IMG/VR virus record: IMGVR_UViG_3300021387_000125
Coordinates: 2,762 to 66,761 of that record
Strand: one strand, 5' to 3'
DNA length: 64,000 nucleotides
Origin: a virus
Lineage: Duplodnaviria; Caudoviricetes
A program made the translations under genes and the position numbers. Shown piece by piece: positions 1 through 64,000 of the stretch. The notes beneath the pieces are model-generated. The model ran no database searches, was not told where the DNA came from, and was given only the letters and a program-made list of their open reading frames with translations. How positions within the stretch are numbered: the first letter of the stretch is position 1; the number at the start of each line of letters is the position of its first letter.

Positions 1-803
1 AGATTAGCTATAATATCAGCTATTGTTGTAGCATTCCATTTAGTGCTATCCCAAGTTCCTGTGGTATCTGCATTTGCTATGTAAAGCACTCCGTCATTGA
101 AACATAAAGCATCTTTGCTATATTCAACCTCGCTATCATATTCTCCCGCTATATTCTCTATGATTTGTTCATCAACTAATTCCAGAGCATCACTAATTGT
201 TCCATCTGTTATCCATTTGGACGTATCAAATGCTCCTGTAACTCCGTTTTCTTTACATACGCATAAGTAATAAGGTGATTCAAAAACAAGGTCGCCCTTA
301 TTGTATATTTCAGAACCATCATATTCTTTTGCGATATTGTTCCTTAACAATACTATTCTTATGCTATCCCAATTAGCAGTTATCCATTCTGTATTAACGA
401 ATGTTCCAACAGTTGCACTATCTGACGCACATCTATAGATACTGCCTCTATATGATACTAAATCATCCCTTACATAACTTGATGTAGCACGCCAATCTGA
501 TGCTAACAATTTGCTGGCATAATCAGTAATTGTTACTTGTGTCCATTTTGAACTATCAAAAGTACCTGTAGTTCCGCTAAATGCATTGCATTTATATAAT
601 ATTCCATTATATATGCACATATTACCTGTATAATATGTTAATGAACTATCATATGTGCTTGCAAAATTATCTCCACCTAATAGCGTTCTTAACACGCTTG
701 CAAGTATCTTAGTAGTGCCACCCGTAGCACTATCTTTTAAAAGCCAATCGTCATTCGATATTGTTGTCGATGCTGTGTGCTCTATTATTCGCTTGTTCGC
801 CAT
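1..803 (-). CDS. Tail fibre/receptor-binding protein with repeated CBM5/12-like (chitin-binding type 3) modules; truncated by window edge
   Basis: Not in ORF track. Manual translation from ATG at 803 (GAGG RBS): MANKRIIEHTAS...; four modules of type Y..GD.V.YNG..Y.C....GTFD.SKW; follows the minor tail gene. Confidence 0.75.
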   Translation of the reverse strand, partial: MANKRIIEHTASTTISNDDWLLKDSATGGTTKILASVLRTLLGGDNFASTYDSSLTYYTGNMCIYNGILYKCNAFSGTTGTFDSSKWTQVTITDYASKLLASDWRATSSYVRDDLVSYRGSIYRCASDSATVGTFVNTEWITANWDSIRIVLLRNNIAKEYDGSEIYNKGDLVFESPYYLCVCKENGVTGAFDTSKWITDGTISDALELVDEQIIENIAGEYDSEVEYSKDALCFNDGVLYIANADTTGTWDSTKWNATTIADIIAN

Positions 804-826
804 CTTTTATTACCTCGCTTTCTTTA

Positions 827-2875
827 TTAATTAGAACTAGGTCTATTTAAAAAACCTGATGCTGACAACCACCAGTCTGGTGCTATTACAACCGGAGCTC
901 CATAACCCAAATAATATGAAGATGTCGGGGTGAGAAGCCCGGGAATATATATTTTATAAGCATCAGATGGACGAATATAAAATAAAGGTGTTGGGTTATC
1001 CTCTACAAGCTGTTTATTATTAAATCCAGACATTATTACCTCATAAGGTTCTAACCCTGTAATTACAATTCCACTCTCATTAGGACTTAAATACCCCTTT
1101 ATATTTTTACCACGACCTGGACGTACATACCCTCGTGCATCCACATAACCTCCATCTTCAAGTAATTTATTATATGCTCTGTCTGTCATCATATAATGTA
1201 AACCCGATACAGTTCCCGTAAAGTTTAATTCTGTACTGTCGATTGTAGCTAAACGAGAACAGTTAATTTGATTACTAAACGTACGAAAAACTGATGTGGG
1301 TGGCGTTTCATCCTCCTCAGAGTATTCCAAGTGACAAAGTATGTAAGATGCCTTATTGGAATATGTCAAAACATCATCAGGAAAAGTTAGCGATGGAAAG
1401 AAATGTGATTGTGATTGAACATAAGATAAATCCTTTTTAATATCATTTATATTTGGACTAATCTGTGTTATAAATTCTTGACCCTTAACTTCATATCCAT
1501 TATTATCAAACTGAATAGTATCGCTTGTAATCTCAACCTTATTAGCCTTAAATTTCATATAGGTTTCATCAACTTCATCACTACCTAATTCTGCAACACC
1601 TACATTACCATTCGCATCAACTTTCATTACAATTTTTTCTGCTGTCTGCTGAAATTGAGTAGCAGTATCTTGTTTAAAGTCTGCATAATCAATAGTAAAC
1701 GTATCTATATCTTTTTTTATTTGAGCAATTTTATTTCCGTTGATGATACTATCATTCATATCATCTACATCATCACTTAATGTAATTCCATTAGCATAAG
1801 ATGAAATAGTCTCCTCAACCAGTAATGAGCCAGATAATTTATCCTGCATTATGATGGAATACCCATTTGCAGTATATACTATATCACCAAGATTATATGA
1901 CATATCCGACATTATCAATTTAAGTGTTGCTGGAGTATATGATATTGAGCTGATACTATTTAATAAATTAGTACATATCGTTGTTATTTCATTTGCGGTT
2001 TTATCAAGTAAAAATACGTTTCCACATATCTTATATACATTGTCAGCAGTACCTACTAATTGAGCTAACTCATCACTTGTATCATATACACCTACACCTG
2101 TTATATAATCAGTTTGGTAATCTTCCCAAATGCTATTAAGTCCTTCTGTATTATTTCTTATATCGTGAGTATGAATACCGAGTAAAATAAACTCCATATT
2201 ACCATCACCATTGATATTTGGACATATAGCTTGAAGAGTGCATACCATTTTAAACACATCACCAAAATTAAGTTTTGACACAGCTCCGCTAAATGTATTG
2301 GATATAGTTATATTATCATTTACAAAACTTCCAGATGTTGCTACTGTCACACCTATTTCTGATAATAATGCAGTTCTAAATGTAGCAAGAGTTACACTTG
2401 TATTATTTTCCCAATAAGTATTCCACCAACTTGCAATATCAATAGTTCTATCAGTATAAGCTCTATCATAAGCAATTAAATCTCTATAACTTGTGGTTAT
2501 ATCTGTTTTTGATGAGTCTATATATCCTGTAAATAATTTTTTTGATGCACTTACTGTTGATGGTGTTGTTACTATATTATTGTTATCACTATCTATAATA
2601 TAGTTATTATCGCTATCAATGAGTTTATTGTATACTACATTATCATAGTCAAGTGTAACTACAACCTTGCGCCCATCTAAATTTACATCTAATCCAAATA
2701 TACGCACTTCGAATTGATTGGCAAAATAATTTCCTAAACTTAATTCATTTTGCATTATTTTACGAGTTATGTTAGCAGAGGCGGTTTGAATACCCCAATC
2801 AGTATCAATCTTATTATCATATTCAACCGCTGTATTTGTGCTATTATATATTTGTATCTGTAAAAATCTACTCAT
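827..2875 (-). CDS. Minor tail/baseplate hub protein
   Basis: 682 aa, two genes after the tape measure, just after the Dit-position gene; call is mainly positional. Confidence 0.6.
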   Translation of the reverse strand: MSRFLQIQIYNSTNTAVEYDNKIDTDWGIQTASANITRKIMQNELSLGNYFANQFEVRIFGLDVNLDGRKVVVTLDYDNVVYNKLIDSDNNYIIDSDNNNIVTTPSTVSASKKLFTGYIDSSKTDITTSYRDLIAYDRAYTDRTIDIASWWNTYWENNTSVTLATFRTALLSEIGVTVATSGSFVNDNITISNTFSGAVSKLNFGDVFKMVCTLQAICPNINGDGNMEFILLGIHTHDIRNNTEGLNSIWEDYQTDYITGVGVYDTSDELAQLVGTADNVYKICGNVFLLDKTANEITTICTNLLNSISSISYTPATLKLIMSDMSYNLGDIVYTANGYSIIMQDKLSGSLLVEETISSYANGITLSDDVDDMNDSIINGNKIAQIKKDIDTFTIDYADFKQDTATQFQQTAEKIVMKVDANGNVGVAELGSDEVDETYMKFKANKVEITSDTIQFDNNGYEVKGQEFITQISPNINDIKKDLSYVQSQSHFFPSLTFPDDVLTYSNKASYILCHLEYSEEDETPPTSVFRTFSNQINCSRLATIDSTELNFTGTVSGLHYMMTDRAYNKLLEDGGYVDARGYVRPGRGKNIKGYLSPNESGIVITGLEPYEVIMSGFNNKQLVEDNPTPLFYIRPSDAYKIYIPGLLTPTSSYYLGYGAPVVIAPDWWLSASGFLNRPSSN

Positions 2876-2883
2876 ATAAACCT

Positions 2884-3315
2884 CTAATATTCAATAAATT
2901 TAATCGTGGTTTCTTTATACTTAATGCTTTTGTCTGTTATTTTTAGAATATTGTAATCTATATTTGGAACATAGAAATAACCTGTTTTATAAACATTTTC
3001 TTCATCATCCCAATACTGCAATTCTATTTTTCGCTGTATTCTATTTTCTTCAATATTCTCTATCCCGCTATTAAGCCAATGTTGAAATTCTATTTTTTCT
3101 TCTAACCACATTGGGCGTAGTTTAAACTCAATAACGGATTTCATACCACTAGCTGTAACACGAGTTAAGTCTCTAGTATTGTCATCACGATATGCTTTTA
3201 TTTCTTCTCGTTGATTAGGAGTTGCTTTATAGCTATCGTATTGAATAAACTTTAAAGGTAATATTGTATTTGTTAATACTGCTTTTATTAAGTACCCTTG
3301 AAATACTGATGGCAT
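2884..3315 (-). CDS. Distal-tail-position protein (DUF6711-like)
   Basis: 143 aa directly after the tape measure gene; resembles small Clostridia-phage tail proteins. Confidence 0.55.
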   Translation of the reverse strand: MPSVFQGYLIKAVLTNTILPLKFIQYDSYKATPNQREEIKAYRDDNTRDLTRVTASGMKSVIEFKLRPMWLEEKIEFQHWLNSGIENIEENRIQRKIELQYWDDEENVYKTGYFYVPNIDYNILKITDKSIKYKETTIKFIEY

Positions 3316-3327
3316 TGTTTATCTCCT

Positions 3328-6300
3328 TTAATAATTATACTTTATTCCTGTCTGTTTGTATAGTTTCTTACTTTCATCCCAAACTACTTCTGCAACTACT
3401 CTTCCATCTAATTGTAGCATAATTGGAGCATTATTACTATTTTCAAGATTATCTATTCTATTAAGAATACTCTCAAGTAATTGTGCTATCTTTGAATTAT
3501 CCATAACTTCAATAGTAGACTTCATAAATGCATCTGTTATAGGAAGTATATTACCGTTAGCTATAAGAGGTATAGGTGTATCAACTAATTTGTCTGTAAT
3601 CATAGTAGCCATCTTGTCAAGCCAACCTAAGTTTCTCTCAAGTGGTATAACTGCTTCTTGACCCGCCTCACCGGCTACAAACATAGTTGCTGTATCTACG
3701 ATACCACCTCGTGCAAGTGTAGGAATTAAGTGGTTCTTTAATATAGGAACTTTCTTAAACTGAGTATTGATTTTGTTGATTACATTATTATTAACCCAAC
3801 TCTTTAAGTCACTTGCTGCCGCACTGAATTTAAGTGAAAACTCTGCTGTCTTACCTTTCCAAGAACTATACAAGTTGCTTATCTTAGTTTTCCAACTATC
3901 TAATGTGCTTTGTGCTTTATCAAAAGTGGTTTTGAAGTCTGCTGTTTTACCTGCCCAAGCACTCTTTAAATTACCTATCTTTGTCTTCCAATCATCTAAG
4001 CTAGTAATTTTACTAATTGCACCACTAAGTGTTGCTTTAAAATCTGCCACTTTATCTTTCCAAGTATCTCTTAATCCGGACATCTTGCTCTTCCAAGTAT
4101 CTAAGTCTGTAATATGCTTAATTGCTCCAGATATAGTAGCTTTGAAATCAGCGGCTTTGTTTGCCCACTCTGTTCTAAGATTTGCCATTTTTGTCTTAAT
4201 GGTATCTAAGTCTGTAATCTCTGAAATCTTACCACTGAGTGTAGCTTTAAGGTCTGCTGCTTTATCTTTCCAACTATTCCACAAATCTGTGACTTTTTCT
4301 TTCATACTGGAAATATCTGTAATCTTTGAGAATATTCCGGAAAGCTTTGCTGTAATTGTAGCTTTGATATTCTTAAATGTTGTTTTTATTGTACCCCAAA
4401 CTTCTTCAAATGTTTCAAAGTCCACAAGTGATGTGAGTCCACCTGCAAACGTAGATGTAATATTAGTAATTACGTCTAATACTGTACTATCTTCATCTAT
4501 TCCGAGAAGTGATTTGATACTAAAGTTTCCTATTGACTCTGTAATCTTATCTTTAATATCACCAAATTTCTCTTTAATCTTGCTAACAATCTTGTCTTTA
4601 AGCTCACGTATCGTTGTAGCAATATTAGTAAATGCGTTCTTAAATCCGGTTAGTATTCCCTTGAGTATATCTTCACCATATATGTACATCTCTTTTGCTG
4701 GTGAATTTATACCAAAGACTTTCTTGAGTGCGGCTACTACTGCTTTGAAAAATGCCCTTATCTTTTCTTCTATTGTATCAGCATTTGCAAAGTCTTTAAG
4801 TAGTCCATCACGTATATCTTTACCCCACGTGCTCCACGCTTCACCAGTTATTAGTTCTTTGAGTTTAGTGAGAATGTTATATAGATTTGTAATCTTTGTT
4901 AATACAGTACCTACTGTAGTACTATCTAATATCGAGAATTTATCAGACTTCATTCCCAATAATGATTTTATTTCATTTATCTTATCTCGTAGGTTTTCAA
5001 AATATTCTATTGTGTCCTCATCTGTCAAGAAGTCTAATACTGTAGAAAGAGCTTTGAACTCCTCTTTGATAATAGGTATAAGAGGTTTTAAGTCCTCTAA
5101 AGCTGTCTTAACTCCCTCTAAGAATACATCAAGTGCAAGGTCTATAACTTTACCTATATCCTCTGTTAAACTATCCCAATCAATGTCATCAAGATTGTCT
5201 TTTACTTCATCAATAAAATCTGCAACCTCTTCTATAAAATCTGGAAGTGTACTCTCAAGTATTTTCTTTGAAATTGGTAAAATAATATTCTTATAAATGT
5301 AATAAGCAATAGTTTTAATTGAGTCAATAATACCCTTAATAGAACCTAATATTGTATCTATACTCTCTAATAGTGGATAAAAATCTAAGCTCTCTGACCA
5401 CTCTTCTGTAGCTTCTGTAATATCATTTATAAAATCTGTAATGCTTTCAACAATATCTAATATTGTCTGCATTATGCTGTCACCAACTCCAGCTTTTTCC
5501 CAAGCGGTTGTAAAGTTTTCAGCAAAGTTCTTAATTGTATTATTTATGTTAGTAACTGATTGTAGTATATCCTCTACAATATCTACACCAGTACCACTAT
5601 TCCAAGCTTTTCTCCAAGACTCTTGAACAGTAATTATCATATCATTTATAGCTGTCCACATCTCAAAGATACTAACAACTAAATTATATCCGTTATCATT
5701 ACGTTCCCAAGCCTCTTCTATTGCGGTTGCTACATCTCCGATAGTCAGTAAAATTTGTTCAATTACACCTAAACAACTCACTAACCAATCATAACCGTAG
5801 CCCTCTGTGAATACTCTATAGAAAGTATCGCCGACAGTTGATGCAAGTGATTTGATTGAACTAAGAGCGTATTCCGCCGCATTAATAACGTCCTCACCTT
5901 TAGTTTCCCAAGCACTCTTAAACACATCCCATATATCTGATAGTTTATCAGCAAGTGAACTAGATGTTACTTCTACCTCTTCCCAATTCCAAGCACCACT
6001 ATCAGATGAACCACCTCCACCAGAACCACCAGAACTAGAGTCAGAGTCTATAACTATCAAATCATCATACTCCGCTAATTCTTCGTTGGCTTCCTCTGCG
6101 GCTGAACCAGTTCCACTAACACTATCTGCTACGCTTTCGTTTCCAGCTACGGCTTTCTTATATGTGCTTGAACCAGTAAGTAAAGCAAAGAAATTAGCTA
6201 AAGCGTTCATAGCCGCAGTAAGATAATTAATAAGTGTTGAAAGTGCTGGAACTACATAGCTGAATATAGGCTGAAAAGCACTAACTAAACTAGACTTAAA

Positions 6301-7344
6301 CCCACTCCAACTATTCTTTAATGTATATACATCATCCGCTACATCACTAAATTGTTTTGACATCTCAGACAATCCAGTTGATATAACAGTTCTTAATTTC
6401 TTATATAACAGAAAAATACTTCTAATACCAAAACCATACTTTAATACAGTTGTGAGCATTTTCTTAAATGAAGTGTTGTGTCTAGTGCTCGTTGAATTAG
6501 ATTGATTTCCTAAATCTCTTAATTTACCTATCAATCCAGAAACTTTGTTTTTTACAGTATCTAGCGTACTACGACTCTTACCTAGATTATTATTCATTCT
6601 ATTAGCAGATGAGGCCGCAGTATATATGCTGTTGCTCATATACTGAGCTTGCTGTTGAGCATATGACATTTGATTTGCCATATCTTTATATTGAGCTGTT
6701 TCTGTACCAGACATAGTAGCTGTTCCGGTAGTTTCCATTTCTCGTTTTCTTGCGATTAGCTCTTCGTATGCTATTTCTAGTTGCTTTACTTCGTTTTGCT
6801 TTGTTGTAAATTCGCTGTTGTGTGCATACTTTTGACCAGCTTCTGTTAAAAGTTGTTGATATTGTTCTGCTTCTTTTAATTGATTTTCGTACTTAATTAC
6901 TTCGTTTACCTTGCCGTCAAACTCCTCAGTATCAACTTTACCCTCTGCAACTAATTGACCGTAGGCATCACGAGCATTTTCCAAATTTATTTTAATGTTT
7001 TTTATTTCTTCTGAAATATAATCATACTGCTCTGTGTGTAAAGTAGTTGACTCAAATTGACTTAAAGAGGACCTAGCATCTTTAAGCTGACTTGATACTT
7101 GTTTTATTTTGTCATTAAGATTTGAGTACTCTGTTGTAGGCACACGCTTATTAGCTAATTCTGACATTGAACTAGCAAGCTTACTCATTTTATTTGTAGT
7201 GTTCTGTAGATTAAGTCCTAATTTCTGAACTTTTGTATCTGCTGAATTAATAGCCTTTTGGGCGATATTACCAAAATCTTGTATAGAGCTTTTTGCTTGG
7301 CTACTATCAAAGTCAAGTTTTAATGTTATATTACCATCAGCCAT
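3328..7344 (-). CDS. Tape measure protein
   Basis: 1338 aa, helical/coiled-coil, Trp-periodic repeats, C-terminal LARGGIV motif; follows the tail chaperones. Confidence 0.92.
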   Translation of the reverse strand: MADGNITLKLDFDSSQAKSSIQDFGNIAQKAINSADTKVQKLGLNLQNTTNKMSKLASSMSELANKRVPTTEYSNLNDKIKQVSSQLKDARSSLSQFESTTLHTEQYDYISEEIKNIKINLENARDAYGQLVAEGKVDTEEFDGKVNEVIKYENQLKEAEQYQQLLTEAGQKYAHNSEFTTKQNEVKQLEIAYEELIARKREMETTGTATMSGTETAQYKDMANQMSYAQQQAQYMSNSIYTAASSANRMNNNLGKSRSTLDTVKNKVSGLIGKLRDLGNQSNSTSTRHNTSFKKMLTTVLKYGFGIRSIFLLYKKLRTVISTGLSEMSKQFSDVADDVYTLKNSWSGFKSSLVSAFQPIFSYVVPALSTLINYLTAAMNALANFFALLTGSSTYKKAVAGNESVADSVSGTGSAAEEANEELAEYDDLIVIDSDSSSGGSGGGGSSDSGAWNWEEVEVTSSSLADKLSDIWDVFKSAWETKGEDVINAAEYALSSIKSLASTVGDTFYRVFTEGYGYDWLVSCLGVIEQILLTIGDVATAIEEAWERNDNGYNLVVSIFEMWTAINDMIITVQESWRKAWNSGTGVDIVEDILQSVTNINNTIKNFAENFTTAWEKAGVGDSIMQTILDIVESITDFINDITEATEEWSESLDFYPLLESIDTILGSIKGIIDSIKTIAYYIYKNIILPISKKILESTLPDFIEEVADFIDEVKDNLDDIDWDSLTEDIGKVIDLALDVFLEGVKTALEDLKPLIPIIKEEFKALSTVLDFLTDEDTIEYFENLRDKINEIKSLLGMKSDKFSILDSTTVGTVLTKITNLYNILTKLKELITGEAWSTWGKDIRDGLLKDFANADTIEEKIRAFFKAVVAALKKVFGINSPAKEMYIYGEDILKGILTGFKNAFTNIATTIRELKDKIVSKIKEKFGDIKDKITESIGNFSIKSLLGIDEDSTVLDVITNITSTFAGGLTSLVDFETFEEVWGTIKTTFKNIKATITAKLSGIFSKITDISSMKEKVTDLWNSWKDKAADLKATLSGKISEITDLDTIKTKMANLRTEWANKAADFKATISGAIKHITDLDTWKSKMSGLRDTWKDKVADFKATLSGAISKITSLDDWKTKIGNLKSAWAGKTADFKTTFDKAQSTLDSWKTKISNLYSSWKGKTAEFSLKFSAAASDLKSWVNNNVINKINTQFKKVPILKNHLIPTLARGGIVDTATMFVAGEAGQEAVIPLERNLGWLDKMATMITDKLVDTPIPLIANGNILPITDAFMKSTIEVMDNSKIAQLLESILNRIDNLENSNNAPIMLQLDGRVVAEVVWDESKKLYKQTGIKYNY
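3931..4365 (-). repeat. 35-aa (105 bp) tandem repeats in the tape measure protein
   Basis: KATLSG..S.ITDLD.WK.K...L...W..K.ADF units; Lys codons at 4248, 4143, 4038 and 3933 are exactly 105 bp apart. Confidence 0.85.
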
Positions 7345-7347
7345 TAT

Positions 7348-7944
7348 TTAGTCCTCCTTTCCTTTATTCCATATTTCTCTAATATATGCATCTGCTTCAC
7401 GCTGTTCAACTGTAGTTCTATTCCAAACAAAGTAATCTGGGTTCTTTCGCTTAAATTCTTGTTCGTGTTTCTCAAGCTTCTTACCATCAACAATCTTACT
7501 TCTTATCTGTACAACTGTAGATAGTACAGACTCACCCACAGAAATATAATGTCCCATAAATGTCCACCAGTGCATATAGTCAACACTTCGTATTTCTGTG
7601 TTGGCAACTTTATTTATTGCGCTTGCTATTAGATGATTATCCTGCTCCCAATCGACTAACTTAGCTTGGCTTCTATTACCAACGCTTGTTTGCCCACAGT
7701 TGAAAAAGTTGTACATCTGCTCTATTGCGCTATTCCATTTTTCCTCTGTATCTAAATAATCAAATACGTTATCTAATGAAAAACCGTCGTAGAATATTAC
7801 TACGGCGGTCATCAACCTATTTCTTTTAGGTAGTTCTTCATCTTGTAATGCGGAGAAACAATCAAGTACCATTTTAAAATCTCCGTCATCTCTGATGCCA
7901 AACTCCTCATCTACTATTGTGAGTTTTGTTGGCAGTTCAAACAT
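7348..7944 (-). CDS. Gp15-like tail assembly chaperone (A118 gp15 family)
   Basis: I..DF..VL...DWEQD..LI.SA....MHWW.F motifs; lies before the tape measure gene. Confidence 0.8.
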   Translation of the reverse strand: MFELPTKLTIVDEEFGIRDDGDFKMVLDCFSALQDEELPKRNRLMTAVVIFYDGFSLDNVFDYLDTEEKWNSAIEQMYNFFNCGQTSVGNRSQAKLVDWEQDNHLIASAINKVANTEIRSVDYMHWWTFMGHYISVGESVLSTVVQIRSKIVDGKKLEKHEQEFKRKNPDYFVWNRTTVEQREADAYIREIWNKGKED

Positions 7945-8442
7945 TTATTTTGTTCCTTTTCTTTTGTGGTCTTGAGCTGTATATTTTTCAACTCGTTTCT
8001 TCATTTTAGCTACAAGTTTATTTGTTTCTTTTGTGATAGTATCACTATACAACTCAAGTAATGTATTAATAATAATTCCAAAAGCGTATTCACCATTATA
8101 TAAATCTAATACTGTACCAGAGCTTTTTACTACAGAGCACACATCATAATCAAAAATGTAATTAATACATTCTCTCATTTCAGCATCTATAGTTTTTATC
8201 TTCTCAGCAAAGACTTTAACTAACTCGTCTGGGTCATCTTGATTAATTTCTTTATTATCTTCATCATATACACTCATATATTCAAACTCTAGTTCATTCA
8301 TACGAGGTACGGTTTCTTGAATACGTGTAACTATTCCCATATCATTAGGATTAAGATACACTTTCATATCTGGATTATTATTAATTGTAAACTCTTTTGC
8401 GCCTAAATCAAGCACAATATTATTAGTAGTTGTTTTCGACAT
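7945..8442 (-). CDS. Tail assembly chaperone
   Basis: 165 aa between the major tail and Gp15-like genes; positional call. Confidence 0.6.
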   Translation of the reverse strand: MSKTTTNNIVLDLGAKEFTINNNPDMKVYLNPNDMGIVTRIQETVPRMNELEFEYMSVYDEDNKEINQDDPDELVKVFAEKIKTIDAEMRECINYIFDYDVCSVVKSSGTVLDLYNGEYAFGIIINTLLELYSDTITKETNKLVAKMKKRVEKYTAQDHKRKGTK

Positions 8443-8471
8443 TCTTTTTATCCTCCCAAATAAAAATCATA

Positions 8472-9020
8472 TTAACCAACTGATGCTGGTGTGAATACAA
8501 AATCGTCTGTAAGCTTATCTACAGTTCCAATAACTGGTGCACCTGTACTCTTACCGTTTGCGTCAAGTCCGTCATTTGACAGATAAACATCAATAGGCAT
8601 ATTTACATTTGAGTCTCCACCAATGGCTGTGTAGGCGATTGTACAACCGTCGTGCTTCTCGGCTTCATATGCACCTGCTGTACCAACAAAAGCTGTGATT
8701 ACATATATTGTAAACTGGTCAAGCTCTGTAGTAGCATTTCTACGTCTAATATCATTGAGCTTTGCACCGAGCTTTGAACCACCAAGAATAAGATATGGGT
8801 CGAAAGTCTGCTGTGGCTGAGTTCTATTAACATCTGTGTAGTTGATACCACGAATATCAGTAGTTGTCTCAATATCAGCATTGTACTCAATAGATGAGTC
8901 CTCTGTACGAGTACCGAGTATCTCTCTAACTGGAGTAGTTCCTTCTTTCCACTCTGCAACTGTGATTAACAGCTTACGTGCGGCTCTCTGTCTATTAGCA
9001 AGATTAAATTGTGTTGCCAT
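8472..9020 (-). CDS. Major tail (tube) protein
   Basis: 182 aa, acidic/Thr-rich, located after the tail terminator and before the chaperones. Confidence 0.75.
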   Translation of the reverse strand: MATQFNLANRQRAARKLLITVAEWKEGTTPVREILGTRTEDSSIEYNADIETTTDIRGINYTDVNRTQPQQTFDPYLILGGSKLGAKLNDIRRRNATTELDQFTIYVITAFVGTAGAYEAEKHDGCTIAYTAIGGDSNVNMPIDVYLSNDGLDANGKSTGAPVIGTVDKLTDDFVFTPASVG

Positions 9021-9034
9021 AACTCTTATCTCCT

Positions 9035-9520
9035 TTACTTATTATAAATTACTTTACTTCTATCTAAATACTCAATAACTATCGAAATGCTATACATAGC
9101 AAGAGGTGGAGTTATCTCTGTATTTATACCATTAAATCTTGGAGCATCTGTTGTTGTATCAATACTATCAATGGAACAATTATCTCCAAAATCTGGGTAG
9201 TTTCTCAAATCATCTTGGTCTACTACCCAATCAAGAAGTTTCTGAACATCTTTTAGTTCATCCACATTCTCGTTGTCGTAACCCTCTGCTTTAACTATTT
9301 CTAAGTCGGATATTGACTTGAATGTAATAAGATTGAATGTATATCTCTTTAATACACTACCATCAATATATGGGCTCGACATAGCTTTATCTTCTGCAGT
9401 TGTGAGCATTTGTATAGAATTATCTTTTGCATCAATAAGATTGAAATATAGAGGACTATTATAAATATCTTCGCATTGTAATAAATAGTTTATTACAGCT
9501 TTATTTTTATCTACACTCAT
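9035..9520 (-). CDS. Tail terminator/neck protein (A118 'minor capsid'-type)
   Basis: Position in head-tail cluster, 161 aa. Confidence 0.55.
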   Translation of the reverse strand: MSVDKNKAVINYLLQCEDIYNSPLYFNLIDAKDNSIQMLTTAEDKAMSSPYIDGSVLKRYTFNLITFKSISDLEIVKAEGYDNENVDELKDVQKLLDWVVDQDDLRNYPDFGDNCSIDSIDTTTDAPRFNGINTEITPPLAMYSISIVIEYLDRSKVIYNK

Positions 9521-9966
9521 ATTCCTCTCCTCTTACACTCAGACTCAAGATATTTAACTATCTCATTATCTAGTTCATTACTCTTTTGAGCCATCATTAT
9601 TTCAAACCAGAAAGATGTTTTACCATTTTGATAAGACAACATTCTTGATGTAGGATATTTTTTCATCCCCGCAGGTGTTCTAAATATTGGCGTTCCATCT
9701 GTATCATATCCCTTAAAATAGTTAGGGCCGTATACAACACCGTAGTATTGATAACGTGCATACTCTGTTCGCCACTGAATTTCTTTAGGACCTATTGCTA
9801 CAGAGTCTCTGAGATTACCAGTCTTATAAGGTACATATGGATAACAAAAATCTGCAACTATTTCATTCACATTTCTGTGTACTGTAGGTGAGTCTAAAAC
9901 AGACATTAACCAATTCTGTACTTGTGTAAAATTCTCGTCTGTCATTTTTAATCTCATCCAAGCCAT
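9517..9966 (-). CDS. Tail completion/neck protein (Minor_capsid_2-like)
   Basis: PYVP..TG.L..S.....Y...YARYQYYG motif. Confidence 0.75.
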   Translation of the reverse strand: MAWMRLKMTDENFTQVQNWLMSVLDSPTVHRNVNEIVADFCYPYVPYKTGNLRDSVAIGPKEIQWRTEYARYQYYGVVYGPNYFKGYDTDGTPIFRTPAGMKKYPTSRMLSYQNGKTSFWFEIMMAQKSNELDNEIVKYLESECKRRGI

Positions 9967-9968
9967 AT

Positions 9969-10418
9969 CTAAATACCTCTAACTAAATAATGCTCATTAC
10001 ATCTACCAGCTCCTACATTTATTGATGTTTCTTCTATACTCATACAACCTTGTAATTCTTTATACTTAGCTATAAAATCTGTAGACCTATGTCCACTTTG
10101 GTACTCATTTATCTCTTCGTCTACTTCACCTTTGACTATTATATCGCCTTTGCCTAGTGTGAAATACTCAGACATTCTATCATTTGGTGTATTAACCCAT
10201 TCGTATTTCTCAAGAAATCTATCGTCTTTCCTAATGCGACATATAATACTATTAGTCTCTAGTACAGTTTGTCCGATTGTAAGCTTCTCACCTACATACT
10301 TCCAAAATGCACCGTTGACTACTGTTCTATACCATCTGACAACTTTAGTCTGTGGGTCAGTAAACTTATTATATATAGTTATTGTGGTTTCCCACCACTC
10401 TGGGTATAAATTACTCAT
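9969..10418 (-). CDS. Head closure protein
   Basis: TITIYNK...W motif; head-tail cluster position. Confidence 0.6.
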   Translation of the reverse strand: MSNLYPEWWETTITIYNKFTDPQTKVVRWYRTVVNGAFWKYVGEKLTIGQTVLETNSIICRIRKDDRFLEKYEWVNTPNDRMSEYFTLGKGDIIVKGEVDEEINEYQSGHRSTDFIAKYKELQGCMSIEETSINVGAGRCNEHYLVRGI

Positions 10419-10863
10419 CCGAATATAAACCTCTATATGTAAGTCTCTTACCTAAACTATTTCTTACACCTTGTAAATATCTAAATACAATAGTCTCAAA
10501 TGGATTACCTCTATCGTTAGATGATAGTTTTCCAAATAAGTCTGATGCATCTATAGAGTTGTAGCTAACAGACACTCCGTCGTTAGATTGTGATTTGATA
10601 TATGATATATTTGTACCTTGGTTAGAGCTACCAGCTTCTCCGCCTAGCTCTCTACCAAGCATTAAAGCATCTGCTTGCAGTTTAGCATACTCTATAAGTT
10701 TATACATACATCTTGCTAACTCATCTGGATATTCGGTTTCTTCTTTAAGACGATTGAACGTGTACCAATTTACTATAGTCTCAGCCTCGTATTCAAAATT
10801 ATTAAAGGCGGTTTCTTCTAACGTCCCACCCATATTCTGATATGCTTCATAAGTAAGGTACAT
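10411..10863 (-). CDS. Head-tail adaptor
   Basis: MYLTYE.Y...GG..F...E..A...V...TF.RL and SQSNDGVSVSY motifs; start set to the ATG at 10863 by RBS. Confidence 0.75.
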   Translation of the reverse strand: MYLTYEAYQNMGGTLEETAFNNFEYEAETIVNWYTFNRLKEETEYPDELARCMYKLIEYAKLQADALMLGRELGGEAGSSNQGTNISYIKSQSNDGVSVSYNSIDASDLFGKLSSNDRGNPFETIVFRYLQGVRNSLGKRLTYRGLYSDE

Positions 10864-10885
10864 TGAGTCCACCACCTTTCAATAA

Positions 10886-11119
10886 TTATTTCCTACGTTT
10901 AGATGTTTTCTTAATTGGAGTAGCTACAGTTTCTTCAACTACTTCCTCTTTTATCTCATCTTTGATAATTGGCTCAGCTACAGCTTTAGGCTCAGCAACC
11001 ACTTTTTTAGGTGGTTGCTTTACTTCGCATACTGTATAACCATTAGCTAAGTATCTACCTAATTCGTTCTCTGTAACTCTGATTATTCTATTACCTTTAC
11101 GAACTTTTGTGATTGCCAT
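10886..11119 (-). CDS. Small Lys/Glu-rich protein after the capsid gene
   Basis: 77 aa, GAGG RBS, typical slot after the major capsid gene. Confidence 0.55.
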   Translation of the reverse strand: MAITKVRKGNRIIRVTENELGRYLANGYTVCEVKQPPKKVVAEPKAVAEPIIKDEIKEEVVEETVATPIKKTSKRRK

Positions 11120-11132
11120 ATTACACCTCTAA

Positions 11133-12131
11133 TTAGTTTGTGCCAGTTCCACCACTATTTGATACGTTGAACTGAATAGCATTTGACTTGTTCTCAAGTA
11201 CGAATACATCCTCGAATGACTCTTCATAGTAAACATACTTGCCCTCAGACATAGCTGATGGTGGGTCAAGTTTACTAAATGAGTAGCTAACTGGTGTAAT
11301 AACTGCCATTGGATGAACAAGGAACATACTAATCTGCTGTGCATCATCATCAATAGCATAATCTGTTGTAAATTCGTACAGAGTTTTCATAAGTGTTGAT
11401 GGAACACCGATAACCTGTACTTGGTCAAGTCTATTAACTCTTCTGTCAATAGCGTTTGGACCAGATGTAATATCCATTGAACGAGAAATCTTCTCAGCTT
11501 CTTTAAGGATATAAAGTACTTCAAATGGAACATAAAGAATACGTCCGTTTGCAGGAACTCTACCATTATCCATCTTGAGCATCAGACTATCAAATACTGA
11601 AAGAATGTTTGCTGTAGTAAGAACTGTAGTATCTGCTACGTGTGTTTCTGCTGTGTCTGGGTTCTTCATTGAAGTCCAATCTGCATAAATCTTTGAAATA
11701 CAGTAAGCATCCATCTCTGGGAACTTATGCTCATCATTGAATACCTGAGTAATATTTCCAATAGTTGCTACCATATTTGTTTCATCAATATCTCTAGGAT
11801 GAACAAGTGTAGACCACTTTCTCTGGTTCTCAAGTGTCTTTGGAACCCACTTGTTGCTGTAGTTTCTCTGTGCAAATGCAACTGTATCTCTATCTGCATC
11901 TACACGACCTGTAGTTGAGATTGATGGAATTTCAATAGTCTTACTATTTATCCATCTAAATCTTCCGTTGTTTGGTGTACTATAAAGTGCTCCATAATTA
12001 AGAACATATGGGAAATTCTGCTCAAGTGCTCTCTGATAATCGTCAGCATAATTGAGTGAACCCATAGCTGTTGAACCATCATAGGTTCCAGTTGTACCGT
12101 TATTTGCTGGTGCTACATAACTTGTTGGCAT
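11133..12131 (-). CDS. Major capsid protein
   Basis: 332 aa after scaffold; IEIPSI..G..D..R and PE.DAY motifs of A118/Clostridia-phage capsids. Confidence 0.88.
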   Translation of the reverse strand: MPTSYVAPANNGTTGTYDGSTAMGSLNYADDYQRALEQNFPYVLNYGALYSTPNNGRFRWINSKTIEIPSISTTGRVDADRDTVAFAQRNYSNKWVPKTLENQRKWSTLVHPRDIDETNMVATIGNITQVFNDEHKFPEMDAYCISKIYADWTSMKNPDTAETHVADTTVLTTANILSVFDSLMLKMDNGRVPANGRILYVPFEVLYILKEAEKISRSMDITSGPNAIDRRVNRLDQVQVIGVPSTLMKTLYEFTTDYAIDDDAQQISMFLVHPMAVITPVSYSFSKLDPPSAMSEGKYVYYEESFEDVFVLENKSNAIQFNVSNSGGTGTN

Positions 12132-12145
12132 AATTTTTATCTCCT

Positions 12146-12823
12146 TTACTTATCATTTGGATTTGGTCGGATTGCATTAAAGTGAAATCCGAATGGGTTG
12201 CTATTATCCGAATTTAATTCATTCGGGTTCGATTTATCTGGATTGAGTGAGCTAGAAAACTTTGGCTTTGGTGTTTCTTGTGGCTCTGGTTTTGGCTCTT
12301 CTTTTACAAATGCATCTGCATTGTCTGTTGAATAAGATGTTACAAAATCCTCTGCCCCTAAAATCTTATCACCATCCATTTTAAGCTCTTTGGCAATCAT
12401 AGAACTAATAAAGTCCCTTTTAGCCGCATTACTGGAAAACTTTTGACTATTAGCAAAATCCTTAACTGCAAATTCATAAGCTTGTTTTGAAAGCTGTGCT
12501 TTGTAGTTTTCTGTATCTTGCTTATACTGGTTTTGTAGATTACCTAACTGAGTTTCTAAATCTGTCAGCTTCTCAACATCCGTGCCAGCTTCTTTTAGCT
12601 GAGATTTTAAGTCTTTCAAGTCTTTATCTCTGGACTTAATAGTATCATTAAGCTGTGAGATTTGACTCTCTTTAGTTGAAAGTTCATTCTCAAACTTATC
12701 TTTGCTAACATAGTTGCCCTCGGACAAATCTGCAAATTTGACTCCGTTTTCCTTTGCAAGCTTTTCAAAAGCTTCATACGTTAATGGTTCCTCTGATTTC
12801 TTAAACAGTTCTTCGATTGTCAT
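12146..12823 (-). CDS. Scaffolding protein (GP20-like)
   Basis: YVSKDKF..coiled coil..DG.KI.G motif; start at MTIEE by AAGGAGG RBS. Confidence 0.8.
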   Translation of the reverse strand: MTIEELFKKSEEPLTYEAFEKLAKENGVKFADLSEGNYVSKDKFENELSTKESQISQLNDTIKSRDKDLKDLKSQLKEAGTDVEKLTDLETQLGNLQNQYKQDTENYKAQLSKQAYEFAVKDFANSQKFSSNAAKRDFISSMIAKELKMDGDKILGAEDFVTSYSTDNADAFVKEEPKPEPQETPKPKFSSSLNPDKSNPNELNSDNSNPFGFHFNAIRPNPNDK

Positions 12824-13013
12824 TGTACAATCCTCCTTCATTCATTTATATCTGTTATGTTTAAGCGTCCATTACAGTTTGGACTGAATGGCGTTCTTTT
12901 AACGACTTTTACGCTGGTCAATAAATCTCTAACTACTTGGCGAACGCACCGCCACCAAGTAGCGTGGAGAATAAAAAGAATTGTCATAAAACAACTTCTT
13001 TTAATACATATAC

Positions 13014-13042
13014 ATTATATAACATAATAGTTATTATGTAAA
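13014..13042 (-). promoter_or_regulatory. Sigma-A-like promoter for the scaffold/capsid operon
   Basis: TTTACA-N17-TATAAT; the -35 is embedded in the AGTTTACATAAT motif. Confidence 0.65.
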
Positions 13043-13058
13043 CTACTTTTTATCCATT

Positions 13059-14264
13059 CTAATAAGAAAATCCGCTTACAGATGCACGGTTTCTACGCTT
13101 TGATAAACCGCAATCCTTACTAAACTGATTATACTCTCTATTGAGTTTATGTATTCTAGTTTTATAAAACTCCATAAGTTTTTCATTGTTGGCTGATTTT
13201 GCACTCATATAACCCTCTTTAGCGTATCTAATATCTGTCTCATATCTACGCTGTACTTGGCTACATTCGTACATAGTAAGATGTGTTCCATTCTTCATAG
13301 TATAGCCTTTATTGTTTGCATCTTTTAATTCTTCCAAATCTTCTAAAGACCATACTGGTTTATGTGCATCTATAATAACAGCTTGTGTAAAATGCTTACA
13401 ATTCCATTCTCCAATAGGACGAGCTATACTATCAAATTTATTACCATATGTATCTTCAAAAGGCTCTTCACTCTGTAACTTCTCAAAGTTTTCTAAAGTA
13501 AATATATGTCCTTGTATAGGTTCGTGGTCTGGTGCTGAAAAGCTATGAGCTGAAAGCTCTATACCATCTGCTTTTATTTCACTAGCAATCTGATTTTGTA
13601 CGTGCTGATTTATCTGCTTTATTCCACCTAAGATGTTCATACGAACGGTACTGTCTAATCTTCGTGAATATCCACTTTCCCAATATACACGCCTTATACC
13701 ACTATCATTAAGTTGTTTTAATGTTCTTCTCATAGCTGTATCAAAATCTAACACACCAGTTTGTACAGCTTGAATAGCCTCATCCACAACTGTCTGATAA
13801 GTGTCTTTAATACTGTAGTATTTTAAATTACCACTATTCTTTGCATCTCTTATATAAAAACCAGTTGCTCTTGAATTGGATAAATTCTTAAATGTATCTG
13901 CTGTCTGTTTACCTATAGCGTTTACACTTCTCTGCAACCTAACATTATTTTCATATGGTATCTGTGATTTATGTCTATAATCATAAAATGGCTTTGCACC
14001 CTTATATGTATTTACAGCTACATTCTTTATCATAGACTTTACTTGTGTTTCTTGGATATTAAGTATACTAGAAAGTTTACTATTAATATCCTTAACATCA
14101 CTACCTATTTTATAGAGTTGTTGAAGTTGGTACACATCTGTTTTAGATAGTGTACCTATTTCTCCAACACGCTCTGATATAGTATTAATAACATAGCTTT
14201 CTAAATCAAGCTGTCTATCAACAAATGGTTGTATTAAGTTATCAATATCAATATCACTTAACAT
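13059..14264 (-). CDS. Phage minor capsid protein 2 (head morphogenesis)
   Basis: 401 aa after portal; ELSAH...PDH..IQG and GEWNCKH motifs. Confidence 0.85.
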   Translation of the reverse strand: MLSDIDIDNLIQPFVDRQLDLESYVINTISERVGEIGTLSKTDVYQLQQLYKIGSDVKDINSKLSSILNIQETQVKSMIKNVAVNTYKGAKPFYDYRHKSQIPYENNVRLQRSVNAIGKQTADTFKNLSNSRATGFYIRDAKNSGNLKYYSIKDTYQTVVDEAIQAVQTGVLDFDTAMRRTLKQLNDSGIRRVYWESGYSRRLDSTVRMNILGGIKQINQHVQNQIASEIKADGIELSAHSFSAPDHEPIQGHIFTLENFEKLQSEEPFEDTYGNKFDSIARPIGEWNCKHFTQAVIIDAHKPVWSLEDLEELKDANNKGYTMKNGTHLTMYECSQVQRRYETDIRYAKEGYMSAKSANNEKLMEFYKTRIHKLNREYNQFSKDCGLSKRRNRASVSGFSY

Positions 14265-16066
14265 TATTCATCATTTCCTTGTCTGAATGTATCTGGGCTT
14301 TGCTGTATTGAACTATCAAGCCCTAATTGGTTCATATCCATTTGAGTCATTATATTATCTTCTACTGCAACTCTATTCTCTTCTTGTACTTCCAACAGAG
14401 CCTCACGGGCTTGCTTCTCTGTCTCACCCATATACCACATACGAACTTCTTTCTTACTCATAATACCCTTGTCCATAAGTGTCATACGTTTACCAAGCTC
14501 TGTTTCTACATCTACAAGAATACTATCATCCCACTCAAAAGATGTTTCATATTCCCCCTCTGGTGTAATCTTATACAAATCACAAAGAGCGTTCATTACA
14601 TAGATTAAATCCTCAAGACAGATTTGAATAGCTTGCTGTATCTCTGCATTTGTCTGATAGCTCCTTTGTTTAAGTATTCTAAGCTCGTAGGCTGTTCTTG
14701 CCTCTGCGGCATCAACATCTGAAAGAGTGCCACGAGAAAGACCAGTTACATCTTCTATATGCATAAGAATGGTATTAAGACCATCTATATAACTTGCATC
14801 TCTAAGAGATGGAGCATATTGATTATATGTATCACCCTCTGCTGTTAATTCAACCGGACGATAAAGTCTCTGTTGTAAATGACCCATACCAGATTTAAGT
14901 ACTTGGTTACCTTCACTATCTGTAGTGTAGAACTCTCTAAGAGCATCTCTATCAATATCAATAGCAAGCTCACCACCCTCATATTCCCAAAGAAGTCTAC
15001 TATATTGCATATCTGCGTCTTTGATAAGGCTGATAGCTTTATCAAAACCACTAACTCCAAGCGGGCTATAAATATCAATAGTGTTAGCTTCTGGCATCTT
15101 AAAATATGCAAACATAAGTCTATCAACATCTTCTATAGTAGTAACTGAGTCTATACTTGCCCACTCCGGTACTGTTGTTAATGGTATCTCTTGTCCTAAA
15201 TCAGCACCATCTCCACGAGCTGTAGACTTAAATGCTTTGTTTGTAATAACTACTTGATGATTAGTTAATTTATGATGCTCTAATCTACTATATACTGTAT
15301 CTTTATCAACTTTACGTTGGATAAAAGCCGCCTCTGTTATATCACCACTACTACTAAATGCTAAAGGATAAAAATCACAAGCATATACAAAATCAAAATC
15401 CATATCGTACTTATCTACTTTATCATTAGATACTTCATTCTCAACTACATATGGCTTGATTACAAGACCACCTAAAGCAATTCCATACTCAATCTGTTTA
15501 CGCAATCTGCGTAATATCTTATTCTTATATGTTTTATTAAGGTATTCAGCTCTCTCAGTTGGTCCCTTTGGAATAAGCTCTTTAACAGTAGCTTGTGGGT
15601 GAAACTGTGCTGTATTATATCTACTGTCTTGATTAAAACGCTCTCTGACGTTGCTAGAAGCGTTTTCTTTGCTTTCTGTAGCATTATCTGTATTATTAGT
15701 CGTATCTGTATTAGATTGATTAAAACGCTCTACAATGTTATCGCCGGCTTGTTCTCTAGGTGTATCAACTTCTTTCATAGGTGTAGTGATTTCACTCTCA
15801 AACTCCAAAAGAGCCGTACGTGCCTTTTCACTAGCTATAAGTTGTGGTAAACCTAAAGATGCAACTCTTGATGGATTATCATATGTAGGTTCTCTCAGCC
15901 AAGGAGAATGTCCCTCATACATATCTTCCCATAACTGAATTTTGTCTTGCATTTTAGTTGACATAACTGGTGTTATATGCAACACGCTTTCGATTGATTT
16001 TGTACCTATCATCTTGGAAAAAACCTCCTTTAATTTTGCAAGTATTTGAGAAAAACTAATCATCAT
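14264..16066 (-). CDS. Portal protein (A118/SPP1-like)
   Basis: About 600 aa; FAYFKMP.AN.ID..SPLGVS and F.WDDSI motifs; start moved to MMISF by RBS. Confidence 0.9.
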   Translation of the reverse strand: MMISFSQILAKLKEVFSKMIGTKSIESVLHITPVMSTKMQDKIQLWEDMYEGHSPWLREPTYDNPSRVASLGLPQLIASEKARTALLEFESEITTPMKEVDTPREQAGDNIVERFNQSNTDTTNNTDNATESKENASSNVRERFNQDSRYNTAQFHPQATVKELIPKGPTERAEYLNKTYKNKILRRLRKQIEYGIALGGLVIKPYVVENEVSNDKVDKYDMDFDFVYACDFYPLAFSSSGDITEAAFIQRKVDKDTVYSRLEHHKLTNHQVVITNKAFKSTARGDGADLGQEIPLTTVPEWASIDSVTTIEDVDRLMFAYFKMPEANTIDIYSPLGVSGFDKAISLIKDADMQYSRLLWEYEGGELAIDIDRDALREFYTTDSEGNQVLKSGMGHLQQRLYRPVELTAEGDTYNQYAPSLRDASYIDGLNTILMHIEDVTGLSRGTLSDVDAAEARTAYELRILKQRSYQTNAEIQQAIQICLEDLIYVMNALCDLYKITPEGEYETSFEWDDSILVDVETELGKRMTLMDKGIMSKKEVRMWYMGETEKQAREALLEVQEENRVAVEDNIMTQMDMNQLGLDSSIQQSPDTFRQGNDE

Positions 16067-16703
16067 CTTCCTCCTTATCAATATCATCTATACCGTCTAT
16101 GTGCTTATCTATATCATACTTTATATATCTAACATTACCTGGAAGATAATCAAAAGTATTTGTATATACAAGTATCTCTCGTGGTTCTAATCGTTTTAGC
16201 ATCTCTTCATAACCACGCATACCTGCTTCTATGTGCTCTGCTGACTTACCGCCGCCTACTGCCGATACAGCCACTATGCTGTCTTTTGGATAACCATCAA
16301 AACACCAATCCCAATCTTCTTCTAAACCATATCGTATGAGCGGAATTACAGTAATACCCAATTCTTGCCAATATGCTGAAATCCAATGCATACGATACTT
16401 ATTAAATACTCTGAGTGCTTTTGGAAAGTCTATATAGTATGAGAAATCTGGTGTAATTACAGCATCATAATTTGACATTACATCAGCGTATCTATCCGGA
16501 AAATTCCAAACACACTCAAATTTAAAATCATACTCAAAAAAGTGTACACCAGTTTTCTTTGGTTTATTACGCATACGCTTTGCTTTTTCAAACTCTAACC
16601 ATCTATCTATGTTTGGAAGCTCTCGTACTGGCTGTATCACTGGTATATCATACTCTCCAACTCCAGCATACTCTCGTACCGATGTGTTTAATAATTGTGG
16701 CAT
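16056..16703 (-). CDS. DUF4417-domain protein
   Basis: GVHFF.YD.KFE.VW....TPDFS.Y.D.P.A...N.YR..W...YWQ..GI.VIP motifs. Confidence 0.8.
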   Translation of the reverse strand: MPQLLNTSVREYAGVGEYDIPVIQPVRELPNIDRWLEFEKAKRMRNKPKKTGVHFFEYDFKFECVWNFPDRYADVMSNYDAVITPDFSYYIDFPKALRVFNKYRMHWISAYWQELGITVIPLIRYGLEEDWDWCFDGYPKDSIVAVSAVGGGKSAEHIEAGMRGYEEMLKRLEPREILVYTNTFDYLPGNVRYIKYDIDKHIDGIDDIDKEEDDD

Positions 16704-16909
16704 TATTTCTTCTTATTCCTTCCTCGATTTTCTTGACGATTTCTAGTTAAATCATCATAGCCTTTAGTTTTCTTCAAAGTATTATCACCAGTATTATAAT
16801 TACCTCGTCTATTATCTGGTGAGCTTTTTGCTACATAAGTATGAGAAGTATCTTGTCCTCGCCAAGACTTGTTGCGCCTTGCTTTAATTCCTGTTGCTTT
16901 GTTTGCCAT
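16703..16909 (-). CDS. Small basic protein
   Basis: 68 aa, Arg/Lys-rich, stop codon overlaps the next start. Confidence 0.55.
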   Translation of the reverse strand: MANKATGIKARRNKSWRGQDTSHTYVAKSSPDNRRGNYNTGDNTLKKTKGYDDLTRNRQENRGRNKKK

Positions 16910-16912
16910 AAT

Positions 16913-17524
16913 TTAATTACCTCGTCTATTTCTTAATCTATTCGCACAACTTCTGGAACAAGTAATTGATGGTCTATACTTATTAGTCATAAACTTATTC
17001 CCACAAATTGGACACTCTTTTTCAATATCATCTAATCTATTTTTTCTACGATAGCTAGATTTACAAGCATTACTGCAAAAAGAGTTTCCACCATTCTTAT
17101 AAATTTCACCTACATACTCTTTTCCACAATTAGTACAAATTAGTTTTCGTTTAAATGCTCCGACTTCGTGCATCTGTTTAATTTGTTCGCTATGCCATCT
17201 ACTGCCGTCTTTTGATTTGTGCCACTCTACAGCTTTTGGTCTAGCTGTACGCTCTAAATTTTCTCTTCTCCACTCTCGCTGTTGTTCTGTGAGTAAATCT
17301 GCGTGTATCTTTTTATGTTCGGCTCTAGTAAGAAGCTGTAGATTAGATATATCATTATTGCCTCTATCAAAGTCAATATGATGTACTTCATATCCACTTG
17401 GTATCTTACCATTGTAGTATTCCCAAACATATCTATGCATATACTTACGCAAGCCATTGTGTCGATAATATCCTTTATCTGTGCGTATAAACTTTATTCC
17501 ATCAAACTCTTGATAATCATTCAT
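16913..17524 (-). CDS. HNH homing endonuclease with C-terminal Zn-ribbon repeats
   Basis: MHRYVWE...EVHHIDFDRGNNDISNL (HNH_3 motif); C.NCG..F.CS..C repeats. Confidence 0.85.
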   Translation of the reverse strand: MNDYQEFDGIKFIRTDKGYYRHNGLRKYMHRYVWEYYNGKIPSGYEVHHIDFDRGNNDISNLQLLTRAEHKKIHADLLTEQQREWRRENLERTARPKAVEWHKSKDGSRWHSEQIKQMHEVGAFKRKLICTNCGKEYVGEIYKNGGNSFCSNACKSSYRRKNRLDDIEKECPICGNKFMTNKYRPSITCSRSCANRLRNRRGN

Positions 17525-17584
17525 ATTAACACCTCCAATATGTATTTTAGGTTATTGTACAATACATATCGCATAGTGTCAATC

Positions 17585-18886
17585 TTAGTTTCCTCTTCTA
17601 TTGCAGTATCGCTCTAGGGCGTACCTACAAGCATCAATCGAATGATTGTTTTCGTCTGGATAGTCACTAATAAAGTTACCCTCTCTGTCTTGTAAGTACT
17701 CATAATGAGTAAATTCTTTATAGGTCTTAGGACACATTCGTCTATCTATATAAATATGATTAAGTCCTTGTAGCCATTTGATACCATATCGTACTGAGTC
17801 TGGTCCTTTTACAGCTCCACGTATATATGCCCCATAGGCTTTAAAGTCTGCTACAGATTTCATCTCAGCCGAGTCCGCTGTAACAAGCTCATCACGACTA
17901 ATATATTTCTTCTCGTCATATAATGTCTCAAATACTACTTGGTTTCTCGTCTGCACAGTAGAATATTCCCTAAAGATATATAAATCAAGTTTCTTTGCAT
18001 CAAAATGCATACGCACAAATCTAAATGGGTCACGAGCAAATCCCCAATCTATGCCGTTATAAAGCTTATCAAAAGTCTTATACATCTCTGTATACTGTAT
18101 TATATTGCCGTCAAAGTCATATACTGGCACTTGCTGTTGCATATCCAAATCGCAAGCATTAGGAAATACTCCACCACCAGTACCCACAGCGAGTCCCATA
18201 TACTCGTGCTCATATGCTTTAATATTTATCTTCTTTAGCCACTCAGCCTCTTCAATAAATGGTTGACCTAGCCAAGTAGGTGGAACATCTAAATAGGTAT
18301 TCGACACTACAAGCGTGTCATCTCGTAGAGAAGCCTCATCCGCATATTCATTAGCCCAATTATCAATACTAATAGGTGGGTTGAAAGTACGAAAATCCCA
18401 AAAGAGTTCTCCACCTCTCATAGTAGACTGTAATACTTTACGAAGCTCAGCCTCGCCAGCAAATTGGTCAAGCTCCTCCCACCAAGTAATACCAATATAG
18501 CCTCGCTCTACCTTAATACTCTTCACTTTATTAGGGTCATCCATACCCATAAAGAAAATCTTTTGCCCAGTAGGTTTATATACTATAGGATTAGAGTAAG
18601 TCTTAGGTATATGAAATAAATCTTGTAAGCCCATCTGATAAATACCCCAAGTTACTTGCGAATAAATACTATTCTGCACAGTATTACCTACTTTTCTAAA
18701 GCACACAGCATTAACATCCGGATACTGTATAATAAGTAATGGTACATCAATGCCTCCTACAAAAGAAGATTTAGTAGAGCCACGTCCACCTTTAAGACAA
18801 TAATGGGTATGCTTATGAGACATAATATCCTTAAAAACCTCGTCATAGGCGGGTATTATCAAATCTTTAATCTTTATATCTATCAT
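17585..18886 (-). CDS. terL: Terminase large subunit (PBSX family)
   Basis: KGGRGSTKS Walker A, WWEE Walker B, GIDWG nuclease motif, NNHSIDACRY. Confidence 0.95.
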   Translation of the reverse strand: MIDIKIKDLIIPAYDEVFKDIMSHKHTHYCLKGGRGSTKSSFVGGIDVPLLIIQYPDVNAVCFRKVGNTVQNSIYSQVTWGIYQMGLQDLFHIPKTYSNPIVYKPTGQKIFFMGMDDPNKVKSIKVERGYIGITWWEELDQFAGEAELRKVLQSTMRGGELFWDFRTFNPPISIDNWANEYADEASLRDDTLVVSNTYLDVPPTWLGQPFIEEAEWLKKINIKAYEHEYMGLAVGTGGGVFPNACDLDMQQQVPVYDFDGNIIQYTEMYKTFDKLYNGIDWGFARDPFRFVRMHFDAKKLDLYIFREYSTVQTRNQVVFETLYDEKKYISRDELVTADSAEMKSVADFKAYGAYIRGAVKGPDSVRYGIKWLQGLNHIYIDRRMCPKTYKEFTHYEYLQDREGNFISDYPDENNHSIDACRYALERYCNRRGN

Positions 18887-18939
18887 CTTCTTATTCTCCC
18901 ATAAACATAGTATAACGCATTATGTAAACTAGCGCAAGA

Positions 18940-18955
18940 TGTTTCACGTTAAACA
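18940..18955. promoter_or_regulatory. parS: Degenerate parS-like site
   Basis: TGTTTCACGTTAAACA, one mismatch to TGTTNCACGTGAAACA. Confidence 0.5.
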
Positions 18956-19084
18956 TTCCGACAATACAAGAAATCAAGACTCATAGAAATTTTGACAATA
19001 CAAGAATATAAAATACTTAGAAAAATTGGGGCAATACATTCTTAGAGGGGCTCAGTATTTTTTGAGAGTAAGGGACGGACAGAG

Positions 19085-19123
19085 CAAAAAAATCCCCCCA
19101 CTCATTTTTCCCGAGTGGGGGAT
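19085..19123 (-). terminator. Rho-independent terminator
   Basis: ATCCCCCACTC/GAGTGGGGGAT-type stem followed by a 7-T run on the minus strand. Confidence 0.7.
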
Positions 19124-19134
19124 ATTATGTCAAC

Positions 19135-19545
19135 TTACTGTGCTAGTACTTCAAGCTCGTTGAAAATATATTCGATTATAGTGTCAAGCTCTGCGCTTGT
19201 GTTTGTGTAAATATCCCAGAACATATCCCACTTTTCGTGATATTGCGCACGCTCTTTGTTGTACTTGCTGAGATTTACTCTTGTACAGATATGAAACTTA
19301 TCTTTTGTAGTATAGAATATCTCAAGCAAGTTATTGTTTGTGTTTTCAATCTGTACTGTAAACTTATGTTTTTTGTCGTAGTTCTTATAAGTGATACTGT
19401 CATAGTTTGCGAGTGTCTCAAGAATTCTATTATAGTTCATCTCAAGCTTTTGTTCTTTTGTTAATGTTACAAGATTTGTTGTGTTGTGCTCGATTGCTTT
19501 CTTTCCTACAAGTGTAGCTGTCTCTTTAAAATTTTTCTTTGTCAT
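19135..19545 (-). CDS. Hypothetical protein
   Basis: 136 aa ORF with RBS; no recognisable motif. Confidence 0.65.
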   Translation of the reverse strand: MTKKNFKETATLVGKKAIEHNTTNLVTLTKEQKLEMNYNRILETLANYDSITYKNYDKKHKFTVQIENTNNNLLEIFYTTKDKFHICTRVNLSKYNKERAQYHEKWDMFWDIYTNTSAELDTIIEYIFNELEVLAQ

Positions 19546-19715
19546 AGTCTTTTCTCACTTTCTCTTGTTATAGTCTGTAGTGACTTTATAAAATTTGTTG
19601 TTGTAAAGCTTTGAGTGATTGTTAAAACACTTGCAAGCTCTTCATTTATTTTCTTTGTTGTTGTTAGCTGTGCTATAGCTAATCTATTCAACTGTATATA
19701 TGCTTGTGTGTTCAT
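19542..19715 (-). CDS. Hypothetical 57-aa protein
   Basis: Manual translation MNTQAYIQLNRL...; ATGA overlap with the next gene; directly after a promoter. Confidence 0.55.
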   Translation of the reverse strand: MNTQAYIQLNRLAIAQLTTTKKINEELASVLTITQSFTTTNFIKSLQTITRESEKRL

Positions 19716-19750
19716 ATAATCACCCGCTTTCTTTTGTTTTCTATGTATAC

Positions 19751-19850
19751 ATTATACATCTGGAAATAGTATAAGTATATAATAATGCTGTCATTTATAT
19801 TAAAAATCTGCTATAAAATTCTGTCATTTATATCAATTTTCTGCACTCAT
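19751..19850 (-). promoter_or_regulatory. Promoter with upstream GACAGAA-type repeats
   Basis: TATACT-N17-TATAAT preceded by about four (G/T)GACAG/GCAGAA half-sites. Confidence 0.65.
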
Positions 19851-19854
19851 TTTC

Positions 19855-19919
19855 CCACAGATAATTGATATAAAAGACAGATAATTGATATTGATATTAT
19901 GTAAACTCCCAGCTATAAT
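19855..19919 (+). promoter_or_regulatory. Divergent plus-strand promoter with two 21-bp repeats
   Basis: ACAGATAATTGATA x2 at 21 bp spacing, then TTGATA(19891)-N17-TATAAT(19914). Confidence 0.6.
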
Positions 19920-19973
19920 TATATAATAAAAACTATGTGCAACGTGTTCACGAACACGGGAGAGGAGTATGTT

Positions 19974-20105
19974 ATGAACATATTATGTGAACTATTTTTC
20001 CAGAATTATGTAAACTTGAGATTTTCACATTATGTCAACCAGTCTGGGAGCGGGGTAGAAGGTCCGCTCCCTTATTATATTACACGCACGTGCAACGAAC
20101 TTTAA
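19974..20105 (+). CDS. Putative 43-aa mini-protein (only plausible plus-strand gene)
   Basis: AGAGGAG RBS, ATG at 19974, downstream of the plus-strand promoter; but the ORF is built from repeated DNA motifs. Confidence 0.3.
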   Translation: MNILCELFFQNYVNLRFSHYVNQSGSGVEGPLPYYITRTCNEL

Positions 20106-20112
20106 TGACTTC
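20088..20112 (+). repeat. 25-bp dispersed direct repeat, copy 1
   Basis: ACGTGCAACGAACTTTAATGACTTC; near-identical copies at 25522 and 27571. Confidence 0.8.
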
Positions 20113-20145
20113 GACCAATAGCCAAATTATTTTTGCTTTCTAAAA

Positions 20146-20161
20146 TGTTTCACGTGGAACA
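20146..20161. promoter_or_regulatory. parS: parS site (perfect)
   Basis: TGTTTCACGTGGAACA; reverse complement TGTTCCACGTGAAACA matches the chromosomal parS consensus. Confidence 0.85.
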
Positions 20162-20212
20162 TCTCTATCTTGCACCCCGCTCCAAAATCCAATTCCCTAA
20201 ATACACACATAG

Positions 20213-20228
20213 CGTTTCACGTGGAACA
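20213..20228. promoter_or_regulatory. parS: parS site (15/16)
   Basis: CGTTTCACGTGGAACA. Confidence 0.75.
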
Positions 20229-20316
20229 TTGTCTTGTAATCTTACTATAAATCCCGCTCCCAAATTGCGCTATATATAATAGTAGAAACTCATATGTGTG
20301 GAGCGGTATGCTTGAA

Positions 20317-20332
20317 TGTTTCACGTGGAACA
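20317..20332. promoter_or_regulatory. parS: parS site (perfect)
   Basis: TGTTTCACGTGGAACA. Confidence 0.85.
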
Positions 20333-20542
20333 TTAACTCGCTTGCTGTCTGTTTCTAAGGTTTCCTGTGTCCTTGTGTTTAATCTCTCAATGAGGATATT
20401 TATCTATTATTATATACTTATTTATTATATCTTGTATATTGTAATATAATAGGATAGATTATATTAGTTTTTTATATATACTAACTATCTATCCTACTAT
20501 CTTTATTATCCCGCCGAAGTTGTTCAGGATTATATATTGTTA

Positions 20543-21088
20543 TTATTCACCTCTTTTCTTTAGTATTGTTTCTTTATCTTCTTTATGTGCTATAGGTAAA
20601 AACATAGCTATTGCTTCATCATTCTCCCACATTATTACCGCCGACTTGTTTTGCTTATTTACTGTGGCTGTGAATGTTATATTATCTGGTACTTTCTTTG
20701 TTACAGGTTTATTATAGAATTGCTCAAAGAACCGAGCATTAATCCATATATCTGCTTTTTTACCATCTGTAAATCGTACTACTCGCTTTTTATCTAACTC
20801 AAATATTTCCTCTATGAACACTTCTTTATGCCCACGCTCTTCGGCTGTATGCGCAATAAGTCTTTCTAATGGAGCTTCTTTATTTATCATAGGGAGCAAA
20901 TCTGTTCCTAATACCTTCGGCAATAATTCTTTCTCCACTCTGAAAACATAATGAGCTTCATAACAAACATACCCATATTTCTCATCTGAGTTATAATCAA
21001 ACATAAACTTTGTAGGATAATATTGATAATTCCCACCATCTATAAAATAATCCAACGCGTTCTGCAATCTTTTTACTGATAATTCCAT
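20543..21088 (-). CDS. Hypothetical protein
   Basis: 181 aa, GGAGG RBS. Confidence 0.7.
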   Translation of the reverse strand: MELSVKRLQNALDYFIDGGNYQYYPTKFMFDYNSDEKYGYVCYEAHYVFRVEKELLPKVLGTDLLPMINKEAPLERLIAHTAEERGHKEVFIEEIFELDKKRVVRFTDGKKADIWINARFFEQFYNKPVTKKVPDNITFTATVNKQNKSAVIMWENDEAIAMFLPIAHKEDKETILKKRGE

Positions 21089-21110
21089 ATGCTTACCTCC
21101 TAATTAATCT

Positions 21111-21377
21111 TTATACATCCTGCTCTTTTACCAATTGTAATTCAAGTACCGGTATTCCATTTTCATATATTCGTACTAAACCAAAATCTCCGTCTACCAA
21201 ATATCTATGCTTTGCTGATAGATACTTTTTATCCACTAAAAAGCTTATTAGGTATGGGTCATTGTTTATTACATAATCATGAATTTCTTCCTTACCAACT
21301 ATTCGTCTATCAACACATTCCTCATACTCATCTATCATATGCCAATTACTCAACCAATATATTTTCCACTCTGTCAT
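21111..21377 (-). CDS. Hypothetical protein
   Basis: 88 aa, RBS, coupled to neighbours. Confidence 0.6.
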   Translation of the reverse strand: MTEWKIYWLSNWHMIDEYEECVDRRIVGKEEIHDYVINNDPYLISFLVDKKYLSAKHRYLVDGDFGLVRIYENGIPVLELQLVKEQDV

Positions 21378-21580
21378 TACATATTCTCCTTTCTAACTCT
21401 TCTGGTTCTTATCGTACAAGATATAAGCTGTGGTAAATATCCTGCTTTCTTCTCATTCATATATGTTTTCCAATCTTCATAAGCTTCTTTTCTAGTATTA
21501 TAGGTACACTCTGCTTCTGGACCATATCCATAATCTGTAACTAAATCATATACATCATATGTTTTCCTTATATAACTCAT
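21377..21580 (-). CDS. Hypothetical protein
   Basis: 67 aa, GGAGG RBS. Confidence 0.6.
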   Translation of the reverse strand: MSYIRKTYDVYDLVTDYGYGPEAECTYNTRKEAYEDWKTYMNEKKAGYLPQLISCTIRTRRVRKENM

Positions 21581-21581
21581 A

Positions 21582-21794
21582 TTATACCTCCTCCATATAT
21601 CTAACTATTCCGCACACTACGTCCCACGCACTCTCTATCTTTAAGCAACGAAGGAAAGGTTCGTTGTGCTTGCATACATCACATTTATTTCCATTATCAA
21701 CATAATAGTTTACTGATAATCCTAATTCAGGATTATTCTTTATTGTTACCTCTATCCATCTCATTCTCATTTCCTCATCACTTGTAAAATACAT
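21582..21794 (-). CDS. Hypothetical protein
   Basis: 70 aa, AAGGAG RBS, first gene after a promoter. Confidence 0.6.
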   Translation of the reverse strand: MYFTSDEEMRMRWIEVTIKNNPELGLSVNYYVDNGNKCDVCKHNEPFLRCLKIESAWDVVCGIVRYMEEV

Positions 21795-21851
21795 ATTATT
21801 TCTCCTTTCTTTGATAGATTATATCGTTATCTATTCTTTATTTCTAATTAT

Positions 21852-21918
21852 ATTATAGCCTGGTAATATATGCTTGTATATAGCAAATTTCTGCGAATTA
21901 TATCAAAATTCTGTCATA
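21852..21918 (-). promoter_or_regulatory. Promoter with two 21-bp upstream repeats
   Basis: TGACAGAATTTTGATATAATT-CGCAGAAATTTG then TATACA-N17-TATAAT. Confidence 0.7.
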
Positions 21919-21982
21919 TAGTAAAAATGCACAAAAAGCCCGGTTTTTAATTTTTCCGACTTTTTGTGCAAATTATACAATA

Positions 21983-22150
21983 CTACCATCCTCTAAATTC
22001 CAATCTTAGAGCTGTCTGTTGATACTCATTTAATTCCAAATAATCTTTATATGTTAGATTATGAATTTTCTTTAACCATTCCTCAAATGTTATAGAGCGT
22101 TTTACTGTTTTATTTCTTTTTCCAGAATAATGTCTTTTATAATATCCCAT
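21983..22150 (-). CDS. Hypothetical 55-aa basic protein
   Basis: Manual translation MGYYKRHYSGK...; followed by hairpin TGCACAAAAAG/CTTTTTGTGCA. Confidence 0.5.
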   Translation of the reverse strand: MGYYKRHYSGKRNKTVKRSITFEEWLKKIHNLTYKDYLELNEYQQTALRLEFRGW

Positions 22151-22153
22151 ATC

Positions 22154-22375
22154 TTAATACCTCCCATAACTATAATCTTTATATACTTCCATATAATTTA
22201 CAACCATTTCCTCATCTAATATGTTTCTAACTATTTTCACTTGTTCGTCCAAAACATTTTTCATAGTGAACATAAACGCTCCTACAAAAATTCCTTCAAA
22301 TAAGCAATAACCTTTAACTTTTTTGTATAGCTCCAGCTTTTCTGCTGGAGCTAAGTCTCTTACAAATCTTGCCAT
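22154..22375 (-). CDS. Hypothetical protein
   Basis: 73 aa, GGAGG RBS. Confidence 0.6.
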   Translation of the reverse strand: MARFVRDLAPAEKLELYKKVKGYCLFEGIFVGAFMFTMKNVLDEQVKIVRNILDEEMVVNYMEVYKDYSYGRY

Positions 22376-22378
22376 ATA

Positions 22379-22681
22379 TTAATCCCTCCCAACTACTTCT
22401 TCCACCTGAGCTAACATATCCATTCTGTCCCAATATATACAGAACGCTTCTGCTCTGGAATGTCCTTGACTTACTAGATATTCAACTTCCACATAATCCT
22501 TAACATAATTGAGACAATCTTCCAACTTATCTGCTGGATGTAATTCTACTCCTCTTAACGCTTTGTTAAGTTTTCCATTTTCATCAATGTACTTATCCTC
22601 AACTGCACAGAATAAATCCTGATGCTTTACTATTACAAAGTGTCTTCCTCTTACTGAATAATCCTTAACTACTACTTTCAT
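22379..22681 (-). CDS. Hypothetical protein
   Basis: 100 aa, AAGGAG RBS after a promoter. Confidence 0.65.
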   Translation of the reverse strand: MKVVVKDYSVRGRHFVIVKHQDLFCAVEDKYIDENGKLNKALRGVELHPADKLEDCLNYVKDYVEVEYLVSQGHSRAEAFCIYWDRMDMLAQVEEVVGRD

Positions 22682-22739
22682 ATTTTAGCTCCTTTCTTTG
22701 ATAACATAATATCGTTATCTATTGTTTATTTCTAATTGT

Positions 22740-22803
22740 ATTATAAGCTGGAAAAGACAGAATGTAAATCTCAACATTCTGTCTTTTATATCAAATTTCT
22801 GCT
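22740..22803 (-). promoter_or_regulatory. Promoter with GACAGAA repeats and a palindrome over the -35
   Basis: TTTACA-N17-TATAAT; AAGACAGAATGT/ACATTCTGTCTT inverted repeat straddles the -35. Confidence 0.7.
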
Positions 22804-23125
22804 ATGCTTCCATTTTGTACTGTTTATAATAGGATGCATAATATTTTCCATTTTTCATATAGTCTTTTAACATAATATATCCAGTTGCTGTATCTTCCAT
22901 ATCTTCTTCCGTTTCCCAAAATTCTCCAACTATTACATAATCATCTACTACTTTCGGAATATCGTACATATTCACAAAATATGGATGTTGTGTGCTTTTA
23001 AAGAAATGGTAAGCATAAATTTCCGCATTTATAATTTCAGCCATTTGCTCTACATTCTCTGCTTCATTTTTTACCCTACGTACAATTTGGCAAATATCAT
23101 ACCCATCATCAATAAATCCTGACAT
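22802..23125 (-). CDS. Hypothetical protein
   Basis: 107 aa, AAGGAGG RBS. Confidence 0.65.
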   Translation of the reverse strand: MSGFIDDGYDICQIVRRVKNEAENVEQMAEIINAEIYAYHFFKSTQHPYFVNMYDIPKVVDDYVIVGEFWETEEDMEDTATGYIMLKDYMKNGKYYASYYKQYKMEA

Positions 23126-23244
23126 ATCTTAATCCTCCTTCAATCTATACTTATTCCTATGAGTCTCTTCTAGCTCGCAAAGAGCTAGAAGATTTCCTAT
23201 TATATTTTCCTTATATACTATATAACTTATTATGATTGTAAGTA

Positions 23245-23733
23245 TTAATCCTGGCATTTTTTAGCCTCCTTTTTCACATTTCCATATCTATCAAAAGTTA
23301 CTCTATTATATTCCAAATTATCATCTAATAAGTCACACACTAAACGTGAACCTTTTGCCATATAACTTGCCTGTAAATCCAATAATTCAAAACGCTTCTT
23401 ATACTCGTTATCTTTTGGCACTTTTTTAATCATCAGCACTTTACACAATCCAGAGTTTGTAAACTCTGCCTTATTATCATAACTGGCTGTTATCCAATTA
23501 GTACGCTGTAAAGAGTCTATAAGAACCTCTGGAGTTATTTGTGCTCCATTTTTTAGCATCTTCAATATACGCCTACATAACCATTTTGCATAATGTAAGG
23601 TGATATAATATTCCCTATTCTCTTCAGGAATATGCTGTTCTTTACTTCTGGACGATTTGTATTCATACAAGTTTCCTTGCTCTGCATCAAATCCCATATA
23701 CATATTATCAATAACTTCCTTAGTTATGTACAC
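23245..23733 (-). CDS. Hypothetical protein
   Basis: 162 aa, GTG start, GGAGGTG RBS. Confidence 0.65.
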   Translation of the reverse strand: MYITKEVIDNMYMGFDAEQGNLYEYKSSRSKEQHIPEENREYYITLHYAKWLCRRILKMLKNGAQITPEVLIDSLQRTNWITASYDNKAEFTNSGLCKVLMIKKVPKDNEYKKRFELLDLQASYMAKGSRLVCDLLDDNLEYNRVTFDRYGNVKKEAKKCQD

Positions 23734-23745
23734 TACATCACCTCC

Positions 23746-24015
23746 TTACATTCCTGCTCTGATACACTCATCCAGATATATACGATTTCCGTTATATCTG
23801 AAATACGCTCTGGCATCCCCGTAAGGAGACTTTAATCCAACTGTATAATGAACTTTGCTCCTATGTACAGACTTATTACTGCACCAAGCTCCAGCTACGA
23901 ATACGATATAATCATCTATACCATACTGAATTTCCTTAATTTCAATTCCCGAATATCCTGAATAATACCCAACATATTCCTTCTCCAGATAATATTGCTT
24001 CTCCTGTTTAGTCAT
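23746..24015 (-). CDS. Hypothetical protein
   Basis: 89 aa, AAGGAG RBS. Confidence 0.65.
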   Translation of the reverse strand: MTKQEKQYYLEKEYVGYYSGYSGIEIKEIQYGIDDYIVFVAGAWCSNKSVHRSKVHYTVGLKSPYGDARAYFRYNGNRIYLDECIRAGM

Positions 24016-24033
24016 AGCTAATCTCCTTTCTTA

Positions 24034-24327
24034 CTACTCATCAAGTAGTACCACATATGTATTATCCGCTGTCCTAATCTTTGTAGCTTCGTGTCCTTCA
24101 AATGAGAATTCCCAAGCTACAGAAAACTTATATCCACTTGCTGAGATAATTCTAAAATTATCTCCTTTGTCCTCAACTTTTTCTCTGAGACAATCCTCAT
24201 ATGCTTCTGCCTTCTTCTGGGAGAATGTTGTATAAACATTATACAGACTTCTTCCTAAATCTGTCTCAGCTCTTTTAATAAGCTCCTGTCCTCTTCTTGT
24301 ACTTCCTTTAATTATTGTTGTTTTCAT
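24034..24327 (-). CDS. Hypothetical protein
   Basis: Start moved to MKTT by AAGGAG RBS. Confidence 0.65.
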   Translation of the reverse strand: MKTTIIKGSTRRGQELIKRAETDLGRSLYNVYTTFSQKKAEAYEDCLREKVEDKGDNFRIISASGYKFSVAWEFSFEGHEATKIRTADNTYVVLLDE

Positions 24328-24383
24328 ATTTTCTCCTTTCTGTTGTGCTCTGCACAACTTAAAACGATTTATTTTATGATTTA

Positions 24384-24448
24384 ATTGTATCTAGGTAAGA
24401 ATATCTTGTATATAAGAAATTTCTGTCAATTATATCAATTTTCTGTCA
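24384..24448 (-). promoter_or_regulatory. Promoter with two 21-bp upstream repeats
   Basis: TGACAGAAAATTGATATAAT-TGACAGAAATTT then TATACA-N17-TACAAT. Confidence 0.7.
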
Positions 24449-24736
24449 TCACATATTATGTGATTCCATATAAGCTAAAGCTTCCTCTTTAGTATTAAAT
24501 TTTACATCAACTAACCGTTTACCAAAGCTTCCAGGTCTTCCCGTATCGTGTATAGTGTAGTAGGTATCTCTCCAATATCCTTCACGCACTAAACTATATG
24601 TTCTATGCGGAGTATACACAAACAATCCAACCCAACCTATATTAGTATGTGATACTCTACAATATTCTGTGCTGGCATTTTTATCTGCCTCATCCAAAGC
24701 TTTTGCATATTCATATACATTAGGTTCTCCATACAT
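24449..24736 (-). CDS. Hypothetical protein
   Basis: Start probably MYGEP (GAAAGGTG RBS). Confidence 0.55.
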   Translation of the reverse strand: MYGEPNVYEYAKALDEADKNASTEYCRVSHTNIGWVGLFVYTPHRTYSLVREGYWRDTYYTIHDTGRPGSFGKRLVDVKFNTKEEALAYMESHNM

Positions 24737-24785
24737 AATAATCACCTTTCTCCCCGGTAAGTCTGATAGGACAACTTTTAAAGAT

Positions 24786-25115
24786 TTATATTTCCTCAAA
24801 CCAACTAACTACACAATCAGCATCCAGCTCAAACATTATATTTAAGATAGGATTGTCATCATATCCTTCCCATCTATCTGGGTTAGAATGTTCGTATATA
24901 TCATTGGCAACAATCTCTAACTGGTCAACAAGCTCTGCTGGATTAAATGCATATGACTCTACCAATACTCCTAACTTATCGTCAAAGTGCTCTGCACAGC
25001 ATAGACAATTTAACATATTGGTATACTCTTCACAGGTTCCTCTGGTGTACCAGTCTTGCTGTATACATTTATTTCTTACCTTATAACTATCAATCCTTGA
25101 ATACTTAATTATCAT
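24786..25115 (-). CDS. Hypothetical protein
   Basis: 109 aa, AAGGAG RBS. Confidence 0.65.
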   Translation of the reverse strand: MIIKYSRIDSYKVRNKCIQQDWYTRGTCEEYTNMLNCLCCAEHFDDKLGVLVESYAFNPAELVDQLEIVANDIYEHSNPDRWEGYDDNPILNIMFELDADCVVSWFEEI

Positions 25116-25231
25116 TTTATTTATCTCCTTTCCTTTATCACTTTAGATTTTAATAATCAGTAGTAGTACCTCTCCTCTTTTGAAATTTATAACCTACCAA
25201 CTACTAATGTCGTGATATATTCTTTAAGTAT

Positions 25232-25298
25232 AGTATAGTTTGGACAATAAAACTTGTAAATATCAAAATTCTGTCATTTTATATCAAAATTCTGTCAT
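25232..25298 (-). promoter_or_regulatory. Promoter with two 21-bp upstream repeats
   Basis: TGACAGAATTTTGATATAAAA-TGACAGAATTTTGATA then TTTACA-N17-TATACT. Confidence 0.75.
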
Positions 25299-25448
25299 AG
25301 CTATTTTCCAAGCTCGTATAAGCGTTTTTTAGCGTGTTTTTGTGTGCGTGTATATAATAGTAGAAAAAATGCAAAAAATCGCTTTAAAAAGCTTGTAAAC
25401 GCGCTAAAATACTAGCTTTTTGCACGTTTTCAAAATTGTTTCCAAAGT

Positions 25449-25484
25449 AAAAAAAACATATGAGCACCGGTTCATATGTTTTTT
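25449..25484. terminator. Bidirectional terminator-like hairpin
   Basis: AAAAAAACATATGA GCACCGGT TCATATGTTTTTT. Confidence 0.6.
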
Positions 25485-25521
25485 GAGTCGACCACTTTTT
25501 TATATATACGTGCGAGCGTAA

Positions 25522-25546
25522 ACGTGCAACGAACTATAATGACTCC
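25522..25546 (+). repeat. 25-bp dispersed direct repeat, copy 2
   Basis: ACGTGCAACGAACTATAATGACTCC, 2 mismatches to copy 1. Confidence 0.8.
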
Positions 25547-25575
25547 GACTCTTAGTGAAAATTTTTTACATAGTA

Positions 25576-25607
25576 AAAGACACACTAGGTGGGGCTAGTG
25601 TGTCTTT
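25576..25607. terminator. Terminator downstream of terS
   Basis: AAAGACACACTAG GTGGGG CTAGTGTGTCTTT hairpin. Confidence 0.65.
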
Positions 25608-25641
25608 CTTAGAAGGAAAAAGCAATATGGATAAAAGTGCT

Positions 25642-26223
25642 TTAATCTGATAATTGTTGTATATCTACTACTGTATCTGGTTCTTCATTCCTGCTCATAT
25701 CTATATTTACTACTACTTGTTGAGCTTGTGTTTGTTTTCCACGCTCAACATCATCTATAAGTACTTTCTTTAATTCTCTTGCGGCGGCTGTACGCTCTGA
25801 TAGTGGCGCATCTAAATCAAATTGGTCTTTAACTTCTCCACGCATTACCGCTGTAAAGTATTCTAATACTTCTTGTCTATCTGCTATACATTCACTCGCA
25901 TATATCTCTGTTCTATATGCTATCTCATCCAATATATAATCTGTCTTTAATAGTTTACGAGCCTTACCAGCTATATCTTTTACTTTAAATCCGGCTTTTT
26001 GTACAGCTTCTTTACCATCATAATTTACCATATATGCATCTATGAAACGTGCTTCCCTAAATGTTAAAGGATGCATATTATGTGTTACATATCCAGTTCT
26101 ATAAGTTTCTGTCTGAGTTATTGGTTTTGCATCTGTATTATAGCTATTAATTCTAGGCTTTTTTCCAAGCTCATACTTAGACACTATATCTTTGGAAAGT
26201 CTAGCAATCTTATCTTCTTTCAC
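25642..26223 (-). CDS. terS: Terminase small subunit
   Basis: LT.RE.RF.DAY...AVQKAGF...A..LL...IADRQEVLEYFTAVMRGE...L.ER.AAA.EL pattern. Confidence 0.85.
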   Translation of the reverse strand: MKEDKIARLSKDIVSKYELGKKPRINSYNTDAKPITQTETYRTGYVTHNMHPLTFREARFIDAYMVNYDGKEAVQKAGFKVKDIAGKARKLLKTDYILDEIAYRTEIYASECIADRQEVLEYFTAVMRGEVKDQFDLDAPLSERTAAARELKKVLIDDVERGKQTQAQQVVVNIDMSRNEEPDTVVDIQQLSD

Positions 26224-26549
26224 TTAATCACATCCTCATAAGTTATTTTATCTCGTATCTTTATATTCTCCCACAACTCGTTGTCTGTAGGTAATTCTTT
26301 ACCTAACCACGTATACCATAAATCTCTTAAATAGAGTATTATTTGAAGCTGAGAATAAGTACTAAATATCTCCACGCTATCGCTTCTATGAGTATCGTAA
26401 TTAATCTCAGCTTTTCTAAGGCAATACTTGGTTACTGGCATTTGTTTATCCACAGAGTAGAATTGATTAGTAGTATAAAGTATTCTAAACGGACAGTTTG
26501 TATTGATTGCCAACTGTAGTTTTTTAATTGTCTTTATATTACTTGCCAT
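26220..26549 (-). CDS. Hypothetical protein
   Basis: 109 aa, coupled to terS. Confidence 0.65.
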   Translation of the reverse strand: MASNIKTIKKLQLAINTNCPFRILYTTNQFYSVDKQMPVTKYCLRKAEINYDTHRSDSVEIFSTYSQLQIILYLRDLWYTWLGKELPTDNELWENIKIRDKITYEDVIK

Positions 26550-26582
26550 TATCTACGACCTTTTCTTTTTCCGCCTCTTGTT

Positions 26583-26846
26583 CTAGTCGCTCTTCTCTTC
26601 TTCTTTACTGTCTGTGTCGCTTTCGCCATCAATCTCACCTCCAATAGTCTGAGTAATATCATTATCCTCTGCATCTTCAACAGTTTGTGTATATGTAGTC
26701 TCTTCGATAGGTAAAGTTATATACCAAACAAAACCTATAATTGTAGCAAACCACAAGCACACTACTACTATAAATGCAATAAACCATCTTCTGGAAGTTG
26801 TTTTAAGCTCTTTCAACATTTCAGTTGCCAATGTTTCATTTTCCAT
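26583..26846 (-). CDS. Single-pass membrane protein
   Basis: RRWFIAFIVVVCLWFATIIGFVWY hydrophobic segment, acidic tail. Confidence 0.65.
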   Translation of the reverse strand: MENETLATEMLKELKTTSRRWFIAFIVVVCLWFATIIGFVWYITLPIEETTYTQTVEDAEDNDITQTIGGEIDGESDTDSKEEEKSD

Positions 26847-26889
26847 ATTATTCTCCCCTCTATTAGTTTAACATATTATGTAAACTAAT

Positions 26890-27066
26890 TCAAACTCTCT
26901 TTTGCTTCTTATGTACATTAACTAAAGTCTCAATTCCAGTATGTATATTAACTACCTTTATGTTATGCTCATCTACTGTGTATGCAAACATATAGTCTTT
27001 AGGGTCTAACCCATTTCCCAATACGATTGCTTTCTGGTCTCTAGTTAGTCTTTTGCCTCTTTTCAT
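26890..27066 (-). CDS. Small hypothetical protein (DUF6906-like)
   Basis: Manual translation MKRGKRLTRDQKAIVLGNGLDPKDY..., 58 aa, GAGGTGGG RBS. Confidence 0.55.
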   Translation of the reverse strand: MKRGKRLTRDQKAIVLGNGLDPKDYMFAYTVDEHNIKVVNIHTGIETLVNVHKKQKRV

Positions 27067-27205
27067 TCCCCACCTCTAATAAATTTATTGTATGTTTTGA
27101 GTGTTTAGATTTTTCTAAACACACTTTACCGTATCCAATTTTTCTAGCTTCTTCTGTCTTTAGTTTTCTATTGCACCTTAAACATCTGTTATATAACTGT
27201 TCCAT
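27041..27205 (-). CDS. DUF6011-like Zn-binding protein
   Basis: RC.RCNRKL....RKIGYG.VC; start moved to MEQLY (AAGGAG RBS). Confidence 0.65.
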   Translation of the reverse strand: MEQLYNRCLRCNRKLKTEEARKIGYGKVCLEKSKHSKHTINLLEVGNEKRQKTN

Positions 27206-27219
27206 TTTATTCTCCTTAT

Positions 27220-27291
27220 CGGGGGTAGTAGGACTCGAACCTACGAATATATGAGCCAAAATCATATGCCTTACCACTTGGCGATACCCCT
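27220..27291 (-). tRNA. trnQ: tRNA-Gln(UUG)
   Basis: AGGGGTA-TC-GCCAAGTGGTAAGGC-A-TATGA-TTTTGGC-TCATA...GTAGG-TTCGAGT-CCTAC-TACCCCC-G; anticodon TTG; CCA not encoded. Confidence 0.9.
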
Positions 27292-27460
27292 ATGTGTGAG
27301 TTTTCCACCGCAGTGACGCAACTCACAGACGCTCTGTACAGATTGGAGGTTATCCCAAGTCCTGTCTGCTAACCTACCTTAAACGTAACGCCTCGTTGCA
27401 TTATTTTGCTAAATGTAGATTGTACACTCTACATTAAGTGGTGAACGGATAGCCACTCCA

Positions 27461-27518
27461 CTTGCGTGTGTGGGAGTCGAACCCACCAGCTCAAAGCACA
27501 CCTCATGCATACACGCAA
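27461..27518 (-). ncRNA. tRNA-like mini-RNA lacking an anticodon arm
   Basis: 8-bp stem TTGCGTGT/ACACGCAA, T-arm GTGGG-TTCGACT-CCCAC, only 24 nt in between; promoter about 25 nt upstream. Confidence 0.5.
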
Positions 27519-27542
27519 CTAATGAAATACGTCAGTATAATC

Positions 27543-27571
27543 ATTATACTACGATATAACTAAACTGTCAA
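27543..27571 (-). promoter_or_regulatory. Consensus sigma-A promoter for the RNA cluster
   Basis: TTGACA-N17-TATAAT. Confidence 0.8.
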
Positions 27572-27595
27572 CGTACAACGAACTTTAATGACTTC
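27571..27595 (+). repeat. 25-bp dispersed direct repeat, copy 3
   Basis: ACGTACAACGAACTTTAATGACTTC, 1 mismatch to copy 1. Confidence 0.8.
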
Positions 27596-28540
27596 CTAAA
27601 AGTACACACTAAATAAATAATCAATAGCTATTTTCTCATCTAATAACCCCGTCTTTATATCACGCTCTATTCGTTGTAGCCATCTCAGTAATACCTCCAA
27701 ATCTCTAGTACTAAATCTATTAATGCACTCTTTAGCATTTCTTATCTGCCAGCTTATAAGTCCAGTAGATTTTGATATATCTTTACTTGTACACGTTTGC
27801 ACTTGTAACACTTGCTTTGCATTATTATATAGATTAGATATAATTGATAGAGTCGGTGTTTCTAATTCCTTTAAATCTTGATACAGCTCATAAGCTAATT
27901 TAGGTTTATTCTGTAGAAATGCTTTAATAAATTCCCATAATGTATCTCTAGGTGGTACATAGATTGTTCCATCTTCTAATAACTTTTGAAATACTCCGTC
28001 TTGAGTTGGTGCTGGACCTAAATAATTAACATATCTCTTTATCTTATCAATCTCTAATAGACAATGCCCATATGAGTATCCGCATATCTCCATAAGTATC
28101 TCACAGTTTCTATCATTCAAGTCTATTTCTTTCTGTATATAACGCTTCAATACAGCTTCATTTAGAGCTTCAAATTCAAAAGTTGATGTTTTATACGTCT
28201 TTAGTATTTTAAGTCGCTTATCAACGCTTGTAAGCTCTAATATGAGCATATTATTACGCAATACATCATTAAGTCTTGAGTATATCTTTTCGTTTGTCAT
28301 AAGCTCTTTATCATCACGCAATACATATAATACATCAGAACCAAACAATGATTGAGCCTTTAATTCATTCCACACTACATCTATATCTTCTGCATAACTA
28401 ATTGATAGCTTCTTTACCTTTGCTATCTGCTTTATATATTCTTGTTGTATCTTCCACTCATCACCGGTAAATATCAGAAAGTTTGGTATATTATCATTTT
28501 TAATGAGCTTCTTTAACTCTTGTACTTCCATCAGCACCAT
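27596..28540 (-). CDS. holA: Clamp loader delta subunit-like
   Basis: F.F.G.E....Y, SLFG...L.V, DKR.K and LEIDK motifs; adjacent to holB/dnaX-like genes. Confidence 0.7.
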   Translation of the reverse strand: MVLMEVQELKKLIKNDNIPNFLIFTGDEWKIQQEYIKQIAKVKKLSISYAEDIDVVWNELKAQSLFGSDVLYVLRDDKELMTNEKIYSRLNDVLRNNMLILELTSVDKRLKILKTYKTSTFEFEALNEAVLKRYIQKEIDLNDRNCEILMEICGYSYGHCLLEIDKIKRYVNYLGPAPTQDGVFQKLLEDGTIYVPPRDTLWEFIKAFLQNKPKLAYELYQDLKELETPTLSIISNLYNNAKQVLQVQTCTSKDISKSTGLISWQIRNAKECINRFSTRDLEVLLRWLQRIERDIKTGLLDEKIAIDYLFSVYF

Positions 28541-29361
28541 TCCTTTCTAATATTCAATATAAATATATCGAACAGCGCACCCTTATTTATTCCAACAATG
28601 TTTAATTGTGATAATGAATTTGAAGCTACTTTAATTCCACTAGAATAATGTTCTCTTTCAACTATATCTCCATTTTCTGCTATGTTCTGCATTAATCTTT
28701 TACCACAAATTGATTTAAACGCTCGCAAAAATAACTTAACATCATACTTATTGGAGTCATTACCCTTTACATCAATTTGATTTGCTATCTTCAAAGCGTT
28801 TGCTGTAGAAACATCTGCTACATTATCCACGACTTTTTCAACATAGCTGTAAAACTCTTCTGCACCAATAAAGTTTAATATATTTACATCTCCAGGAGTT
28901 TCACATAAATCTGTTACTATATCAGCTATACTATTATCCACATTAGCGTATTCTAATATTTCAACTGTTGAATATGGTTGCATATAATATCTTCCAGCTC
29001 TACTATATAATGTATCTAATACTGTTGTTATATCTTCTACTAGCATCATTATATATGCATTGTTTGGTGTTTCCTCACACACTTTCAATAAGGCATTTTT
29101 TGCTGAAACTGAAAGAGTATCACCTGAATGTATTACATATAAAGTTGGCTCTGCTACACTATAAGCACTTCTCATCATATCTCGTATAGCATCTACTTTA
29201 GGGTCAATTAATACATAATGACAATTAAGTGCATATGCTATCGCTTTTGACAAGGTTTTCTTTCCGCTACCCTCAGTACCTACTATGATACTAAATCTTG
29301 GAAAGTTATTACTTTCAATCTGTCGTGTTATTATATCTAATAGTTTAGTCTGTCCAATCAT
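28531..29361 (-). CDS. holB: Clamp loader delta-prime subunit-like
   Basis: IGQ...G.EGSGKKT Walker A, NALLKVCEE.P, TLYSR. Confidence 0.75.
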   Translation of the reverse strand: MIGQTKLLDIITRQIESNNFPRFSIIVGTEGSGKKTLSKAIAYALNCHYVLIDPKVDAIRDMMRSAYSVAEPTLYVIHSGDTLSVSAKNALLKVCEETPNNAYIMMLVEDITTVLDTLYSRAGRYYMQPYSTVEILEYANVDNSIADIVTDLCETPGDVNILNFIGAEEFYSYVEKVVDNVADVSTANALKIANQIDVKGNDSNKYDVKLFLRAFKSICGKRLMQNIAENGDIVEREHYSSGIKVASNSLSQLNIVGINKGALFDIFILNIRKEWC

Positions 29362-29374
29362 TTATCCGTCCTCT

Positions 29375-30244
29375 TTAAACTTTCATATTTCTTTTCTTAT
29401 GTGCTTCGCTCATTTTACGTTTAGTTTCTTCACTTAATTTTTTACCTTTATGAGATTCGCTTATTTTTCTACGAGTTTCCTCTGATACACTATGCCCTAA
29501 TTTTGACTGCCGTATATGTTCACGCTCAATATCTGATTTAATTCTACCTTTATGAATTTTACTAATTTTATCCTTTGCTTCTTGTGAAAACTCTCTTCCA
29601 GTTGAAGCCTTACGCAATACTTCTAAAGTTTCAGCCGTGTGCTTTTTACCATAGAATGGATTATTTTTACCCTTGCGTAATTCACTAATATGTACTTTCG
29701 CTTCATCTGAAAATTTACGTCCTTTATGAGATTCTGCTATATGTTGCCGACCTTCTTCTGAAATATTATGTGACTTTCCCTTATTTGCTTTACTCATTTT
29801 TCTACGTGTTTCTTCTGATAATACTTTACCTAAATTATTTTTTCTACATTTTTCTTTAAACTCATCAGACATTTGTATTCCTTTGTTCCAGGCTATTTGA
29901 CCTTTATGAGCATCACTCATTTTTTGTTTGGATTCAGCAGAATGTGTGTAACCAAATAATCCGTCACCGCCATCTGTAAGATTATACCCATAGTTAGAAT
30001 TATTAGTCTGATATTTATTTATAAGATATTTCTCACATTCGCAAGCCATTTCTTTTGATAAGTTTTCAAGTAATACTATATGTTTAATATTATTCCAACC
30101 ATACTTTTGTATTGCTCGATAGAACATTTGTTCAAAATAGCCAATACCATCAATTCCCCAACGGTCTTTAGGTTTCTTAGACGTAATACCTATATACAGT
30201 TTATTAGATGGAGTTATATGAACATAGACACAATATTTACTCAT
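29375..30244 (-). CDS. GIY-YIG homing endonuclease with NUMOD3 repeats
   Basis: VYVH.TPSNKLYIG..R; GYN.T.GG; repeated SEETRRKIS..HKG. Confidence 0.88.
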   Translation of the reverse strand: MSKYCVYVHITPSNKLYIGITSKKPKDRWGIDGIGYFEQMFYRAIQKYGWNNIKHIVLLENLSKEMACECEKYLINKYQTNNSNYGYNLTDGGDGLFGYTHSAESKQKMSDAHKGQIAWNKGIQMSDEFKEKCRKNNLGKVLSEETRRKMSKANKGKSHNISEEGRQHIAESHKGRKFSDEAKVHISELRKGKNNPFYGKKHTAETLEVLRKASTGREFSQEAKDKISKIHKGRIKSDIEREHIRQSKLGHSVSEETRRKISESHKGKKLSEETKRKMSEAHKKRNMKV

Positions 30245-30268
30245 AGCCAACACCTTGTTTTTATTTTA

Positions 30269-31294
30269 TTATATATCAATAGAATTAAGGATGCAAGCTT
30301 CTATCATATATTTTGGTGAACTATCATATCTTATTTCTGAATTTATCTTAATCAATAAATCCAATAAACCACTTATCTTATCAAATTCATCTGACATAGT
30401 TTCTAAAAATTCTTCAATACCGACACTATATGGTAACTGCACATAATCAAATGATTTAAGTATTGCATACTTTTTAATATCCAGGACAAAATTTAAAAGT
30501 TGCTTTATAAATTGCTTTAAATCCTTTCCATCATTATGTATCTCTTCTATAGTCCTTATAACACGCTCTGCATCATTCTGAATTATGTTAGATACTAAGT
30601 CCATCATAGTACTATAATCAGCTACACCTAATGCATCAATTATATTATCCATAGTTAGGTCTTGACTATATGATAGGCATTTATCCATAAGAGTTATAGC
30701 ATCTCTCATACCTCCATCGGCTAACTTTGCTAAATATTCTAATGCATCTATATCGTGTGCATCATCTTCACCACGTTCATTCTCAAGTATGTAATCTAAT
30801 CTATTCACAATACCCTTTTGACTTATTCTCTTAAAATCATACCTCTGTACTCTACTGAGTATAGTCTTTGGTATCTTCTCCGGATTAGTTGTACAGAATA
30901 TAAATATTGACTTTGCTGGCGGTTCTTCTATAAGCTTCAAAAATGCCTGCCACGCTGTATTACTTAATGAATGACACTCATCTATAATAAACACTTTATA
31001 TTCACTATCCAAACTTTTAGTCTTAGCTTGCTGAATTATATTTCTTACATCTTCTACACCACTATTACTAGCCGCATCCAGCTCTATAGGTGCTCCTTCG
31101 TGTTTATTTATCTCACTTGCGAATATTCTCGCACACGTAGTTTTTCCAGTTCCGCTTGACCCACAGAACAAATATGCGTGTTGAAATGAATTAGTTTCTA
31201 ATTGTTGTTGTAATATAACTCTAACGGAGTCTTGTTCACAAACATCATCCCAAATTTTAGGTCTATATTTTACAGCCAGTGTTTCACTTCTCAT
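30269..31294 (-). CDS. dnaX: Clamp loader gamma/tau subunit
   Basis: LAVKYRP, GSSGTGKTT, ELDAASN.GVE.VR, IIDECH, EEPP, TILSR, GGMRDAI. Confidence 0.92.
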   Translation of the reverse strand: MRSETLAVKYRPKIWDDVCEQDSVRVILQQQLETNSFQHAYLFCGSSGTGKTTCARIFASEINKHEGAPIELDAASNSGVEDVRNIIQQAKTKSLDSEYKVFIIDECHSLSNTAWQAFLKLIEEPPAKSIFIFCTTNPEKIPKTILSRVQRYDFKRISQKGIVNRLDYILENERGEDDAHDIDALEYLAKLADGGMRDAITLMDKCLSYSQDLTMDNIIDALGVADYSTMMDLVSNIIQNDAERVIRTIEEIHNDGKDLKQFIKQLLNFVLDIKKYAILKSFDYVQLPYSVGIEEFLETMSDEFDKISGLLDLLIKINSEIRYDSSPKYMIEACILNSIDI

Positions 31295-32100
31295 TCTTTA
31301 TTATCCTCTCTTTTGATTATCATTTGTTTATATCGACACTCTTTAGAACACGTTTTATTATATCTACATTTACGTTGTTGAAACTCTTTACCACATACGG
31401 TACATATTGATGTTTTCATAGGTATAGGTTTTTTCTCTTGATTTCTTAATGGTAAACCTAATTCCCGTTTACGCTCATTTGCCTTTCGTTTAGCCTCACT
31501 GATATGTTTTCCAACTTCTGGGTCACGAGGTCCTCTTTTTACACCTTTGTCTTTTCTAACCGTACCATTACGCTTTCGTGTTTCCATCTTTTTACGATTA
31601 GCTTCTGTATAATCATATACACCTTCTCTATGTCGCTTTTTTACAGTTTCGCTAATACGATGTTTCATTTCATCAGATAAATGACTATTTCTTAAACTGT
31701 CTGCATATTTTCGCACTCTATCATCCTCAATAGTTAAACCTTTATTCCACGCAGGTTTACCCAAATTTATTTCACGTAACTTTTCTTTAGTTTCACTTGA
31801 TAAGTGTCCCTTATTGCCTGCTTCGCGATTATTATAGTTTTGATTTGAGTTAATACCTCCATAATAATCTATCCAATACTGCTCTCTATCAGTTAACTTA
31901 TCTTCACTACATTCCTCTAAAACTGTAAATATAAAAACATCACTACCATATCTATTCCAAGAATTTTGTAAATGTTTATTTGAATGTTCATTTTTCTCTA
32001 ATGATTTTATATGTGAATACCAACGAGCTTCAATATCAACAGATTGTCCAATATAAACTTTGTTGTTGTATAAATTTTCAATTTTATAAATACCTATCAT
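31291..32100 (-). CDS. GIY-YIG homing endonuclease
   Basis: GIYKI.N..N.KVYIGQS....RW..H; REQYWID; NUMOD3-like repeats. Confidence 0.9.
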   Translation of the reverse strand: MIGIYKIENLYNNKVYIGQSVDIEARWYSHIKSLEKNEHSNKHLQNSWNRYGSDVFIFTVLEECSEDKLTDREQYWIDYYGGINSNQNYNNREAGNKGHLSSETKEKLREINLGKPAWNKGLTIEDDRVRKYADSLRNSHLSDEMKHRISETVKKRHREGVYDYTEANRKKMETRKRNGTVRKDKGVKRGPRDPEVGKHISEAKRKANERKRELGLPLRNQEKKPIPMKTSICTVCGKEFQQRKCRYNKTCSKECRYKQMIIKREDNKE

Positions 32101-32134
32101 ACTAACTAATCTCCTTTTATAATTTGATAAGTAT

Positions 32135-32163
32135 ATTATAACACGCTTATTTGCTTATGTAAA
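32135..32163 (-). promoter_or_regulatory. Promoter at the dnaX-stub/endonuclease junction
   Basis: TTTACA-N17-TATAAT with a TG extension. Confidence 0.65.
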
Positions 32164-32303
32164 GCTCCACCTACAAACAGGTATGAATGTTGAAATTCTC
32201 CAGTTTCTAGTTGCTGTTGCAGGATAACTTTAGTGCTATCCTGCTCAACAACTGAATCCCAATTATCGGGGCGATATTTTACTGCTAATGCGATTTTAGC
32301 CAT
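32136..32303 (-). pseudogene. Truncated duplicate of the dnaX 5' end (55 aa)
   Basis: MAKIALAVKYRPDNWDSVVEQDSTKVILQQQLETGEFQHSYLFVGGA; 31/45 identical to the DnaX N-terminus; stops at Walker A. Confidence 0.85.
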
Positions 32304-32471
32304 TTACTTTATCTCCTTTATTTCTCCACCTAATTCTATAATCTTATTATGCACAATAGCAATACCACCTAATAAACCATTTATTGTATCAGTATTTTTT
32401 AATCTATGTACTTTATCTGCCATTTCACTAGCAAGATTATTGAGCATATCAATTACTTCTTCATTACTCAT
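32304..32471 (-). CDS. Hypothetical 55-aa protein
   Basis: Manual translation MSNEEVIDML...; GGGGAGAG RBS. Confidence 0.5.
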   Translation of the reverse strand: MSNEEVIDMLNNLASEMADKVHRLKNTDTINGLLGGIAIVHNKIIELGGEIKEIK

Positions 32472-32696
32472 TTATCTCTCCCCCTTATATATATACTTAC
32501 CATATCTCATTGGGTTTCCATATCTGTCAACACCATCCATCCATATCATATCAATGTCATAGTGTTTTCTAAGATTGAATATGATTGCTGAAAGTCTTGT
32601 TGCTCCATAAAGCTCAATAGCTTCCATACTTGTTATTGTCTTGTTGTTCTTTAAATGTCTAAGTACCTCATTTGATTTAGTTGTAGTTCTTGCCAT
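32472..32696 (-). CDS. Winged HTH protein (HTH_39-like)
   Basis: VL.HL.....IT..EA...YG..RLSA.IF.LR motif. Confidence 0.75.
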   Translation of the reverse strand: MARTTTKSNEVLRHLKNNKTITSMEAIELYGATRLSAIIFNLRKHYDIDMIWMDGVDRYGNPMRYGKYIYKGER

Positions 32697-32700
32697 ATCT

Positions 32701-32982
32701 TTAATCCTCCTCATAATTAAAATCTGATAATATTAATTTAGACTTTATTTTTGGCAACGGTAATCTAGCATTACAAGCCGCCATTATCATATCAAATGCT
32801 TCTTTGTCACCGGAGTCTAAGTATATGCTATTCCACACAGAAACAACTTCTGCAACCCCCTCAAAACCCTCAACATACACTTTATCCCCAACTTCAAGTG
32901 AAGCATATATTGGTATTTCATATAGATGCATATATCCACCATATCTATACTTAACTAATGCTAATCCAAGCTTAGTACTCAT
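32701..32982 (-). CDS. Hypothetical protein
   Basis: Start moved to MSTK by GGAGGAAG RBS. Confidence 0.6.
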   Translation of the reverse strand: MSTKLGLALVKYRYGGYMHLYEIPIYASLEVGDKVYVEGFEGVAEVVSVWNSIYLDSGDKEAFDMIMAACNARLPLPKIKSKLILSDFNYEED

Positions 32983-33310
32983 TTTCAACTTCCTCCTCTT
33001 CATTATCCATATTATCCATAAATATTTCTTTCAACATACTACCTAATTCTTCATCACTTACATTACCTAACATTTCTACAAACTTATCATTAATTCGCTT
33101 TGCAAGTGTTTCACTATCCACAAATACGATATTCTCAGAAATTGCACTTTCGATACAATCTCTAAATTCTGTAGCTCCTATTAAATTCTCTTCACGAATG
33201 TTTAAATACAAGCTGTGTATCATAGATACAACTTCTACAGCTAAATCGTGAGCTGTTCCTTCACACTCAAACTTCATTATCTTATTTCTATCCAACTTTA
33301 CATCAATCAT
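32972..33310 (-). CDS. Hypothetical acidic protein
   Basis: 112 aa. Confidence 0.6.
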   Translation of the reverse strand: MIDVKLDRNKIMKFECEGTAHDLAVEVVSMIHSLYLNIREENLIGATEFRDCIESAISENIVFVDSETLAKRINDKFVEMLGNVSDEELGSMLKEIFMDNMDNEEEEVENEY

Positions 33311-33665
33311 TTTTGTTCTCCTCTTCTAAAAATTCTAATAGTTTATTAAGTGTCTTAAATAGCTTTTCATCTATTACATAATAGTTATCGCTATCTGGTC
33401 CAAAATTGAACACGAGTGCTGAATAATCTTTACCCATAGCAAATTGCTCTTCTTTATTCTTATCCAGCCACTCTTTCTTAATACTGAATGACTTTTTATT
33501 ATCTACACAAGTTTTACATTCCAATAAGAATAAATCTGTAGTTACATCACCAGCTACAAAATCACTCGCACCACTATTAGCTACTAATTTTCCATTTAAA
33601 GCTTTTGCCACTTTACGCTCTTGCCTACCACTATAATATCGTGTTGATTTTTTATTGTTCGTCAT
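33303..33665 (-). CDS. PD-(D/E)XK nuclease, Hjc-like resolvase
   Basis: QE.KVAK...NSGA...GDV...LLECKT. Confidence 0.7.
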   Translation of the reverse strand: MTNNKKSTRYYSGRQERKVAKALNGKLVANSGASDFVAGDVTTDLFLLECKTCVDNKKSFSIKKEWLDKNKEEQFAMGKDYSALVFNFGPDSDNYYVIDEKLFKTLNKLLEFLEEENKND

Positions 33666-33824
33666 TAAATGCCCAATGCTCCTTTCTTTTTATTTTATAT
33701 GCCCAACATTGTCCTATGCCATACTCTTTGCACACTTCTTTATAATTTACACCACTATTCATTTTTTCATAAATTTCAAAAACTTGCTCCTTAGTTAGTT
33801 TACTATTTGCATTTTTTGAACCAT
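33652..33824 (-). pseudogene. Frameshifted HNH-endonuclease C-terminal HTH remnant
   Basis: GSKNANSKLTKEQVFEI...YGI....I..KEHW is out of frame with its ATG (33824) across an A6 run. Confidence 0.45.
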
Positions 33825-33837
33825 ATTACTTTCCTTT

Positions 33838-34017
33838 CTATACATCTACTTCATATTCTTTTGCAAGTTCACTAAAATGTTGCATTATATAGATACATAT
33901 ATCTTTATTAAGTCCTTCTACTGATATATTCTCAATATATCCAACATCATACATATTAGTTACTCCACTATCACGTATTGCTACATACTCTTTAAATTGC
34001 TCTTTCGTAGGTTTCAT
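33838..34017 (-). CDS. DUF5049-like protein
   Basis: EQF..Y.AIRDSG.TNMYDV motif. Confidence 0.6.
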   Translation of the reverse strand: MKPTKEQFKEYVAIRDSGVTNMYDVGYIENISVEGLNKDICIYIMQHFSELAKEYEVDV

Positions 34018-34031
34018 ACTTCTACCTCCTT

Positions 34032-34847
34032 TCAATTCCAATTTATTCCAATTTTACCGTCTGGATGTATTATAATATTCGAATACCCATCTTTATAATC
34101 ATTATGTTGCTGTTGCCACATATCTCCTAATGTCAATCTTGCGTGTTTATTATTATAATCAAATGTAGCATAAACAAAGAAGTCTCCAATTCTAAAAGTA
34201 TTAACTTTTATCTCATTATCTGATTGTAAATCATTCCATATATCAATCGGATATTCATTTTTAGTTAAATCACTTAAAAATCTAAATGAGAAACTTTTTG
34301 GATTCCTTGTATTCATAAAAGTTTTAATGTAATCAATAGTCGGATTTTCTAATATCGTCTGCAAGGTGCAATTAGGAAATTTATCTGGATTATTATGTAC
34401 ATAATCATTATATGATAAATTTATATGTGCAATACCATTCAAACTACTGTCAAATCCAGATGTGTTAATTGAACAAAATACATTATTACTATTTTGTTTG
34501 AACATATCTACTATATTTTTGACCTGCTCTACATATAATCCAGGTTCACCACCTGTAATTGTGAGTCGTGCATCAGGATGTTCTATTAAGATACTTTGCA
34601 AAGAATTAAGTTGTGCATCAAAATCATTATTACCCTGCATAGGATGTTTTCTTTCTAAACAGAATGGACAATTATAAGGACACTCCTGAGTAAGTATTAA
34701 CTGCACATTTATTCTGTAATATAAAGGTCTGCCTAATGAAGTTTTTATTGTTCTTGAAGTTAATCTATAGTTTAAATCCTTTTGCATTTCATTTCTTATA
34801 TCATCATATGACTCAATACGTGGTATATAATTTAACTTACTACTCAT
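34032..34847 (-). CDS. Radical SAM protein
   Basis: CPYNCPFC (CX3CX2C), ITGGEP, SINTSG. Confidence 0.88.
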   Translation of the reverse strand: MSSKLNYIPRIESYDDIRNEMQKDLNYRLTSRTIKTSLGRPLYYRINVQLILTQECPYNCPFCLERKHPMQGNNDFDAQLNSLQSILIEHPDARLTITGGEPGLYVEQVKNIVDMFKQNSNNVFCSINTSGFDSSLNGIAHINLSYNDYVHNNPDKFPNCTLQTILENPTIDYIKTFMNTRNPKSFSFRFLSDLTKNEYPIDIWNDLQSDNEIKVNTFRIGDFFVYATFDYNNKHARLTLGDMWQQQHNDYKDGYSNIIIHPDGKIGINWN

Positions 34848-34911
34848 TCTGTCACCTCCTTTCTTTCAGTTATTTCCTTCCAAATCTATATCCTTGGGTA
34901 TGGTTACATAA

Positions 34912-35457
34912 TTAAATCAACTCTTTTTTCAAAATGCTACTCTTTATTATCCAGCCTTCCCACTCAATATTTACAAGTTCATCTGATATACCATCTATAT
35001 CATCAATATCTCTTACTATACCGAGCTTACTTAAACATATAGGTCCAATACCATAGTGTCTTGAGATTGGGTTTGTAAGTTCTTTTCCACAACAGTAGCA
35101 AGTGATTGTAGGTCTTGCTAATCCGTGTAGTTTCATATAATACATTCCACGAGTCTCTTTTTCGATTGTACCCTGCATTATTCTCATAGGCATTGGGTTG
35201 TCGTTATTCCATTTAAGCATAAAATCAAAATCTGCTGTAGCTTTTCTAGTCATATATGCTTTTACTTCAATCTCATATTCTATATCACGTTCTGACACTT
35301 CTAGCACGCTTGTATTTGCTTTTTTCTGATTAGACTTTAGAATTATATGTATATCATCTGAAATGCTCTTAAAAACGCTCTCAGCATCTCTGATTGATTT
35401 ATACTCTTTATCATTGACTATTACAGAACCTTCCCAATTTTTTATCATATTAAGCAT
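34912..35457 (-). CDS. Protein with C-terminal DUF6011-like Zn motif
   Basis: CYCCGKELTNP.S..YGIGP.C. Confidence 0.65.
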   Translation of the reverse strand: MLNMIKNWEGSVIVNDKEYKSIRDAESVFKSISDDIHIILKSNQKKANTSVLEVSERDIEYEIEVKAYMTRKATADFDFMLKWNNDNPMPMRIMQGTIEKETRGMYYMKLHGLARPTITCYCCGKELTNPISRHYGIGPICLSKLGIVRDIDDIDGISDELVNIEWEGWIIKSSILKKELI

Positions 35458-35743
35458 CTACGTGTTCTCCTTCTGCTAAAATTGAAATTACTTTATGGTC
35501 TGCTTTAAATGTCTTATAATCTTCTGCTCTCTGGCGTTCTGCATACTCAATAGCTCTATCTAATACTGTATTTACATCTCCATCATATCCAAGTAATGCA
35601 TCTATTCTGAGATAACATTCTGCAAGTGAGGCTGAATACAATTCTATATCTGTAAGCTTATCTGTTTCAATCTCCTTACCTGCATACTTATTTGCAAAAT
35701 TGAGTATTAATGTTCTTGCTTTCTTTCTTGTTGTTTTAAACAT
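35450..35743 (-). CDS. Hypothetical protein
   Basis: 97 aa after a promoter. Confidence 0.6.
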   Translation of the reverse strand: MFKTTRKKARTLILNFANKYAGKEIETDKLTDIELYSASLAECYLRIDALLGYDGDVNTVLDRAIEYAERQRAEDYKTFKADHKVISILAEGEHVDA

Positions 35744-35801
35744 ATCTTTATTCCTTTCTTTACTATATGTAATGTCGTGAGCTAATCTTTAACTCTTCTT
35801 C

Positions 35802-35830
35802 ATTATAACTCGTTATATAATGTTTGTCAA
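35802..35830 (-). promoter_or_regulatory. Sigma-A promoter
   Basis: TTGACA-N17-TATAAT. Confidence 0.75.
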
Positions 35831-35940
35831 TACATAAATTATAAAAATTTTTAAAATTAAAAACGCATAGCCACCTACCAAATGACTATGCGCTAAGTAT
35901 GATTAGACTAGGAGGTCTAACAGAAACCACTTATATATTA

Positions 35941-36999
35941 TCACTCTTCGTCCTCAATCTCAAGACTTACTTCGTCTGAGTCTAACCTGTCTGTAATTAA
36001 TTGCTCTATTTTAGCTAATACTTCTGGGTTATCTAACAGATACTCCTTTACATTATCTTGACCGTGTATCTTCTCAACTAATATCTCGCCAGTATCTATA
36101 TCTATGATATTAAACCAAGCTCCAGATTTATCAACTATACCATACTTCATAGCTACTTCTATTAAATCAGCTAAATAGTCTATACCCTCAAGATACTTTA
36201 GTGTATAAAATCCAGTTCTTCTAGTTGGTGGACAAGTTTTGTTCTTTTTCATTGTAACAAGTACTTTATTTCCAGCTGGGTTCTCTGCACTTCTTGTAAG
36301 CTTCTTATTGTTCTCATCAACATATTCGCCCATTCTAAATTCAAGTCGTACTGAACAATCGTGTTTCCAACCTCTACCACCTACTGTCTTTGTTCCACCA
36401 AACATACTATTAAAATCATCTCTTAACTGATTTATACCTATACAAGTACATTTATTCTTATTACATATACCTACAGCTCTTCCACCAAAATCTGTAAGAG
36501 CTTTAGATATACCTGCATATGTTTTCTCGGTCAAATCTTTATCCAAAGCTTGTTGAGATACCATTACACCAAAGCTATCAATTACTACTAAACCCAATTC
36601 ACCGGTGTCCATAGCTTCTAATACAAAATTAAATATCTCCTCTGCGCTTTGATTTTCTGGCTCAAACATAACTAAACTATCAACATCTACAGCAAGCTTG
36701 TGTGCCCATACGGCATCAAATGTATGTTCACAATCTACCCACATTACTTTTCTAGCATCATCTAATATCTGATAATTAGCTACAATATCCATAGCTGTTG
36801 TGGTCTTGCCTCCGTGCTCTTCACCATAAAACTCTATGAGCTTACCCATTGGTAATCCACCAAATGTCATATATGTAAGTCTAGGACTTGTAAATGGTAT
36901 TCTATCATAATCATATTCTGCTAATCCAGTATGAACTAAATCAGCTTTAAACTTCTTATTAAAATCCTTCATTACATCATCTAATTTACTCTTGCTCAA
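35941..36999 (-). CDS. recA: RecA-like recombinase
   Basis: GGLP.G..IEFYGEEHGGKTT, D.EH.FD, VIDS, INQLR, GG..WKH..SVR. Confidence 0.95.
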   Translation of the reverse strand: MSKSKLDDVMKDFNKKFKADLVHTGLAEYDYDRIPFTSPRLTYMTFGGLPMGKLIEFYGEEHGGKTTTAMDIVANYQILDDARKVMWVDCEHTFDAVWAHKLAVDVDSLVMFEPENQSAEEIFNFVLEAMDTGELGLVVIDSFGVMVSQQALDKDLTEKTYAGISKALTDFGGRAVGICNKNKCTCIGINQLRDDFNSMFGGTKTVGGRGWKHDCSVRLEFRMGEYVDENNKKLTRSAENPAGNKVLVTMKKNKTCPPTRRTGFYTLKYLEGIDYLADLIEVAMKYGIVDKSGAWFNIIDIDTGEILVEKIHGQDNVKEYLLDNPEVLAKIEQLITDRLDSDEVSLEIEDEE

Positions 37000-37351
37000 T
37001 TATGTACACCTCTGCCTTTCTTCTTCCAAATTGTATTGCCTCATCATATGAACCTACAAACACATCTATAACATTCTTTGACATTCCGCCTCTATCGTGA
37101 ACATAGAATACACCATACCCCTCAATGTATATATTCTTATGCCATAGCTGTGGGTCATTACTTGCTACTGTTACACCCTCGCAAGGATATACTCCATCAG
37201 CGCAAGCGTTACCAGTATCAATGTATGCTGTAAGCTCATATTCTCCTACATATTCTTTGTTCTCAATCATCTGTGATGCGTAAAATGTTGGTGGTACGTC
37301 CGACGGGGGATAACAACATAACACACCACATAGTATTAGCGTTTCTAACAT
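36986..37351 (-). CDS. 3D-domain protein with N-terminal signal-like peptide
   Basis: LTAY...ADG...TVA.D....V.DRGG....IDVF. Confidence 0.8.
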   Translation of the reverse strand: MLETLILCGVLCCYPPSDVPPTFYASQMIENKEYVGEYELTAYIDTGNACADGVYPCEGVTVASNDPQLWHKNIYIEGYGVFYVHDRGGMSKNVIDVFVGSYDEAIQFGRRKAEVYIIEQE

Positions 37352-37373
37352 TTCTAATTACCTCCTATAATAT

Positions 37374-37889
37374 CTAATTACTTACTTGAGTTAAGGACAT
37401 TTCGCTAAGCCTATGGCTTAATACTTTTTTACAGCTACTTAAAAGCTCTTGTGCGTTTTCGACCTTAGCTTTCATTATTTTATAAGCTCTATTATATACT
37501 ACGTTTGTGATTTGTTCTTGAACACTCTCTAATTCAGCAATAGAGTCTTTATCTGCTACTGTTCCACCATTAAGCTCACTACGTTTAGTGTGATATACTT
37601 CCTTGTATACAGCTTTACTTATATCATCTCTAATACCTAATTGCTCACAAGCTCCACTCGCCCAGTATATGTATGTTGATAAGTTCAATACAAAATCATC
37701 AAGCTCTTCATCTGTAGGTGGGTTCTGTCCATCTTTAAGACACTCTCTAATAAATGATATATATTTATCCAAATCTTTACAGTATGGTGCTATTACTTCT
37801 TCAACTAACTTATTAATAGTTGCTGAGTTTTGCTCCACTTTATCTTGTGTTTCTGCTATTCTCTTTAAATCAATATTATCTATACGCAT
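37374..37889 (-). CDS. Helical protein, possibly UvsY-like recombination mediator
   Basis: 171 aa coiled-coil near recA; inference from size and position. Confidence 0.35.
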   Translation of the reverse strand: MRIDNIDLKRIAETQDKVEQNSATINKLVEEVIAPYCKDLDKYISFIRECLKDGQNPPTDEELDDFVLNLSTYIYWASGACEQLGIRDDISKAVYKEVYHTKRSELNGGTVADKDSIAELESVQEQITNVVYNRAYKIMKAKVENAQELLSSCKKVLSHRLSEMSLTQVSN

Positions 37890-38131
37890 TATATCCTCCT
37901 ATTCCAATGAGCTATAGCAAGCTCTCTTGACTCTCTTGCTGTTCTGCCATCTTCTTCTAACACAACTCGTCTGCCTCTACTATTGCAATCATTACAGTAA
38001 ACATATGTTATATATGTCAACTCTCCTTTAATTATAGTCTTTGACTTATAAGCTAATGTACTATGCCCTCCACAAAATGGGCAATCTTTTATTTCTGTAT
38101 ATTCATTTCTTTCTAACTCTGCTGTTTTCAA
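37889..38131 (-). CDS. Lar-family (restriction alleviation-like) Zn ribbon
   Basis: IK.CPFCGG...C..C...AI..WNRR. Confidence 0.7.
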   Translation of the reverse strand: MKTAELERNEYTEIKDCPFCGGHSTLAYKSKTIIKGELTYITYVYCNDCNSRGRRVVLEEDGRTARESRELAIAHWNRRI

Positions 38132-38640
38132 TCGTAACTCCTTTCTCCTAACTGTCTTAGGTTACATTTCATAATAAAATCGCTTATATCATAATCAAAA
38201 AAAATTCTTTTCTTCTTGCCTTGTAGCTCTACCCATCCATCTTCTTCTGGGTTCATCTTATTTAGATTTAAGCTCTTAACACCATCAAGTCGATACTTCT
38301 CGTATACTTGTATAGGTACAAAATATGTTTTATCCATAGGTATGAACCATACTATCAAACCAGCTATTACACCTTTAGTGTTACACACATCTAATAGTCC
38401 AACTCTCTGATTGAATGTTACATTAGTAAATGGTAATCTATGCGAGTGTGTAGTCTTACACTCCAAATAATATACATATGGATAATGATATGCTATAAAA
38501 TCACATATGTTTCGATACCCCATAAATCCAGATACCGGGTCTGGTATTCTCTCGATAGTTGTATTATCTACTGCAAGAAAACCTTTCTTGATTATCTCCT
38601 CAAAATCCTTACCTCTTTGTATGCCTTTTTCATTATGCAT
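38128..38640 (-). CDS. recU: RecU-like Holliday junction resolvase
   Basis: G..FE.....CDF......YLECKT...LPF.N....Q; start moved to MHNEK. Confidence 0.8.
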   Translation of the reverse strand: MHNEKGIQRGKDFEEIIKKGFLAVDNTTIERIPDPVSGFMGYRNICDFIAYHYPYVYYLECKTTHSHRLPFTNVTFNQRVGLLDVCNTKGVIAGLIVWFIPMDKTYFVPIQVYEKYRLDGVKSLNLNKMNPEEDGWVELQGKKKRIFFDYDISDFIMKCNLRQLGERSYD

Positions 38641-39442
38641 CTGTATTACACCGTCCTTTATAACTACACCAACTACAAGCTTTCTTTGACACATTTTCCG
38701 GTATAGGCGGTACTTTTAGCTTCTTTATATAGCTATCACATTCCTCTATATAACTTAACAGCTCTTGTTTCATATCTTCTGTAACGTGTAACATAAATGC
38801 TTTTTTGCTACAATTATCCCTACACTCGTACAAGAACAAAACATCATCCAATCCAAACGCTATGCTATAAGCTGTAGCTTGATGATAGTGTGATAAATCT
38901 ACACCCTTGCGCTCGTTAAACTTAAAGCTCGCCTCTGTCTTAATTTCAAGTATGTAATAATGACAACGATATTTAATGATTCCATCACACAAGAAGCTCA
39001 TATTTAATGTCTTGTGGTAAAGCTTAGTCTCGTACTCACCTTTTTCAAAGTCTGGCTCTTTAACAATATCTAAATGCTCATCTAATCCTCGTTGTCTTAC
39101 AAAATCAGCCACATTTATATACTCACAATCTATATCATTTTTTGCCATATCTATAACAGCTTGTTGAATACGCTCGTGTCTATCTGTACCACTTTCACAT
39201 ATCCCTATAATACCGCTATTAGCGTTATGCTCATCTTCACCAGCACCAGTTATTACATAGTAGCTTTGTCTGATACAATTCATACCACTAGGCTTATATG
39301 TTTTAGAGCCGGGACGAGAGTTCTTCTCGTCCGTTAGCTCTATTGACCTATTCAAATCATTTAAAAATGATTGCTCAACTGGTAGCTCTGATTTTTCAGC
39401 ATCTATTAAATTAATAATATTCTTTAAACTTTTTCTACCCAT
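38633..39442 (-). CDS. Cas4-like PD-(D/E)XK exonuclease
   Basis: PSGMNC.R, GT..H, CDGII, EIKT, HQ..AY, C-terminal CSWCSY...C. Confidence 0.75.
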   Translation of the reverse strand: MGRKSLKNIINLIDAEKSELPVEQSFLNDLNRSIELTDEKNSRPGSKTYKPSGMNCIRQSYYVITGAGEDEHNANSGIIGICESGTDRHERIQQAVIDMAKNDIDCEYINVADFVRQRGLDEHLDIVKEPDFEKGEYETKLYHKTLNMSFLCDGIIKYRCHYYILEIKTEASFKFNERKGVDLSHYHQATAYSIAFGLDDVLFLYECRDNCSKKAFMLHVTEDMKQELLSYIEECDSYIKKLKVPPIPENVSKKACSWCSYKGRCNTDA

Positions 39443-39463
39443 TATACATAATACTCTCCTTTC

Positions 39464-39655
39464 TCAGCAAAACCAAGCTCTATCATATCCGAATAACTTC
39501 GCTACTCTGTCCATCTGAACACTTAAACAAGCATCAGCTTCCTCTCTGCTATCAAACAAATCTGCATACTCATAATAATCTTCGCCATAACCTATTTTTG
39601 ATAGTTGTTGCATAATCAAGTCTTGTGCTTTTTGTTTCTGTTCTTTTCTAGTCAT
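39464..39655 (-). CDS. Hypothetical protein
   Basis: 63 aa after a promoter, AAGGAG RBS. Confidence 0.6.
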   Translation of the reverse strand: MTRKEQKQKAQDLIMQQLSKIGYGEDYYEYADLFDSREEADACLSVQMDRVAKLFGYDRAWFC

Positions 39656-39703
39656 ATAATATTCTCCTTTCTGTCTTTCGACTTATTTTATATTACATTA
39701 AAC

Positions 39704-39732
39704 ATTATATCACGATATAATATAATTGTCAA
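39704..39732 (-). promoter_or_regulatory. Sigma-A promoter with extended -10
   Basis: TTGACA-N17(...CGTGA)-TATAAT. Confidence 0.8.
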
Positions 39733-39773
39733 ATAAAAATATCACGCTGATAAACAGCGTGATATTATATAAG

Positions 39774-40865
39774 TTAATTCGTTGTCATAAGTGCTATGAT
39801 TTGAATTACATCCTCATCTACAAACTTAATGCACACTTCATTATTATAGTGGATTTCAATAGTATCTGACCTATAAGCTTTAAGCTGATTTAAAAGCTTA
39901 TCTGCATTAATAGAACAATCGTAGCTCTTATACTTCTTACTATCTATATAAGCTAACAGCTCGTTACTACTTCTATCATTATTACTTACTCTTATGCCAT
40001 CTTTTTCAAAGTATAACCTCACAACTCTATCATCATATTTACCAACAAAGAGTGTTATTCTTTCCAGGAGAGCTATAAAGTCATTCTTATCAACTTTGCA
40101 CACACTCTTAAAATCAGTATCAATATATCTATTAAGCACATCTATAGGGTAGTTTTCAATATCAGTAGGCTGTTTGCTATAGATTATATAGTTTCCATTT
40201 TTTGAAACAAATGCTGACCCATCAGTTAGTTCATAATATAATGCATCTTCATCTATTATATGCAACAACTCAATTATTTTTGGTTGCAATAATACACTAT
40301 TATCCATCACTTCACTATCTATACAAGCTACTTCATTTCTATTAGTTGCAAAAACTTTATTACCTAAATAATAATTTGTTATCTCTGGAAAGTTCTTCAT
40401 ACTATTATCATCTACAGCGAGTGACGGTTTGCATACTGTAATAATATCAGATATAGTATCTTGGGCTATCTCTGTAGCATCTCCAGATAAATCAATCGAC
40501 TCTAATGGGTCTGGATATTTAGTAATAATCTCACCATCTTCATCTACTGGCAATTCTAGTGAATATGTACCGTTAGCCTTCACTTCCAAATATCTGTCTT
40601 TAATATTAAGATATGTAAATTCACTTGTTATCTTAGATATTAGCTTAGCAAATTGCTCAGCATATACAACTATACTAAAATCTTCCTTTATTTTTTCATC
40701 ACAAACTGCATAAAAATAGTTTGTTGCATCAGTTGTTATCAATTTAAGTTTATTGTCCTCAATAACTATACCCATAAATGATGTTATTGGTATACTATTA
40801 TTAAGACCTGCTCCTTGAATTGATTTACTTACTACTTCTTTTAATATCTGCGTATTCAGTTTCAT
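39774..40865 (-). CDS. dnaN: DNA sliding clamp, bacterial beta-like
   Basis: 363 aa (beta-clamp size); L.L..TD, FATN, F...ERI..F, C.IN...L...L, ending IAL. Confidence 0.8.
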   Translation of the reverse strand: MKLNTQILKEVVSKSIQGAGLNNSIPITSFMGIVIEDNKLKLITTDATNYFYAVCDEKIKEDFSIVVYAEQFAKLISKITSEFTYLNIKDRYLEVKANGTYSLELPVDEDGEIITKYPDPLESIDLSGDATEIAQDTISDIITVCKPSLAVDDNSMKNFPEITNYYLGNKVFATNRNEVACIDSEVMDNSVLLQPKIIELLHIIDEDALYYELTDGSAFVSKNGNYIIYSKQPTDIENYPIDVLNRYIDTDFKSVCKVDKNDFIALLERITLFVGKYDDRVVRLYFEKDGIRVSNNDRSSNELLAYIDSKKYKSYDCSINADKLLNQLKAYRSDTIEIHYNNEVCIKFVDEDVIQIIALMTTN

Positions 40866-40867
40866 TT

Positions 40868-41740
40868 TTATTCTCCTTTTTTAAAATCACTACTTATGAT
40901 TTTAGGTACTGCATTTTCCCAATTTATTATATGGTGTATTCGTTTGTGTTTATCGCCCATTGTATATATTTTAGTACAAGATGGATTTGTAATTATAGTA
41001 AAAAATGACTTTACATATGTACCTGAGTTTAAATATAACTCTGTCATACCTCCTGAATTAGCCTGTGTTTGCAATTGGTCTAATGATGCATTAGCTATTG
41101 TAAAAAACAGCTTACCTTTGCCTCCTAAATTTACATAAGTATTTACATCTTCATTAACTCTGCCAATAAAACTAAATGGTCGTCTTGTGTCACAGAAAAA
41201 GGAATTCATAGCTTTTCTTGCTAATTGTTGTTTCCATACATTTGAACCCATACCACCTATAAAATCTCCAGTTTGAGATAACGCAACTGTATCTGCTTTA
41301 GATGTATCTAAAAACTGTAATACATATTCAAACAAGCTGTCTAAATCTCTATGGTACTTTGTAGCAAATTTACCATCAACATCTAAACGACTTCTAAAGC
41401 ACGTATAATCATCATCTAATTCCAAAAAGTAATCATATTGTAAGTCTTTAGCAATCTCAAAACAAGCGTTTCTGGCATAAAAAATAGAACGTCTTTCATC
41501 ACTATTATCCACGGTATCATATCTATTAGCTATATCTAATTTATCAAACACATAAATAGCTGTATTCTGTTTATTTTCATAAATACGTTTATATTCATCA
41601 ATAGTATTATCCTCATTATCTAACACTAACACAATTGGTCCTGTATAACCATTATTTCGTAAAGTTTCGTATGTATATACTTTATCAGGCCTACCGTGGG
41701 TTAAAATAAATGCTACAAAATTATTTCTTATTTGTATCAT
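40868..41740 (-). CDS. TAGT/GREB1-like GT-A glycosyltransferase
   Basis: FILTHGRP, YARN..F..A, ELDDDY, GR.NED, Q...GGMTE.Y...GTY.KSF; start moved to MIQIR. Confidence 0.75.
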   Translation of the reverse strand: MIQIRNNFVAFILTHGRPDKVYTYETLRNNGYTGPIVLVLDNEDNTIDEYKRIYENKQNTAIYVFDKLDIANRYDTVDNSDERRSIFYARNACFEIAKDLQYDYFLELDDDYTCFRSRLDVDGKFATKYHRDLDSLFEYVLQFLDTSKADTVALSQTGDFIGGMGSNVWKQQLARKAMNSFFCDTRRPFSFIGRVNEDVNTYVNLGGKGKLFFTIANASLDQLQTQANSGGMTELYLNSGTYVKSFFTIITNPSCTKIYTMGDKHKRIHHIINWENAVPKIISSDFKKGE

Positions 41741-42125
41741 CACCACTCTCCTCAAGTATCTGTTTAATATCTTTTGAAAGTTTAACATATCCATTTGCTA
41801 TTGCATCATCAATGTCTATAATAACTAATGCTGACTTTTCCATAAGCTCTTGCATCTCTCTATCTGCGTGAGCATAGTAATCGGCAATTTTTGAATAATT
41901 AAATATTATATGCCTAGTAGCCGCAAATCGTAAAAACTTTTTCTCATCATCCGAGATATTAGACTTATTAATATCAGCTATAAGTTGATTATGCTTTCGC
42001 ATATCATACAACTCGGTTAAATTTGGATTTACTTCACTTGGTAAATATTGAGGTTTTTCTACTTTCTTTGTATATTTTTTATCCACTTCTTTAACAGTAT
42101 TAAACAAATTAAACTGTTTACTCAT
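41721..42125 (-). CDS. Glycosyltransferase partner protein with an N-terminal QxxLF motif
   Basis: KYT.K...P.Y.P, F.AA.RH..FN..KIADYYAH..EMQEL.E.SALVIID; begins MSKQFNLF. Confidence 0.6.
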   Translation of the reverse strand: MSKQFNLFNTVKEVDKKYTKKVEKPQYLPSEVNPNLTELYDMRKHNQLIADINKSNISDDEKKFLRFAATRHIIFNYSKIADYYAHADREMQELMEKSALVIIDIDDAIANGYVKLSKDIKQILEESGDDTNKK

Positions 42126-44416
42126 ACTTCAATCTCCTCTCCATACCACTCTTTAGATATAGCTACATCACAACTAAATGGCATTTTTAATATTTCTTCT
42201 GCCGCTTTACTCATTACATCGGCTAATAACTTTGAACACTCTTTTACATTCTCTTCAGGACACTCTGCTATAACTTCATCATGCACTGGAATAAGAAGTC
42301 TAAACCCAAGCTCTTTAAGTCTCTTATGATTATTAAGTTTTATCATAGCAAGTTTTGTTAAATCTGCGGCAGAACCTTGTATTCTAGCATTTACACATTG
42401 TCTTGTAGCATCTGCTATCTTTCCACCATTGTCTATTATCCATATATCTTCTTTATTAGCTTGCTCAAATATCTTTCGCTTCTCATTGAATTTACATTTG
42501 TGTAACATAGTAAGATATTTACGAATAATGCGCTCTGGTATTTCTTGTTCAGTTTCACTATCAAAATCTAGCAAATCATTGTCAGGCGCAACTCCGTTCT
42601 TCCATTTAAACTCATACTCATCTAGCTGTAAATCTGGTAGTCTACGTTTCCTACCACATACAGTAGTCACATAGCCTAACTCTTCACCCATTCTCAAACT
42701 ATCTGTTTCAAACTTTTGTATTTCTGGAAAACGCTTAAATAGATTACGTTTTAGTTGCTGTGCTTCTTCGAGTGAACAATTAAGTTGTTCAGCTACACTC
42801 TTATCACCTCTACCATACAATATACCTAACAATATAGGCTTTGCTTGATTTCTACGGTCTTTATACTCTTGAGGGTTTTTATGTCCGTGCTCATCAAATT
42901 CGCAACACTCTTCATATGGTACATTAAAACACGCACTTGCTACCTCACTATATAAATCATTACCTTTAAATCTAGCATTAAATAGATTTTCTGCACCTGC
43001 TTGTTTACAGAATGTTGCAAGACAAGATGGTTCTTGTTGACTGTAATCAGATGACATAAGCACATAACCAGGACTTGCTATAAACAACTTTCTAATATCT
43101 TTGTTATGACTAGGTATATTCTGTAAGTTTGGGTCACTACTTGACATTCTTCCAGTTTTTGCGCCATATTGATTAAAACTACAATGTATTCTACCATCAT
43201 TTTCATTTACACAATCGGGCAATTTATCAATATAAGTATTGATTAATTTTTCAACTGCTCGGTATTCAAGTATATCTTTCGCAATAGGTAAATCTATTTT
43301 TTCTAATATATCTACACCTGTCCCTCTTGGCGTTTTCTTATCTATTACATCTATACCTATAATATCATAAAACAGTATTGCTAATTGCGTTGGGCTTGCT
43401 ATATTTATACGTTCATCTAGCTTGTTATTTTGCGTTTTAGCTTTATACTTGAATATTTTATCATCATACTGTTTTAAGTCGCTATAAAACGCTTCTAGCT
43501 TGTCTGTGAGTAGTTTATTATACTTCTCTGATAATTCTTTTTGATAATTCATATCAAAGAGTATACCTGTATCTTCCATATCAGCTAACACACTTACACA
43601 CGGCATCTCTATATTCATAAGTACATTATATAAATCTCGCATATCCTCTCTATCTGAGTCTGCCCGTATATATTTCTTTTGATACTCGTATAACTCATAT
43701 GTAATTACCGGGTCGTGACCTGCATATAGCATAGCAGTATTTAATGGTATCAATGTAAATGGAATACCTTTAAATAATTCTTCAAATGTAAATGCATCTT
43801 CTTCTCCATTAAGTACATACTTTTGATGTATCTTTTTTAATGCATTAGTTGGTTCATTTTCATTAAGAAGTCTCTGTGCTAAATAACAATCCCACGTACA
43901 GTATATATTATGTAAACCAACTTTATTTCTTAAAAATCTAATATCGAATTTTGCATTGTACATTATTATATCTATGTGCGCATTTATAAGTCTGTTAAAC
44001 TCTGCGCTTATAATATCTGTACTTAATTGATTTGGTAATAATGTATTAGTGATATAGCTCATATGATTTATAGGTATATATGCTCCAGGCATATTAGGTG
44101 TGTATATACATATTCCTGCTATTTCATCTAATAACGGGTCAAGTCCAGTTGTCTCTGTATCTATTGATGCCACATTATTATGAATACATTTACTTATATA
44201 CTCTGATAAAGTTTTTTCGTCTTGAATTAATATATAATCATCTTTATATTTACCGAGTACTTTATTTACAAACTCTCGTATCTGGGTAATTCTATCTAGT
44301 AGACTACTACCCCCTTTTATCGAGGGGGTAGCTTGTCTTACTATTTTAGATTGCTTTACTAATTTACTATCGTTAGACTTATTATTTTCTCTAACCGGTA
44401 TATCAAATAATACCAT
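42122..44416 (-). CDS. polA: Family A DNA polymerase with 3'-5' exonuclease
   Basis: DTETTG exonuclease, TGRMSSSDPNLQNIP, DYSQQE motif A, R..AK....G..YG motif B, VHDE motif C. Confidence 0.95.
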   Translation of the reverse strand: MVLFDIPVRENNKSNDSKLVKQSKIVRQATPSIKGGSSLLDRITQIREFVNKVLGKYKDDYILIQDEKTLSEYISKCIHNNVASIDTETTGLDPLLDEIAGICIYTPNMPGAYIPINHMSYITNTLLPNQLSTDIISAEFNRLINAHIDIIMYNAKFDIRFLRNKVGLHNIYCTWDCYLAQRLLNENEPTNALKKIHQKYVLNGEEDAFTFEELFKGIPFTLIPLNTAMLYAGHDPVITYELYEYQKKYIRADSDREDMRDLYNVLMNIEMPCVSVLADMEDTGILFDMNYQKELSEKYNKLLTDKLEAFYSDLKQYDDKIFKYKAKTQNNKLDERINIASPTQLAILFYDIIGIDVIDKKTPRGTGVDILEKIDLPIAKDILEYRAVEKLINTYIDKLPDCVNENDGRIHCSFNQYGAKTGRMSSSDPNLQNIPSHNKDIRKLFIASPGYVLMSSDYSQQEPSCLATFCKQAGAENLFNARFKGNDLYSEVASACFNVPYEECCEFDEHGHKNPQEYKDRRNQAKPILLGILYGRGDKSVAEQLNCSLEEAQQLKRNLFKRFPEIQKFETDSLRMGEELGYVTTVCGRKRRLPDLQLDEYEFKWKNGVAPDNDLLDFDSETEQEIPERIIRKYLTMLHKCKFNEKRKIFEQANKEDIWIIDNGGKIADATRQCVNARIQGSAADLTKLAMIKLNNHKRLKELGFRLLIPVHDEVIAECPEENVKECSKLLADVMSKAAEEILKMPFSCDVAISKEWYGEEIEV

Positions 44417-44431
44417 CTAAAATCTCCTTAT

Positions 44432-45106
44432 TTAAAATTCATCTGAGGGTGTACGTCTTGAGCTTCTTCGTTTAGGTCTTTCTTCTTCCTCTTCACGCTC
44501 TTCACGCCTTGAGCTTCTTCGTCTAACCGGCTCTTCATCTTCTGGTGGGAAGTAACCCTCTTCAAGATAAAACTCCATATCTTCTGCACTCTTATCAAGT
44601 ACAATTCTACCAAATATCATTGGCTCTTCACAATCATCAAGAGTGAAATCATCTGGCTTGTCCTTTGTCTGATAAATCTCATATGTAGTCTGAGTATCAC
44701 CAGCCTTACCATTTCTTTCAATCTCAAAAGTCTGTGAACATATTGGGTCTGCATCACAACGAGCAAGCACGCTTGAAAGCTTGTTAAAGAACTTTTTACC
44801 TCTTTCCCAAACTTGTACTTTCTCTTCATCTACATTATACATAGGTATGAAGAGCTTTGCTACTTGATACTTTCTTGCCTTACAGAATGGGCAATCATCT
44901 ATAGGCTGATTGTACTCTCTGAGACAATTCACATATCTCTTCTTTCCATCAATCTCTACTTCGTGTACTGCGTACCCCTCAACATCATCTGCGGTGTTAT
45001 AGAGAAATCTTACTGTGGCTACATCTCTATCATTCTTGAGTGAGAAGTAACCAGTTCCTCCATGACCACCATACTTGTCCATATTGTCTGCGTTAAATCG
45101 TGCCAT
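44432..45106 (-). CDS. ssb: Single-stranded DNA-binding protein (gp32-like, Zn-binding)
   Basis: F.LK.D....RFL...H....C....CPFC; acidic tail ending in F; directly upstream of polA. Confidence 0.7.
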   Translation of the reverse strand: MARFNADNMDKYGGHGGTGYFSLKNDRDVATVRFLYNTADDVEGYAVHEVEIDGKKRYVNCLREYNQPIDDCPFCKARKYQVAKLFIPMYNVDEEKVQVWERGKKFFNKLSSVLARCDADPICSQTFEIERNGKAGDTQTTYEIYQTKDKPDDFTLDDCEEPMIFGRIVLDKSAEDMEFYLEEGYFPPEDEEPVRRRSSRREEREEEEERPKRRSSRRTPSDEF

Positions 45107-45154
45107 AGTTTTTCTCCTTTCAATAGTTTCTATAGTTTATGACTTATGCTAAAG

Positions 45155-45574
45155 CTATTCTTCCCATAGCTCTGCAAACAGTTTAATTGCCTCTTCGGCA
45201 TCTTCTACTAGAAACTCTAGTGTGTTACTATAAAGTTCCATAGCTTCTTTCAAGTCATCTGTAAAGTGTGCGATAAGTCGCTGGTCATTAAGATTATTAG
45301 TTAGTCTAAAATCAATTCGACTATCATCCACAGTAACTTGAATTGTATCTCCTACAAATAATATCTTTGTTGCGAAAGAATAAATCTGCTCTATATCTTT
45401 GCGCCACTGATAGATTGTAAGTACTGGCTCGTAGTTCATATCAAAGTTCTCTCTGCTGATTGTCTCAGCTACTCCAGAATTGATAGCTACAAGCTCTACC
45501 TCTTTTCGTGTTACATTAGTAATCTTTGAGATGTACTTGTTCCACTTGTGTCTGTAATAATCATTTACTCTCAT
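45155..45574 (-). CDS. Hypothetical protein
   Basis: 139 aa, first gene after a promoter. Confidence 0.65.
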   Translation of the reverse strand: MRVNDYYRHKWNKYISKITNVTRKEVELVAINSGVAETISRENFDMNYEPVLTIYQWRKDIEQIYSFATKILFVGDTIQVTVDDSRIDFRLTNNLNDQRLIAHFTDDLKEAMELYSNTLEFLVEDAEEAIKLFAELWEE

Positions 45575-45635
45575 ATCGTTTTCTCCTTTTCTATAGTTTC
45601 AATAGTTTCTATAGTGTAAACTTAATTACATAAAG

Positions 45636-45664
45636 ATTATATCACGATATTATACATAAGTCAA
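45636..45664 (-). promoter_or_regulatory. Promoter for the ssb-polA-GT-dnaN operon
   Basis: TTGACT-N17(...CGTGA)-TATAAT. Confidence 0.75.
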
Positions 45665-45979
45665 TTAAAACTTTTTACTATAAATTATCTTGTACCCATT
45701 AGCATCTGCATAATCGTGTAAGAGTCTAATATCATTATTATTCTCCCATCCTTTAAGCATATAAATCATATCGCACATACTTAATACGCATAATGCTAAA
45801 TCTAATTGTTGCTTATACTCTAAGTCTGGTACAGTTTCATTTAAGAGTGTAAATAGATTTACTGTATATTTTGTACCATATATCTGATGATACTTTTCGG
45901 TTTCAAATAATTGCTTTTCTGCATTATCAAATTTTTCTTTGTTATCAATATTAGTCCAATCTCCTGCTATAAATATCAT
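45665..45979 (-). CDS. DUF4406-like (nucleoside deoxyribosyltransferase-like fold) protein
   Basis: IFIAG..T....F..AE..L...L..CD.IYMLKGWE...E/H..A..G. Confidence 0.7.
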   Translation of the reverse strand: MIFIAGDWTNIDNKEKFDNAEKQLFETEKYHQIYGTKYTVNLFTLLNETVPDLEYKQQLDLALCVLSMCDMIYMLKGWENNNDIRLLHDYADANGYKIIYSKKF

Positions 45980-46644
45980 TTTTTAAATATCTCCTCTTGT
46001 AATTTATTTGCTAATTCTGGTTCATCAAAATACTTACTTCTTACATTCTTTTGTGACCTCTGTGTATTAACTACAGACCCACCTAGCAAGTAGTCTATAT
46101 GCTCTACTAGATTTGGTGCTAAATTTAATACTGGTTCATTAGGATAATAGCTCTCTACAAAAACTCTAAAGATTACATCATCTCCTTTTTTCTGTCGTAT
46201 CCAAAAGCCATATTGATTATCTCGCCATACATATATATCAGCCCATACAGCCATTTCTTTTGCAATCTTATTAGGTATTCGTATACAAGGAAAACTCCAC
46301 CACATATAATTCTTAGGTGTACTTGGTCCAGGCAATCTATTATCGTCATCATAGCAACAAGTAAAAGCGCATATAATTCCGTCTTGTTTCTCTAACTCCT
46401 CTGTACGCTTCTTAAAATCACTACATATAAGTACATCATCTTGCATATGCCATACATTCTGCTCTCCCCACATCTCATATGACTTATGACAAGACACTAC
46501 AAACGACACTAAGTTACCCTCGTGCTTCTCATCTATATAATTATATATATCATCTTCTTTTATTCCTTGCTTCAACATACTTGGTATAAGATATTCTTCT
46601 ACATACCACAATCTTGCTTCACAAGTATGTATCATATATTTCAT
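45976..46644 (-). CDS. GT-A glycosyltransferase-like protein
   Basis: WHMQDDV metal-binding motif, PNLVEHID..S motif. Confidence 0.6.
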   Translation of the reverse strand: MKYMIHTCEARLWYVEEYLIPSMLKQGIKEDDIYNYIDEKHEGNLVSFVVSCHKSYEMWGEQNVWHMQDDVLICSDFKKRTEELEKQDGIICAFTCCYDDDNRLPGPSTPKNYMWWSFPCIRIPNKIAKEMAVWADIYVWRDNQYGFWIRQKKGDDVIFRVFVESYYPNEPVLNLAPNLVEHIDYLLGGSVVNTQRSQKNVRSKYFDEPELANKLQEEIFKK

Positions 46645-47279
46645 TACTTAAACTTACCCTCCATCAACTTTATATCCTCTGGGTTGTCTATATCACAAGT
46701 TGCATCATTAATAATTGTATAATTAGTATAATCTATAATATTTAGTGGTGTATGCTTAATTACTTGCCACAGCTCCCACATTATAGGCTTTCTATTAAAT
46801 AAACCTTGTTGCTCATATAGATTACATAATGATATTGCTTGTCTTAAATGCCGTTGATTATATACCTTTAAAGCAAATGGCTCAGCCCACGCCTTTATAT
46901 AATCTTTAGTAAATTGTGGAGCACTTGCAAAGAACTCTATATCTCTAGTTCCAGTTTCAACGATAGTTGTAATAGCATCTTCTGTGAATACAACATCTCC
47001 GAATATATAACAAGCTGGTTCTTCTGTAGGGTAAAATGCTTCGTTCCAATGACCCTCACAATTATCATAACCGTTAGCTACATACTTATTAGTGTGTGCT
47101 AGTATAGGTGCTATTCCTTCAAATGCTTTATTATTAGTGCTTATAGCTATATCATCTACACCATTTTCTTTTAATAATCTTATTGTTCTCTCTACTATAG
47201 CTTCACCATTTATTTTAGTTAGCTGTCTTGGTGTTTCCCATTTCTTGTATTGACCACCACACATTATGATATATTTCAA
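46644..47279 (-). CDS. Nucleotidyltransferase (sugar/choline-phosphate NTP transferase family)
   Basis: IIMCGG.Y..W.TPRQL..ING..IVERTIR.L, IFGDV, DID.PED; likely TTG start. Confidence 0.75.
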   Translation of the reverse strand: MKYIIMCGGQYKKWETPRQLTKINGEAIVERTIRLLKENGVDDIAISTNNKAFEGIAPILAHTNKYVANGYDNCEGHWNEAFYPTEEPACYIFGDVVFTEDAITTIVETGTRDIEFFASAPQFTKDYIKAWAEPFALKVYNQRHLRQAISLCNLYEQQGLFNRKPIMWELWQVIKHTPLNIIDYTNYTIINDATCDIDNPEDIKLMEGKFK

Positions 47280-49267
47280 AACATCTCCCACCTCTCTATA
47301 TTATCTATTTGCTCTTTAGTGCAATCTCCTATATCTTTTATCTTACGATTAGGAAATACTATATCACTAATTAATTTAGTATCTTGTAATGCTTTTCTAA
47401 GTCTGGCTCTTGCTCTTTCTCCGGCATAATCATTATCTGTTGCTAACACATAATGCCTTATTGGTAAATGTATTAGAGTATCTATCTGTTTATCTGAACC
47501 CAACCCATTTAAAGCTACTGCATACTTACCAGATTGCCATAATAATATACAATCTATCATAGACTCTGTAATGAATAACTCTGTAGGTATATGTTCTTTT
47601 CTTGAATCAATAACATATCCCCATTTTCTCAATTTCAACTCATATAATCCATATAAAGGCTTCTCTACATCTTTAGGGTAATTAAACCACTTTGTCTTAA
47701 CGCTTCTTCTTGCTACAAATAAACAGTTTCCATTTATATCTCTAACCGGAAATGTAATGCAATCAGTTTCTATATCATATCCCAAATCAAACAACTCTAT
47801 TATAGCATCATCTGTTATGCCTCGTGAAGCCCAATATTTATGATAATATCTATATTTATCCAATTCATCTTCACTTACGAAAGTACTATGTTTATCAGCA
47901 TTACTATTGCCCAAAACATTATCTTTATTGGTAATGTTATTACGGTACATATCAATTTCAACATCTTTTCTCTCCTCTATCTCTACTGCATCAAAATTTT
48001 TTATTAACCATCTCATACCCCACTTACCGAACATATCATCTTTGCCAAAGCAATATGATATAACTTCCGGTAATGTATGAGATTGCCCGCAAGCAAAACA
48101 ATTTCCGGTCAATATAAAATGTTCCAATGTAAAAGAATGTGTTGTAGTCATACAACAATATACATCCTCTACTAAATCAGTTTGTTCGACACTAACAACT
48201 TTATATCTACTTCTACCAGTATATTTTTGTACTGAATTTCTACCTTTTGCTGTTATAAAAAAATTGTCAGGTATGGTGTTTCTAACTAATCTTAATGTAT
48301 ATCCGTGTGTATCAGCTTTAACATCTATACAGCCCCTTTTTCCTTTACTTATATTTGAAGTACCTATTTCTGTTGACATTATACCGAGTTTCGTACATAT
48401 TTGCTGTATTCTATATAAATCATCATACTTATGGGAATATATAGTTAATTTGTTATTAAAACAATTACCGTCAGCTACAAAATAGCCTGCTAAAAATCCC
48501 AACAAATAAGAGTCACTCTCACTCATAGACGGTACATTTTTTAGATTTCGATTTGATTTAAACAAAGCATACTCATATTGTTTGCCATTTCCAGCTATAC
48601 CTTTTTTAATTACTGCATCCGTAAAGTATTGCTTTAATTCTAAATCTTGCTCATTATAAAAGTAACATCTGTTATAATATGTTTTATAACTCATATTATG
48701 CCCATAATTATTACCATCCCCATAGCAAAATCCGTGAATAATACCTTGAGGGTCTAATGTTGCATTACATACATTTTTTGGTACACACTTCTCTAAATAC
48801 ATATTTGGTTTAAGCTCTTGTGTTTGATATTTTCTATTGCGCTTATGTATTAGCCACTCATGTTCTGGAGTAGCATATATAATCTTCTTTTTTGTATTAC
48901 AAGATAATGTTAATTTCATAAGAGATTGTTTTCCATAATTACTAAAACAAACTTTCTCCCATTCTCCATTACCATTTAATATATGCACATTATGATTAAC
49001 TAAATGCTTAATCTCTATTGCACCATATTCTCTTGTAATAACTTTAGTATCACCCCTAAAACAATGAAACAAACCATCTTCTTTTCTTATTCCTGCACTT
49101 GGTCTACGCTCTTGCCCATTTCCGTGATATGGGCATTGTACTTGTATGTTTCTACTGCCATTAATTGTTTTCTGTAAATATGGTATATGATTAATTGTAA
49201 GTTGTCTCTGTAATTCTGTAATTACTTCCTCACAACTAGCATTTAAAATTCGACCATCTATCAACAT
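47276..49267 (-). CDS. dnaG: DnaG-like primase (CHC2 Zn finger + TOPRIM) containing an intein
   Basis: CPYH...E..PS, FH|CFACG, FITES.IDC, ATDND.AG. Confidence 0.9.
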   Translation of the reverse strand: MLIDGRILNASCEEVITELQRQLTINHIPYLQKTINGSRNIQVQCPYHGNGQERRPSAGIRKEDGLFHCFRGDTKVITREYGAIEIKHLVNHNVHILNGNGEWEKVCFSNYGKQSLMKLTLSCNTKKKIIYATPEHEWLIHKRNRKYQTQELKPNMYLEKCVPKNVCNATLDPQGIIHGFCYGDGNNYGHNMSYKTYYNRCYFYNEQDLELKQYFTDAVIKKGIAGNGKQYEYALFKSNRNLKNVPSMSESDSYLLGFLAGYFVADGNCFNNKLTIYSHKYDDLYRIQQICTKLGIMSTEIGTSNISKGKRGCIDVKADTHGYTLRLVRNTIPDNFFITAKGRNSVQKYTGRSRYKVVSVEQTDLVEDVYCCMTTTHSFTLEHFILTGNCFACGQSHTLPEVISYCFGKDDMFGKWGMRWLIKNFDAVEIEERKDVEIDMYRNNITNKDNVLGNSNADKHSTFVSEDELDKYRYYHKYWASRGITDDAIIELFDLGYDIETDCITFPVRDINGNCLFVARRSVKTKWFNYPKDVEKPLYGLYELKLRKWGYVIDSRKEHIPTELFITESMIDCILLWQSGKYAVALNGLGSDKQIDTLIHLPIRHYVLATDNDYAGERARARLRKALQDTKLISDIVFPNRKIKDIGDCTKEQIDNIERWEMF
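48101..49063 (-). mobile_element. 321-aa intein with LAGLIDADG endonuclease
   Basis: Starts CFRGDTKV, block B ATPEHEW, LAGYFVADG, block F VEDVYC, ends TGN before Cys+1. Confidence 0.92.
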
Positions 49268-49457
49268 CTATTCTTTTACCTTTCATATATAGTTTACAGT
49301 TGTCATAATCTTCTCCACGCCTATCTATAGTTTCACCACTGTTTAGTCGTGTTAAACAAGTTTCACCAGTAACTCCAGATATATTACATACTATATACAT
49401 ACCCATCTTTCTTGAGTATGCACATTTATTACATTTAGTCTTATCAAACTTGCTCAT
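49236..49457 (-). CDS. Small Cys-rich protein
   Basis: 73 aa, C..C...C...C...C. Confidence 0.55.
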   Translation of the reverse strand: MSKFDKTKCNKCAYSRKMGMYIVCNISGVTGETCLTRLNSGETIDRRGEDYDNCKLYMKGKRIDVDRWSNFKC

Positions 49458-49671
49458 TGTTTAACCCCCTTTTTAGCTCTTGAACTGCTGTAAAGCACTC
49501 TGTTGCCGAGTCTGTATTGAATGTTTGTAACCACTCTTCGTAAGATTGTCTCTCAGCGTGCTCTATAATCGTATCAAGTGCCTCATTTATCATAAGTGTT
49601 CTATCAAGATTTAATAAGTTATGAGCATAACACTCACTCTTAACTATCTTCTTAGCATCATCAAAATTCAT
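49444..49671 (-). CDS. Hypothetical protein
   Basis: 75 aa, overlapping start/stop. Confidence 0.55.
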   Translation of the reverse strand: MNFDDAKKIVKSECYAHNLLNLDRTLMINEALDTIIEHAERQSYEEWLQTFNTDSATECFTAVQELKRGLNNEQV

Positions 49672-50036
49672 TCTTCCACCTCCATTTTTGCACCGCAGTT
49701 AGGGCAATATTTACTTTTCTTAAAATCAACCGCCTCACATTTAGAACATTCATACGGTGTAAAACCCTCGCCCATAGCTATCCATTTCCCTAACTTCTGC
49801 TGTGGTGTTACGGATGGTAACTGTTGTAACGCTAAATCAATATCACATATAGTTCCATAATTTATAGGATATTGTTCTCTGTCATCTATGTGCATTTCTT
49901 TTATACGAGCTACTATTCCTATAGCTTCTTCTCTGCTTATGCAATCATCACAAGTAAAAGCATCAATCACAGATTTAATCTGTTCATCACTCATTCCACT
50001 TGACTTGAGATAGTATATAGCTTCTTCTCTGTTCAT
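49668..50036 (-). CDS. Zn-ribbon accessory protein
   Basis: DCISREEA..LPSVTP..G.W..CS.C...YCPNCGAKM. Confidence 0.7.
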   Translation of the reverse strand: MNREEAIYYLKSSGMSDEQIKSVIDAFTCDDCISREEAIGIVARIKEMHIDDREQYPINYGTICDIDLALQQLPSVTPQQKLGKWIAMGEGFTPYECSKCEAVDFKKSKYCPNCGAKMEVEE

Positions 50037-50037
50037 A

Positions 50038-50388
50038 TCACTCCTCACTTTCTGCAATATCAATCATTGCATCCGCATAACCGCAGTTGTAACCTAGGTT
50101 GAAATCATTTTCCACGTCTGGAATTGACGGTGTGACGGATGGCAAATTTCCGACCACTTCAAGACATCCATCAATAGCCTCAACACCTGTATTTCCCCAA
50201 TCTTGTTTTTCTTCTTCGATAGCTTTTAAGGCTTCAGCTCTGCTTATACAATCCTCGCAAGACTCTTGCTCTTTTTGTTCATACGCTTGTTCTAACATTT
50301 TCCACATTTGTTCTGAGTCTATATTGTCTATTGCATTTATAATGCTAAACTTGATATTATTCACAATTTTAATTTGTTCACTTGTCAT
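50038..50388 (-). CDS. Accessory protein paralogous to 49668-50036
   Basis: CEDCISR.EA...LPSVTP. Confidence 0.6.
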   Translation of the reverse strand: MTSEQIKIVNNIKFSIINAIDNIDSEQMWKMLEQAYEQKEQESCEDCISRAEALKAIEEEKQDWGNTGVEAIDGCLEVVGNLPSVTPSIPDVENDFNLGYNCGYADAMIDIAESEE

Positions 50389-50720
50389 TCGCTATCACTC
50401 CCTTCTATGATTGTTGGTGCATTTACGATTGTTTGCTGACAACATTCAAATCCAAGTTGGTCATAAAATCTGTGAATAGGCAAATAATCTTCATCCTTCT
50501 TTTCCCATTCATCTTCGTGCTTATAAAAGTTCTGCCAAGCAATAGTAAGAGTTCTATCAGCATCAATCAACCTTCCGTGATGCTTTGGAAGTGGTTTGCC
50601 AAGTCTTAATGCTCTTGCCATTTCACATACATCGTCTACCGCTATTTCATTGTCTTGTATGCCATTGTCAAAAAGCCTTGTATATACATCTTCGGGTATC
50701 TTAATTACTATTTCCATCAT
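50385..50720 (-). CDS. Accessory hypothetical protein
   Basis: EIVI.IPE, HGRLIDAD, APTII motifs common in Clostridia phages. Confidence 0.65.
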   Translation of the reverse strand: MMEIVIKIPEDVYTRLFDNGIQDNEIAVDDVCEMARALRLGKPLPKHHGRLIDADRTLTIAWQNFYKHEDEWEKKDEDYLPIHRFYDQLGFECCQQTIVNAPTIIEGSDSE

Positions 50721-50901
50721 CAGCGTTTACCCCTTCGTTCCAATATCTACATCTAAAACCGTGCATTTTTGGTCTATTCATATAATTCTTACTGTTCTTG
50801 CCCTCGAATAATAAGTGCTTACCCATCTTACATTTGTAGATATACTTTGGATTAAATGCTACTCTGCACCAAAAACAATTACTACAATTCTTCATCAGCA
50901 T
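50701..50901 (-). CDS. Small Cys-containing protein
   Basis: 66 aa, CSNC..C. Confidence 0.45.
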   Translation of the reverse strand: MLMKNCSNCFWCRVAFNPKYIYKCKMGKHLLFEGKNSKNYMNRPKMHGFRCRYWNEGVNADDGNSN

Positions 50902-50906
50902 TTACC

Positions 50907-51098
50907 TCACTGTTCTCCAAAACTTAATAAGCATTTATTTATTGCTCCTATCAATTCAGTTCCCTTTACTGTATATCGTTTTCCTTCAACTTCCAATTCC
51001 ACCATTGTATCTGAATAACACCACGCATTATGTACTTTGATTCTTGTTTGTGCTGGATTAGAATAATCATTTATTTCACAAGTTACTTTCATCAGCAT
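50907..51098 (-). CDS. Hypothetical protein
   Basis: 63 aa, GGAGGT RBS. Confidence 0.55.
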   Translation of the reverse strand: MLMKVTCEINDYSNPAQTRIKVHNAWCYSDTMVELEVEGKRYTVKGTELIGAINKCLLSFGEQ

Positions 51099-51528
51099 TT
51101 ACCTCCCTTGCTTTCATCTTCGCCCATCTATACCAACATAATGGTTTTTGGTTGTCACAATATTTTTCGCAATAGTTATCTGCCATAACCAAATCTTCAC
51201 AACAAACATCTAAACCCATATCAGCAAGAAATTGCCCTAATATATCTAAAACCATTCTTGATTCCTTTAACTCTTTCAGCCAATCCGCAAGCTGTTTAAA
51301 ATCAAAACATCCTTGCAAATTACCGTGAGTACGCTCATACTCGGCATTATCGGTATATCTTTTAATCGCTTCTTCAATCGTCATTGTTATCATTCCCTTT
51401 TGTTTTGCCCATATCTCAGCTTCACATTTATCTGTACCTCTAACACATTTAACATTGTCGCATAATGGACAACATACTTTGTATTTTAAGTTGTTAATTT
51501 CTTCAAGTGTCATTATTGCTATCCTCAC
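51076..51528 (-). CDS. Hypothetical protein
   Basis: 150 aa; possibly two fused modules. Confidence 0.55.
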   Translation of the reverse strand: MRIAIMTLEEINNLKYKVCCPLCDNVKCVRGTDKCEAEIWAKQKGMITMTIEEAIKRYTDNAEYERTHGNLQGCFDFKQLADWLKELKESRMVLDILGQFLADMGLDVCCEDLVMADNYCEKYCDNQKPLCWYRWAKMKAREVNADESNL

Positions 51529-51833
51529 TTTCTACCAAAACTTACCCATATATCAGATGAATACTTCATGGAATGGGACCTATCTAAATCTCGGTCTTTA
51601 TTTACTATCATGTTTTCTCTTATAAATTTTAAGAAATCGATTGATAATTGATGTCTGGCTTCATCTTCTATTACTTCTTCTCCAAGTTTTTCGACTTCAA
51701 TTAAAGGAAAAATCCTATATGCTCTTAAATGCTCAGCTTCAACATTTATAACTCTGTAAACATCTCTAAGTGGTTGACTTTTTATATAATCAAGCTCTCT
51801 TTTCAGCTTCTTAGCTTTCTGTCTTGCATTCAT
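51525..51833 (-). CDS. Hypothetical protein
   Basis: 102 aa, GGAGGT RBS. Confidence 0.6.
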   Translation of the reverse strand: MNARQKAKKLKRELDYIKSQPLRDVYRVINVEAEHLRAYRIFPLIEVEKLGEEVIEDEARHQLSIDFLKFIRENMIVNKDRDLDRSHSMKYSSDIWVSFGRK

Positions 51834-52008
51834 CTGCGTTTACCTCCCTCTCATTAAAATCAGCCCATTTCCATACATAATATAAAGCTCTCGCTATTGG
51901 TTTCTTTGTCACGCCATCATTTTTAAATTCTTCAACATATCTTTCAAGCATCAATTCTGCATCATACATATTTACCTTTGGTAATTTTCTTTTTGCCATC
52001 TTGCTCAC
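51811..52008 (-). CDS. Hypothetical protein
   Basis: 65 aa. Confidence 0.5.
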   Translation of the reverse strand: MSKMAKRKLPKVNMYDAELMLERYVEEFKNDGVTKKPIARALYYVWKWADFNEREVNADECKTES

Positions 52009-52188
52009 CTACCATTTCAATAACTGTCCGCACTTAGGACAGATGTTCTCGTATCTAATTAACCTCTTACTACACGTTGGACAACAATATTCTGTTCTGA
52101 TAATATTGCCATAGCCCTCTACAAATCCGTCATTATCTTCGTATACATTTACTTCTTTAAACTCATTTAACTCATCTATATTTACCAT
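52009..52188 (-). CDS. Zn-ribbon protein (59 aa)
   Basis: Manual translation MVNIDELNEF...CPTCSK....CPKCGQ; TAATG coupling with dnaB. Confidence 0.6.
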   Translation of the reverse strand: MVNIDELNEFKEVNVYEDNDGFVEGYGNIIRTEYCCPTCSKRLIRYENICPKCGQLLKW

Positions 52189-53468
52189 TAGAATACATCC
52201 TCTTTCTCTACAACTTTCTTCTTCGGTCTATCTGTATTGATAGAACCGTTTTCACTTATAAACTCTCCTATGTCGGGGTTCCATTGATAGCTTATCTTAT
52301 CACCTATTCTATTGCCTCTACCCTTTTTAACTTGTAAAGTAATTACCTCATCCGGTCCTTTTCTTACTGCTAATACTATTGTTGCATTATGAGATATACC
52401 ATCACTATCCCTAATACTCTCAAGCTCTGGTAAATCATCACTCTCAGCATCAACTACCCCGCCCCTATTAGCTTGCACTACTACAAGTATAGGTATCTGT
52501 AACTCCATACCTAGTGTCTTTAAATCCTCAGATATGTTTGTAAGAGATGTTGTTTTATTATCATTTCTTTTACCCCTTTCATCACTTAAATATGTAATAC
52601 CATCTATAGCTAATAAATCTAACTTATGCTCTTTAACAAAAGCTCTCAGCTTTGATATAGTTATTTTATTATTAAAATCTTCTGATGGTGTAGCTACTAT
52701 AAACTTATTTGGTTTATTCTTTAACTCATCTACATACTTCTTGTATTCATCTACATTAAAATCTTCTTTACCCCACATAAGCCCTTGATTACTAAAGTTC
52801 TTATGTAATGTATCAAATCTATAGCCTACACTTAACGCTCCCATTTCTGGTGAGATATAACCGACATTAAAGCCTATCTCCCATACGTGTGTACACATCT
52901 TCTCAAGCACCCACGACTTTCCGTGATTAGTTCGTGCAAAGATTACAAACAATTCTTCTCGTCTATTAAGTCCGTGAATTACATCATCTAATTCTTTAAA
53001 ACCAGTTGTGAAAAACCAATTATCTTGATTATCTCGTGTATCTATATATGCATCATATCTAGCAACAGCATTTTGAATAATGTCTACTCCACCAACTTTA
53101 TAGTTAGGTTGTAAATCTTTTATAGCTTGCATCATATACTCAACAGCTTGGTTACTATCTGTTTTCATATACTTTGCTATATTCTGAACAACCGGAACAG
53201 CTTTATTATATAGCCAATCTTCTCGTATAGCATCAATTAAATACTCATCCGACTCTGATATTTCAGCTATTTCAAAATCTGCAAACTGTGGTTGTGATTT
53301 GAATGTTAGAATATCTGGTACATTACCATACTCTTTATAGTGGTTCATTATGTAGTCATATTCTTCTTCATATCCTTTAAAATAATCTCTTGTTAATTGA
53401 TTATCCTCTATGATAGATATATCTTTGCTAAGAAGCACCCGTGATAAAACTTGTAATGATATAATCAT
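52188..53468 (-). CDS. dnaB: DnaB-like replicative helicase
   Basis: TGF.ELD, ARTNHGKS, SPEM, IDG..Y, Q.NR, IRDSD. Confidence 0.92.
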   Translation of the reverse strand: MIISLQVLSRVLLSKDISIIEDNQLTRDYFKGYEEEYDYIMNHYKEYGNVPDILTFKSQPQFADFEIAEISESDEYLIDAIREDWLYNKAVPVVQNIAKYMKTDSNQAVEYMMQAIKDLQPNYKVGGVDIIQNAVARYDAYIDTRDNQDNWFFTTGFKELDDVIHGLNRREELFVIFARTNHGKSWVLEKMCTHVWEIGFNVGYISPEMGALSVGYRFDTLHKNFSNQGLMWGKEDFNVDEYKKYVDELKNKPNKFIVATPSEDFNNKITISKLRAFVKEHKLDLLAIDGITYLSDERGKRNDNKTTSLTNISEDLKTLGMELQIPILVVVQANRGGVVDAESDDLPELESIRDSDGISHNATIVLAVRKGPDEVITLQVKKGRGNRIGDKISYQWNPDIGEFISENGSINTDRPKKKVVEKEDVF

Positions 53469-54128
53469 CTATCTCATATCCTTTCCCTTTAACTCCACTA
53501 TTTCGCTAGTGTAATATATTCTACTTGCGATTTTTGCCCCTACTAAATCCGCCAGCTCTTCTACGCTTGTACAATTTGTAGTAAATATATTAGACTTCTC
53601 CGCAAGTATTCGCTTATCTATTATATTATAAAACTGAGTATAGTCATACTGCGACATTGTAGTAAGAGCTATATCATCCCATACAACTAAATCTACATTC
53701 TTTAAATTATCAAGATATGTTTTAGAAACTGGGTTATTAAAGTCCTTTAATTGCAATAACAAATCTGCTGTAGATACAAACATACCTTTAAGATTATCAT
53801 AGTTTCCTACCGCTGTGTGATGAAAGTATGTATGAAGCATCTTAATTGCCCAACTTGTCTTGCCATTACCAGTCCACTTACTACAGATATATAAATTGTT
53901 ACCTGCTTCTACAAAGCTTACTATATCTTTTCGTATTTCTGATAGTCTATAAAAAGCTTGTTTATCGCCTCTATTATCATCTGTGAGATATAATGAAATA
54001 GGTCTTTGTTTAGCTTCTGGCAATCCGCTATGAGTCATCTGATACTTCATCTGAAAGAATACCGCACACGTACTACAATCATCTTCGCAAGTATCTTTAT
54101 ACCAGCACTCAGAATTTCTCTGTTCCAT
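53469..54128 (-). CDS. dnaC: DnaC/IstB-like helicase loader ATPase
   Basis: TGNGKT, VWDDI, IFTTN, IASRI. Confidence 0.85.
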   Translation of the reverse strand: MEQRNSECWYKDTCEDDCSTCAVFFQMKYQMTHSGLPEAKQRPISLYLTDDNRGDKQAFYRLSEIRKDIVSFVEAGNNLYICSKWTGNGKTSWAIKMLHTYFHHTAVGNYDNLKGMFVSTADLLLQLKDFNNPVSKTYLDNLKNVDLVVWDDIALTTMSQYDYTQFYNIIDKRILAEKSNIFTTNCTSVEELADLVGAKIASRIYYTSEIVELKGKDMR

Positions 54129-54879
54129 ATTTTGCTACCTCCTTTCTCTTATTACTGTGCTCTACATATAAATCACCACTTTCACTTATTCTGTCGTGAG
54201 TAGTACTACGTTTCTTCTTGCCTCCATATTTACCCTCTAAGATATTAATAAACTTATCTTCTCTAAGAATGAAATCTATATCAGCTTTCCAACCTCTATC
54301 ATTATTGCCTATAAGAAAATCACTCTCTTCTATTTTATCAAAGCAATCTAATATATCATCCTTACTAAACTTATTAAGTATCTTGATTATTGCTTTTCTT
54401 CTCTTATCTGACAACTTCATTACTCTAGGTAAGCTAACACAAGTACTGTGATAGTTGTTCAAAAACCACTCTACTTCTTTATTATCTATTTTATTATTTA
54501 TATCTATATCTTTAGATATAGATATATTACTATTATTATTGAGTAAAAAATTTTGACTAGGGGGTAGTAAATTTTTTTGACTAGTGTAGTCAAAATTTTT
54601 GACTACCTCAGCATTATATTCATAACTATTAGATTTTGTGTTATCAGTACATAAATGCTTGATTATATATCCATTATCAACAAGCTTCTTTATTGAATTA
54701 ATTATAGTTTGTTTAGATAAATTAAATGTATCTGCTATAGTTTCTAAACTACTATAACATTTATTCTGCCCATCTCTACTGTAACTATAGATATATGCAA
54801 ACACCAATAAATCATTTCCTTTTAGATTTAATTCATTACACATCCATCCGTGTATTGTTACATAGTTATCTGATTTCAC
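54109..54879 (-). CDS. Replication initiator (HTH, lambda O-like)
   Basis: L.G.DL.V.A.IY...SLE.IA..F.LSK.TI...IK.LV..GYI; C-terminal WKA.IDF.LR..LEGKY. Confidence 0.8.
   Translation of the reverse strand: MKSDNYVTIHGWMCNELNLKGNDLLVFAYIYSYSRDGQNKCYSSLETIADTFNLSKQTIINSIKKLVDNGYIIKHLCTDNTKSNSYEYNAEVVKNFDYTSQKNLLPPSQNFLLNNNSNISISKDIDINNKIDNKEVEWFLNNYHSTCVSLPRVMKLSDKRRKAIIKILNKFSKDDILDCFDKIEESDFLIGNNDRGWKADIDFILREDKFINILEGKYGGKKKRSTTHDRISESGDLYVEHSNKRKEVAKYGTEKF
54545..54606. repeat. Iteron-like repeats inside the initiator gene (candidate origin)
   Basis: AAATTTT(TT)GACTA x3, including the palindrome TAGTCAAAATTTTTGACTA; AT-rich flank. Confidence 0.6.
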
Positions 54880-54899
54880 CTTTATTCTCCTTATAATTA

Positions 54900-55045
54900 A
54901 AATAGCTCATACGAAAGAGTGATGCGGCACTCAATCATATAAGCTATTGGTTAGCTGAAACTATGAGGTTATATGTTGAACTCCGCATAGCTCAACTAAC
55001 CTATTTTTGCGAAAATGTTAGTGAAAAAGTATTTCGCAGTGCATC
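54900..55045 (-). ncRNA. Structured 5' leader of the initiator gene
   Basis: Stems GGTTAGTTGAGCTATG/CATAGTTTCAGCTAACC, AATAGCTT/GAGCTATT, TGCGAAA/TTTCGCA. Confidence 0.45.
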
Positions 55046-55055
55046 TGACATTATT

Positions 55056-55084
55056 ATAATATCATTATATCACGCATTTGTCAA
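55056..55084 (-). promoter_or_regulatory. Promoter upstream of the initiator leader
   Basis: TTGACA-N17-TATTAT; CGTGATATAAT lies in the spacer. Confidence 0.55.
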
Positions 55085-55085
55085 G

Positions 55086-55322
55086 TTATCTTTTCTTGCC
55101 GTATGCATCTAATATATCTTGTATCTGACCGTCTACTTCTTCGTTGCAAGTTTCCCATAAAAATGTGCGCTCTTTCTCTATATCACAATCTTCTGGTACT
55201 GTACGCTCTTCGGTCCATTCGATTGTATAAAAGTTATCACCGACTTTTATAGATGCTCTACTACTAGCTTTAATAGTAGTAGTGATTGCTTTGCTCTCAT
55301 ACGCTTTTTTTGGTCTACCCAT
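55086..55322 (-). CDS. Hypothetical protein
   Basis: 78 aa, AAGGAG RBS. Confidence 0.65.
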   Translation of the reverse strand: MGRPKKAYESKAITTTIKASSRASIKVGDNFYTIEWTEERTVPEDCDIEKERTFLWETCNEEVDGQIQDILDAYGKKR

Positions 55323-55323
55323 T

Positions 55324-55698
55324 TTATTTCTCCTTTATATACTTTCTGAATAGATTGTTATAGTTACCCTTATTATTTAGTGCTTTCTTCATAAAGCATA
55401 ATGCAAGCCCAGTTTCTTTATTGTATATATCATCTTTACCACACTTAACAACTGTTTTTGTACCATCTTCCCAATATACAATAGTAGCTGGGTCATTAAA
55501 GATAACTTCTTTAATTTTAAAATAAGGTTTTATATCCATTTGATAAGTAAGGTCATTATATATATCTTTCATTATTATATCTGCTACTTCAAAAGAACCA
55601 CAAAACTCAGCTTTAAATGGGTCATATGTTGTTGTGTATGAATGTTTTGGTTCAATCTCACCTAATTTTACTTTTGTAGTATATGTTTTAAAATCCAT
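55324..55698 (-). CDS. Hypothetical protein
   Basis: IKEVIFNDPATIV.W.DG.KTVVKC motif common in phages. Confidence 0.7.
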   Translation of the reverse strand: MDFKTYTTKVKLGEIEPKHSYTTTYDPFKAEFCGSFEVADIIMKDIYNDLTYQMDIKPYFKIKEVIFNDPATIVYWEDGTKTVVKCGKDDIYNKETGLALCFMKKALNNKGNYNNLFRKYIKEK

Positions 55699-55699
55699 A

Positions 55700-56134
55700 T
55701 TATTTATTCTCCTTTATCTTGCTTATTCTGAGTGTTACTACATCCTTACGTTCTGTACAACTGTCTAATAGCTCTATAAGTTCATCTTTAATCTTCTTAC
55801 TCTCTATATCTCGTTTATTATTTAAGCTGTATATAAGAGACTCAAGATTATCCATATCTATATATTCTTTTGTTTTAATGATATTATTCAGTTCAAAACA
55901 CTCTCTCATATCATCACTAAGCTTTGCGAGTATTTTATCTTCTTTTATATCATCTCTTGTCGATACGGATTTTGTAGCTTTATAGCCACCAGCTTCGTAT
56001 GTACCCTCTTCCATCAATTCTTTAATCTGTTTGTTCTCGCTATCACAAATCTTCTTATAGTCATCTAACATAGCTTTGTTTTCAGCATATGTAGGTATAA
56101 GCTCGTCAAGTGATACTGCTTTTACTCTTGCCAT
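55700..56134 (-). CDS. Hypothetical protein
   Basis: 144 aa, GGAGGT RBS. Confidence 0.65.
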   Translation of the reverse strand: MARVKAVSLDELIPTYAENKAMLDDYKKICDSENKQIKELMEEGTYEAGGYKATKSVSTRDDIKEDKILAKLSDDMRECFELNNIIKTKEYIDMDNLESLIYSLNNKRDIESKKIKDELIELLDSCTERKDVVTLRISKIKENK

Positions 56135-56136
56135 AG

Positions 56137-56337
56137 TTACCTCCTAATCAAATCAAATAGTCTAAAGAAATTAAATCTCCAATATGTGAATGTTTCATCT
56201 CCTGCTGAGTTATGCATAATTATGTTTATATAACTAAGCAATATCCACAGAGCTATTAATATCATCACACCATAGATTGAATAATAAATTATGTAGTTTC
56301 GCCAATCATATCGTTTCAATAGTTTTAATAGTTTCAC
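56137..56337 (-). CDS. Small membrane protein
   Basis: One hydrophobic segment. Confidence 0.5.
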   Translation of the reverse strand: MKLLKLLKRYDWRNYIIYYSIYGVMILIALWILLSYINIIMHNSAGDETFTYWRFNFFRLFDLIRR

Positions 56338-56630
56338 TAGTTTTTCTCCTTTTTCTCTTTTTTAACGTACCGCTGAGTCACACTACCCATAAATCCATTT
56401 CTTCCCCAAACAATCTGAGACTTAAACTTAATGAGCTTTGATATATCACTTTCTCTCCAGTATCTAGTCTGTCTCGTTGTTTGCTGTATAGGGTCTGGTA
56501 GTAACTCGCACATTTCATTACTTGGGTTGTTTCGCTTAAACTTATACCAATTATTAAGAGTAGGTATTGATATATCCAATAATAGTGCAACCTCTACAGC
56601 TTTAAGAAGTCTCTCTGACATTCTCATCAT
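56337..56630 (-). CDS. MerR/excisionase-like HTH protein
   Basis: LL.A.EVA.LL.IS..TL.NW....RYW.ESDI. Confidence 0.7.
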   Translation of the reverse strand: MMRMSERLLKAVEVALLLDISIPTLNNWYKFKRNNPSNEMCELLPDPIQQTTRQTRYWRESDISKLIKFKSQIVWGRNGFMGSVTQRYVKKEKKEKN

Positions 56631-56657
56631 CTCCTTTCATAAACATTTATCTTAAAC

Positions 56658-56686
56658 ATTATATCACGCTATTATTGTATTGTCAA
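56658..56686 (-). promoter_or_regulatory. Sigma-A promoter with extended -10
   Basis: TTGACA-N17(...CGTGA)-TATAAT. Confidence 0.8.
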
Positions 56687-57519
56687 CTTTTATGCTTTCT
56701 TGATGTTCGTCCTCTAACAAATCCTTGTGGTTTGTATATATTTTCAAAATCATCTGTAGTAACTTGTTTGTTGATTTTTCCATTTGTTATCCAAATTCTA
56801 CCTAATATTGCTTGTCTTAATTTCTCTTTCGTTTCTGCTTTTAAACCCCCATAGTTAGGATTATTTTTACCCTGCCATCGTTGTCGTGCTTTTTCTCGTT
56901 TCTCTTTTGACATTTTAGAAGGTTTACCTTTATATAATTCACTTAAATGTTTTTTTGTTTCTTCGGACATTGGTATTCCTTTATTCCAAGCAGGACGTCT
57001 GTGTTTAGCTCTAACCTCTTCCGAATAAGTTTTACCTAAATTAGCTTGTCGTAATTTTTCTTTTGTGCTTTCGGAAAGTGTTACTCCTTTTCTTGGATTA
57101 TCATGTGTTTTAAAATATTCTTTTAACGACACACTGATTTTTTCTTTAGTTTCTTGTGTCATATTATATTCTCTGTTGGGTGTTTTACCAATTTTAGACT
57201 TACTAATTTTTTCTTTAGTTTCATTTGAATGCTGAACGCCTCTAACTTTATAACCACCAGACATTAAATTATATCCTATAGCTCTATCTGTAGCATTAAG
57301 TTTTGCTATCCAAAATTGTTCCCTAGCATTTAACTCTTGTTCATTTTGGCACTCTTCTAACATTTCACATTTAAAATTATCAGCTCCATATTTATTAAAG
57401 ACATTTAAAAATCTAACACCACTTCCATAATAATTCTCATCAAATTTGTCTGCTTTATGTTGTCCTATATAAATCTTACCATTGTACAAATTTGTTGTTT
57501 TATAAATATATCCGTACAT
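56683..57519 (-). CDS. GIY-YIG homing endonuclease with NUMOD3 repeats
   Basis: GYIYKTTN..NGKIYIGQH...YYGSG; REQFWI; GYN. Confidence 0.9.
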   Translation of the reverse strand: MYGYIYKTTNLYNGKIYIGQHKADKFDENYYGSGVRFLNVFNKYGADNFKCEMLEECQNEQELNAREQFWIAKLNATDRAIGYNLMSGGYKVRGVQHSNETKEKISKSKIGKTPNREYNMTQETKEKISVSLKEYFKTHDNPRKGVTLSESTKEKLRQANLGKTYSEEVRAKHRRPAWNKGIPMSEETKKHLSELYKGKPSKMSKEKREKARQRWQGKNNPNYGGLKAETKEKLRQAILGRIWITNGKINKQVTTDDFENIYKPQGFVRGRTSRKHKS

Positions 57520-57536
57520 AATATAATCTCCCTTTA

Positions 57537-59210
57537 TCAACTTAGTAGAAAATCTAAAAGAGCTTCTCTATTATTAGTTATTTTGCCATCAACAATAGCA
57601 TCGCTTAAAGCTCCTTTAGTATTTACGATTTCCCAAACTCTTTCGTCAATAGTGTTTTTAGCTATGATATTATAAATAGTAATATTTTTAGTTTGCCCTA
57701 TACGATGACAACGGTCTACACACTGGTCATATAAAGCTCTATTCCAAGGATGGTCTATAAAAATTATAACAGAACCAGCATATAAGTTCAAGCCAGTTCC
57801 CATAGCCCCAGATGTACCAATTATAACTTTACATCTATTATCTGTCTGAAACTTATCTACCATAAGCTGTCTAGTATCTGCATTAATCTCTCCGGTTATT
57901 ACAGCCGGGTTATATTTCTCAAGTCTCTTTGCTATAGGTGTAGTCATCTGAGTCCAATTACTGAACACTACTACTTTCTTACCACTATTTACAGCTTCTT
58001 CTACAAGCTCTTCCATTCTATCTAACTTTGCACTCTCTTTAATCGTTGTAGAAAGAATACCAGTATAGCCAGTAGCTTGTCTCATTCTAATAAGCTCTGC
58101 TAATGGATTAGGCGCACACTTAATCTTATCAATATTTTCTTTTATTTCTTCTGATACCTCACAATAGATTTTAGCTTGTTTTGAAGTAAGCTCTACATAT
58201 TCATCTACATAAGTCTTTTCTGGTAAATCTAATACATCATCCTTTAACCTTCTAAGCATTATATCATTAAGTCTTTCCTGCAATTCATCAAGGTGTCTAT
58301 ACTCTAATATCTGATAGTTGTTAAAACCACCCATAACACAATAACGATATCTAAACTTATAGAAAGAGTTTTGTTCCTCACCTAACCATTTAAGAATGAA
58401 ATATAAATCAAGTGGTGTGTTCATAAGCGGAGTACCTGTCATAGCTATTTGAGTATGAGCCTTTAACTTGAGCATACCTTTACCCTGCTGTGAGTTAGGG
58501 TCTTTAGCTTTATGACACTCATCAAAAGCTATCATTCCTATTGTTTCACTCTTACATAGTGTGATTAGCTCATCTACTATATCTTGATTTCTCATTGTTT
58601 CAATATTAGTAATAATGAAATAAGGTAACTCATCAATATTAAGTACATCATCTAGCTTTGCTTTTGCTCCATCTATAAAGATATTACCATTCTTTCTTCT
58701 TCTCTGACCTAAGATATGAGGTTTCTCATTTGAGTGTGTAAGTATCTCATTAAACCAATTCCACTTGAGACCGTTTACACCGCATACAATAAGACAATGC
58801 TCATAGCCATACATAAGCTTTTTTGCTACAGCTATATCTATAACTTGCTTGGTCTTACCTAATCCCATTTCGTCACCTAAAAGCCACTTGTCATTTTGTA
58901 ATCCAAAATTAAAGCCCCTAATCTGATGCTCGTATGGTGTTGTCTTAAAGCTAAAGTCTTTAGGTACTTCTGCTATAGGCTTTTCAAGTGATACATACTT
59001 ACCTGAAATATCAAAATCAAATTCTGAAAGATTATCTAATAAGTACTGTAATTTCTTTAATGGTACTTCCCACTCTTTAGTATCTTTATTCCAAAATCTT
59101 GTAGCTAAACTTCTGATAGTGTCAACTATCTTCTGATTATATTCAAACGATACATACATAGCATATTCTTCATTACATTTTGTGCTCTTATCAATTCTTA
59201 TAGTTATCAT
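57537..59210 (-). CDS. SNF2-family helicase
   Basis: GDEMGLGKT, DECH, MTGTP, GTGLNL, Q..DRCHRIGQ. Confidence 0.92.
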   Translation of the reverse strand: MITIRIDKSTKCNEEYAMYVSFEYNQKIVDTIRSLATRFWNKDTKEWEVPLKKLQYLLDNLSEFDFDISGKYVSLEKPIAEVPKDFSFKTTPYEHQIRGFNFGLQNDKWLLGDEMGLGKTKQVIDIAVAKKLMYGYEHCLIVCGVNGLKWNWFNEILTHSNEKPHILGQRRRKNGNIFIDGAKAKLDDVLNIDELPYFIITNIETMRNQDIVDELITLCKSETIGMIAFDECHKAKDPNSQQGKGMLKLKAHTQIAMTGTPLMNTPLDLYFILKWLGEEQNSFYKFRYRYCVMGGFNNYQILEYRHLDELQERLNDIMLRRLKDDVLDLPEKTYVDEYVELTSKQAKIYCEVSEEIKENIDKIKCAPNPLAELIRMRQATGYTGILSTTIKESAKLDRMEELVEEAVNSGKKVVVFSNWTQMTTPIAKRLEKYNPAVITGEINADTRQLMVDKFQTDNRCKVIIGTSGAMGTGLNLYAGSVIIFIDHPWNRALYDQCVDRCHRIGQTKNITIYNIIAKNTIDERVWEIVNTKGALSDAIVDGKITNNREALLDFLLS

Positions 59211-59253
59211 AGTTTTCTCCTTTTTTGAGTTTGTGTTTTTTCAATTCGTAAAC

Positions 59254-59282
59254 ATTATATCACGACATTATTTTATTGTCAA
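59254..59282 (-). promoter_or_regulatory. Sigma-A promoter with extended -10
   Basis: TTGACA-N17(...CGTGA)-TATAAT. Confidence 0.8.
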
Positions 59283-59297
59283 CAAAAAAAAGAAGTG

Positions 59298-59687
59298 CTA
59301 AATTGCACTTCTCATATTATTTATCATTTCTATTATTAAAGCTCTTTCTGCCTCTGTTTCTGTATTATGATATAAGTCTGAAATAAATTCTATCAGTTCT
59401 TGACATAAATTATCCATAGCACATATAAGTAATTGGTCTACTACTTCAAATTCTTGGTATCTCTTTTTAGTTTCTATATATTTTAAATATGCAGGTAATA
59501 TATCTGCTAATTCTGAATGTACATTATTATAAGATACGCTTTCTGATGTGTCTGAGAGCTTCATATTTCGATTTTTATTTTGCTCACGACAAATATATAA
59601 GCTCGCAAGTAAATTGCAATTCTCGAAGCTCGTAGGCTGTTCTTCCAATTCTCTAATAGTATCTTCTATCATTTCATAATCTAACAT
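59298..59687 (-). CDS. Helical hypothetical protein (cassette gene 7)
   Basis: 129 aa, GGAGG RBS. Confidence 0.7.
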   Translation of the reverse strand: MLDYEMIEDTIRELEEQPTSFENCNLLASLYICREQNKNRNMKLSDTSESVSYNNVHSELADILPAYLKYIETKKRYQEFEVVDQLLICAMDNLCQELIEFISDLYHNTETEAERALIIEMINNMRSAI

Positions 59688-59702
59688 ATTAGCCTCCTAT
59701 TA

Positions 59703-59733
59703 AAAGTAGGGGAAGCTGTTACACTTCCCCTTT
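59703..59733. terminator. Hairpin terminator
   Basis: AAGTAGGGGAAG-loop-CTTCCCCTTT. Confidence 0.55.
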
Positions 59734-59749
59734 ATATTGAGAGAGAAGA

Positions 59750-60376
59750 TTAGCGTTTAATCTTCATCATAGCTTGTTCTATAGCTTCTCTTACTTTAGG
59801 ACTTTCGGTAGTTTTAAGCATATCTTTTAATTGCTCTGCTACTTTCTGCTCTGCTGTATGTCTGCTATATCCACGTTCATAGCTGTCATAAGAGTCGTAG
59901 CTATCATATGAGCCTCTATTAGAGCCATCATAATAATTATTGTAAGAGTCATAACTATCATAGGAATCCCTACTTACATATCGTCCGTCAGCTCCACGTC
60001 CTCTTCTATAACTGTCGTTACTTTCGTAACTATCTCTGCTATAATCTCTGCTTCTGCCTCCATCACGTCCGTCAGTAGTTCCACGCTCATTAGACATACC
60101 ACGATTAGACATATTACCATAACTATCATTACTATTTCCCTCATATGCCCACATAGGCATCATTCTATTAGAATTTCCTCTAGCATTAGAGTATTCTTCC
60201 ATACTTTGCTCACTACCCTGCTGACCTTTCTTCATAAGGCTTTCTACCATAGTGATAGCTGATGATAATTTATAAACATCATCTAGTCCTTCTCTATCAA
60301 TATCGCCCTTACGAGTAATCTCATTAAGTTCGTGACAAAGTATTTCCTTTAAATCTTCATACATTCTCTTTGACAT
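59750..60376 (-). CDS. Protein with S/Y/D/R/G low-complexity core (cassette gene 6)
   Basis: Helical ends around SYDSYDSY and RG repeats. Confidence 0.75.
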   Translation of the reverse strand: MSKRMYEDLKEILCHELNEITRKGDIDREGLDDVYKLSSAITMVESLMKKGQQGSEQSMEEYSNARGNSNRMMPMWAYEGNSNDSYGNMSNRGMSNERGTTDGRDGGRSRDYSRDSYESNDSYRRGRGADGRYVSRDSYDSYDSYNNYYDGSNRGSYDSYDSYDSYERGYSRHTAEQKVAEQLKDMLKTTESPKVREAIEQAMMKIKR

Positions 60377-60390
60377 AACGATTTCCTCCT

Positions 60391-60870
60391 TTATGCGATA
60401 CGGTCAACAACTAGATTTGCGTTCTGTACATTGATAGGTGGGGCTGGTGTAGTTGTTGGCGTTGCACTTGTACTAGTGTTTTCAACACTTATGTTAAAAC
60501 AACAACCCCTTGGAACTGTAATTATTGCTGTGGAAGTCACATTGAAGTAGTTAGCATCTGATGGTGGGGCTTCACTAGCCGCCGCCGGAGTAACTACTGC
60601 TCTACTTGTAAGCACTGGTTCACCATCAATGGCTATAGCAATACTGATTGGACCTGCTGTTCCACCCTCAGGTACTGCTATATTTCCATTGAATGTTACT
60701 TGATACCTAGCAAAACAAGTAGTCGGATTATTGACTATTCCACGAAGAGTTACAATTCCACTTCCTTCTCTATGTAGTACATAACCTTTGTTACAACCAA
60801 TAGTAGTATTAAGTAATACTGGCTGATTTGGTTGTACTGTTTGAACTGGATTATAAGTAAACTCTGCCAT
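60391..60870 (-). CDS. Beta-sandwich protein, BclA-CTD/C1q-like (cassette gene 5)
   Basis: Alternating beta pattern YQVTFNGNI, ISIAIAIDGEP, ISVENTS, NANLVVDRIA; fold is inferred. Confidence 0.5.
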   Translation of the reverse strand: MAEFTYNPVQTVQPNQPVLLNTTIGCNKGYVLHREGSGIVTLRGIVNNPTTCFARYQVTFNGNIAVPEGGTAGPISIAIAIDGEPVLTSRAVVTPAAASEAPPSDANYFNVTSTAIITVPRGCCFNISVENTSTSATPTTTPAPPINVQNANLVVDRIA

Positions 60871-60885
60871 AGTCAATACCTCCTA

Positions 60886-61722
60886 TTAGAAACTTCCACA
60901 TCCACATCCGCAACCGTTGTTATTGTTGCAAGTGAATATAGGTGTTCTTCCATACACTGGAGTAGATGGTACTGGACAATTAGAAAGTCTGTTATAGAGC
61001 TGGTCTACCTCATCACTAAAGCCCTGCTGAATAAAGGCATTCTGAGCTGTCTGTGACTCTCTAAGTGTTGCCATATTAAGTTGTGAACGAAGGTTATCAT
61101 TCTCACGCTTAAATCCATCAAGTTCAAGCTGACAAAGTTTGTCAAGAACAGCCTGAGTGCTACGTGTCTGACTATCAATAATATCTCTAGTATTCTGCAT
61201 AGCCTGAGTTCTGTCTGCACAGTTTTCTGTTGCAACTGTGTATTTAAGGTCTGCAATACCAGCCCTATTCTCACAGCAACAATCCTGAAGCTGTGACTGA
61301 ATACCGAACATAGACTGCATATTAGCCATCTGTCTAGCATTAGCACCCTGCTCAACGCCTGCAAAACCATTAGCAAGAGACATCTGCATATCGCCACAAC
61401 AGTTACATAGCTGTGTACTTAACGAAGCAATGCCGTCTCTAATACTTGTGATGTTATCATTGAGCATAGCGTTCTGGAATCCATTGTTTGTGTTGTTGTT
61501 AATTCCAGACTGTCCATTAAGAAGCCAAGGAAAATCATAACCTAACATCATATTTCCATAACCTCCCATTCCACCACCGAATCCGTTGCCCCATCCGGCA
61601 AACAGAAGTAGTAGTATTATCCACCAGCCGTCTCCACCGAAGCCTGAGCCAAAACCACCCTGACCTCCATACATAGGAGCAACTGGCATTACAAGTTCGT
61701 TTGAACCATTAGATAATGACAT
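60886..61722 (-). CDS. Gly-rich/hydrophobic N-terminus + Cys-rich coiled-coil protein (cassette gene 4)
   Basis: GGDGWWIILLLLFAGWG, LCNCC, DCCC, terminal CGCGCG; 13 Cys. Confidence 0.75.
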   Translation of the reverse strand: MSLSNGSNELVMPVAPMYGGQGGFGSGFGGDGWWIILLLLFAGWGNGFGGGMGGYGNMMLGYDFPWLLNGQSGINNNTNNGFQNAMLNDNITSIRDGIASLSTQLCNCCGDMQMSLANGFAGVEQGANARQMANMQSMFGIQSQLQDCCCENRAGIADLKYTVATENCADRTQAMQNTRDIIDSQTRSTQAVLDKLCQLELDGFKRENDNLRSQLNMATLRESQTAQNAFIQQGFSDEVDQLYNRLSNCPVPSTPVYGRTPIFTCNNNNGCGCGCGSF

Positions 61723-61772
61723 AGTATTATCCTCCTTTTAAAAATATTATGTAAACTTGCAAGTATTACCGT

Positions 61773-61973
61773 TTATAATTTAATGCCCATTTTCTGAGCC
61801 ATCTGAATAGCTTGATTAAGTTTATCTTGACTAATACTTCCATTCTGTACTAAGTAATCAACTATCTGATGTGGGTCATTTTGTATCTGTTGTGGTATAT
61901 TAAATTTCTGAATAATCTGCTGAACTCTATTCATTAGATTGTTGCTTTGAGTTTCTTGATACAGTTGGTTCAT
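61773..61973 (-). CDS. Small Gln/Asn-rich protein (cassette gene 3)
   Basis: 66 aa. Confidence 0.65.
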   Translation of the reverse strand: MNQLYQETQSNNLMNRVQQIIQKFNIPQQIQNDPHQIVDYLVQNGSISQDKLNQAIQMAQKMGIKL

Positions 61974-62400
61974 TCTTAGTCTCCTTTCTACTCATTGTTT
62001 TTGGCTTTAAATTTTCTATCATACTTCTTAACTCATCTAATTCCCCACGAGTTACAAACTGTGAAGTATCTATATGTTGTTCTGTATGCTCTTCTTGTGT
62101 AGGCTGTGTCTGTACTATCTCTGTATAGTTAAACATTCTTAATGGAGCTGGTATTCCACTAATATCTGTAGACTTGATATAGAATACGTCACTCTCGCTA
62201 TCCATAAGAAGTACACTATTTCCTGGAGCTACTGGATATGCTTTCGCTCCGGCTTCACCTTGTACCCATATAATTCCGCTTGACCTATTATTTGTTATAG
62301 GTGTGTTAGATACTGTCTGTTGTACTTGTGGGTATTGCTGTTGATAATTTACCGGCATCTGATAATTTGGTGCAGGTAGTCCATAGTTATAAATTGCCAT
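61927..62400 (-). CDS. Q/P/Y-rich N-terminus + conserved domain (cassette gene 2)
   Basis: WVQGEAGAKAYPVAPG..VLLMDSE; start moved to MAIYN. Confidence 0.7.
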   Translation of the reverse strand: MAIYNYGLPAPNYQMPVNYQQQYPQVQQTVSNTPITNNRSSGIIWVQGEAGAKAYPVAPGNSVLLMDSESDVFYIKSTDISGIPAPLRMFNYTEIVQTQPTQEEHTEQHIDTSQFVTRGELDELRSMIENLKPKTMSRKETKNEPTVSRNSKQQSNE

Positions 62401-62401
62401 T

Positions 62402-62782
62402 TTAATTCTCCTCTCTCTTCCAATATGCGATTGGTACTTCTTGTCCACTATCCCAGCTATCGAAGTAGTCTCCATCTTCTACCGCAACTACGTGTGAACC
62501 AGTTGCTAGTAAATAAGTGCCTGATGGAAAATCTTTAGTAAAATCTTCTACTGTATAACAATCTGGACAAGTATTAGGTATTACATACTGAACAAAGCCC
62601 TTGCTTCTTAGATATGCACCCCATATATGATTTGCTGATGGCATATCTTTCATCATATAGCCTTGTATTGCTACACCTAAATATGTGGTGTCCCAATCTT
62701 GATTAGTTACTTTTGCGATTGCTCTAATAACACAATCTCCTACATAGTTACTTTGAGGGTTTGGGTTGTATGGTACATACAT
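62402..62782 (-). CDS. Papain/C39-like cysteine peptidase (cassette gene 1)
   Basis: GDCVIRAIA (Cys) ... GSHVVAV (His) ... DSWDS (Asp); start moved to MYVPY. Confidence 0.55.
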   Translation of the reverse strand: MYVPYNPNPQSNYVGDCVIRAIAKVTNQDWDTTYLGVAIQGYMMKDMPSANHIWGAYLRSKGFVQYVIPNTCPDCYTVEDFTKDFPSGTYLLATGSHVVAVEDGDYFDSWDSGQEVPIAYWKREEN

Positions 62783-62988
62783 CTTTCTTTTCTCCCTCCT
62801 TTTTCTGCGACAAAATAAAAAGAGCATATACTGACGAACATTTGTTCTGTGACATTATGTAAACTAATCGCTTACTTATATCCTGCATAGTATATGCTCC
62901 TTTCATCTGATATATTTAATTGTAATTAAAAACAGCTATCGCAACTTACACGATAACTGTTTAAAAATTGTACAATAATTGCATAATA

Positions 62989-63020
62989 AAAAGAGTGCCT
63001 ATCAAACGATAGACACTCTC
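62989..63020 (-). terminator. Rho-independent terminator after the HTH gene
   Basis: GAGAGTGTCTATCG TTT GATAGGCACTCT then TTTT. Confidence 0.65.
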
Positions 63021-63049
63021 GTATTGGGGTAACATATAGCGTAGAAGGG

Positions 63050-63250
63050 CTATACAACTCGGAGCATTTTTGACTTGACTTTACGTGCTAATTTACTCAC
63101 CTTACTTTCGCTTACGTGCATCTCTAAAGCTATCTGAACATTAGATAGACCTCTCGCACGTAGTTCAAAATATTCTTCTTCATCAGGCGTAAAATTACAT
63201 AGATGCCTAAACATATCCAACTCCGGCATTGTAAAGTCATATATCTGCAT
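63050..63250 (-). CDS. Stand-alone LuxR/GerE-type HTH protein
   Basis: T.DEE.YFELRARG.SN.QIA.EM.VSES.V. Confidence 0.75.
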   Translation of the reverse strand: MQIYDFTMPELDMFRHLCNFTPDEEEYFELRARGLSNVQIALEMHVSESKVSKLARKVKSKMLRVV

Positions 63251-63457
63251 CTATCTATCCTCATACTCAGGTACTCCTGCTAGAACACTCGTACATACAG
63301 ATATAATAAACATTCCAATAGATGCACCTGCAATTATCTTCCAGTTAAAATCTTGTACAAGTACATTTTCGCCTATACCATATAAAGCACCTTGAAAGAA
63401 ACTTCTTAATGCTCTTGCAAATACTTTCTTCCAGAATTCTTTATCTGTATACCACAT
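63251..63457 (-). CDS. Holin (r1t-like)
   Basis: F.K....RA.R.F.Q, two hydrophobic segments, TS.LAG.PE. Confidence 0.8.
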   Translation of the reverse strand: MWYTDKEFWKKVFARALRSFFQGALYGIGENVLVQDFNWKIIAGASIGMFIISVCTSVLAGVPEYEDR

Positions 63458-63458
63458 A

Positions 63459-63821
63459 TTAATCGCTCTCCCTACTTATAAGATAATTCTCCAAGTTTTC
63501 TTTTGCTTTCTTTAAGCTATCGACATCATTACCATTTAATGCGTGGGATAAAAGTGCTAACATAGATTGTTGCATTACTCTATTCCCCTTTTCTAATTCG
63601 ATTAGCCTTCTATTATCGTTATCAAACAACTGTTCATATCTTTCAACCTTTTTCTCCAACGCTTCTATCCTCTCGTTCTGCGTTTTCTCCGGTTTCTTTA
63701 AAACAGAATATGCTCTAACAATTACAGCTATAGCGGCGGATATGGTTGTGATAGTTACGCAAAAGGTTATAATCATCTGGTATAAACTAGCTGGCTCTAT
63801 TACTATCTTTTCAAGTATCAT
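63459..63821 (-). CDS. Lysis-region membrane/coiled-coil protein
   Basis: N-terminal TM segment + coiled coil; sits between endolysin and holin. Confidence 0.6.
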   Translation of the reverse strand: MILEKIVIEPASLYQMIITFCVTITTISAAIAVIVRAYSVLKKPEKTQNERIEALEKKVERYEQLFDNDNRRLIELEKGNRVMQQSMLALLSHALNGNDVDSLKKAKENLENYLISRESD

Positions 63822-63822
63822 T

Positions 63823-64000
63823 TTAATTTACCTTCATTAAATAATCCATACATACCCAACCGGAGCCATCTGATATATGTCCAAAATTATTTTCAATCTC
63901 ATCAATAAGTGTATGACCTGCAGTAGCAATACCAATCATATCAAATTCTTTTCCTGGTCCAACTCTAAGAGCAAGATTTGTAACTCTGATAATATAAGCT
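63823..64000 (-). CDS. C-terminal SH3b domain of a probable endolysin (truncated)
   Basis: Manual translation ..LALRVGPGKEFD.IG...GSGWVCMDYL*; upstream of the holin genes. Confidence 0.7.
   Translation of the reverse strand, partial: AYIIRVTNLALRVGPGKEFDMIGIATAGHTLIDEIENNFGHISDGSGWVCMDYLMKVN

Follow-up and report, generated by a model that had tools for sequence, protein, structure and literature searches.

Host-type parS sites without partition genes upstream of terL in a large lytic-type rumen phage: a candidate orphan centromere

The parS zone and the phage genome around it

The stretch of DNA analysed here (the window, 64,000 nucleotides) comprises bases 2762-66761 of a 66,761-bp virus record of IMG/VR (IMGVR_UViG_3300021387_000125). 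The genome is complete, having a 107-bp direct terminal repeat and a CheckV completeness of 100%, and all credible genes in the whole window lie on the minus strand. Between terS and terL there is a cluster of three sites that follow the chromosomal parS type. The sites parS-1 (20146-20161) and parS-3 (20317-20332) are exact copies of TGTTTCACGTGGAACA, whereas parS-2 (20213-20228), CGTTTCACGTGGAACA, agrees with it at 15 of 16 positions, the outermost base alone being different (C for T). The comparison was made against the generic pattern TGTTNCACGTGNAACA, which parS-1 matches exactly. Read on the minus strand, the exact sites give TGTTCCACGTGAAACA, which we take to be the classic Spo0J site of Bacillus subtilis. 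A fourth copy, TGTTTCACGTTAAACA, is located at 18940-18955, 54-69 bp upstream of the terL ATG (18886). The first-pass annotation had described it as a one-mismatch copy upstream of terL; the position is correct, but the site differs from the 16-mer TGTTTCACGTGGAACA given there at two bases, and only against the degenerate consensus TGTTNCACGTGNAACA does a single mismatch remain. Since this mismatch turns a core G into T, at a base nearly invariant across the sites of the clade, the promoter-proximal site is regarded as a degenerate copy. Relative to TGTTNCACGTGNAACA, the phage thus has two exact sites, one with an outermost-base mismatch and one with a core mismatch, as compared to a chance expectation of 0.00-0.01 matches in dinucleotide-preserving shuffles. 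No further parS-like site with up to two mismatches was found in the whole 66,761-bp genome. The three clustered sites fall within 187 bp, in a non-coding stretch of 830 bp. All four sites are non-coding, the clustered ones being overlapped only by plus-strand ORFs of 48-56 aa that are probably spurious. The exact copies, the 15/16 copy and the intergenic placement reported by the first-pass annotation were therefore reproduced.

Next downstream of the parS zone comes terL (17585-18886, minus strand; Terminase_3 and Terminase_3C). It is followed by an HNH endonuclease gene (16913-17524) and by the gene of a stand-alone DUF4417 protein (16056-16703, minus strand), which lies in the packaging module between terL and the portal gene. 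The packaging and head genes thus include the Terminase_3-family TerL, the HNH endonuclease, the stand-alone DUF4417 protein, the portal and a minor capsid protein. The HNH gene is kept in some relatives only (L002, L009, L012, L025, L026, L030), as expected of a mobile homing gene. ORF57 and ORF136 (19135-19715, minus strand), which belong to no recognisable family, separate the distal from the proximal parS sites, and their homologues were found only in some of the parS-bearing relatives. The last gene upstream of the cluster, ORF181 (20543-21088, minus strand), is likewise of no recognisable family. The terS gene (25642-26223, minus strand; Terminase_2) is located 5.3 kb from the cluster and 6.7 kb from terL. 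The gap between the two terminase genes (18887-25641) contains small genes of no assigned function and the parS region, an arrangement that is unusual for pac-type phages.

The replication genes encode a family A polymerase, a primase, two helicases, a DnaC-like loader, a DnaD/O-like initiator, and clamp and clamp-loader subunits. The genome further contains a UvsX-like recombinase, an SSB and several GIY-YIG homing endonucleases, as well as a single tRNA-Gln (anticodon TTG) at 27219-27292 on the minus strand. By its gene content, this is a lytic-type tailed phage. It has no DNA match in the collection of cultured phages, and the closest TerL in that collection is that of Blautia phage Montmirail, with 47% identity. 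A TAGT (TET-associated) glycosyltransferase is encoded at 40868-41794, within the replication module, which raises the possibility of a base modification of the phage DNA that could alter ParB recognition. Neither a Tet/JBP dioxygenase nor a C5 DNA methylase was found in the phage genome, and cytosine hypermodification that would block ParB was rejected only provisionally, as the glycosyltransferase is present.

Domain searches of the complete genome revealed no ParB_N, HTH_ParB or ParA-type AAA_31, no tyrosine integrase and no serine recombinase or resolvase. They also revealed no XRE-type HTH repressor and no sigma-70 region 2, so that temperate or plasmid lifestyle genes were rejected as well. 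The first-pass annotation had recognised no parA, parB or integrase in the window, and its statement can now be extended to the entire genome. It had also named a cognate ParB or an integrase beyond the window as a finding that would speak against its reading. Whole-genome searches found neither, and the 2.76 kb outside the window (2.8 kb when rounded) encode nothing but a tail fibre and an endolysin that carries choline- or cell-wall-binding repeats. Similarly, ParB_N is absent from the records of five relatives, L002, L024, L029, L030 and L007, four of which are near-complete and one 48%-complete.

The parS zone contains several other elements. GGAGCGG/CCGCTCC is found five times at 20046-20307, interspersed with the parS sites, and nowhere else in the genome; the copies include the stems of a GC-rich hairpin at 20046-20071. 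Clusters of this motif occur alongside homologues of ORF181 and ORF136 in L002 (seven copies) and L003 (three copies), and L024 keeps two copies. The motif clusters are absent from the other parS-bearing relatives, for which reason GGAGCGG has the appearance of a separate module. It is probably a second, phage-specific protein-binding motif that a phage protein recognises. In the window, L003, L024 and L002, two non-coding blocks are invariant, while the neighbouring ORF181 is just 41-62% identical. One is a 22-bp block at 20095-20116, CGAAGTCATTAAAGTTCGTTGC on the minus strand. The other is an AT-rich block at 20440-20515, immediately downstream of ORF181, with a 17-bp inverted repeat at 20443-20503. 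They may function as an origin, as a packaging signal or as an RNA element. The best sigma-70-like promoter of the region, TTGATA-17-TATAAT (11/12), is on the plus strand within 19891-20080, and a terminator-like plus-strand hairpin with a T-run lies about 130 nt downstream of it. This segment may give rise to the only plus-strand transcript of the genome, antisense to minus-strand promoter-like motifs. Repeats of CTTGTATTGTC (GACAATACAAG on the plus strand) are present in two copies at 18960-19004 and in up to four copies in L008; they are found upstream of the terL promoter throughout the clade, with or without parS. The AGTTTACATAAT motif points the other way in L004-L007 and L030, and this speaks against its being a simple -10 element.

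Conservation of the sites in relatives and in the candidate host

A TerL search of IMG/VR yielded 66 loci. Conservation of parS in related phages, which the first-pass annotation had put forward as a check, was indeed observed: all eight relatives with TerL identity of at least 82% and an upstream sequence of 2.2 kb or more (L001, L002, L003, L004, L007, L024, L029 and L030) carry two to four sites, confined to the 2.2 kb upstream of terL. None was detected in nine relatives with TerL identity of 79% or less. These distant relatives have no replacement repeated palindrome upstream of terL either, and an evolving phage-specific palindrome was rejected on this basis. The 14-bp core is restricted to the parS zone in five genomes of the clade, all of them complete or near-complete. 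A frequency matrix of 28 clade sites shows that positions 2-4, 7, 10 and 13-15 never vary, that the variation is mainly at positions 5 and 12, which natural parS leaves free, and that beyond the 16-mer only one or two A/T bases are preferred on each side. Judged by this pattern of an invariant core and variation at the free positions, the sites are conserved like protein-binding sites.

Some members of the clade deviate from the common type. The C8T variant is seen in all three sites of L007, one site of L030 and two of the three sites of L001; a literature search with the sequence of this variant gave no match. The three sites of L001 (9830-9907) share a symmetric change of the outermost bases, GG..CC (GGTT...AACC). 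Among the chromosomal parS sites of 301 Lachnospirales genomes this type was not seen, and a host having such parS was rejected as an explanation of L001.

Alignment reveals that parS-3 is the orthologue of the first distal site in L003, L024 and L002, being identical except for the free position 5, while the flanks have diverged. Intact sites at -69 to -75 in L002, L003, L029 and L007 are the positional orthologues of the site at 18940. Even close relatives differ in the site layout, having a distal cluster only, terL-proximal sites only, or both. Because the sites shift in number and placement and one orthologous site is unchanged between flanks that have diverged, a centromere tolerant of position is a better fit than a fixed operator.

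Operators of the late operon nevertheless have to be considered. According to this explanation, a protein bound to the sites controls the terL promoter and ties late expression to the state of the host; it could be host ParB acting by spreading or silencing, in the way of KorB or P1 ParB, or an unrecognised phage regulator. Upstream of the conserved terL promoter block there is a site, its end 9-15 bp from the block, in the window and in L002, L003, L029 and L007. Most of these genomes have another site about 33 bp farther upstream, and three sites occupy this terL-proximal zone in L001. In addition, two sites contain -35-like GTGAAA hexamers according to a promoter scan, and the distal cluster is immediately upstream of a group of promoter-like motifs. 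The nearly fixed spacing of the proximal sites to the terL promoter hints at a regulatory role. However, L024, which has the distal cluster only, and L008 possess the same terL promoter with no parS there, L004 and L030 have distal sites only, at very different distances, and the proximal site of the window itself is degenerate. Furthermore, no candidate phage regulator is common to all parS-bearing relatives, ORF136 and ORF181 being found in two or three of them only, and there would be no reason for a phage regulator to copy the host parS base for base. Altogether, an operator function appears to be a distinctly unlikely account of the sites.

The candidate host was approached through metagenome-assembled genomes (MAGs). 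A 66,480-bp relative, L024, is scaffold_856 of the rumen MAG 'uncultured Lachnospiraceae RUG145' (G006), and other relatives were found in MAGs of Clostridia and Candidatus Fimenecus. The MAGs holding relatives encode ParB beside the same parS variants, the host link being one of binning only. Since binning is weak evidence, the placement of the phage in rumen Clostridia, which comes from MAG binning alone, and hence the host assignment, are provisional. In RUG145, the variants found on its phage scaffold, TGTTTCACGTGAAACA and TGTTCCACGTGAAACA, recur about 1 kb upstream of parB, which for this host, assigned by binning only, bears out the earlier description of the sites as host-type parS. The phage and MAG sites share A/T flanks, and parS-3 has a 21-nt exact match to a chromosomal parS of G006. 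The DNA homology between phage and host ends at the site itself, at 17-24 bp. The phage sites are therefore not a captured host stretch, and a captured piece of the host origin region was rejected as a candidate. Exact sites are present in 24 of the 26 Lachnospiraceae genomes sampled, mostly two or three per genome (range 1-5) and mostly in one tight cluster. With three sites in 187 bp vs. two or three in most of these genomes, the phage therefore carries the equivalent of a whole host centromere in number and layout.

This resemblance also bears on the view that the sites act independently of ParB, as pac signals, sites for a phage protein, hairpins in RNA or DNA, or captured host DNA that is inert. 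Several features are in line with it: the position of the sites between terS and terL, in a repeat-rich non-coding region that holds other conserved blocks and the private GGAGCGG motif, the good folding of the minus-strand RNA (z = -4.1), and the symmetric GG..CC variant in L001. But the sites match the host parS base for base, the natural degeneracy included. The asymmetric variants at positions 5 and 12 disrupt hairpin pairing, and the long-range pairing partners are not retained in L003. A pac function sits poorly with a terS located 5.3 kb away and with distant relatives that have no replacement palindrome at this position. Inert capture is opposed by the end of host homology at the 17-24 bp site and by the maintenance of multiple copies across diverged relatives. 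Hence ParB-independent functions seem very unlikely. Two specific candidates related to them were rejected: ORF136 as TerS with the sites as pac, given that TerS (Terminase_2) is encoded at 25642-26223, and a known RNA family, as 18700-20700 has no match in Rfam and the long-range pairs of the strong fold are not conserved.

Probable recruitment of host ParB and its possible consequences

Loading of ParB-CTP at parS and its subsequent spreading are established biochemistry (PMC8494293, PMC9449133). Because the phage has host-type parS and encodes no ParB, ParA or integrase, it very probably borrows the ParB of its host, and recruitment of host ParB is well supported by the sequence data. The first-pass annotation had proposed that host ParB and SMC are recruited by the phage. 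The core of this proposal is supported by host-type parS in a genome free of partition and integration genes, by the conservation of the sites, and by their match to the sites of the candidate-host ParB; the part that lacks support is a spore route like that of phi29. As for function, there is about an even chance that the four sites represent an orphan centromere, i.e., a copy of the host ParB-binding sequence on a phage without partition genes.

The mechanism that we propose for such a centromere has two steps. In the first, which is likely given the sequence identity and conservation on which it is based, the phage DNA would enter the cell and circularise or replicate, and CTP-bound host ParB (Spo0J) would load at 20146-20332. 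Loading at the degenerate site at 18940 would be weak, if it occurs. ParB would then spread as sliding clamps over the flanks, including the late promoter of terL. In the second step, the phage genome would act like the origin region of the host, being positioned and partitioned by ParA/Soj and SMC. As a result, the unintegrated genome could be passed on to daughter cells during a delayed or suspended infection, and possibly to forespores if the host forms spores. This step is drawn by analogy with phi29 and SGI1, and its chances seem slightly short of even. Since no sign of a non-lytic state, including a repressor, was found in the genome, the persistence phase is an assumption. Partition or positioning of unintegrated genomes in a delayed infection is the reading favoured here, with ParB titration as an unavoidable side effect that would arise upon replication.

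Titration could also be the main purpose. In such a case the sites serve host takeover as a ParB sink, or by centromere incompatibility: the phage copies titrate ParB off the few chromosomal parS, so that SMC loading, Soj/DnaA control and chromosome segregation are disturbed, or SMC is drawn to the phage DNA, inheritance not being the purpose. With 1-5 exact sites on sampled Lachnospiraceae chromosomes vs. three good sites on each phage genome, a replicating phage would outnumber the chromosomal sites and draw ParB away. A high copy number is expected because the genome encodes a full replisome. No genes for lysogeny or persistence were found, and the amplified parS mimics of SGI1 are known to destabilise the replicon that lends its ParB (PMC10954446). 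On the other hand, a short lytic cycle would gain little that is evident from disturbed segregation, and in phi29 parS serves the segregation of the phage genome (PMC2731898). Titration as the main role is thus considered unlikely, and it is compatible with an orphan centromere, the two not being exclusive. Upkeep as an episome and titration of ParB, which the first-pass annotation had also suggested, both agree with the sequence data.

Delivery of the phage into spores, which the first-pass annotation had suggested, received no support. Spo0A boxes (TGTCGAA) show no enrichment in the phage, with 3 observed vs. 3.4 expected, and none of them is at a promoter. Spo0A_C and SpoIVA were not found in RUG145, the sole MAG with a full-length parS-bearing relative, though this MAG may be incomplete; both are present in G007 and G008, MAGs that hold other relatives. 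With the boxes at chance level and Spo0A and SpoIVA not found in RUG145, a phi29-style spore route is not supported for this phage.

Spread of orphan parS and comparison with known systems

Orphan parS sites are not confined to this clade, and pairs of them recur in over 100 unrelated viral contigs, most of which lack ParB. A scan of IMG/VR with the exact pattern returned at least 119 stretches, at least 19 of them with two or more sites, and a scan for two sites 10-40 bp apart returned at least 109 stretches. ParB_N is absent from 25 of the 27 two-site records tested, and a phi29-type polymerase is present in 4 of the 11 tested, which served as a positive control for known biology. Among the 19 multi-site loci listed, none has TerL, portal, TerS, DUF4417, PolA or putative capsid-protein similarity to the phage. 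Many two-site records are complete human-gut genomes of 11-12.7 kb with inverted terminal repeats (L230, L233, L241, L289 and others). These small gut phages have an exact parS pair about 10-250 bp from each end, and ParB_N was not detected in the three records tested. The word parS does not appear in a 2024 review of phi29-like phages, and no paper describing such a breadth of orphan parS in phages was found in the literature searched. This looks like a widespread, under-described phage trait, of which the present phage is one instance.

A link between parS and packaging was also considered in this context. In the TerL-related loci L045-L051, DUF4417 is fused to ParB_N in a 341-aa protein encoded upstream of terL (7461-8486 in L045), and phage ParB_N-DUF4417 fusion proteins are known from the literature (PMC12704722). 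It could be imagined that orphan host-type parS is a general convergent device of phages and that host ParB at terL is an in-trans ParB-CTPase partner of the stand-alone DUF4417 protein that aids the processing or packaging of phage DNA besides its segregation. Relatives lacking parS also have a stand-alone DUF4417, which makes the link to parS weak, and a tie between parS and the stand-alone protein was rejected. The combined proposal is highly improbable.

To our knowledge, only in the small Bacillus phage phi29 have experiments shown how host ParB is taken over by way of parS. The sites described here suggest the same device in an unrelated, large lytic-type phage of the rumen, conserved across its clade and equal in size to the host's own centromere. 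If host ParB does bind them, this would provide a sequence-predictable account of how integrase-less phages persist in dividing or sporulating gut bacteria, as in pseudolysogeny or the carrier state. Such phages could likewise be recognised in metagenomes by this marker, and the competition of viral with chromosomal centromeres could be studied in a natural system.

The closest parallel is phi29. Phages of the phi29 family reportedly use their parS sites together with host Spo0J (Meijer et al. 2005, summarised in PMC2731898). Like phi29, the present phage is a lytic-type phage of Firmicutes that has several host-type parS sites and encodes no ParB, and on its genome the host partition protein is presumed to act. 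However, phi29 is a 19-kb protein-primed Bacillus podovirus, whereas the phage studied here is 67 kb long, has a PolA/clamp replisome and a pac-type terminase, and is provisionally placed in rumen Clostridia. The parS sites of phi29 are scattered, in contrast to the tight, centromere-like cluster upstream of terL. In addition, phi29 has Spo0A boxes at its early and late promoters, and these boxes shut down its lytic cycle; they are not enriched in the present phage. For phi29, five parS sites and a Spo0J-dependent segregation into the prespore are described (PMC2731898).

SGI1 offers a second parallel. Its parS mimics borrow the ParABS system of the IncC plasmid, whereby SGI1 is stabilised and the plasmid displaced (PMC10954446). 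Both SGI1 and the phage are mobile elements that lack ParAB and have copies of the parS of another, resident replicon. SGI1, however, is an integrative mobilisable element of Gammaproteobacteria that has copied a plasmid parS, whereas the phage has chromosomal parS. The chromosomal parS/ParB(Spo0J)/SMC system of Firmicutes shares with the phage the identical 16 bp, the A/T flanks and an arrangement of two or three sites tens to hundreds of bp apart. The phage sites differ from it in being on a virus, in not adjoining parAB or oriC, and in having no host homology beyond the site. The plasmid-prophages P1 and N15 are also phage genomes with a centromere for extrachromosomal inheritance, but they encode their own ParA and ParB and have a private parS, and the present phage has neither protein. 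In general, by the evidence of its genome, this phage is probably a further case of host parS being used in the manner of phi29, in a phage and a host of a very different kind.

What the first reader, a model, noticed from the sequence alone, without database searches (positions are those of the whole stretch)
40868..42125. Glycosyltransferase pair wired into the replisome through a clamp-binding motif
Seen: a TAGT/GREB1-like glycosyltransferase and its partner sit between polA and dnaN in one operon (promoter at 45636), and the partner begins MSK-QFNLF. Established: QL(S/D)LF/QxxLF peptides bind bacterial beta clamps, and this GT family is linked to predicted DNA base glycosylation. Inference: DNA modification is coupled to replication by tethering the enzyme to the phage's own clamp. 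No hydroxymethylase or TET gene is evident, so the acceptor base is unknown.
Basis: partly seen in the sequence, partly recalled or inferred. Interest (0 to 1): 0.75.

Follow-up and report, generated by a model that had tools for sequence, protein, structure and literature searches.

The report
Clamp-docking helper for phage DNA glycosyltransferase
An uncultured animal-gut phage places a DNA-type sugar transferase and a small helper protein between its DNA polymerase and sliding-clamp genes, and both the helper and the polymerase start with a short peptide that probably hooks them onto that clamp, so DNA may be sugar-coated as it is copied, though binding, the sugar and the target base are all untested.

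Summary
A TAGT glycosyltransferase (PF20691, E 3e-30) and a 134-aa partner starting MSKQFNLF lie between polA and dnaN in one promoter-to-terminator unit.

The partner is not a glycosyltransferase. It is the stand-alone C-terminal half of the ParB-like proteins that accompany TAGT in many phages. This genome has no ParB N-domain.

The clamp idea survives every computational test I could run:
- L7 and F8 are nearly invariant and invariant across homologs.
- The phage's PolA starts with the same peptide (MVLFDIP). 38 of 41 related PolA N-termini carry it, against 0-1 for TAGT, DnaN and SSB.
- PolA and partner motifs co-vary within genomes.
- A complex model puts partner residues 1-8 in the canonical beta-clamp cleft (ipSAE 0.73, best control 0.02). 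That result may partly reflect memory of solved clamp-peptide complexes.

Caveats: the Q is rarely kept where the phage encodes a clamp, but is common (Q-x-x-L/M-F) where no clamp gene was found. An LF-like motif also sits in the linker of ParB-fused forms, including an archaeal virus.

The genome has no TET, hydroxymethylase, ThyX or methylase, so the acceptor is unknown. T4 alpha-glucosyltransferase binding gp45 is a precedent, so this is a new variant. This scan has noted the helper+TAGT module before on other DNA.

The parts
45636..45664 (-). sigma-70-type promoter (TTGACT, 17 nt, TG-TATAAT) heading the ORF139-ssb-polA-partner-TAGT-dnaN unit
   Evidence: 11 of 12 matches with an extended -10. 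It lies in the 90-nt gap between the DUF4406 gene and ORF139.
45155..45574 (-). ORF139, first gene of the unit, unknown function
   Evidence: no family match. Conserved in the closest relatives L003 and L004.
44432..45106 (-). single-strand DNA-binding protein
   Evidence: phrog_14578, E 8.7e-45.
42122..44416 (-). family A DNA polymerase with 3'-5' exonuclease domain
   Evidence: PF00476 E 4.8e-92, PF01612 E 2.2e-13.
44396..44416 (-). PolA N-terminal peptide MVLFDIP, a putative clamp-docking motif ahead of a roughly 50-residue region that precedes the exonuclease domain
   Evidence: L[FW] in the first 12 residues of 38 of 41 distinct related PolA N-termini.
41721..42125 (-). partner/helper protein, 134 aa. 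Low-confidence N-terminal region (about residues 1-35, no secondary structure) with a conserved KYTKK..PQYLPS stretch, followed by a helical domain homologous to the C-terminal half of TAGT-associated ParB-like proteins.
42102..42116 (-). codons for residues 4-8, QFNLF, a putative beta-clamp-binding pentapeptide
   Evidence: L7 nearly invariant and F8 invariant. Modelled contacts of residues 1-8 and 10 lie in the clamp cleft.
40868..41740 (-). TAGT-family GT-A glycosyltransferase, 290 aa from the ATG at 41740. The DxD motif (D110, D111) and the D44 and D198 positions are conserved.
39774..40865 (-). phage-encoded bacterial-type beta sliding clamp (DnaN)
39738..39766 (-). intrinsic-terminator-like hairpin closing the unit
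   Evidence: 12-pair stem followed by a T run, 8 nt after the dnaN stop.
27596..31294 (-). clamp-loader genes: delta-like 27596-28540, delta-prime-like 28531-29361, DnaX-like 30269-31294. A GIY-YIG homing-endonuclease gene lies between them.
   Evidence: phrog_20214, phrog_5846, PF21694.
45665..47291 (-). possibly related upstream unit: nucleotidyltransferase-like 46644-47291, second GT-A-fold protein 45976-46644, DUF4406 protein 45665-45979

Best explanation
The partner is a three-part adaptor for the TAGT glycosyltransferase. Its helical C-terminal domain (residues about 36-127) is the family-defining module that always travels with TAGT. By analogy with ParB activators of phage thymine dioxygenases, it probably binds or activates the enzyme on double-stranded DNA. 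A flexible linker carries a conserved KYTKK..PQYxPS stretch. The extreme N-terminus (MSKQFNLF) is a beta-clamp-binding peptide. L7 and F8 would insert into the hydrophobic subsite between clamp domains II and III, and Q4 would sit against the clamp C-tail. The phage's family A polymerase carries the same kind of N-terminal peptide (MVLFDIP). PolA and the helper-TAGT complex would therefore share the two clefts of the phage DnaN dimer, which the phage's own DnaX/delta/delta-prime complex loads. Newly made DNA would then be glycosylated at or just behind the fork. Shown by computation: the gene order, the homologies, the motif conservation and the modelled docking. Inferred: clamp binding in reality, helper-TAGT contact, DNA as the substrate, and the acceptor base, which is unknown.
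For: - Identity of the parts.
- Module constancy: TAGT lies within 200 nt of the partner in 66 of 80 viral loci and within 3.5 kb in 79 of 80. PolA, TAGT and DnaN all accompany the partner in 45 loci.
- Motif conservation: F8 invariant and L7 nearly invariant in 30 homologs, in a region modelled without secondary structure at low confidence.
- Consensus: QFNLF fits QL[S/D]LF and differs from the UmuC motif QLNLF by one residue (PMC3716654).
- Shared motif: L[FW] occurs in the first 12 residues of 38/41 PolA and 48/65 partner N-termini, against 1/61 TAGT, 0/37 DnaN and 0/37 SSB.
- Co-variation: PolA and partner motif flanks match within genomes at 1.33 identical positions, against 0.80 +/- 0.13 when pairings are permuted. 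Only 1 of 10,000 permutations reached the observed value. This is not corrected for phylogeny.
- Canonical Q-x-x-[LMF]-F occurs in 10/17 distinct short partners from loci with no DnaN hit, against 3/37 from loci with one (Fisher 1.4e-4, uncorrected). Three of these loci lie in 97-100% complete 31-36 kb phages with no clamp gene, whose partners start MKQVNLF or MKQVTLF.
- Complex model of DnaN with partner residues 1-40: ipSAE 0.73, best of 3 controls 0.02. That mark was reached by 58 of 80 solved complexes and 2 of 110 mismatched pairs. The runs agree in at least 77% of contacts, and partner pLDDT is at least 51. Partner residues 1-8 and 10 touch DnaN 158-159, 174-179, 240-247, 278-281, 296, 318-320, 344-345 and 356-363. 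hhalign equates phage T174 with E. coli T172, which I know as a residue of the canonical cleft (the E. coli cleft residue list is from my own knowledge).
- The TAGT motif positions are conserved in 69 homologs.
- Precedents: T4 alpha-glucosyltransferase co-purifies with the gp45 clamp (PMC13216743). ParB homologs activate phage DNA dioxygenases (PMC13229309).
Against: - No experiment exists.
- The complex model may score from memory of the many solved beta-clamp-peptide structures. It shows likeness, not binding.
- The Q of the motif is mostly absent in the clade that encodes its own clamp.
- ParB-fused relatives have an LF-like motif (DM[ST]xFGF, EWGLD) inside their linker. These include Haloarcula virus HHTV-2, whose host has no beta clamp. 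The motif may therefore have an older, different role.
- Within this genome, the count of N-terminal LF is what chance predicts.
- The co-variation and Fisher tests are not phylogenetically independent.
- No precursor-making enzyme for a hydroxylated base exists in this genome or in five complete small phages with the module. DNA as the acceptor is therefore an inference from family and context.
- TAGT relatives include a protein O-GlcNAc transferase (GREB1; from my own knowledge).
Confidence: 0.55

Rival explanations
1. The N-terminal LF is a relic of the ParB-linker motif (DM[ST]xFGF). It serves the module itself, for example by contacting TAGT or the helper's own helical domain. Its resemblance to a clamp-binding motif is then coincidental, and the helper does not touch the clamp.
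For: - The LF-like motif sits at the same place, 15-30 residues before YTKK..PQYEP, in ParB-fused forms of about 240-260 aa.
- It is present in an archaeal virus and in phages without a clamp gene.
- The Q is poorly conserved in clamp-encoding phages.
- The complex predictor warns that passes can come from memory.
Against: - It does not explain why PolA, which has no link to TAGT, carries the same N-terminal peptide and co-varies with the partner's.
- It does not explain why canonical Q-x-x-L/M-F spacing is common in loci where no phage clamp gene was found.
- Vibrio phage phiKT1024 has a short helper next to a possible TAGT-position gene (annotated only as hypothetical; I did not test it) with no LF at all. 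This may mean the LF is dispensable for the core helper-TAGT function.
Confidence: 0.25
2. The helper does dock on the clamp, but the system does not glycosylate DNA bases. TAGT might glycosylate a replisome or other protein, or a cell-wall polymer. Alternatively, the helper might mainly compete for clamp clefts, for example to regulate polymerase traffic or to take over host clamps.
For: - No acceptor-making enzyme is present.
- The GT-A phage enzymes' best solved structural relative is the wall-teichoic-acid transferase TarP (bioRxiv 10.1101/2023.12.21.572611).
- GREB1, a TAGT-domain protein, glycosylates a protein (from my own knowledge).
- Phage Mu MuC shows that phage proteins use clamp-binding motifs for purposes other than replication (PMC12867686).
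Against: - Characterised TAGT members act on DNA-linked sugars, and the related GT-A enzymes JGT and the 5mYOX-associated GTs act on hydroxymethyl bases in DNA.
- The module is fused or paired with ParB-family proteins, and elsewhere sits beside terminase genes; from my own knowledge that is where phage DNA methylases usually lie.
- The synteny with polA and dnaN is tight and conserved.
Confidence: 0.12
3. The pathway is classical but its first step is hidden. An unrecognised phage or host enzyme makes a hydroxymethyl or hydroxy pyrimidine, and TAGT simply glycosylates it.
For: - Several small ORFs in the replication module have no family match.
- This phage also has a radical SAM protein, a nucleotidyltransferase-like protein and a second GT-A-fold protein.
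Against: - The radical SAM gene is absent from all 80 related loci.
- The upstream genes are kept only in a few close relatives.
- Five complete small phages with the module lack TET and thymidylate-synthase homologs.
Confidence: 0.08

Closest known systems
T4 alpha-glucosyltransferase bound to the gp45 sliding clamp (Sommer et al. 2004; confirmed by pull-down in PMC13216743)
   Same: A phage DNA glycosyltransferase is physically coupled to the phage's own sliding clamp, so that modification accompanies replication.
   Different: The T4 enzyme has a GT-B fold, binds directly and acts on 5-hydroxymethylcytosine. The T4 clamp is the trimeric gp45. Here the enzyme is a GT-A (TAGT) enzyme and the docking peptide sits on a separate helper protein. 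The clamp is a bacterial-type DnaN dimer, and no hydroxymethyl-base pathway exists.
Bacterial beta-clamp-binding motifs, consensus QL[S/D]LF (Dalrymple 2001; UmuC QLNLF and Pol II QLGLF, PMC3716654)
   Same: A pentapeptide with Q at position 1 and L-F at positions 4-5, in a flexible terminal region. The modelled pose places L-F in the subsite between domains II and III and Q near the clamp C-tail.
   Different: Position 2 is F rather than L. In most relatives that encode a clamp, the Q is missing and the initiator Met takes the place of position 2 (MxLF). The receptor is a divergent phage clamp (hhalign 87% probability, about 20% identity to E. coli beta). Binding is not measured.
ParB-dependent phage thymine dioxygenases (5mYOX176/ParB176; PMC13229309)
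   Same: A ParB-family accessory protein is encoded next to a post-replicative DNA-modifying enzyme and is needed for its activity on double-stranded DNA.
   Different: That ParB keeps the nucleotide-binding N-domain, which is required. The helper here has lost it completely and has an N-terminal clamp-type peptide in its place. The enzyme partner is a glycosyltransferase, not a dioxygenase.
T2/T6 beta-glucosyl-HMC-alpha-glucosyltransferase, the founding TAGT (PF20691) member
   Same: Same Pfam family, well above the gathering score, with a GT-A fold and the DxD motif.
   Different: The T6 enzyme adds a second glucose to glucosyl-hydroxymethylcytosine and works without a ParB-type helper. This phage has neither hydroxymethylase nor a first glucosyltransferase of the T-even kinds.
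DNMT1-PCNA coupling in eukaryotes (PIP box; from my own knowledge)
   Same: A DNA-modifying enzyme is recruited to the replication clamp by a short linear motif.
   Different: A different clamp, motif, chemistry and domain of life.

Membership tests
TAGT glycosyltransferases (Pfam PF20691) | Profile match above the curated cut-off | tested here: met
   106.1 bits against a cut-off of 27.5, E 3.1e-30, profile positions 4-204 of 205.: phrog_842, E 1e-66.
TAGT glycosyltransferases (Pfam PF20691) | GT-A active-site motifs R...DDD...ED(Y/F) described for phage GT-A DNA glycosyltransferases (bioRxiv 10.1101/2023.12.21.572611) | tested here: met
   HGR at residues 15-17, LDDDY with D110 and D111 at least 95% conserved, and NEDV with D198 at least 95% conserved, in 69 homologs.
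TAGT glycosyltransferases (Pfam PF20691) | Transfer of a sugar to a DNA-linked acceptor | not testable with these tools
   Needs nucleoside LC-MS or an enzyme assay. No acceptor-making gene was found.
Beta-clamp-binding-motif proteins | Peptide matching the QL[S/D]LF-type consensus | tested here: met
   QFNLF at residues 4-8, one residue different from UmuC QLNLF.
Beta-clamp-binding-motif proteins | Motif in a flexible, exposed terminal or linker region | tested here: met
   residues 1-35 have no secondary structure. Residues 1-20 average pLDDT 47-50 and residues 21-30 average 63.
Beta-clamp-binding-motif proteins | Motif conserved in orthologs | tested here: inconclusive
   L-F is kept almost everywhere. 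The Q at the canonical spacing is kept in 3/37 N-termini of loci with DnaN and in 10/17 of loci without a DnaN hit.
Beta-clamp-binding-motif proteins | Docking in the cleft between clamp domains II and III | tested here: met
   ipSAE 0.73 against a best control of 0.02. The contact set maps on the canonical cleft. This is a prediction only and may come from memory of solved complexes.
Beta-clamp-binding-motif proteins | Measured binding to the clamp | not testable with these tools
   Needs a pull-down, ITC or fluorescence polarisation with purified phage DnaN.
ParB/Srx superfamily | ParB N-terminal (CTPase/nuclease-like) domain, PF02195 | tested here: not met
   no match in the partner or anywhere in the genome. 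Only the C-terminal half is homologous (phrog_620 positions 122-215). The 120 best of 447 longer relatives nearly all carry PF02195.
Bacterial-type beta sliding clamp (DnaN) | Homology across the three-domain clamp | tested here: met
   phrog_947 E 7.6e-25 over residues 1-352.: hhalign to E. coli DnaN 87% probability, E 3.8e-6, 276 columns. The Pfam N- and C-domain matches fall just under their cut-offs.

The most novel reading that the evidence does not exclude
The helper plus TAGT form a self-sufficient two-protein machine that rides beta clamps: the phage's own clamp here, and host clamps in small phages. It would glycosylate an ordinary, unmodified base in nascent DNA. That would be a DNA glycosylation chemistry needing no hydroxymethyl or hydroxy precursor. 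It would be widespread, with over 2,000 helper clusters, including E. coli Rac-type prophages and cultured Lactobacillus phages.
Probability: 0.2. Interest if true: 0.85.

Novelty: new variant of a known kind. Interest (0 to 1): 0.6.

Why it matters
Solitary TAGT genes occur in hundreds of sequenced phages, and nobody knows what they modify (PMC13216743). This locus adds two testable points.

First, the enzyme's constant helper carries what looks like a sliding-clamp docking peptide. That gives a concrete mechanism for co-replicative modification, and a simple mutant (L7A/F8A) to test it.

Second, the phage's family A polymerase appears to use the same N-terminal peptide. This would explain how a PolA-type replicase is married to a bacterial-type clamp and loader.

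If the module works without any hydroxylated precursor, it would define a new kind of DNA modification, relevant to restriction evasion and to enzymatic DNA labelling.

Tried and rejected
- Megablast of the locus against 50,697 phage records found no match.
- Fold of the helper: the PDB sequence profile search found nothing below E 0.2. Foldseek found nothing below E 1. VIA-align wide gave a best Z of 3.9. The fold stays unassigned; the model is only of middling confidence (pLDDT 71).
- A ParB N-domain elsewhere in the genome, which would indicate a split gene: none found.
- Acceptor-making enzymes: Tet_JBP, Thymidylat_synt (one spurious 12.9-bit match inside the 1338-aa ORF at 3328-7344, which I did not characterise), Thy1, C5 methylase and N6/N4 methylase were all absent.
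- The radical SAM protein at 34032-34847 as a hidden first step: it is absent from all 80 related loci.
- NCBIfam gave nothing for the helper, TAGT, DnaN or ORF139.
- Sequencing runs: the DNA is held by animal-gut metagenome assemblies only. No RNA holder is listed and there are no raw long reads, so neither expression nor modification signals could be examined. I did not lay reads.
- Counting N-terminal LF motifs within this genome alone does not exceed chance.
- I did not test helper-TAGT contact, PolA-peptide-to-clamp docking or host-clamp docking, because only one complex job was allowed.
- I did not follow up whether the parS-like sites noted at 20146-20332 relate to the half-ParB helper.
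- A literature search for the E. coli Rac homolog (ynaK) found no functional study.
Full report
**Setting.** The window is bases 2762-66761 of a 66,761-bp IMG/VR virus record with direct terminal repeats, rated 100% complete. All genes lie on the minus strand, and GC is about 33%. The DNA is held by animal-gut (bovine and goat) metagenome assemblies. No close relative exists among 50,697 deposited phage genomes.

**Observation.** On the minus strand, the order is as follows.
- A promoter-like site, TTGACT-17-TATAAT with an upstream TG, at 45664->45636 (11/12 matches).
- ORF139 (45155-45574).
- An SSB gene (44432-45106; phrog_14578, E 8.7e-45).
- polA (42122-44416; PF00476, E 4.8e-92, plus a 3'-5' exonuclease domain).
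- The 134-aa partner (41721-42125).
- The TAGT gene.
- dnaN (39774-40865; phrog_947, E 7.6e-25).
- A terminator-like hairpin at 39766-39738.

The partner's ATG overlaps the polA stop codon and follows GGAGAGGAG. The TAGT ORF as listed starts at 41794. However, the ATG at 41740 has a GAGGAG site, and homolog N-termini align there, so TAGT is most likely 290 aa and overlaps the partner's last 20 nt. dnaN starts 2 nt after the TAGT stop. TAGT matches Pfam PF20691 at 106 bits against a cut-off of 27.5. It keeps D44, the DxD aspartates D110 and D111, and D198 in at least 95% of 69 homologs. The one correction is that the partner is not a glycosyltransferase.

**What the partner is.** It has no Pfam or NCBIfam match. 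It does match positions 122-215 of the 217-position PHROG 'ParB-like partition protein' (E 7.4e-9). A tblastn search finds its residues 13-134 in the C-terminal halves of ParB-like proteins that sit directly upstream of TAGT genes. These occur in Lactobacillus phages c5, phiLdb and phi jlb1, in E. coli and Salmonella phages, and in Haloarcula virus HHTV-2.

The protein database holds 2,204 relatives of 73-235 aa. The best 120 are all stand-alone proteins of about 130 aa. It also holds 447 longer relatives; of the 120 best, nearly all carry a ParB N-domain (PF02195) and are 240-260 aa long. This genome has no ParB N-domain anywhere. The partner is thus the ParB-less form of a dedicated TAGT helper.

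The AlphaFold model has no secondary structure in residues 1-35 and is helical over 36-127, with mean pLDDT 71. Neither sequence nor fold searches place the helical domain in a solved family. Among 80 related viral loci, TAGT lies within 200 nt of the helper in 66 and within 3.5 kb in 79; the exception is a contig that ends there. DnaN is detected in 48 loci, PolA in 49, and PolA, TAGT and DnaN together in 45.

**The clamp-docking idea: conservation.**
- QFNLF fits the consensus QL[S/D]LF and differs from the UmuC motif QLNLF at one position (PMC3716654).
- In one sequence that is weak. Q..LF occurs twice in the proteome, and N-terminal LF occurs about as often as chance predicts.
- In 30 aligned homologs, F8 is invariant and L7 nearly so. 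The residues between the motif and the KYTKK..PQYxPS stretch vary freely.

**The clamp-docking idea: the polymerase shares the motif.**
- The phage's PolA begins MVLFDIP.
- Related PolA proteins begin M[AP]LF.[IV]P, MDLFDIP or, in a deeper clade, LWGEEF. Each motif sits right after the start codon and roughly 50 residues before the exonuclease domain.
- L[FW] lies in the first 12 residues of 38/41 distinct PolA N-termini and 48/65 helper N-termini. The figures for TAGT, DnaN and SSB are 1/61, 0/37 and 0/37.
- The residues flanking L-F in PolA and in the helper match each other more within a genome than across genomes: 1.33 against 0.80 +/- 0.13 identical positions, with 1 of 10,000 permutations reaching the observed value. 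Examples are MDLF/MDLF, MPLF/MPLF and LFG/LFG.
- That test is not corrected for shared ancestry. Even so, two unrelated proteins tracking one another points to a common receptor, and for a replicase the obvious receptor is the clamp.
- The genome encodes delta-, delta-prime- and DnaX-like loader subunits but no Pol III-type polymerase was recognised among the annotated genes.

**The clamp-docking idea: canonical spacing tracks clamp ownership.** Canonical Q-x-x-[LMF]-F spacing is found in 10 of 17 distinct short helpers from loci with no DnaN hit, as in MKQVNLF, MKQFTLF and MKQLNMF. It is found in only 3 of 37 from loci with one (Fisher 1.4e-4, uncorrected). Three such loci lie in 97-100% complete 31-36 kb phages without any clamp gene. 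This fits a motif that addresses host clamps there, and a relaxed specificity in phages with their own divergent clamp, whose PolA motif also lacks Q.

**The clamp-docking idea: complex model.**
- I modelled DnaN (38-row alignment) with helper residues 1-40 (30-row alignment).
- The result was ipSAE 0.73, against 0.02 for the best of three controls. That mark was reached by 58 of 80 solved complexes and 2 of 110 mismatched pairs.
- The runs agree in at least 77% of contacts, and partner pLDDT is at least 51.
- Only helper residues 1-8 and 10 touch the clamp. They contact DnaN 158-159, 174-179, 240-247, 278-281, 296, 318-320, 344-345 and 356-363.
- hhalign to E. coli beta equates phage T174 with T172, so this is the canonical cleft between domains II and III plus the C-tail (the E. 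coli cleft residues are from my own knowledge).
- Q4 contacts the C-tail, and L7 and F8 contact the hydrophobic subsite, as in solved complexes (PMC3716654).
- Because many such complexes are solved, the pass shows likeness and may come from memory.

**Counter-evidence.**
- ParB-fused helpers carry a related motif (DM[ST]xFGF, DMTEFGDDLF, EWGLD) in the linker between the ParB domain and the YTKK..PQYEP stretch.
- HHTV-2, an archaeal virus, has EDLGFEEDDF at that place, and archaea have no beta clamp.
- The L-F may therefore be inherited from a motif with another role, so conservation alone does not prove clamp binding.
- On the other side, Vibrio phage phiKT1024 (191 kb, no beta-type clamp) has a short helper with no L-F at all. 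This may mean L-F is not needed for the core helper function, although I did not confirm that the gene next to it is a TAGT.

**The acceptor.**
- The complete genome has no TET/JBP, thymidylate-synthase-type hydroxymethylase, ThyX, C5 methylase or N6/N4 methylase.
- Five complete small phages with the module, including phage c5, also lack TET and thymidylate-synthase homologs.
- A radical SAM gene at 34032-34847 is unique to this phage.
- Just upstream of the promoter lie three further genes. One is nucleotidyltransferase-like (46644-47291; NTP_transf_3, just under the cut-off). One is a 222-aa protein whose model has a GT-A fold (Foldseek E 4e-6 to mimivirus R655 and other GT-A enzymes) and a conserved QDD motif. 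The third is a DUF4406 protein.
- These three might supply a donor and a second sugar, but they are kept only in a few relatives.
- The acceptor base stays unknown. A protein or polymer acceptor is not excluded.

**Comparison with the known.**
- T4 alpha-glucosyltransferase co-purifies with the gp45 clamp and was proposed to glucosylate during replication (Sommer et al. 2004; PMC13216743). Coupling a phage DNA glycosyltransferase to its clamp is therefore not new in principle.
- ParB homologs are proven activators of phage thymine dioxygenases (PMC13229309).
- GT-A phage glycosyltransferases have been noted next to ParB-like, polymerase and clamp genes (bioRxiv 10.1101/2023.12.21.572611).
- Solitary TAGT genes occur in 288 of 753 phage genomes and are flagged as unexplained.
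- New here: the docking peptide sits on a half-ParB helper, the clamp is a bacterial-type DnaN, the replicase is a PolA with the same N-terminal peptide, and there is no precursor pathway.
- Earlier notes of this scan had already described the helper+TAGT module on other DNA (E. coli Rac-type prophages and ruminant-gut phages), and clamp-docking tails on modification enzymes of another phage. I treated these as leads only.

**Verdict.** This is a new variant of a known kind. Confidence that the helper's N-terminus docks TAGT to the sliding clamp for co-replicative DNA glycosylation is about 0.55.

Noticed in passing
window 44396-44416 (-), and PolA genes of loci L003-L075: The family A polymerase starts with MVLFDIP. 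38 of 41 distinct related PolA N-termini carry L[FW] in the first 12 residues, ahead of the region that precedes the exonuclease domain. This is probably how a PolA-type replicase is tied to a DnaN-type clamp.
   Followed up: partly
window 45665-47291 (-): Upstream unit of three genes: a nucleotidyltransferase-like protein (NTP_transf_3, just under the cut-off), a 222-aa protein with a GT-A fold model and a conserved QDD motif, and a DUF4406 protein. It may provide donor synthesis and a second glycosyltransferase. It is kept in the closest relatives only.
   Followed up: partly
window 34032-34847 (-): A radical SAM protein (weak viperin, HxsC and NrdG-like matches) with no counterpart in any of 80 related loci and no NrdD-like partner seen.
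   Followed up: partly
window 29375-30253, 31291-32100, 56683-57540 (-): Three GIY-YIG homing-endonuclease genes are inserted among the clamp-loader and helicase genes.
   Followed up: no
window 47276-49267 (-): The primase ORF is 663 aa, but the PHROG primase match starts only at residue 376. The first half looks like an intein or homing-endonuclease insertion, judged from the translation only.
   Followed up: no
window 39704-39766 (-): A terminator-like hairpin directly after dnaN is followed at once by a perfect 12/12 promoter (TTGACA-17-TATAAT) for the next unit.
   Followed up: no
L086:2929-3348 (Vibrio phage phiKT1024): A 140-aa short helper, next to a gene annotated only as hypothetical (not checked for TAGT), has no N-terminal L-F motif. 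The 191-kb genome has no beta-type clamp match.
   Followed up: partly
L084:2548-3357 (Haloarcula virus HHTV-2): An archaeal virus carries the ParB-fused helper plus TAGT pair, with an LGF-type linker motif (EDLGFEEDDF). The module therefore crosses domains of life.
   Followed up: no
window 45155-45574 (-): ORF139, the first gene of the unit, has no family match and ends ...KLFAELWEE. Whether this near-C-terminal L-F means anything is unknown.
   Followed up: no

Follow-up and report, generated by a model that had tools for sequence, protein, structure and literature searches.

A conserved phage cassette of the late region

The region at positions 59298-63250 of the window, by which we mean the whole 64,000-nucleotide stretch of viral DNA analysed here, carries one copy of a very common, unnamed and never-characterised phage module. 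We tentatively propose that this module is a separately regulated late operon whose products form a hydrophobically anchored, cysteine-rich rod with a knob, trimmed by the operon's own peptidase and exposed at lysis, a reading that we hold to be possible rather than probable.

All eight open reading frames of the region lie on the minus strand in the window's ORF list, at the positions given by an earlier reading of the letters made without database searches (the sequence-only reading), and strong Shine-Dalgarno sequences precede all of the cassette genes. The gene for a small helix-turn-helix (HTH) protein, HTH66 (63050-63250), is the last of the lysis operon and is separated from the seven genes of the cassette by a strong intrinsic-terminator-like hairpin (62991-63020; 13-pair stem, 4-nt loop and T run). 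Two more terminator-like hairpins follow on the same strand, one after the gene SYD208 (59708-59731; 9-pair stem) and one closing the late region (59290-59313). The 7-kb region holds 8 such hairpins on the minus strand compared to 2.8 +/- 1.3 in shuffled sequences. A consensus sigma-70 promoter ahead of the SNF2 helicase gene (59254-59282, minus strand; TTGACA-17-TATAAT, 12/12 positions, with TG) shows where the next gene block, that of the replication side, begins. The terminator-bounded block and the new promoter described in the sequence-only reading were therefore both found.

None of the seven cassette products matched Pfam, except for five weak, mutually unrelated sub-threshold matches of the small protein sm66 (E 0.008-0.04), and none gave an NCBIfam match above cut-off (sm66 showed a weak sub-threshold MshE-type motif, 21.5 bits versus 38) or any PADLOC match. 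PHROGs without known function were matched by five of the seven, and no signal peptides were apparent when the protein sequences were read by eye. The earlier description of the block as an uncharacterised, self-contained module is supported. Recurrence in gut Firmicutes phages, which that reading had put forward, was confirmed. We examined 81 viral loci and 80 loci in metagenome-assembled genomes (MAGs), and all 161 were phage or prophage.

In the window and in other loci with recognisable lysis genes, the cassette lies directly after the holin and endolysin genes. This position would suit an envelope accessory of the lysis module, in which a membrane-anchored helical protein and its partners act at or after holin triggering in a spanin-like role, or mask receptors and so block re-adsorption of progeny to debris. 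Like the cassette, lysis modules are mobile and matched to the host, and the largest cassette protein, GC278, combines cysteines and a helical body with a hydrophobic segment near the N-terminus, in an outline resembling that of an i-spanin. However, the hosts indicated are Firmicutes, whose single membrane makes a spanin unnecessary, the cassette includes no lipoprotein partner, and a terminator and a separate promoter-like motif split it from the lysis genes. To our knowledge, neither low-complexity proteins nor a TNF-like knob, both encoded here, has a role in lysis. We consider such a function very unlikely.

The cassette shares a promoter-like motif with head and packaging genes

The 12-mer AGTTTACATAAT occurs in 7 exact minus-strand copies in the window, and allowing one mismatch gave 11 matches compared to 1.9 +/- 1.4 in shuffles. 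Exact copies lie at 62854-62865, 71 nt before the Shine-Dalgarno-preceded ATG of the peptidase gene pep126 at 62782, and at 61746-61757, 23 nt ahead of the GC278 gene. Outside the cassette, the motif precedes terL, the terS operon and the scaffold/capsid genes and also occurs within the island of small genes that separates terS from terL. The late-type motif that the sequence-only reading had placed on two cassette genes, which is promoter-like, is also that of packaging and head genes.

The second 12-mer abuts a 10-bp perfect palindrome, ACTTGCAAGT (61755-61764, minus strand), which is a candidate operator for a dimeric HTH protein. A palindrome with a GC core (TGCGCA, TTGCAA, GTGCAC or GCGCGC) was present upstream of the 278-aa gene in 53/81 loci versus 10% of control windows, and in locus L006 it reads TCTTGCAAGA, with the symmetry preserved. 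HTH66 (minus strand, 66 aa) is the candidate regulator of the cassette. As the sequence-only reading had it, this is a lone LuxR-type HTH protein, more exactly a stand-alone domain of the sigma-70-region-4/LuxR type: it scored 22.8 bits against Pfam GerE (cut-off 23.5), 19.2 bits against Sigma70_r4_2 and 24.1 bits against the NCBIfam model of sigma70-ECF region 4. A small HTH protein occupies this slot in 54 of the 81 viral loci, and Sigma70_r4 is matched by 26/34 members of the commoner type.

A predicted papain-like peptidase is linked to a cysteine-rich core protein

Pep126 (62402-62782, minus strand; 126 aa; PHROG 3754) was listed as an ORF at 62402-62827, and its Shine-Dalgarno sequence puts the real start at 62782. 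An alignment of 56 sequences showed D16, C17, R20, W30, H97 and D108 to be invariant and a CPxC motif to be nearly so. The AlphaFold2 (AF2) model (pLDDT 95.6) predicts a minimal papain-like Cys-His-Asp peptidase, nearest to C39 and Josephin: its best 50 structural neighbours were all papain-like cysteine peptidases, plus apo YopQ, and included Josephin-2 (Z 7.1), the C39 domain of PCAT1 (7.0) and LahT150 (6.5). At Z scores of about 7, C39 cannot be told apart from other clan CA families. The C39-like peptidase of the sequence-only reading is consistent with this fold. Among these neighbours, C39 domains, Josephin and UfSP are enzymes that cut after Gly-Gly. Pep126 is present in 75/81 viral and 67/80 MAG loci. 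Homologues also occur on their own, apart from the other cassette genes, in Bacillus Tsamsa-like phages (where the gene adjoins an Ocr-like gene and a kinase gene), Geobacillus phage GBK2 and Lak megaphages, and the peptidase family is therefore not bound to GC278.

GC278 (60886-61722, minus strand; 278 aa; PHROG 16490) is the core protein of the cassette, with 13 cysteines and 37 glycines, 22 of the latter in the first 80 residues. In the alignment its most conserved parts are two proline-rich terminal peptides, an MVMPVAPMYGG-type peptide at the N-terminus and a near-invariant CPVPxxPVYGRTPIFxC...GCGCGC at the C-terminus. In most members of the family, a Y-G-G is found about 20 residues into the protein and precedes a glycine-rich hydrophobic stretch. 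In GC278 this stretch has a WWIILLLLF core and is not long enough to be called a transmembrane helix with confidence; the Kyte-Doolittle maximum (1.38 over 19 residues) is a marginal transmembrane signal. The middle of the protein is helical and Q/N-rich with CNCC and CCC clusters; residues 85-245 are proline-free and have a hydrophobic period of 3.75-3.85 versus the heptad 3.5. The glycine and cysteine content noted in the sequence-only reading stands; its coiled coil was not confirmed as a canonical one. A search for the C-terminal motif gave 173 clusters at 50% identity, and nearly every match listed has it at the C-terminal end of the protein, the exceptions being four long repeat proteins. 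Relatives of GC278 fill at least 8000 clusters of a 5.8-billion-protein set, none of them named.

Of all the pairs, the peptidase and GC278 stay together most constantly, also where gene order changes. This would suit a bacteriocin-type alternative in which the peptidase removes a Gly-Gly-ended leader, the freed hydrophobic N-terminus of GC278 inserts into the membranes of neighbouring cells and the knob binds the target, with no transporter needed because the cell lyses. The double-glycine peptidase domains of PCAT1, ComA and LahT150 among the nearest structures of pep126, a neighbouring protein-atlas cluster auto-named 'Peptidase C39-like', the Y-G-G and hydrophobic stretch of the GC278 family and a lysis-gene neighbourhood like that of toxins released by phage lysis are all in keeping with this idea. 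However, the N-terminal peptide of GC278 fits the helical double-glycine leader consensus poorly, having two prolines (at -5 and -8) and no Glu at -8, conservation of its Gly-Gly falls below 90% in the alignment, and pep126 gave no Pfam C39 match at E 0.1. Furthermore, GC278 is far bigger than known leader-processed bacteriocins, the cassette lacks an immunity-type small membrane gene, five further conserved genes would be left unaccounted for, and bystander killing would gain a strictly lytic-type phage little. We regard a bacteriocin as quite unlikely.

The remaining products include a predicted TNF/C1q-like knob and low-complexity proteins

Bs161 (60391-60870, minus strand; 159 aa from the ATG; PHROG 20016), the knob, is predicted to be a stand-alone TNF/C1q jelly roll closest to F-BclA, BclA and ExsFA. 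The AF2 model (pLDDT 89.3) matched F-BclA (9h38), ExsFA (7r1m), BxpB (8d02) and BclA (1wck) in Foldseek (E 2e-6 to 3e-5), and VIA-align gave Z scores of 15.9 for F-BclA, 14.7 for BclA and 13.4 for ExsFA, and 11.9 for a phage fibre knob, the short fibre of cyanophage A-1(L). These matches agree with the sequence-only reading, which had listed a beta-sandwich protein and pointed to BclA-type C1q heads. Alignment showed C26, a vicinal C123-C124 pair and a Thr/Pro-rich loop to be conserved.

Three cassette proteins are of low complexity; the earlier reading had listed one as Q/P/Y-rich, one as small and Q/N-rich, and one as having SYD repeats. QPY157 (61927-62400, minus strand; 157 aa from its Shine-Dalgarno-preceded start; PHROG 21718; 70/81 loci) begins, in the alignment, with a prion-like Q/P/Y/N stretch, continues with a conserved central domain of 55 aa and ends in a charged tail, and it matched no PDB sequence. 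Sm66 (61773-61973, minus strand; 66 aa; PHROG 22984) is 35% Q+N (Q 23%, N 12%) and was detected by BLAST in 45/81 loci. SYD208 (59750-60376, minus strand) has helical N- and C-terminal parts around an S/Y/D/R/G low-complexity core with ten SY[DEGNR] triplets; its family, termed '+1', directly follows the knob gene in 62/81 loci. The last and loosely attached '+2' slot holds hel129 (59298-59687, minus strand; 129 aa, 4 Cys), helical by the earlier description, with BLAST relatives in 10 loci, and in 34 loci a second family of about 109 aa. A shared N-terminal AIxECEG..C.KLA..YTI, the sole basis for the comparison, suggests that the two families are related.

The cassette is exchanged independently of virion genes

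The order pep-QPY-(sm)-GC278-knob is kept in approximately 75 of the 81 viral loci and in most of the 80 MAG loci. A deep variant retains GC278, the knob, the +1 protein and the peptidase, the last moved to the end; its knob matches bs161 (hhalign 99.1%), and its Y/G/R-rich protein is homologous to SYD208 (hhalign 97.6%, E 4e-12). Carriers include Butyrivibrio phage Ceridwen and a Vescimonas fastidiosa prophage. In three complete phages GC278 is 48-67% identical to that of the window phage, while no common capsid, portal or terminase was detected at E 1e-4 and the tape-measure protein gave only a weak 25% match. The cassette is swapped among gut and rumen phages, independent of virion genes.

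Receptor-binding modules are the classic example of mobility in phage genomes, and the exchange of the cassette would also fit a virion appendage, with rod and knob forming an accessory fibre (side fibre, head fibre or whisker) that binds host-surface glycans from the finished particle and is exchanged between phages of related hosts. The promoter-like motif of head and packaging genes is compatible with such a role. TNF/C1q-like knobs end many phage fibres, including the A-1(L) short fibre, TM4 gp23, the phage 1358 receptor-binding protein and PRD1 P5, and stand-alone knob-sized relatives of bs161 occur in metagenomic phages labelled as sipho-, myo- and podoviruses. However, the cassette is not part of the tail module but follows the lysis genes and a terminator, and as its carriers have no capsid, portal or terminase detectably in common and share only the weak tape-measure match, no shared docking partner is visible. 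Fusion of the knob to a fibre shaft was essentially never seen; only two long forms were found, and both looked chimeric. Fibres do not usually come with a hydrophobic glycine-rich segment, a peptidase of their own and three low-complexity proteins, and the cassette is absent from 4/5 Butyrivibrio phages isolated on one and the same strain. An appendage of the virion is, in our view, rather unlikely.

The cassette is not tied to spore-forming hosts

The sequence-only reading had proposed a module that builds a disulfide-linked fibre or coat on spores or virions. In the spore version, the proteins would be added to the coat or exosporium of spores of infected or carrier cells, in step with the phage's host-type parS sites. 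The exosporium proteins among the best matches of the knob, a coat-protein-like composition (Cys-, Tyr- and Gln-rich products without signal peptides), spoIVA in 30 of 55 cassette-holding MAGs and the 2-4 cassette copies in each of three spore-former MAGs point in this direction. However, the 30 nearest protein-atlas clusters of GC278 and of pep126 alike were viral, no sporulation locus was a cassette site in the 161 phage and prophage loci, and no N-terminus, that of GC278 included, matched the exosporium leader (TIGR03720). SpoIVA was missing from 25/55 of the MAGs and from 6/6 tested Lachnospiraceae-labelled MAGs, including the holders of L083 and L089, the contigs closest to the window phage. 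Butyrivibrio fibrisolvens, the host of Ceridwen, is non-spore-forming, and one Lachnospiraceae MAG without spoIVA, spoIID or SASP genes carries the cassette in an integrated prophage. The cassette therefore does occur in phages of non-sporulating hosts. The sequence-only reading had named equal commonness in such phages as speaking against its proposal, and the present finding is of that kind, by presence and not by frequency. The 12-mer in common with terL and capsid genes further points to expression before lysis and not during sporulation. A link to spores is not supported, and we consider a spore-surface function highly improbable.

A tentative model for the cassette and its comparison with known systems

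In the model that we tentatively prefer, the cassette would be a self-contained, horizontally exchanged late operon that builds a structure of several proteins in the host cytoplasm during infection, independent of both virion and sporulation. The 12-mer of packaging and head genes would drive the operon, and the palindrome at the GC278 gene, probably read by the upstream-encoded sigma-region-4 HTH protein, would add a second control. GC278 would be the central, abundant subunit of a helical, cysteine-studded rod, anchored by its short glycine-rich hydrophobic segment in the cell membrane or in the hydrophobic core of the assembly. Bs161, presumably as a trimer, would form the knob and may dock on one of the conserved proline-rich peptides of GC278, N- or C-terminal. 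Pep126 would mature GC278, most likely by cutting after the Gly-Gly that follows the N-terminal peptide, and QPY157, sm66, SYD208 and hel129 could serve as matrix or assembly partners. The structure would be freed when the upstream-encoded holin and endolysin open the cell. The CC, CCC and CxCxC clusters could then allow disulfide locking outside the reducing cell, which may never occur in the rumen because that environment is itself strongly reducing. The analysis itself shows the anatomy of the operon, the shared 12-mer, the two predicted folds, the conserved residues, the synteny and the mobility, and from these we infer the trimer, the docking, the cleavage site, the disulfides, the site of action and a benefit to the phage.

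Compared to known systems, GC278 resembles an i-spanin such as lambda Rz in outline. The likeness of bs161 to the Bacillus spore-surface proteins F-BclA, BclA and ExsFA is one of predicted fold. The proposed docking of bs161 on GC278 would resemble the binding of the proline-rich BclA and F-Anchor leaders by ExsF, whose inter-subunit cleft accommodates proline-kinked peptides; BclA loses its first 19 residues (PMC12357932).

Organization of the cassette

The genome is that of a 66.8-kb siphovirus, most of which is covered by the window, and all of its genes lie on the minus strand. An endolysin gene (from 63823 upward), part of the lysis region transcribed before the cassette, is followed by two holin-like genes (63821-63459 and 63457-63251) and by the gene for HTH66, a 66-aa regulator-like protein (63250-63050). 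A 13-pair terminator (63020-62991) separates the HTH66 gene from the seven cassette genes (62782-59298), which encode, in order, the peptidase pep126, the Q/P/Y-rich protein QPY157, the small protein sm66, the Gly/Cys-rich protein GC278, the knob protein bs161, SYD208 and hel129. Terminator-like hairpins follow the sixth (59731-59708) and seventh (59313-59290) of these genes, and a perfect sigma-70 promoter (59282-59254) lies ahead of the SNF2 helicase gene, all likewise on the minus strand. The sequence-only reading had proposed this block and its boundaries, and the genes, terminators and promoter were found as placed; the protein compositions it gave were also correct when recomputed. AGGAGG-type ribosome-binding sites were present on 7/7 cassette genes, the first of which starts at 62782 and not at the first ATG of its ORF. 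The G+C content of the cassette region (39% at 60001-62000) was the highest in the window, compared to 30-36% elsewhere, which is compatible either with products rich in Gly, Ala, Pro, Cys and Arg or with a foreign origin.

Pfam, NCBIfam and PADLOC gave no match for the seven products, save for five weak, sub-threshold and mutually unrelated Pfam matches of sm66 (E 0.008-0.04), and no defence system model in PADLOC was matched at E 0.01. PHROGs matches were to families of unknown function only, protein atlas neighbours were viral 'hypothetical' clusters without stored models, and Rfam contained no family for the cassette region or for a conserved leader found in some relatives. PDB sequence searches with the family profiles returned only chance matches, namely streptogrisin, glutaredoxin (over a CPxC motif), Med21 (E 8e-4, over a helical stretch) and eIF3h, and these were discarded. 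We found no paper describing the cassette; the paper on Butyrivibrio phage Ceridwen, which carries it, gives the genes as hypothetical and includes no virion proteomics.

Conservation and mobility of the cassette

Related loci (L-numbers) were surveyed in 80 viral contigs plus Ceridwen and in 80 MAG contigs, all of the latter from animal gut. In about 75 of the 81 viral loci the genes ran in the order peptidase, Q/P/Y protein, then in some the small protein, and finally GC278 and knob, with a SYD208 family member after the knob in 62 loci and then a further small protein family in 34 (+10); the 80 MAG contigs showed the same arrangement. Some 15-20 AT-rich loci contained a deep variant in which the peptidase gene comes last and the other slots are kept. 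Profile comparison confirmed homology of the variant knob (99.1%) and Tyr/Gly/Arg-rich protein (97.6%) and did not confirm that of the Q/P/Y protein, for which hhalign gave only 4%.

Upstream of the cassette we found holins, endolysins and a small HTH gene, and downstream either early genes or, in 8 viral and 13 MAG loci, an integrase gene on the opposite strand. This company would suit an envelope or lysis accessory, a role that we judge very unlikely: none of the cassette products contained a lipobox when the sequences were read, and neither a lipoprotein partner nor a two-membrane host, the marks of a spanin system, was found.

Three complete phages encode a GC278 that is 48-67% identical to that of the window, with no detectable common capsid, portal or terminase, and the module is therefore mobile and independent of a given virion. 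It is far better conserved than the capsid and terminase genes of its carrier phages and, because public data also contain at least 8000 GC278-family clusters at the 90% identity level, we place the cassette among the commonest conserved gene sets without an assigned function in gut and rumen Firmicutes phages. Named matches of GC278 were 'hypothetical protein' in every case.

A search of plasmids gave a single match, a prophage on the 861-kb replicon of Vescimonas. This locus (L178:5669-8783; about 251.4-254.5 kb on pMM35_01) belongs to Vescimonas fastidiosa MM35, a cultured human-gut isolate, in which the complete cassette is the last block of the prophage, directly before genes for lactate permease and LDH, miaB and mutL. 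Its peptidase gene falls in a stretch without a listed gene in the plasmid table.

Predicted structure of the knob

The AF2 model of bs161 (159 aa; 60391-60870; pLDDT 89.3) was a TNF/C1q jelly roll, in agreement with the BclA-type C1q head that had been suggested from sequence. The best structural matches were F-BclA (Z 15.9), BclA (14.7), EDA (13.9), ExsFA (13.4) and C1q (13.2), and the model aligned with BclA, F-BclA and ExsFA at an rmsd of 1.9-2.5 Å over 124-131 residues (Foldseek E 2e-6). By sequence, bs161 matched no Pfam profile (BclA_C included) at E 0.1 and no NCBIfam profile at E 1, and a family profile of 63 sequences identified no PDB relative. Stand-alone relatives are many in gut-phage metagenomes, and the longer fused forms were two only, both chimeric singletons. 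Knobs of phage fibres were also found among the structural matches, at lower rank (Z 9-12). That the cassette builds a fibre of the virion is an explanation to be weighed; with the module independent of a given virion, we regard it as unlikely.

Four variant-type phages (L118:11444-13699, L126:10333-12619, L146:10650-12970 and L108 from 3413) have, downstream of the cassette and in the same orientation, a methyltransferase gene and two or three genes for glycosyltransferases (GT2, a GT1+GT2 fusion, DUF4422), a link that is rare (about 4-7 of 161 loci). The Thr/Pro-rich loop of the knob could be a target for O-glycosylation.

Features of GC278 and the low-complexity proteins

GC278 (278 aa; 60886-61722) contains a conserved, proline-containing N-terminal peptide, a glycine-rich stretch surrounding ten hydrophobic residues with a marginal transmembrane signal, a proline-free body with CNCC and CCC clusters that is predicted to be helical, and a near-invariant, proline- and cysteine-rich C-terminus. 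In a search of 1.84 billion representatives the C-terminal motif was found essentially only in GC278's own family, at the C-terminal end. Nearly all of the matches listed had the motif at the protein end, and the four exceptions, all long repeat proteins, were set aside as unrelated.

Most GC278 relatives have Y-G-G near residue 20, although it is absent from the columns conserved at 90% or more. Together with the hydrophobic segment, this raises the possibility of a leader-processed, membrane-active protein that is set free by lysis. The N-terminal prolines misfit a helical double-glycine leader, and we consider such a protein distinctly improbable.

Short folded parts are embedded in the low-complexity or prion-like sequences of SYD208, QPY157 and sm66. 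Residues 39-66 of sm66 (gene 61773-61973) gave a weak match to the MshE-type cyclic-di-GMP motif (E 1.5e-4; 21.5 bits compared to a cut-off of 38), from which the motif's leading Arg-Leu-Gly is absent.

A papain-like peptidase

The best 50 structural neighbours of the pep126 model (62402-62782; pLDDT 95.6) were all papain-like cysteine peptidases, plus apo YopQ. Josephin-2 (Z 7.1), the PCAT1 C39 domain (7.0), AvrPphB (6.9) and the C39-like protein 3erv (6.7) were tied at the top, followed by LahT150 (6.5) and ComA (6.3), and Foldseek placed YopQ first and C39 domains next, weakly (probability 0.66-0.90). Six residues were invariant among 56 relatives, including C17, H97 and D108, and a CPxC motif was nearly so. 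Judged by its model, pep126 is a clan CA peptidase, and the Z scores single out no one family of that clan. Of the C39-like peptidase originally proposed, the papain-like fold and Cys/His/Asp triad therefore stand, whereas pep126 had no Pfam match at E 0.1, the C39 profile PF03412 included; the sole C39 profile lead was a nearby protein-atlas cluster (score 0.91) in which 20% of members carry PF03412.

The C-P-x-C residues (72-75) lie in a loop directly before helix 78-84 of the model and recall redox-active dithiols; the glutaredoxin sequence match at this position had an E of 0.17. Relatives of pep126 (33-38% identity) were found on their own, the other cassette genes being absent, in Bacillus phage KoopaTroopa (L176:4971-5375), Geobacillus phage GBK2 (L177:4980-5369) and Prevotella Lak megaphages. 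In GBK2 they are located at the late/early junction, and in Tsamsa-like Bacillus phages they adjoin one gene for a Ser/Thr kinase and another whose annotation is the DNA mimic Ocr. These stand-alone relatives and the Josephin-like fold leave room for a separate role of the peptidase, such as cutting a ubiquitin-like tag.

The search for longer forms identified a duplicated form of the peptidase, about 380 aa long, whose C-terminal domain is unrelated. In two further proteins, P0121 (347 aa, 3 contigs) and P0129, peptidase residues 1-98 are fused to GC278 from the hydrophobic segment onward and the two intervening genes are missing. The catalytic Asp is lost in these fusions, which are thus probably deletion products.

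A promoter-like motif and other candidate regulatory elements

The 12-mer AGTTTACATAAT occurs as 7 exact copies in the window, on the coding strand every time, and allowing one mismatch gave 11 matches compared to 1.9 +/- 1.4 in shuffles. Copies precede terL, the terS operon and the scaffold and major-head genes and are also present in the terS-terL small-gene island. The cassette contains two, one 71 nt ahead of the peptidase gene and the other 23 nt ahead of the GC278 gene, and no exact copy was found in the replication block. These positions indicate that the cassette and the packaging and head genes share a promoter-like motif, and we infer that both groups are expressed late. Immediately past the cassette, the consensus host-type promoter signals where the next block of genes, on the replication side, begins.

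HTH66 scored just below the Pfam cut-off for GerE (22.8 bits compared to 23.5) and also resembled sigma-70 region 4 (Pfam and NCBIfam; Sigma70_r4_2, 19.2 bits). The same slot in other phages encodes proteins of 66-90 aa, of which 26/34 matched Sigma70_r4 and 5 the Mor activator family. A palindrome in the window (61755-61764, minus strand; ACTTGCAAGT) overlaps the 12-mer; its counterpart in L006 is TCTTGCAAGA. Palindromes with a GC core (TGCGCA, TTGCAA, GTGCAC or GCGCGC) were found upstream of the GC278 gene in 53/81 loci compared to 10% of control windows, at about 9 nt before a -10-like element that has no -35 box. The small sigma-region-4 protein whose gene lies upstream may use the palindrome as its operator.

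A conserved leader precedes the GC278 gene in 21/81 related loci, though not in the window (alignment A5; L021:5830-5935, L019:6899-7004, L025:4442-4547 and 18 more). The leader consists of ACCGAC, a variable hairpin, CCGCTAACCTA, an A-rich spacer and TATAGGAGG. Compensatory changes were seen in 8/12 of its predicted pairs, and a 4-bp CCTA/TAGG helix could partially mask the ribosome-binding site.

Hosts and the spore-surface proposal

The sequence-only reading had viewed the cassette as a possible spore-surface kit, and two of its grounds were upheld: exosporium proteins are the top matches of the knob, and the set resembles coat proteins in composition. The leader, collagen stalk, locus context and hosts gave a different result. 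The exosporium leader profile TIGR03720 matched neither the whole of GC278 nor, at E 10, the first 50 residues of six variant GC278 N-termini, and an exosporium leader in GC278 was therefore rejected. Reading of the sequences revealed no collagen-like GXY stalk in any cassette product. Among the viral and MAG loci and protein-atlas neighbours, no copies were found outside phages and prophages, and the promoter motif, which bears on the idea of sigma-K-dependent coat-gene control, is the 12-mer that recurs elsewhere in the phage, ahead of packaging genes among others.

The evidence on hosts points to Butyrivibrio and Vescimonas, and MAG labels point mostly to Clostridia and other Firmicutes. 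Labels taken alone yielded many implausible hosts (Paludibacteraceae, Alphaproteobacteria, Spirochaetaceae) and were used only with contig-level checks. The sporulation gene spoIVA was present in 30/55 cassette-holding MAGs, a raw count without a matched background rate. Two Lachnospiraceae MAGs lacked spoIVA, spoIID and SASP genes alike, and one of them (G009) carries the cassette on a 93-kb contig, within a prophage flanked by bacterial sequence. Ceridwen infects Butyrivibrio fibrisolvens, a species that is not known to form spores, and four other phages isolated on the same strain do not carry the cassette. The expected confinement to endospore-forming hosts thus gave way to a mixed host range. 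MAG incompleteness and binning errors limit the sporulation-marker test and, since labels and completeness are weak evidence and the count has no background rate, our claim goes no further than that carriage of the module extends beyond spore-formers. With these results, a spore-surface kit appears very unlikely.

The spore-former MAGs G005, G006 and G008 (L110, L140 and L122) have two to four separate GC278 loci each and the two MAGs without sporulation markers one each, in a sample too small for copy numbers to be interpreted.

Discussion

We tentatively favor a reading in which the cassette is a late operon under separate control, whose products assemble in the cytoplasm into a rod-and-knob material of their own and are exposed when the cell lyses; every step beyond the anatomy of the cassette is conjectural. 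GC278 would form the rod, and the knob might dock on one of its proline-rich peptides by analogy with ExsF, whose inter-subunit cleft receives the proline-kinked leaders of BclA and F-Anchor (PMC12357932). The peptidase would trim GC278, with cleavage probably following the Gly-Gly near residue 20, in parallel with BclA, from which the first 19 residues are removed (PMC12357932). The low-complexity proteins would serve as matrix or chaperones, and the assembly could be locked by the vicinal cysteines that both rod and knob carry, as Ena fibres are by Cys-Cys connectors.

An elaboration that we hold to be improbable is a phage-borne 'coat kit', in which a portable, self-assembling set comprising a cysteine-studded rod, a BclA/ExsF-like knob, a prion-like matrix and a maturing peptidase would build exosporium- or ENA-like material around progeny or remnants. 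Taken as a whole with that same low probability, the material would form late in infection, around or between particles and cell remnants, harden through disulfides in the oxygen outside the gut, and protect or cluster virions of any morphology between animals, as a counterpart of occlusion or nap structures. An explanation still to be conceived takes the probability that the favored reading and the virion-fibre, membrane-active, lysis-accessory and spore-surface explanations leave over.

If the structure lies outside the virion, a new class of gene product would join those of the virion, lysis, replication and counter-defence genes of phages, and this would be the first stand-alone phage use of an exosporium-type knob fold. 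Two culture systems carry the cassette: B. fibrisolvens DSM 3071 with Ceridwen, and the V. fastidiosa MM35 prophage with the full set.

Among known systems, the regulator slot resembles small HTH activators. Mor and C of phage Mu are small activators of middle and late promoters that bind a dyad beside a promoter without a -35 box, and GerE is a stand-alone LuxR-type HTH protein that, in the mother cell, modulates the expression of coat genes dependent on sigma-K. The slot similarly encodes 66-90-aa HTH proteins of sigma-region-4 or LuxR type, and the predicted site at the cassette is a dyad beside a -10-like element without a -35 box; the proteins, however, are half the size of Mor and the dyad is closer to the -10 element.

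Like the C39 domains of PCAT1, ComA and LahT150 and like Josephin/UfSP, pep126 has a minimal papain-like fold (about 125-150 residues) with Cys near residue 17, His near 97 and Asp about 11 residues later, and, as for Gly-Gly-specific peptidases, its likely substrate has Gly-Gly about 20 residues from the start. Unlike those C39 domains it has no fused transporter, unlike the C39 and Josephin families it has homologues that stand alone in other phages, and to our knowledge the CPxC motif is absent from C39 and Josephin/UfSP families.

The closest structural parallel is the exosporium set of ExsFA/BxpB, BclA, F-Anchor and F-BclA (7r1m, 8d02, 9h3d, 1wck, 9h38), with which bs161 shares its jelly roll. 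Like ExsFA, bs161 stands alone at about 160 aa without a stalk, and its partner GC278 bears conserved proline-rich peptides. ExsY and CotY of the exosporium are cysteine-rich, as are the knob's cassette neighbours. Signal peptides are absent in both systems, with cytoplasmic assembly proposed for the cassette, which also has a protease at hand, as BclA loses its first 19 residues (PMC12357932). In contrast, bs161 is only 12-15% identical to exosporium proteins without a BclA_C match, collagen repeats occur nowhere in the cassette, the leader is unmatched, GC278 has no relative among exosporium proteins, and the genes are phage genes beside a lysis module, some of them in hosts without sporulation genes.

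S-ENA and L-ENA likewise combine beta-sandwich subunits with vicinal-cysteine peptides (knob C26 and C123-C124; GC278 CC, CCC and CxCxC), and in Ena a double-cysteine N-terminal connector locks the subunits (PMC12357932). The cassette differs in having neither a DUF3992 or DUF4183 subunit nor a predicted helical pilus, and in consisting of phage genes.

In its genomic setting the cassette resembles the moron-type cassettes of temperate Firmicutes phages, sharing a slot between the lysis genes and either an integrase gene on the opposite strand or bacterial DNA (Vescimonas), its own promoter-like motif and terminators, raised G+C and exchange between unrelated phages. Toxin, defence and exclusion families were not detected in it, unlike in morons; rather than one or two genes it comprises six to seven co-adapted ones, and lytic-type phages keep it, together with the motif of their head and packaging genes.
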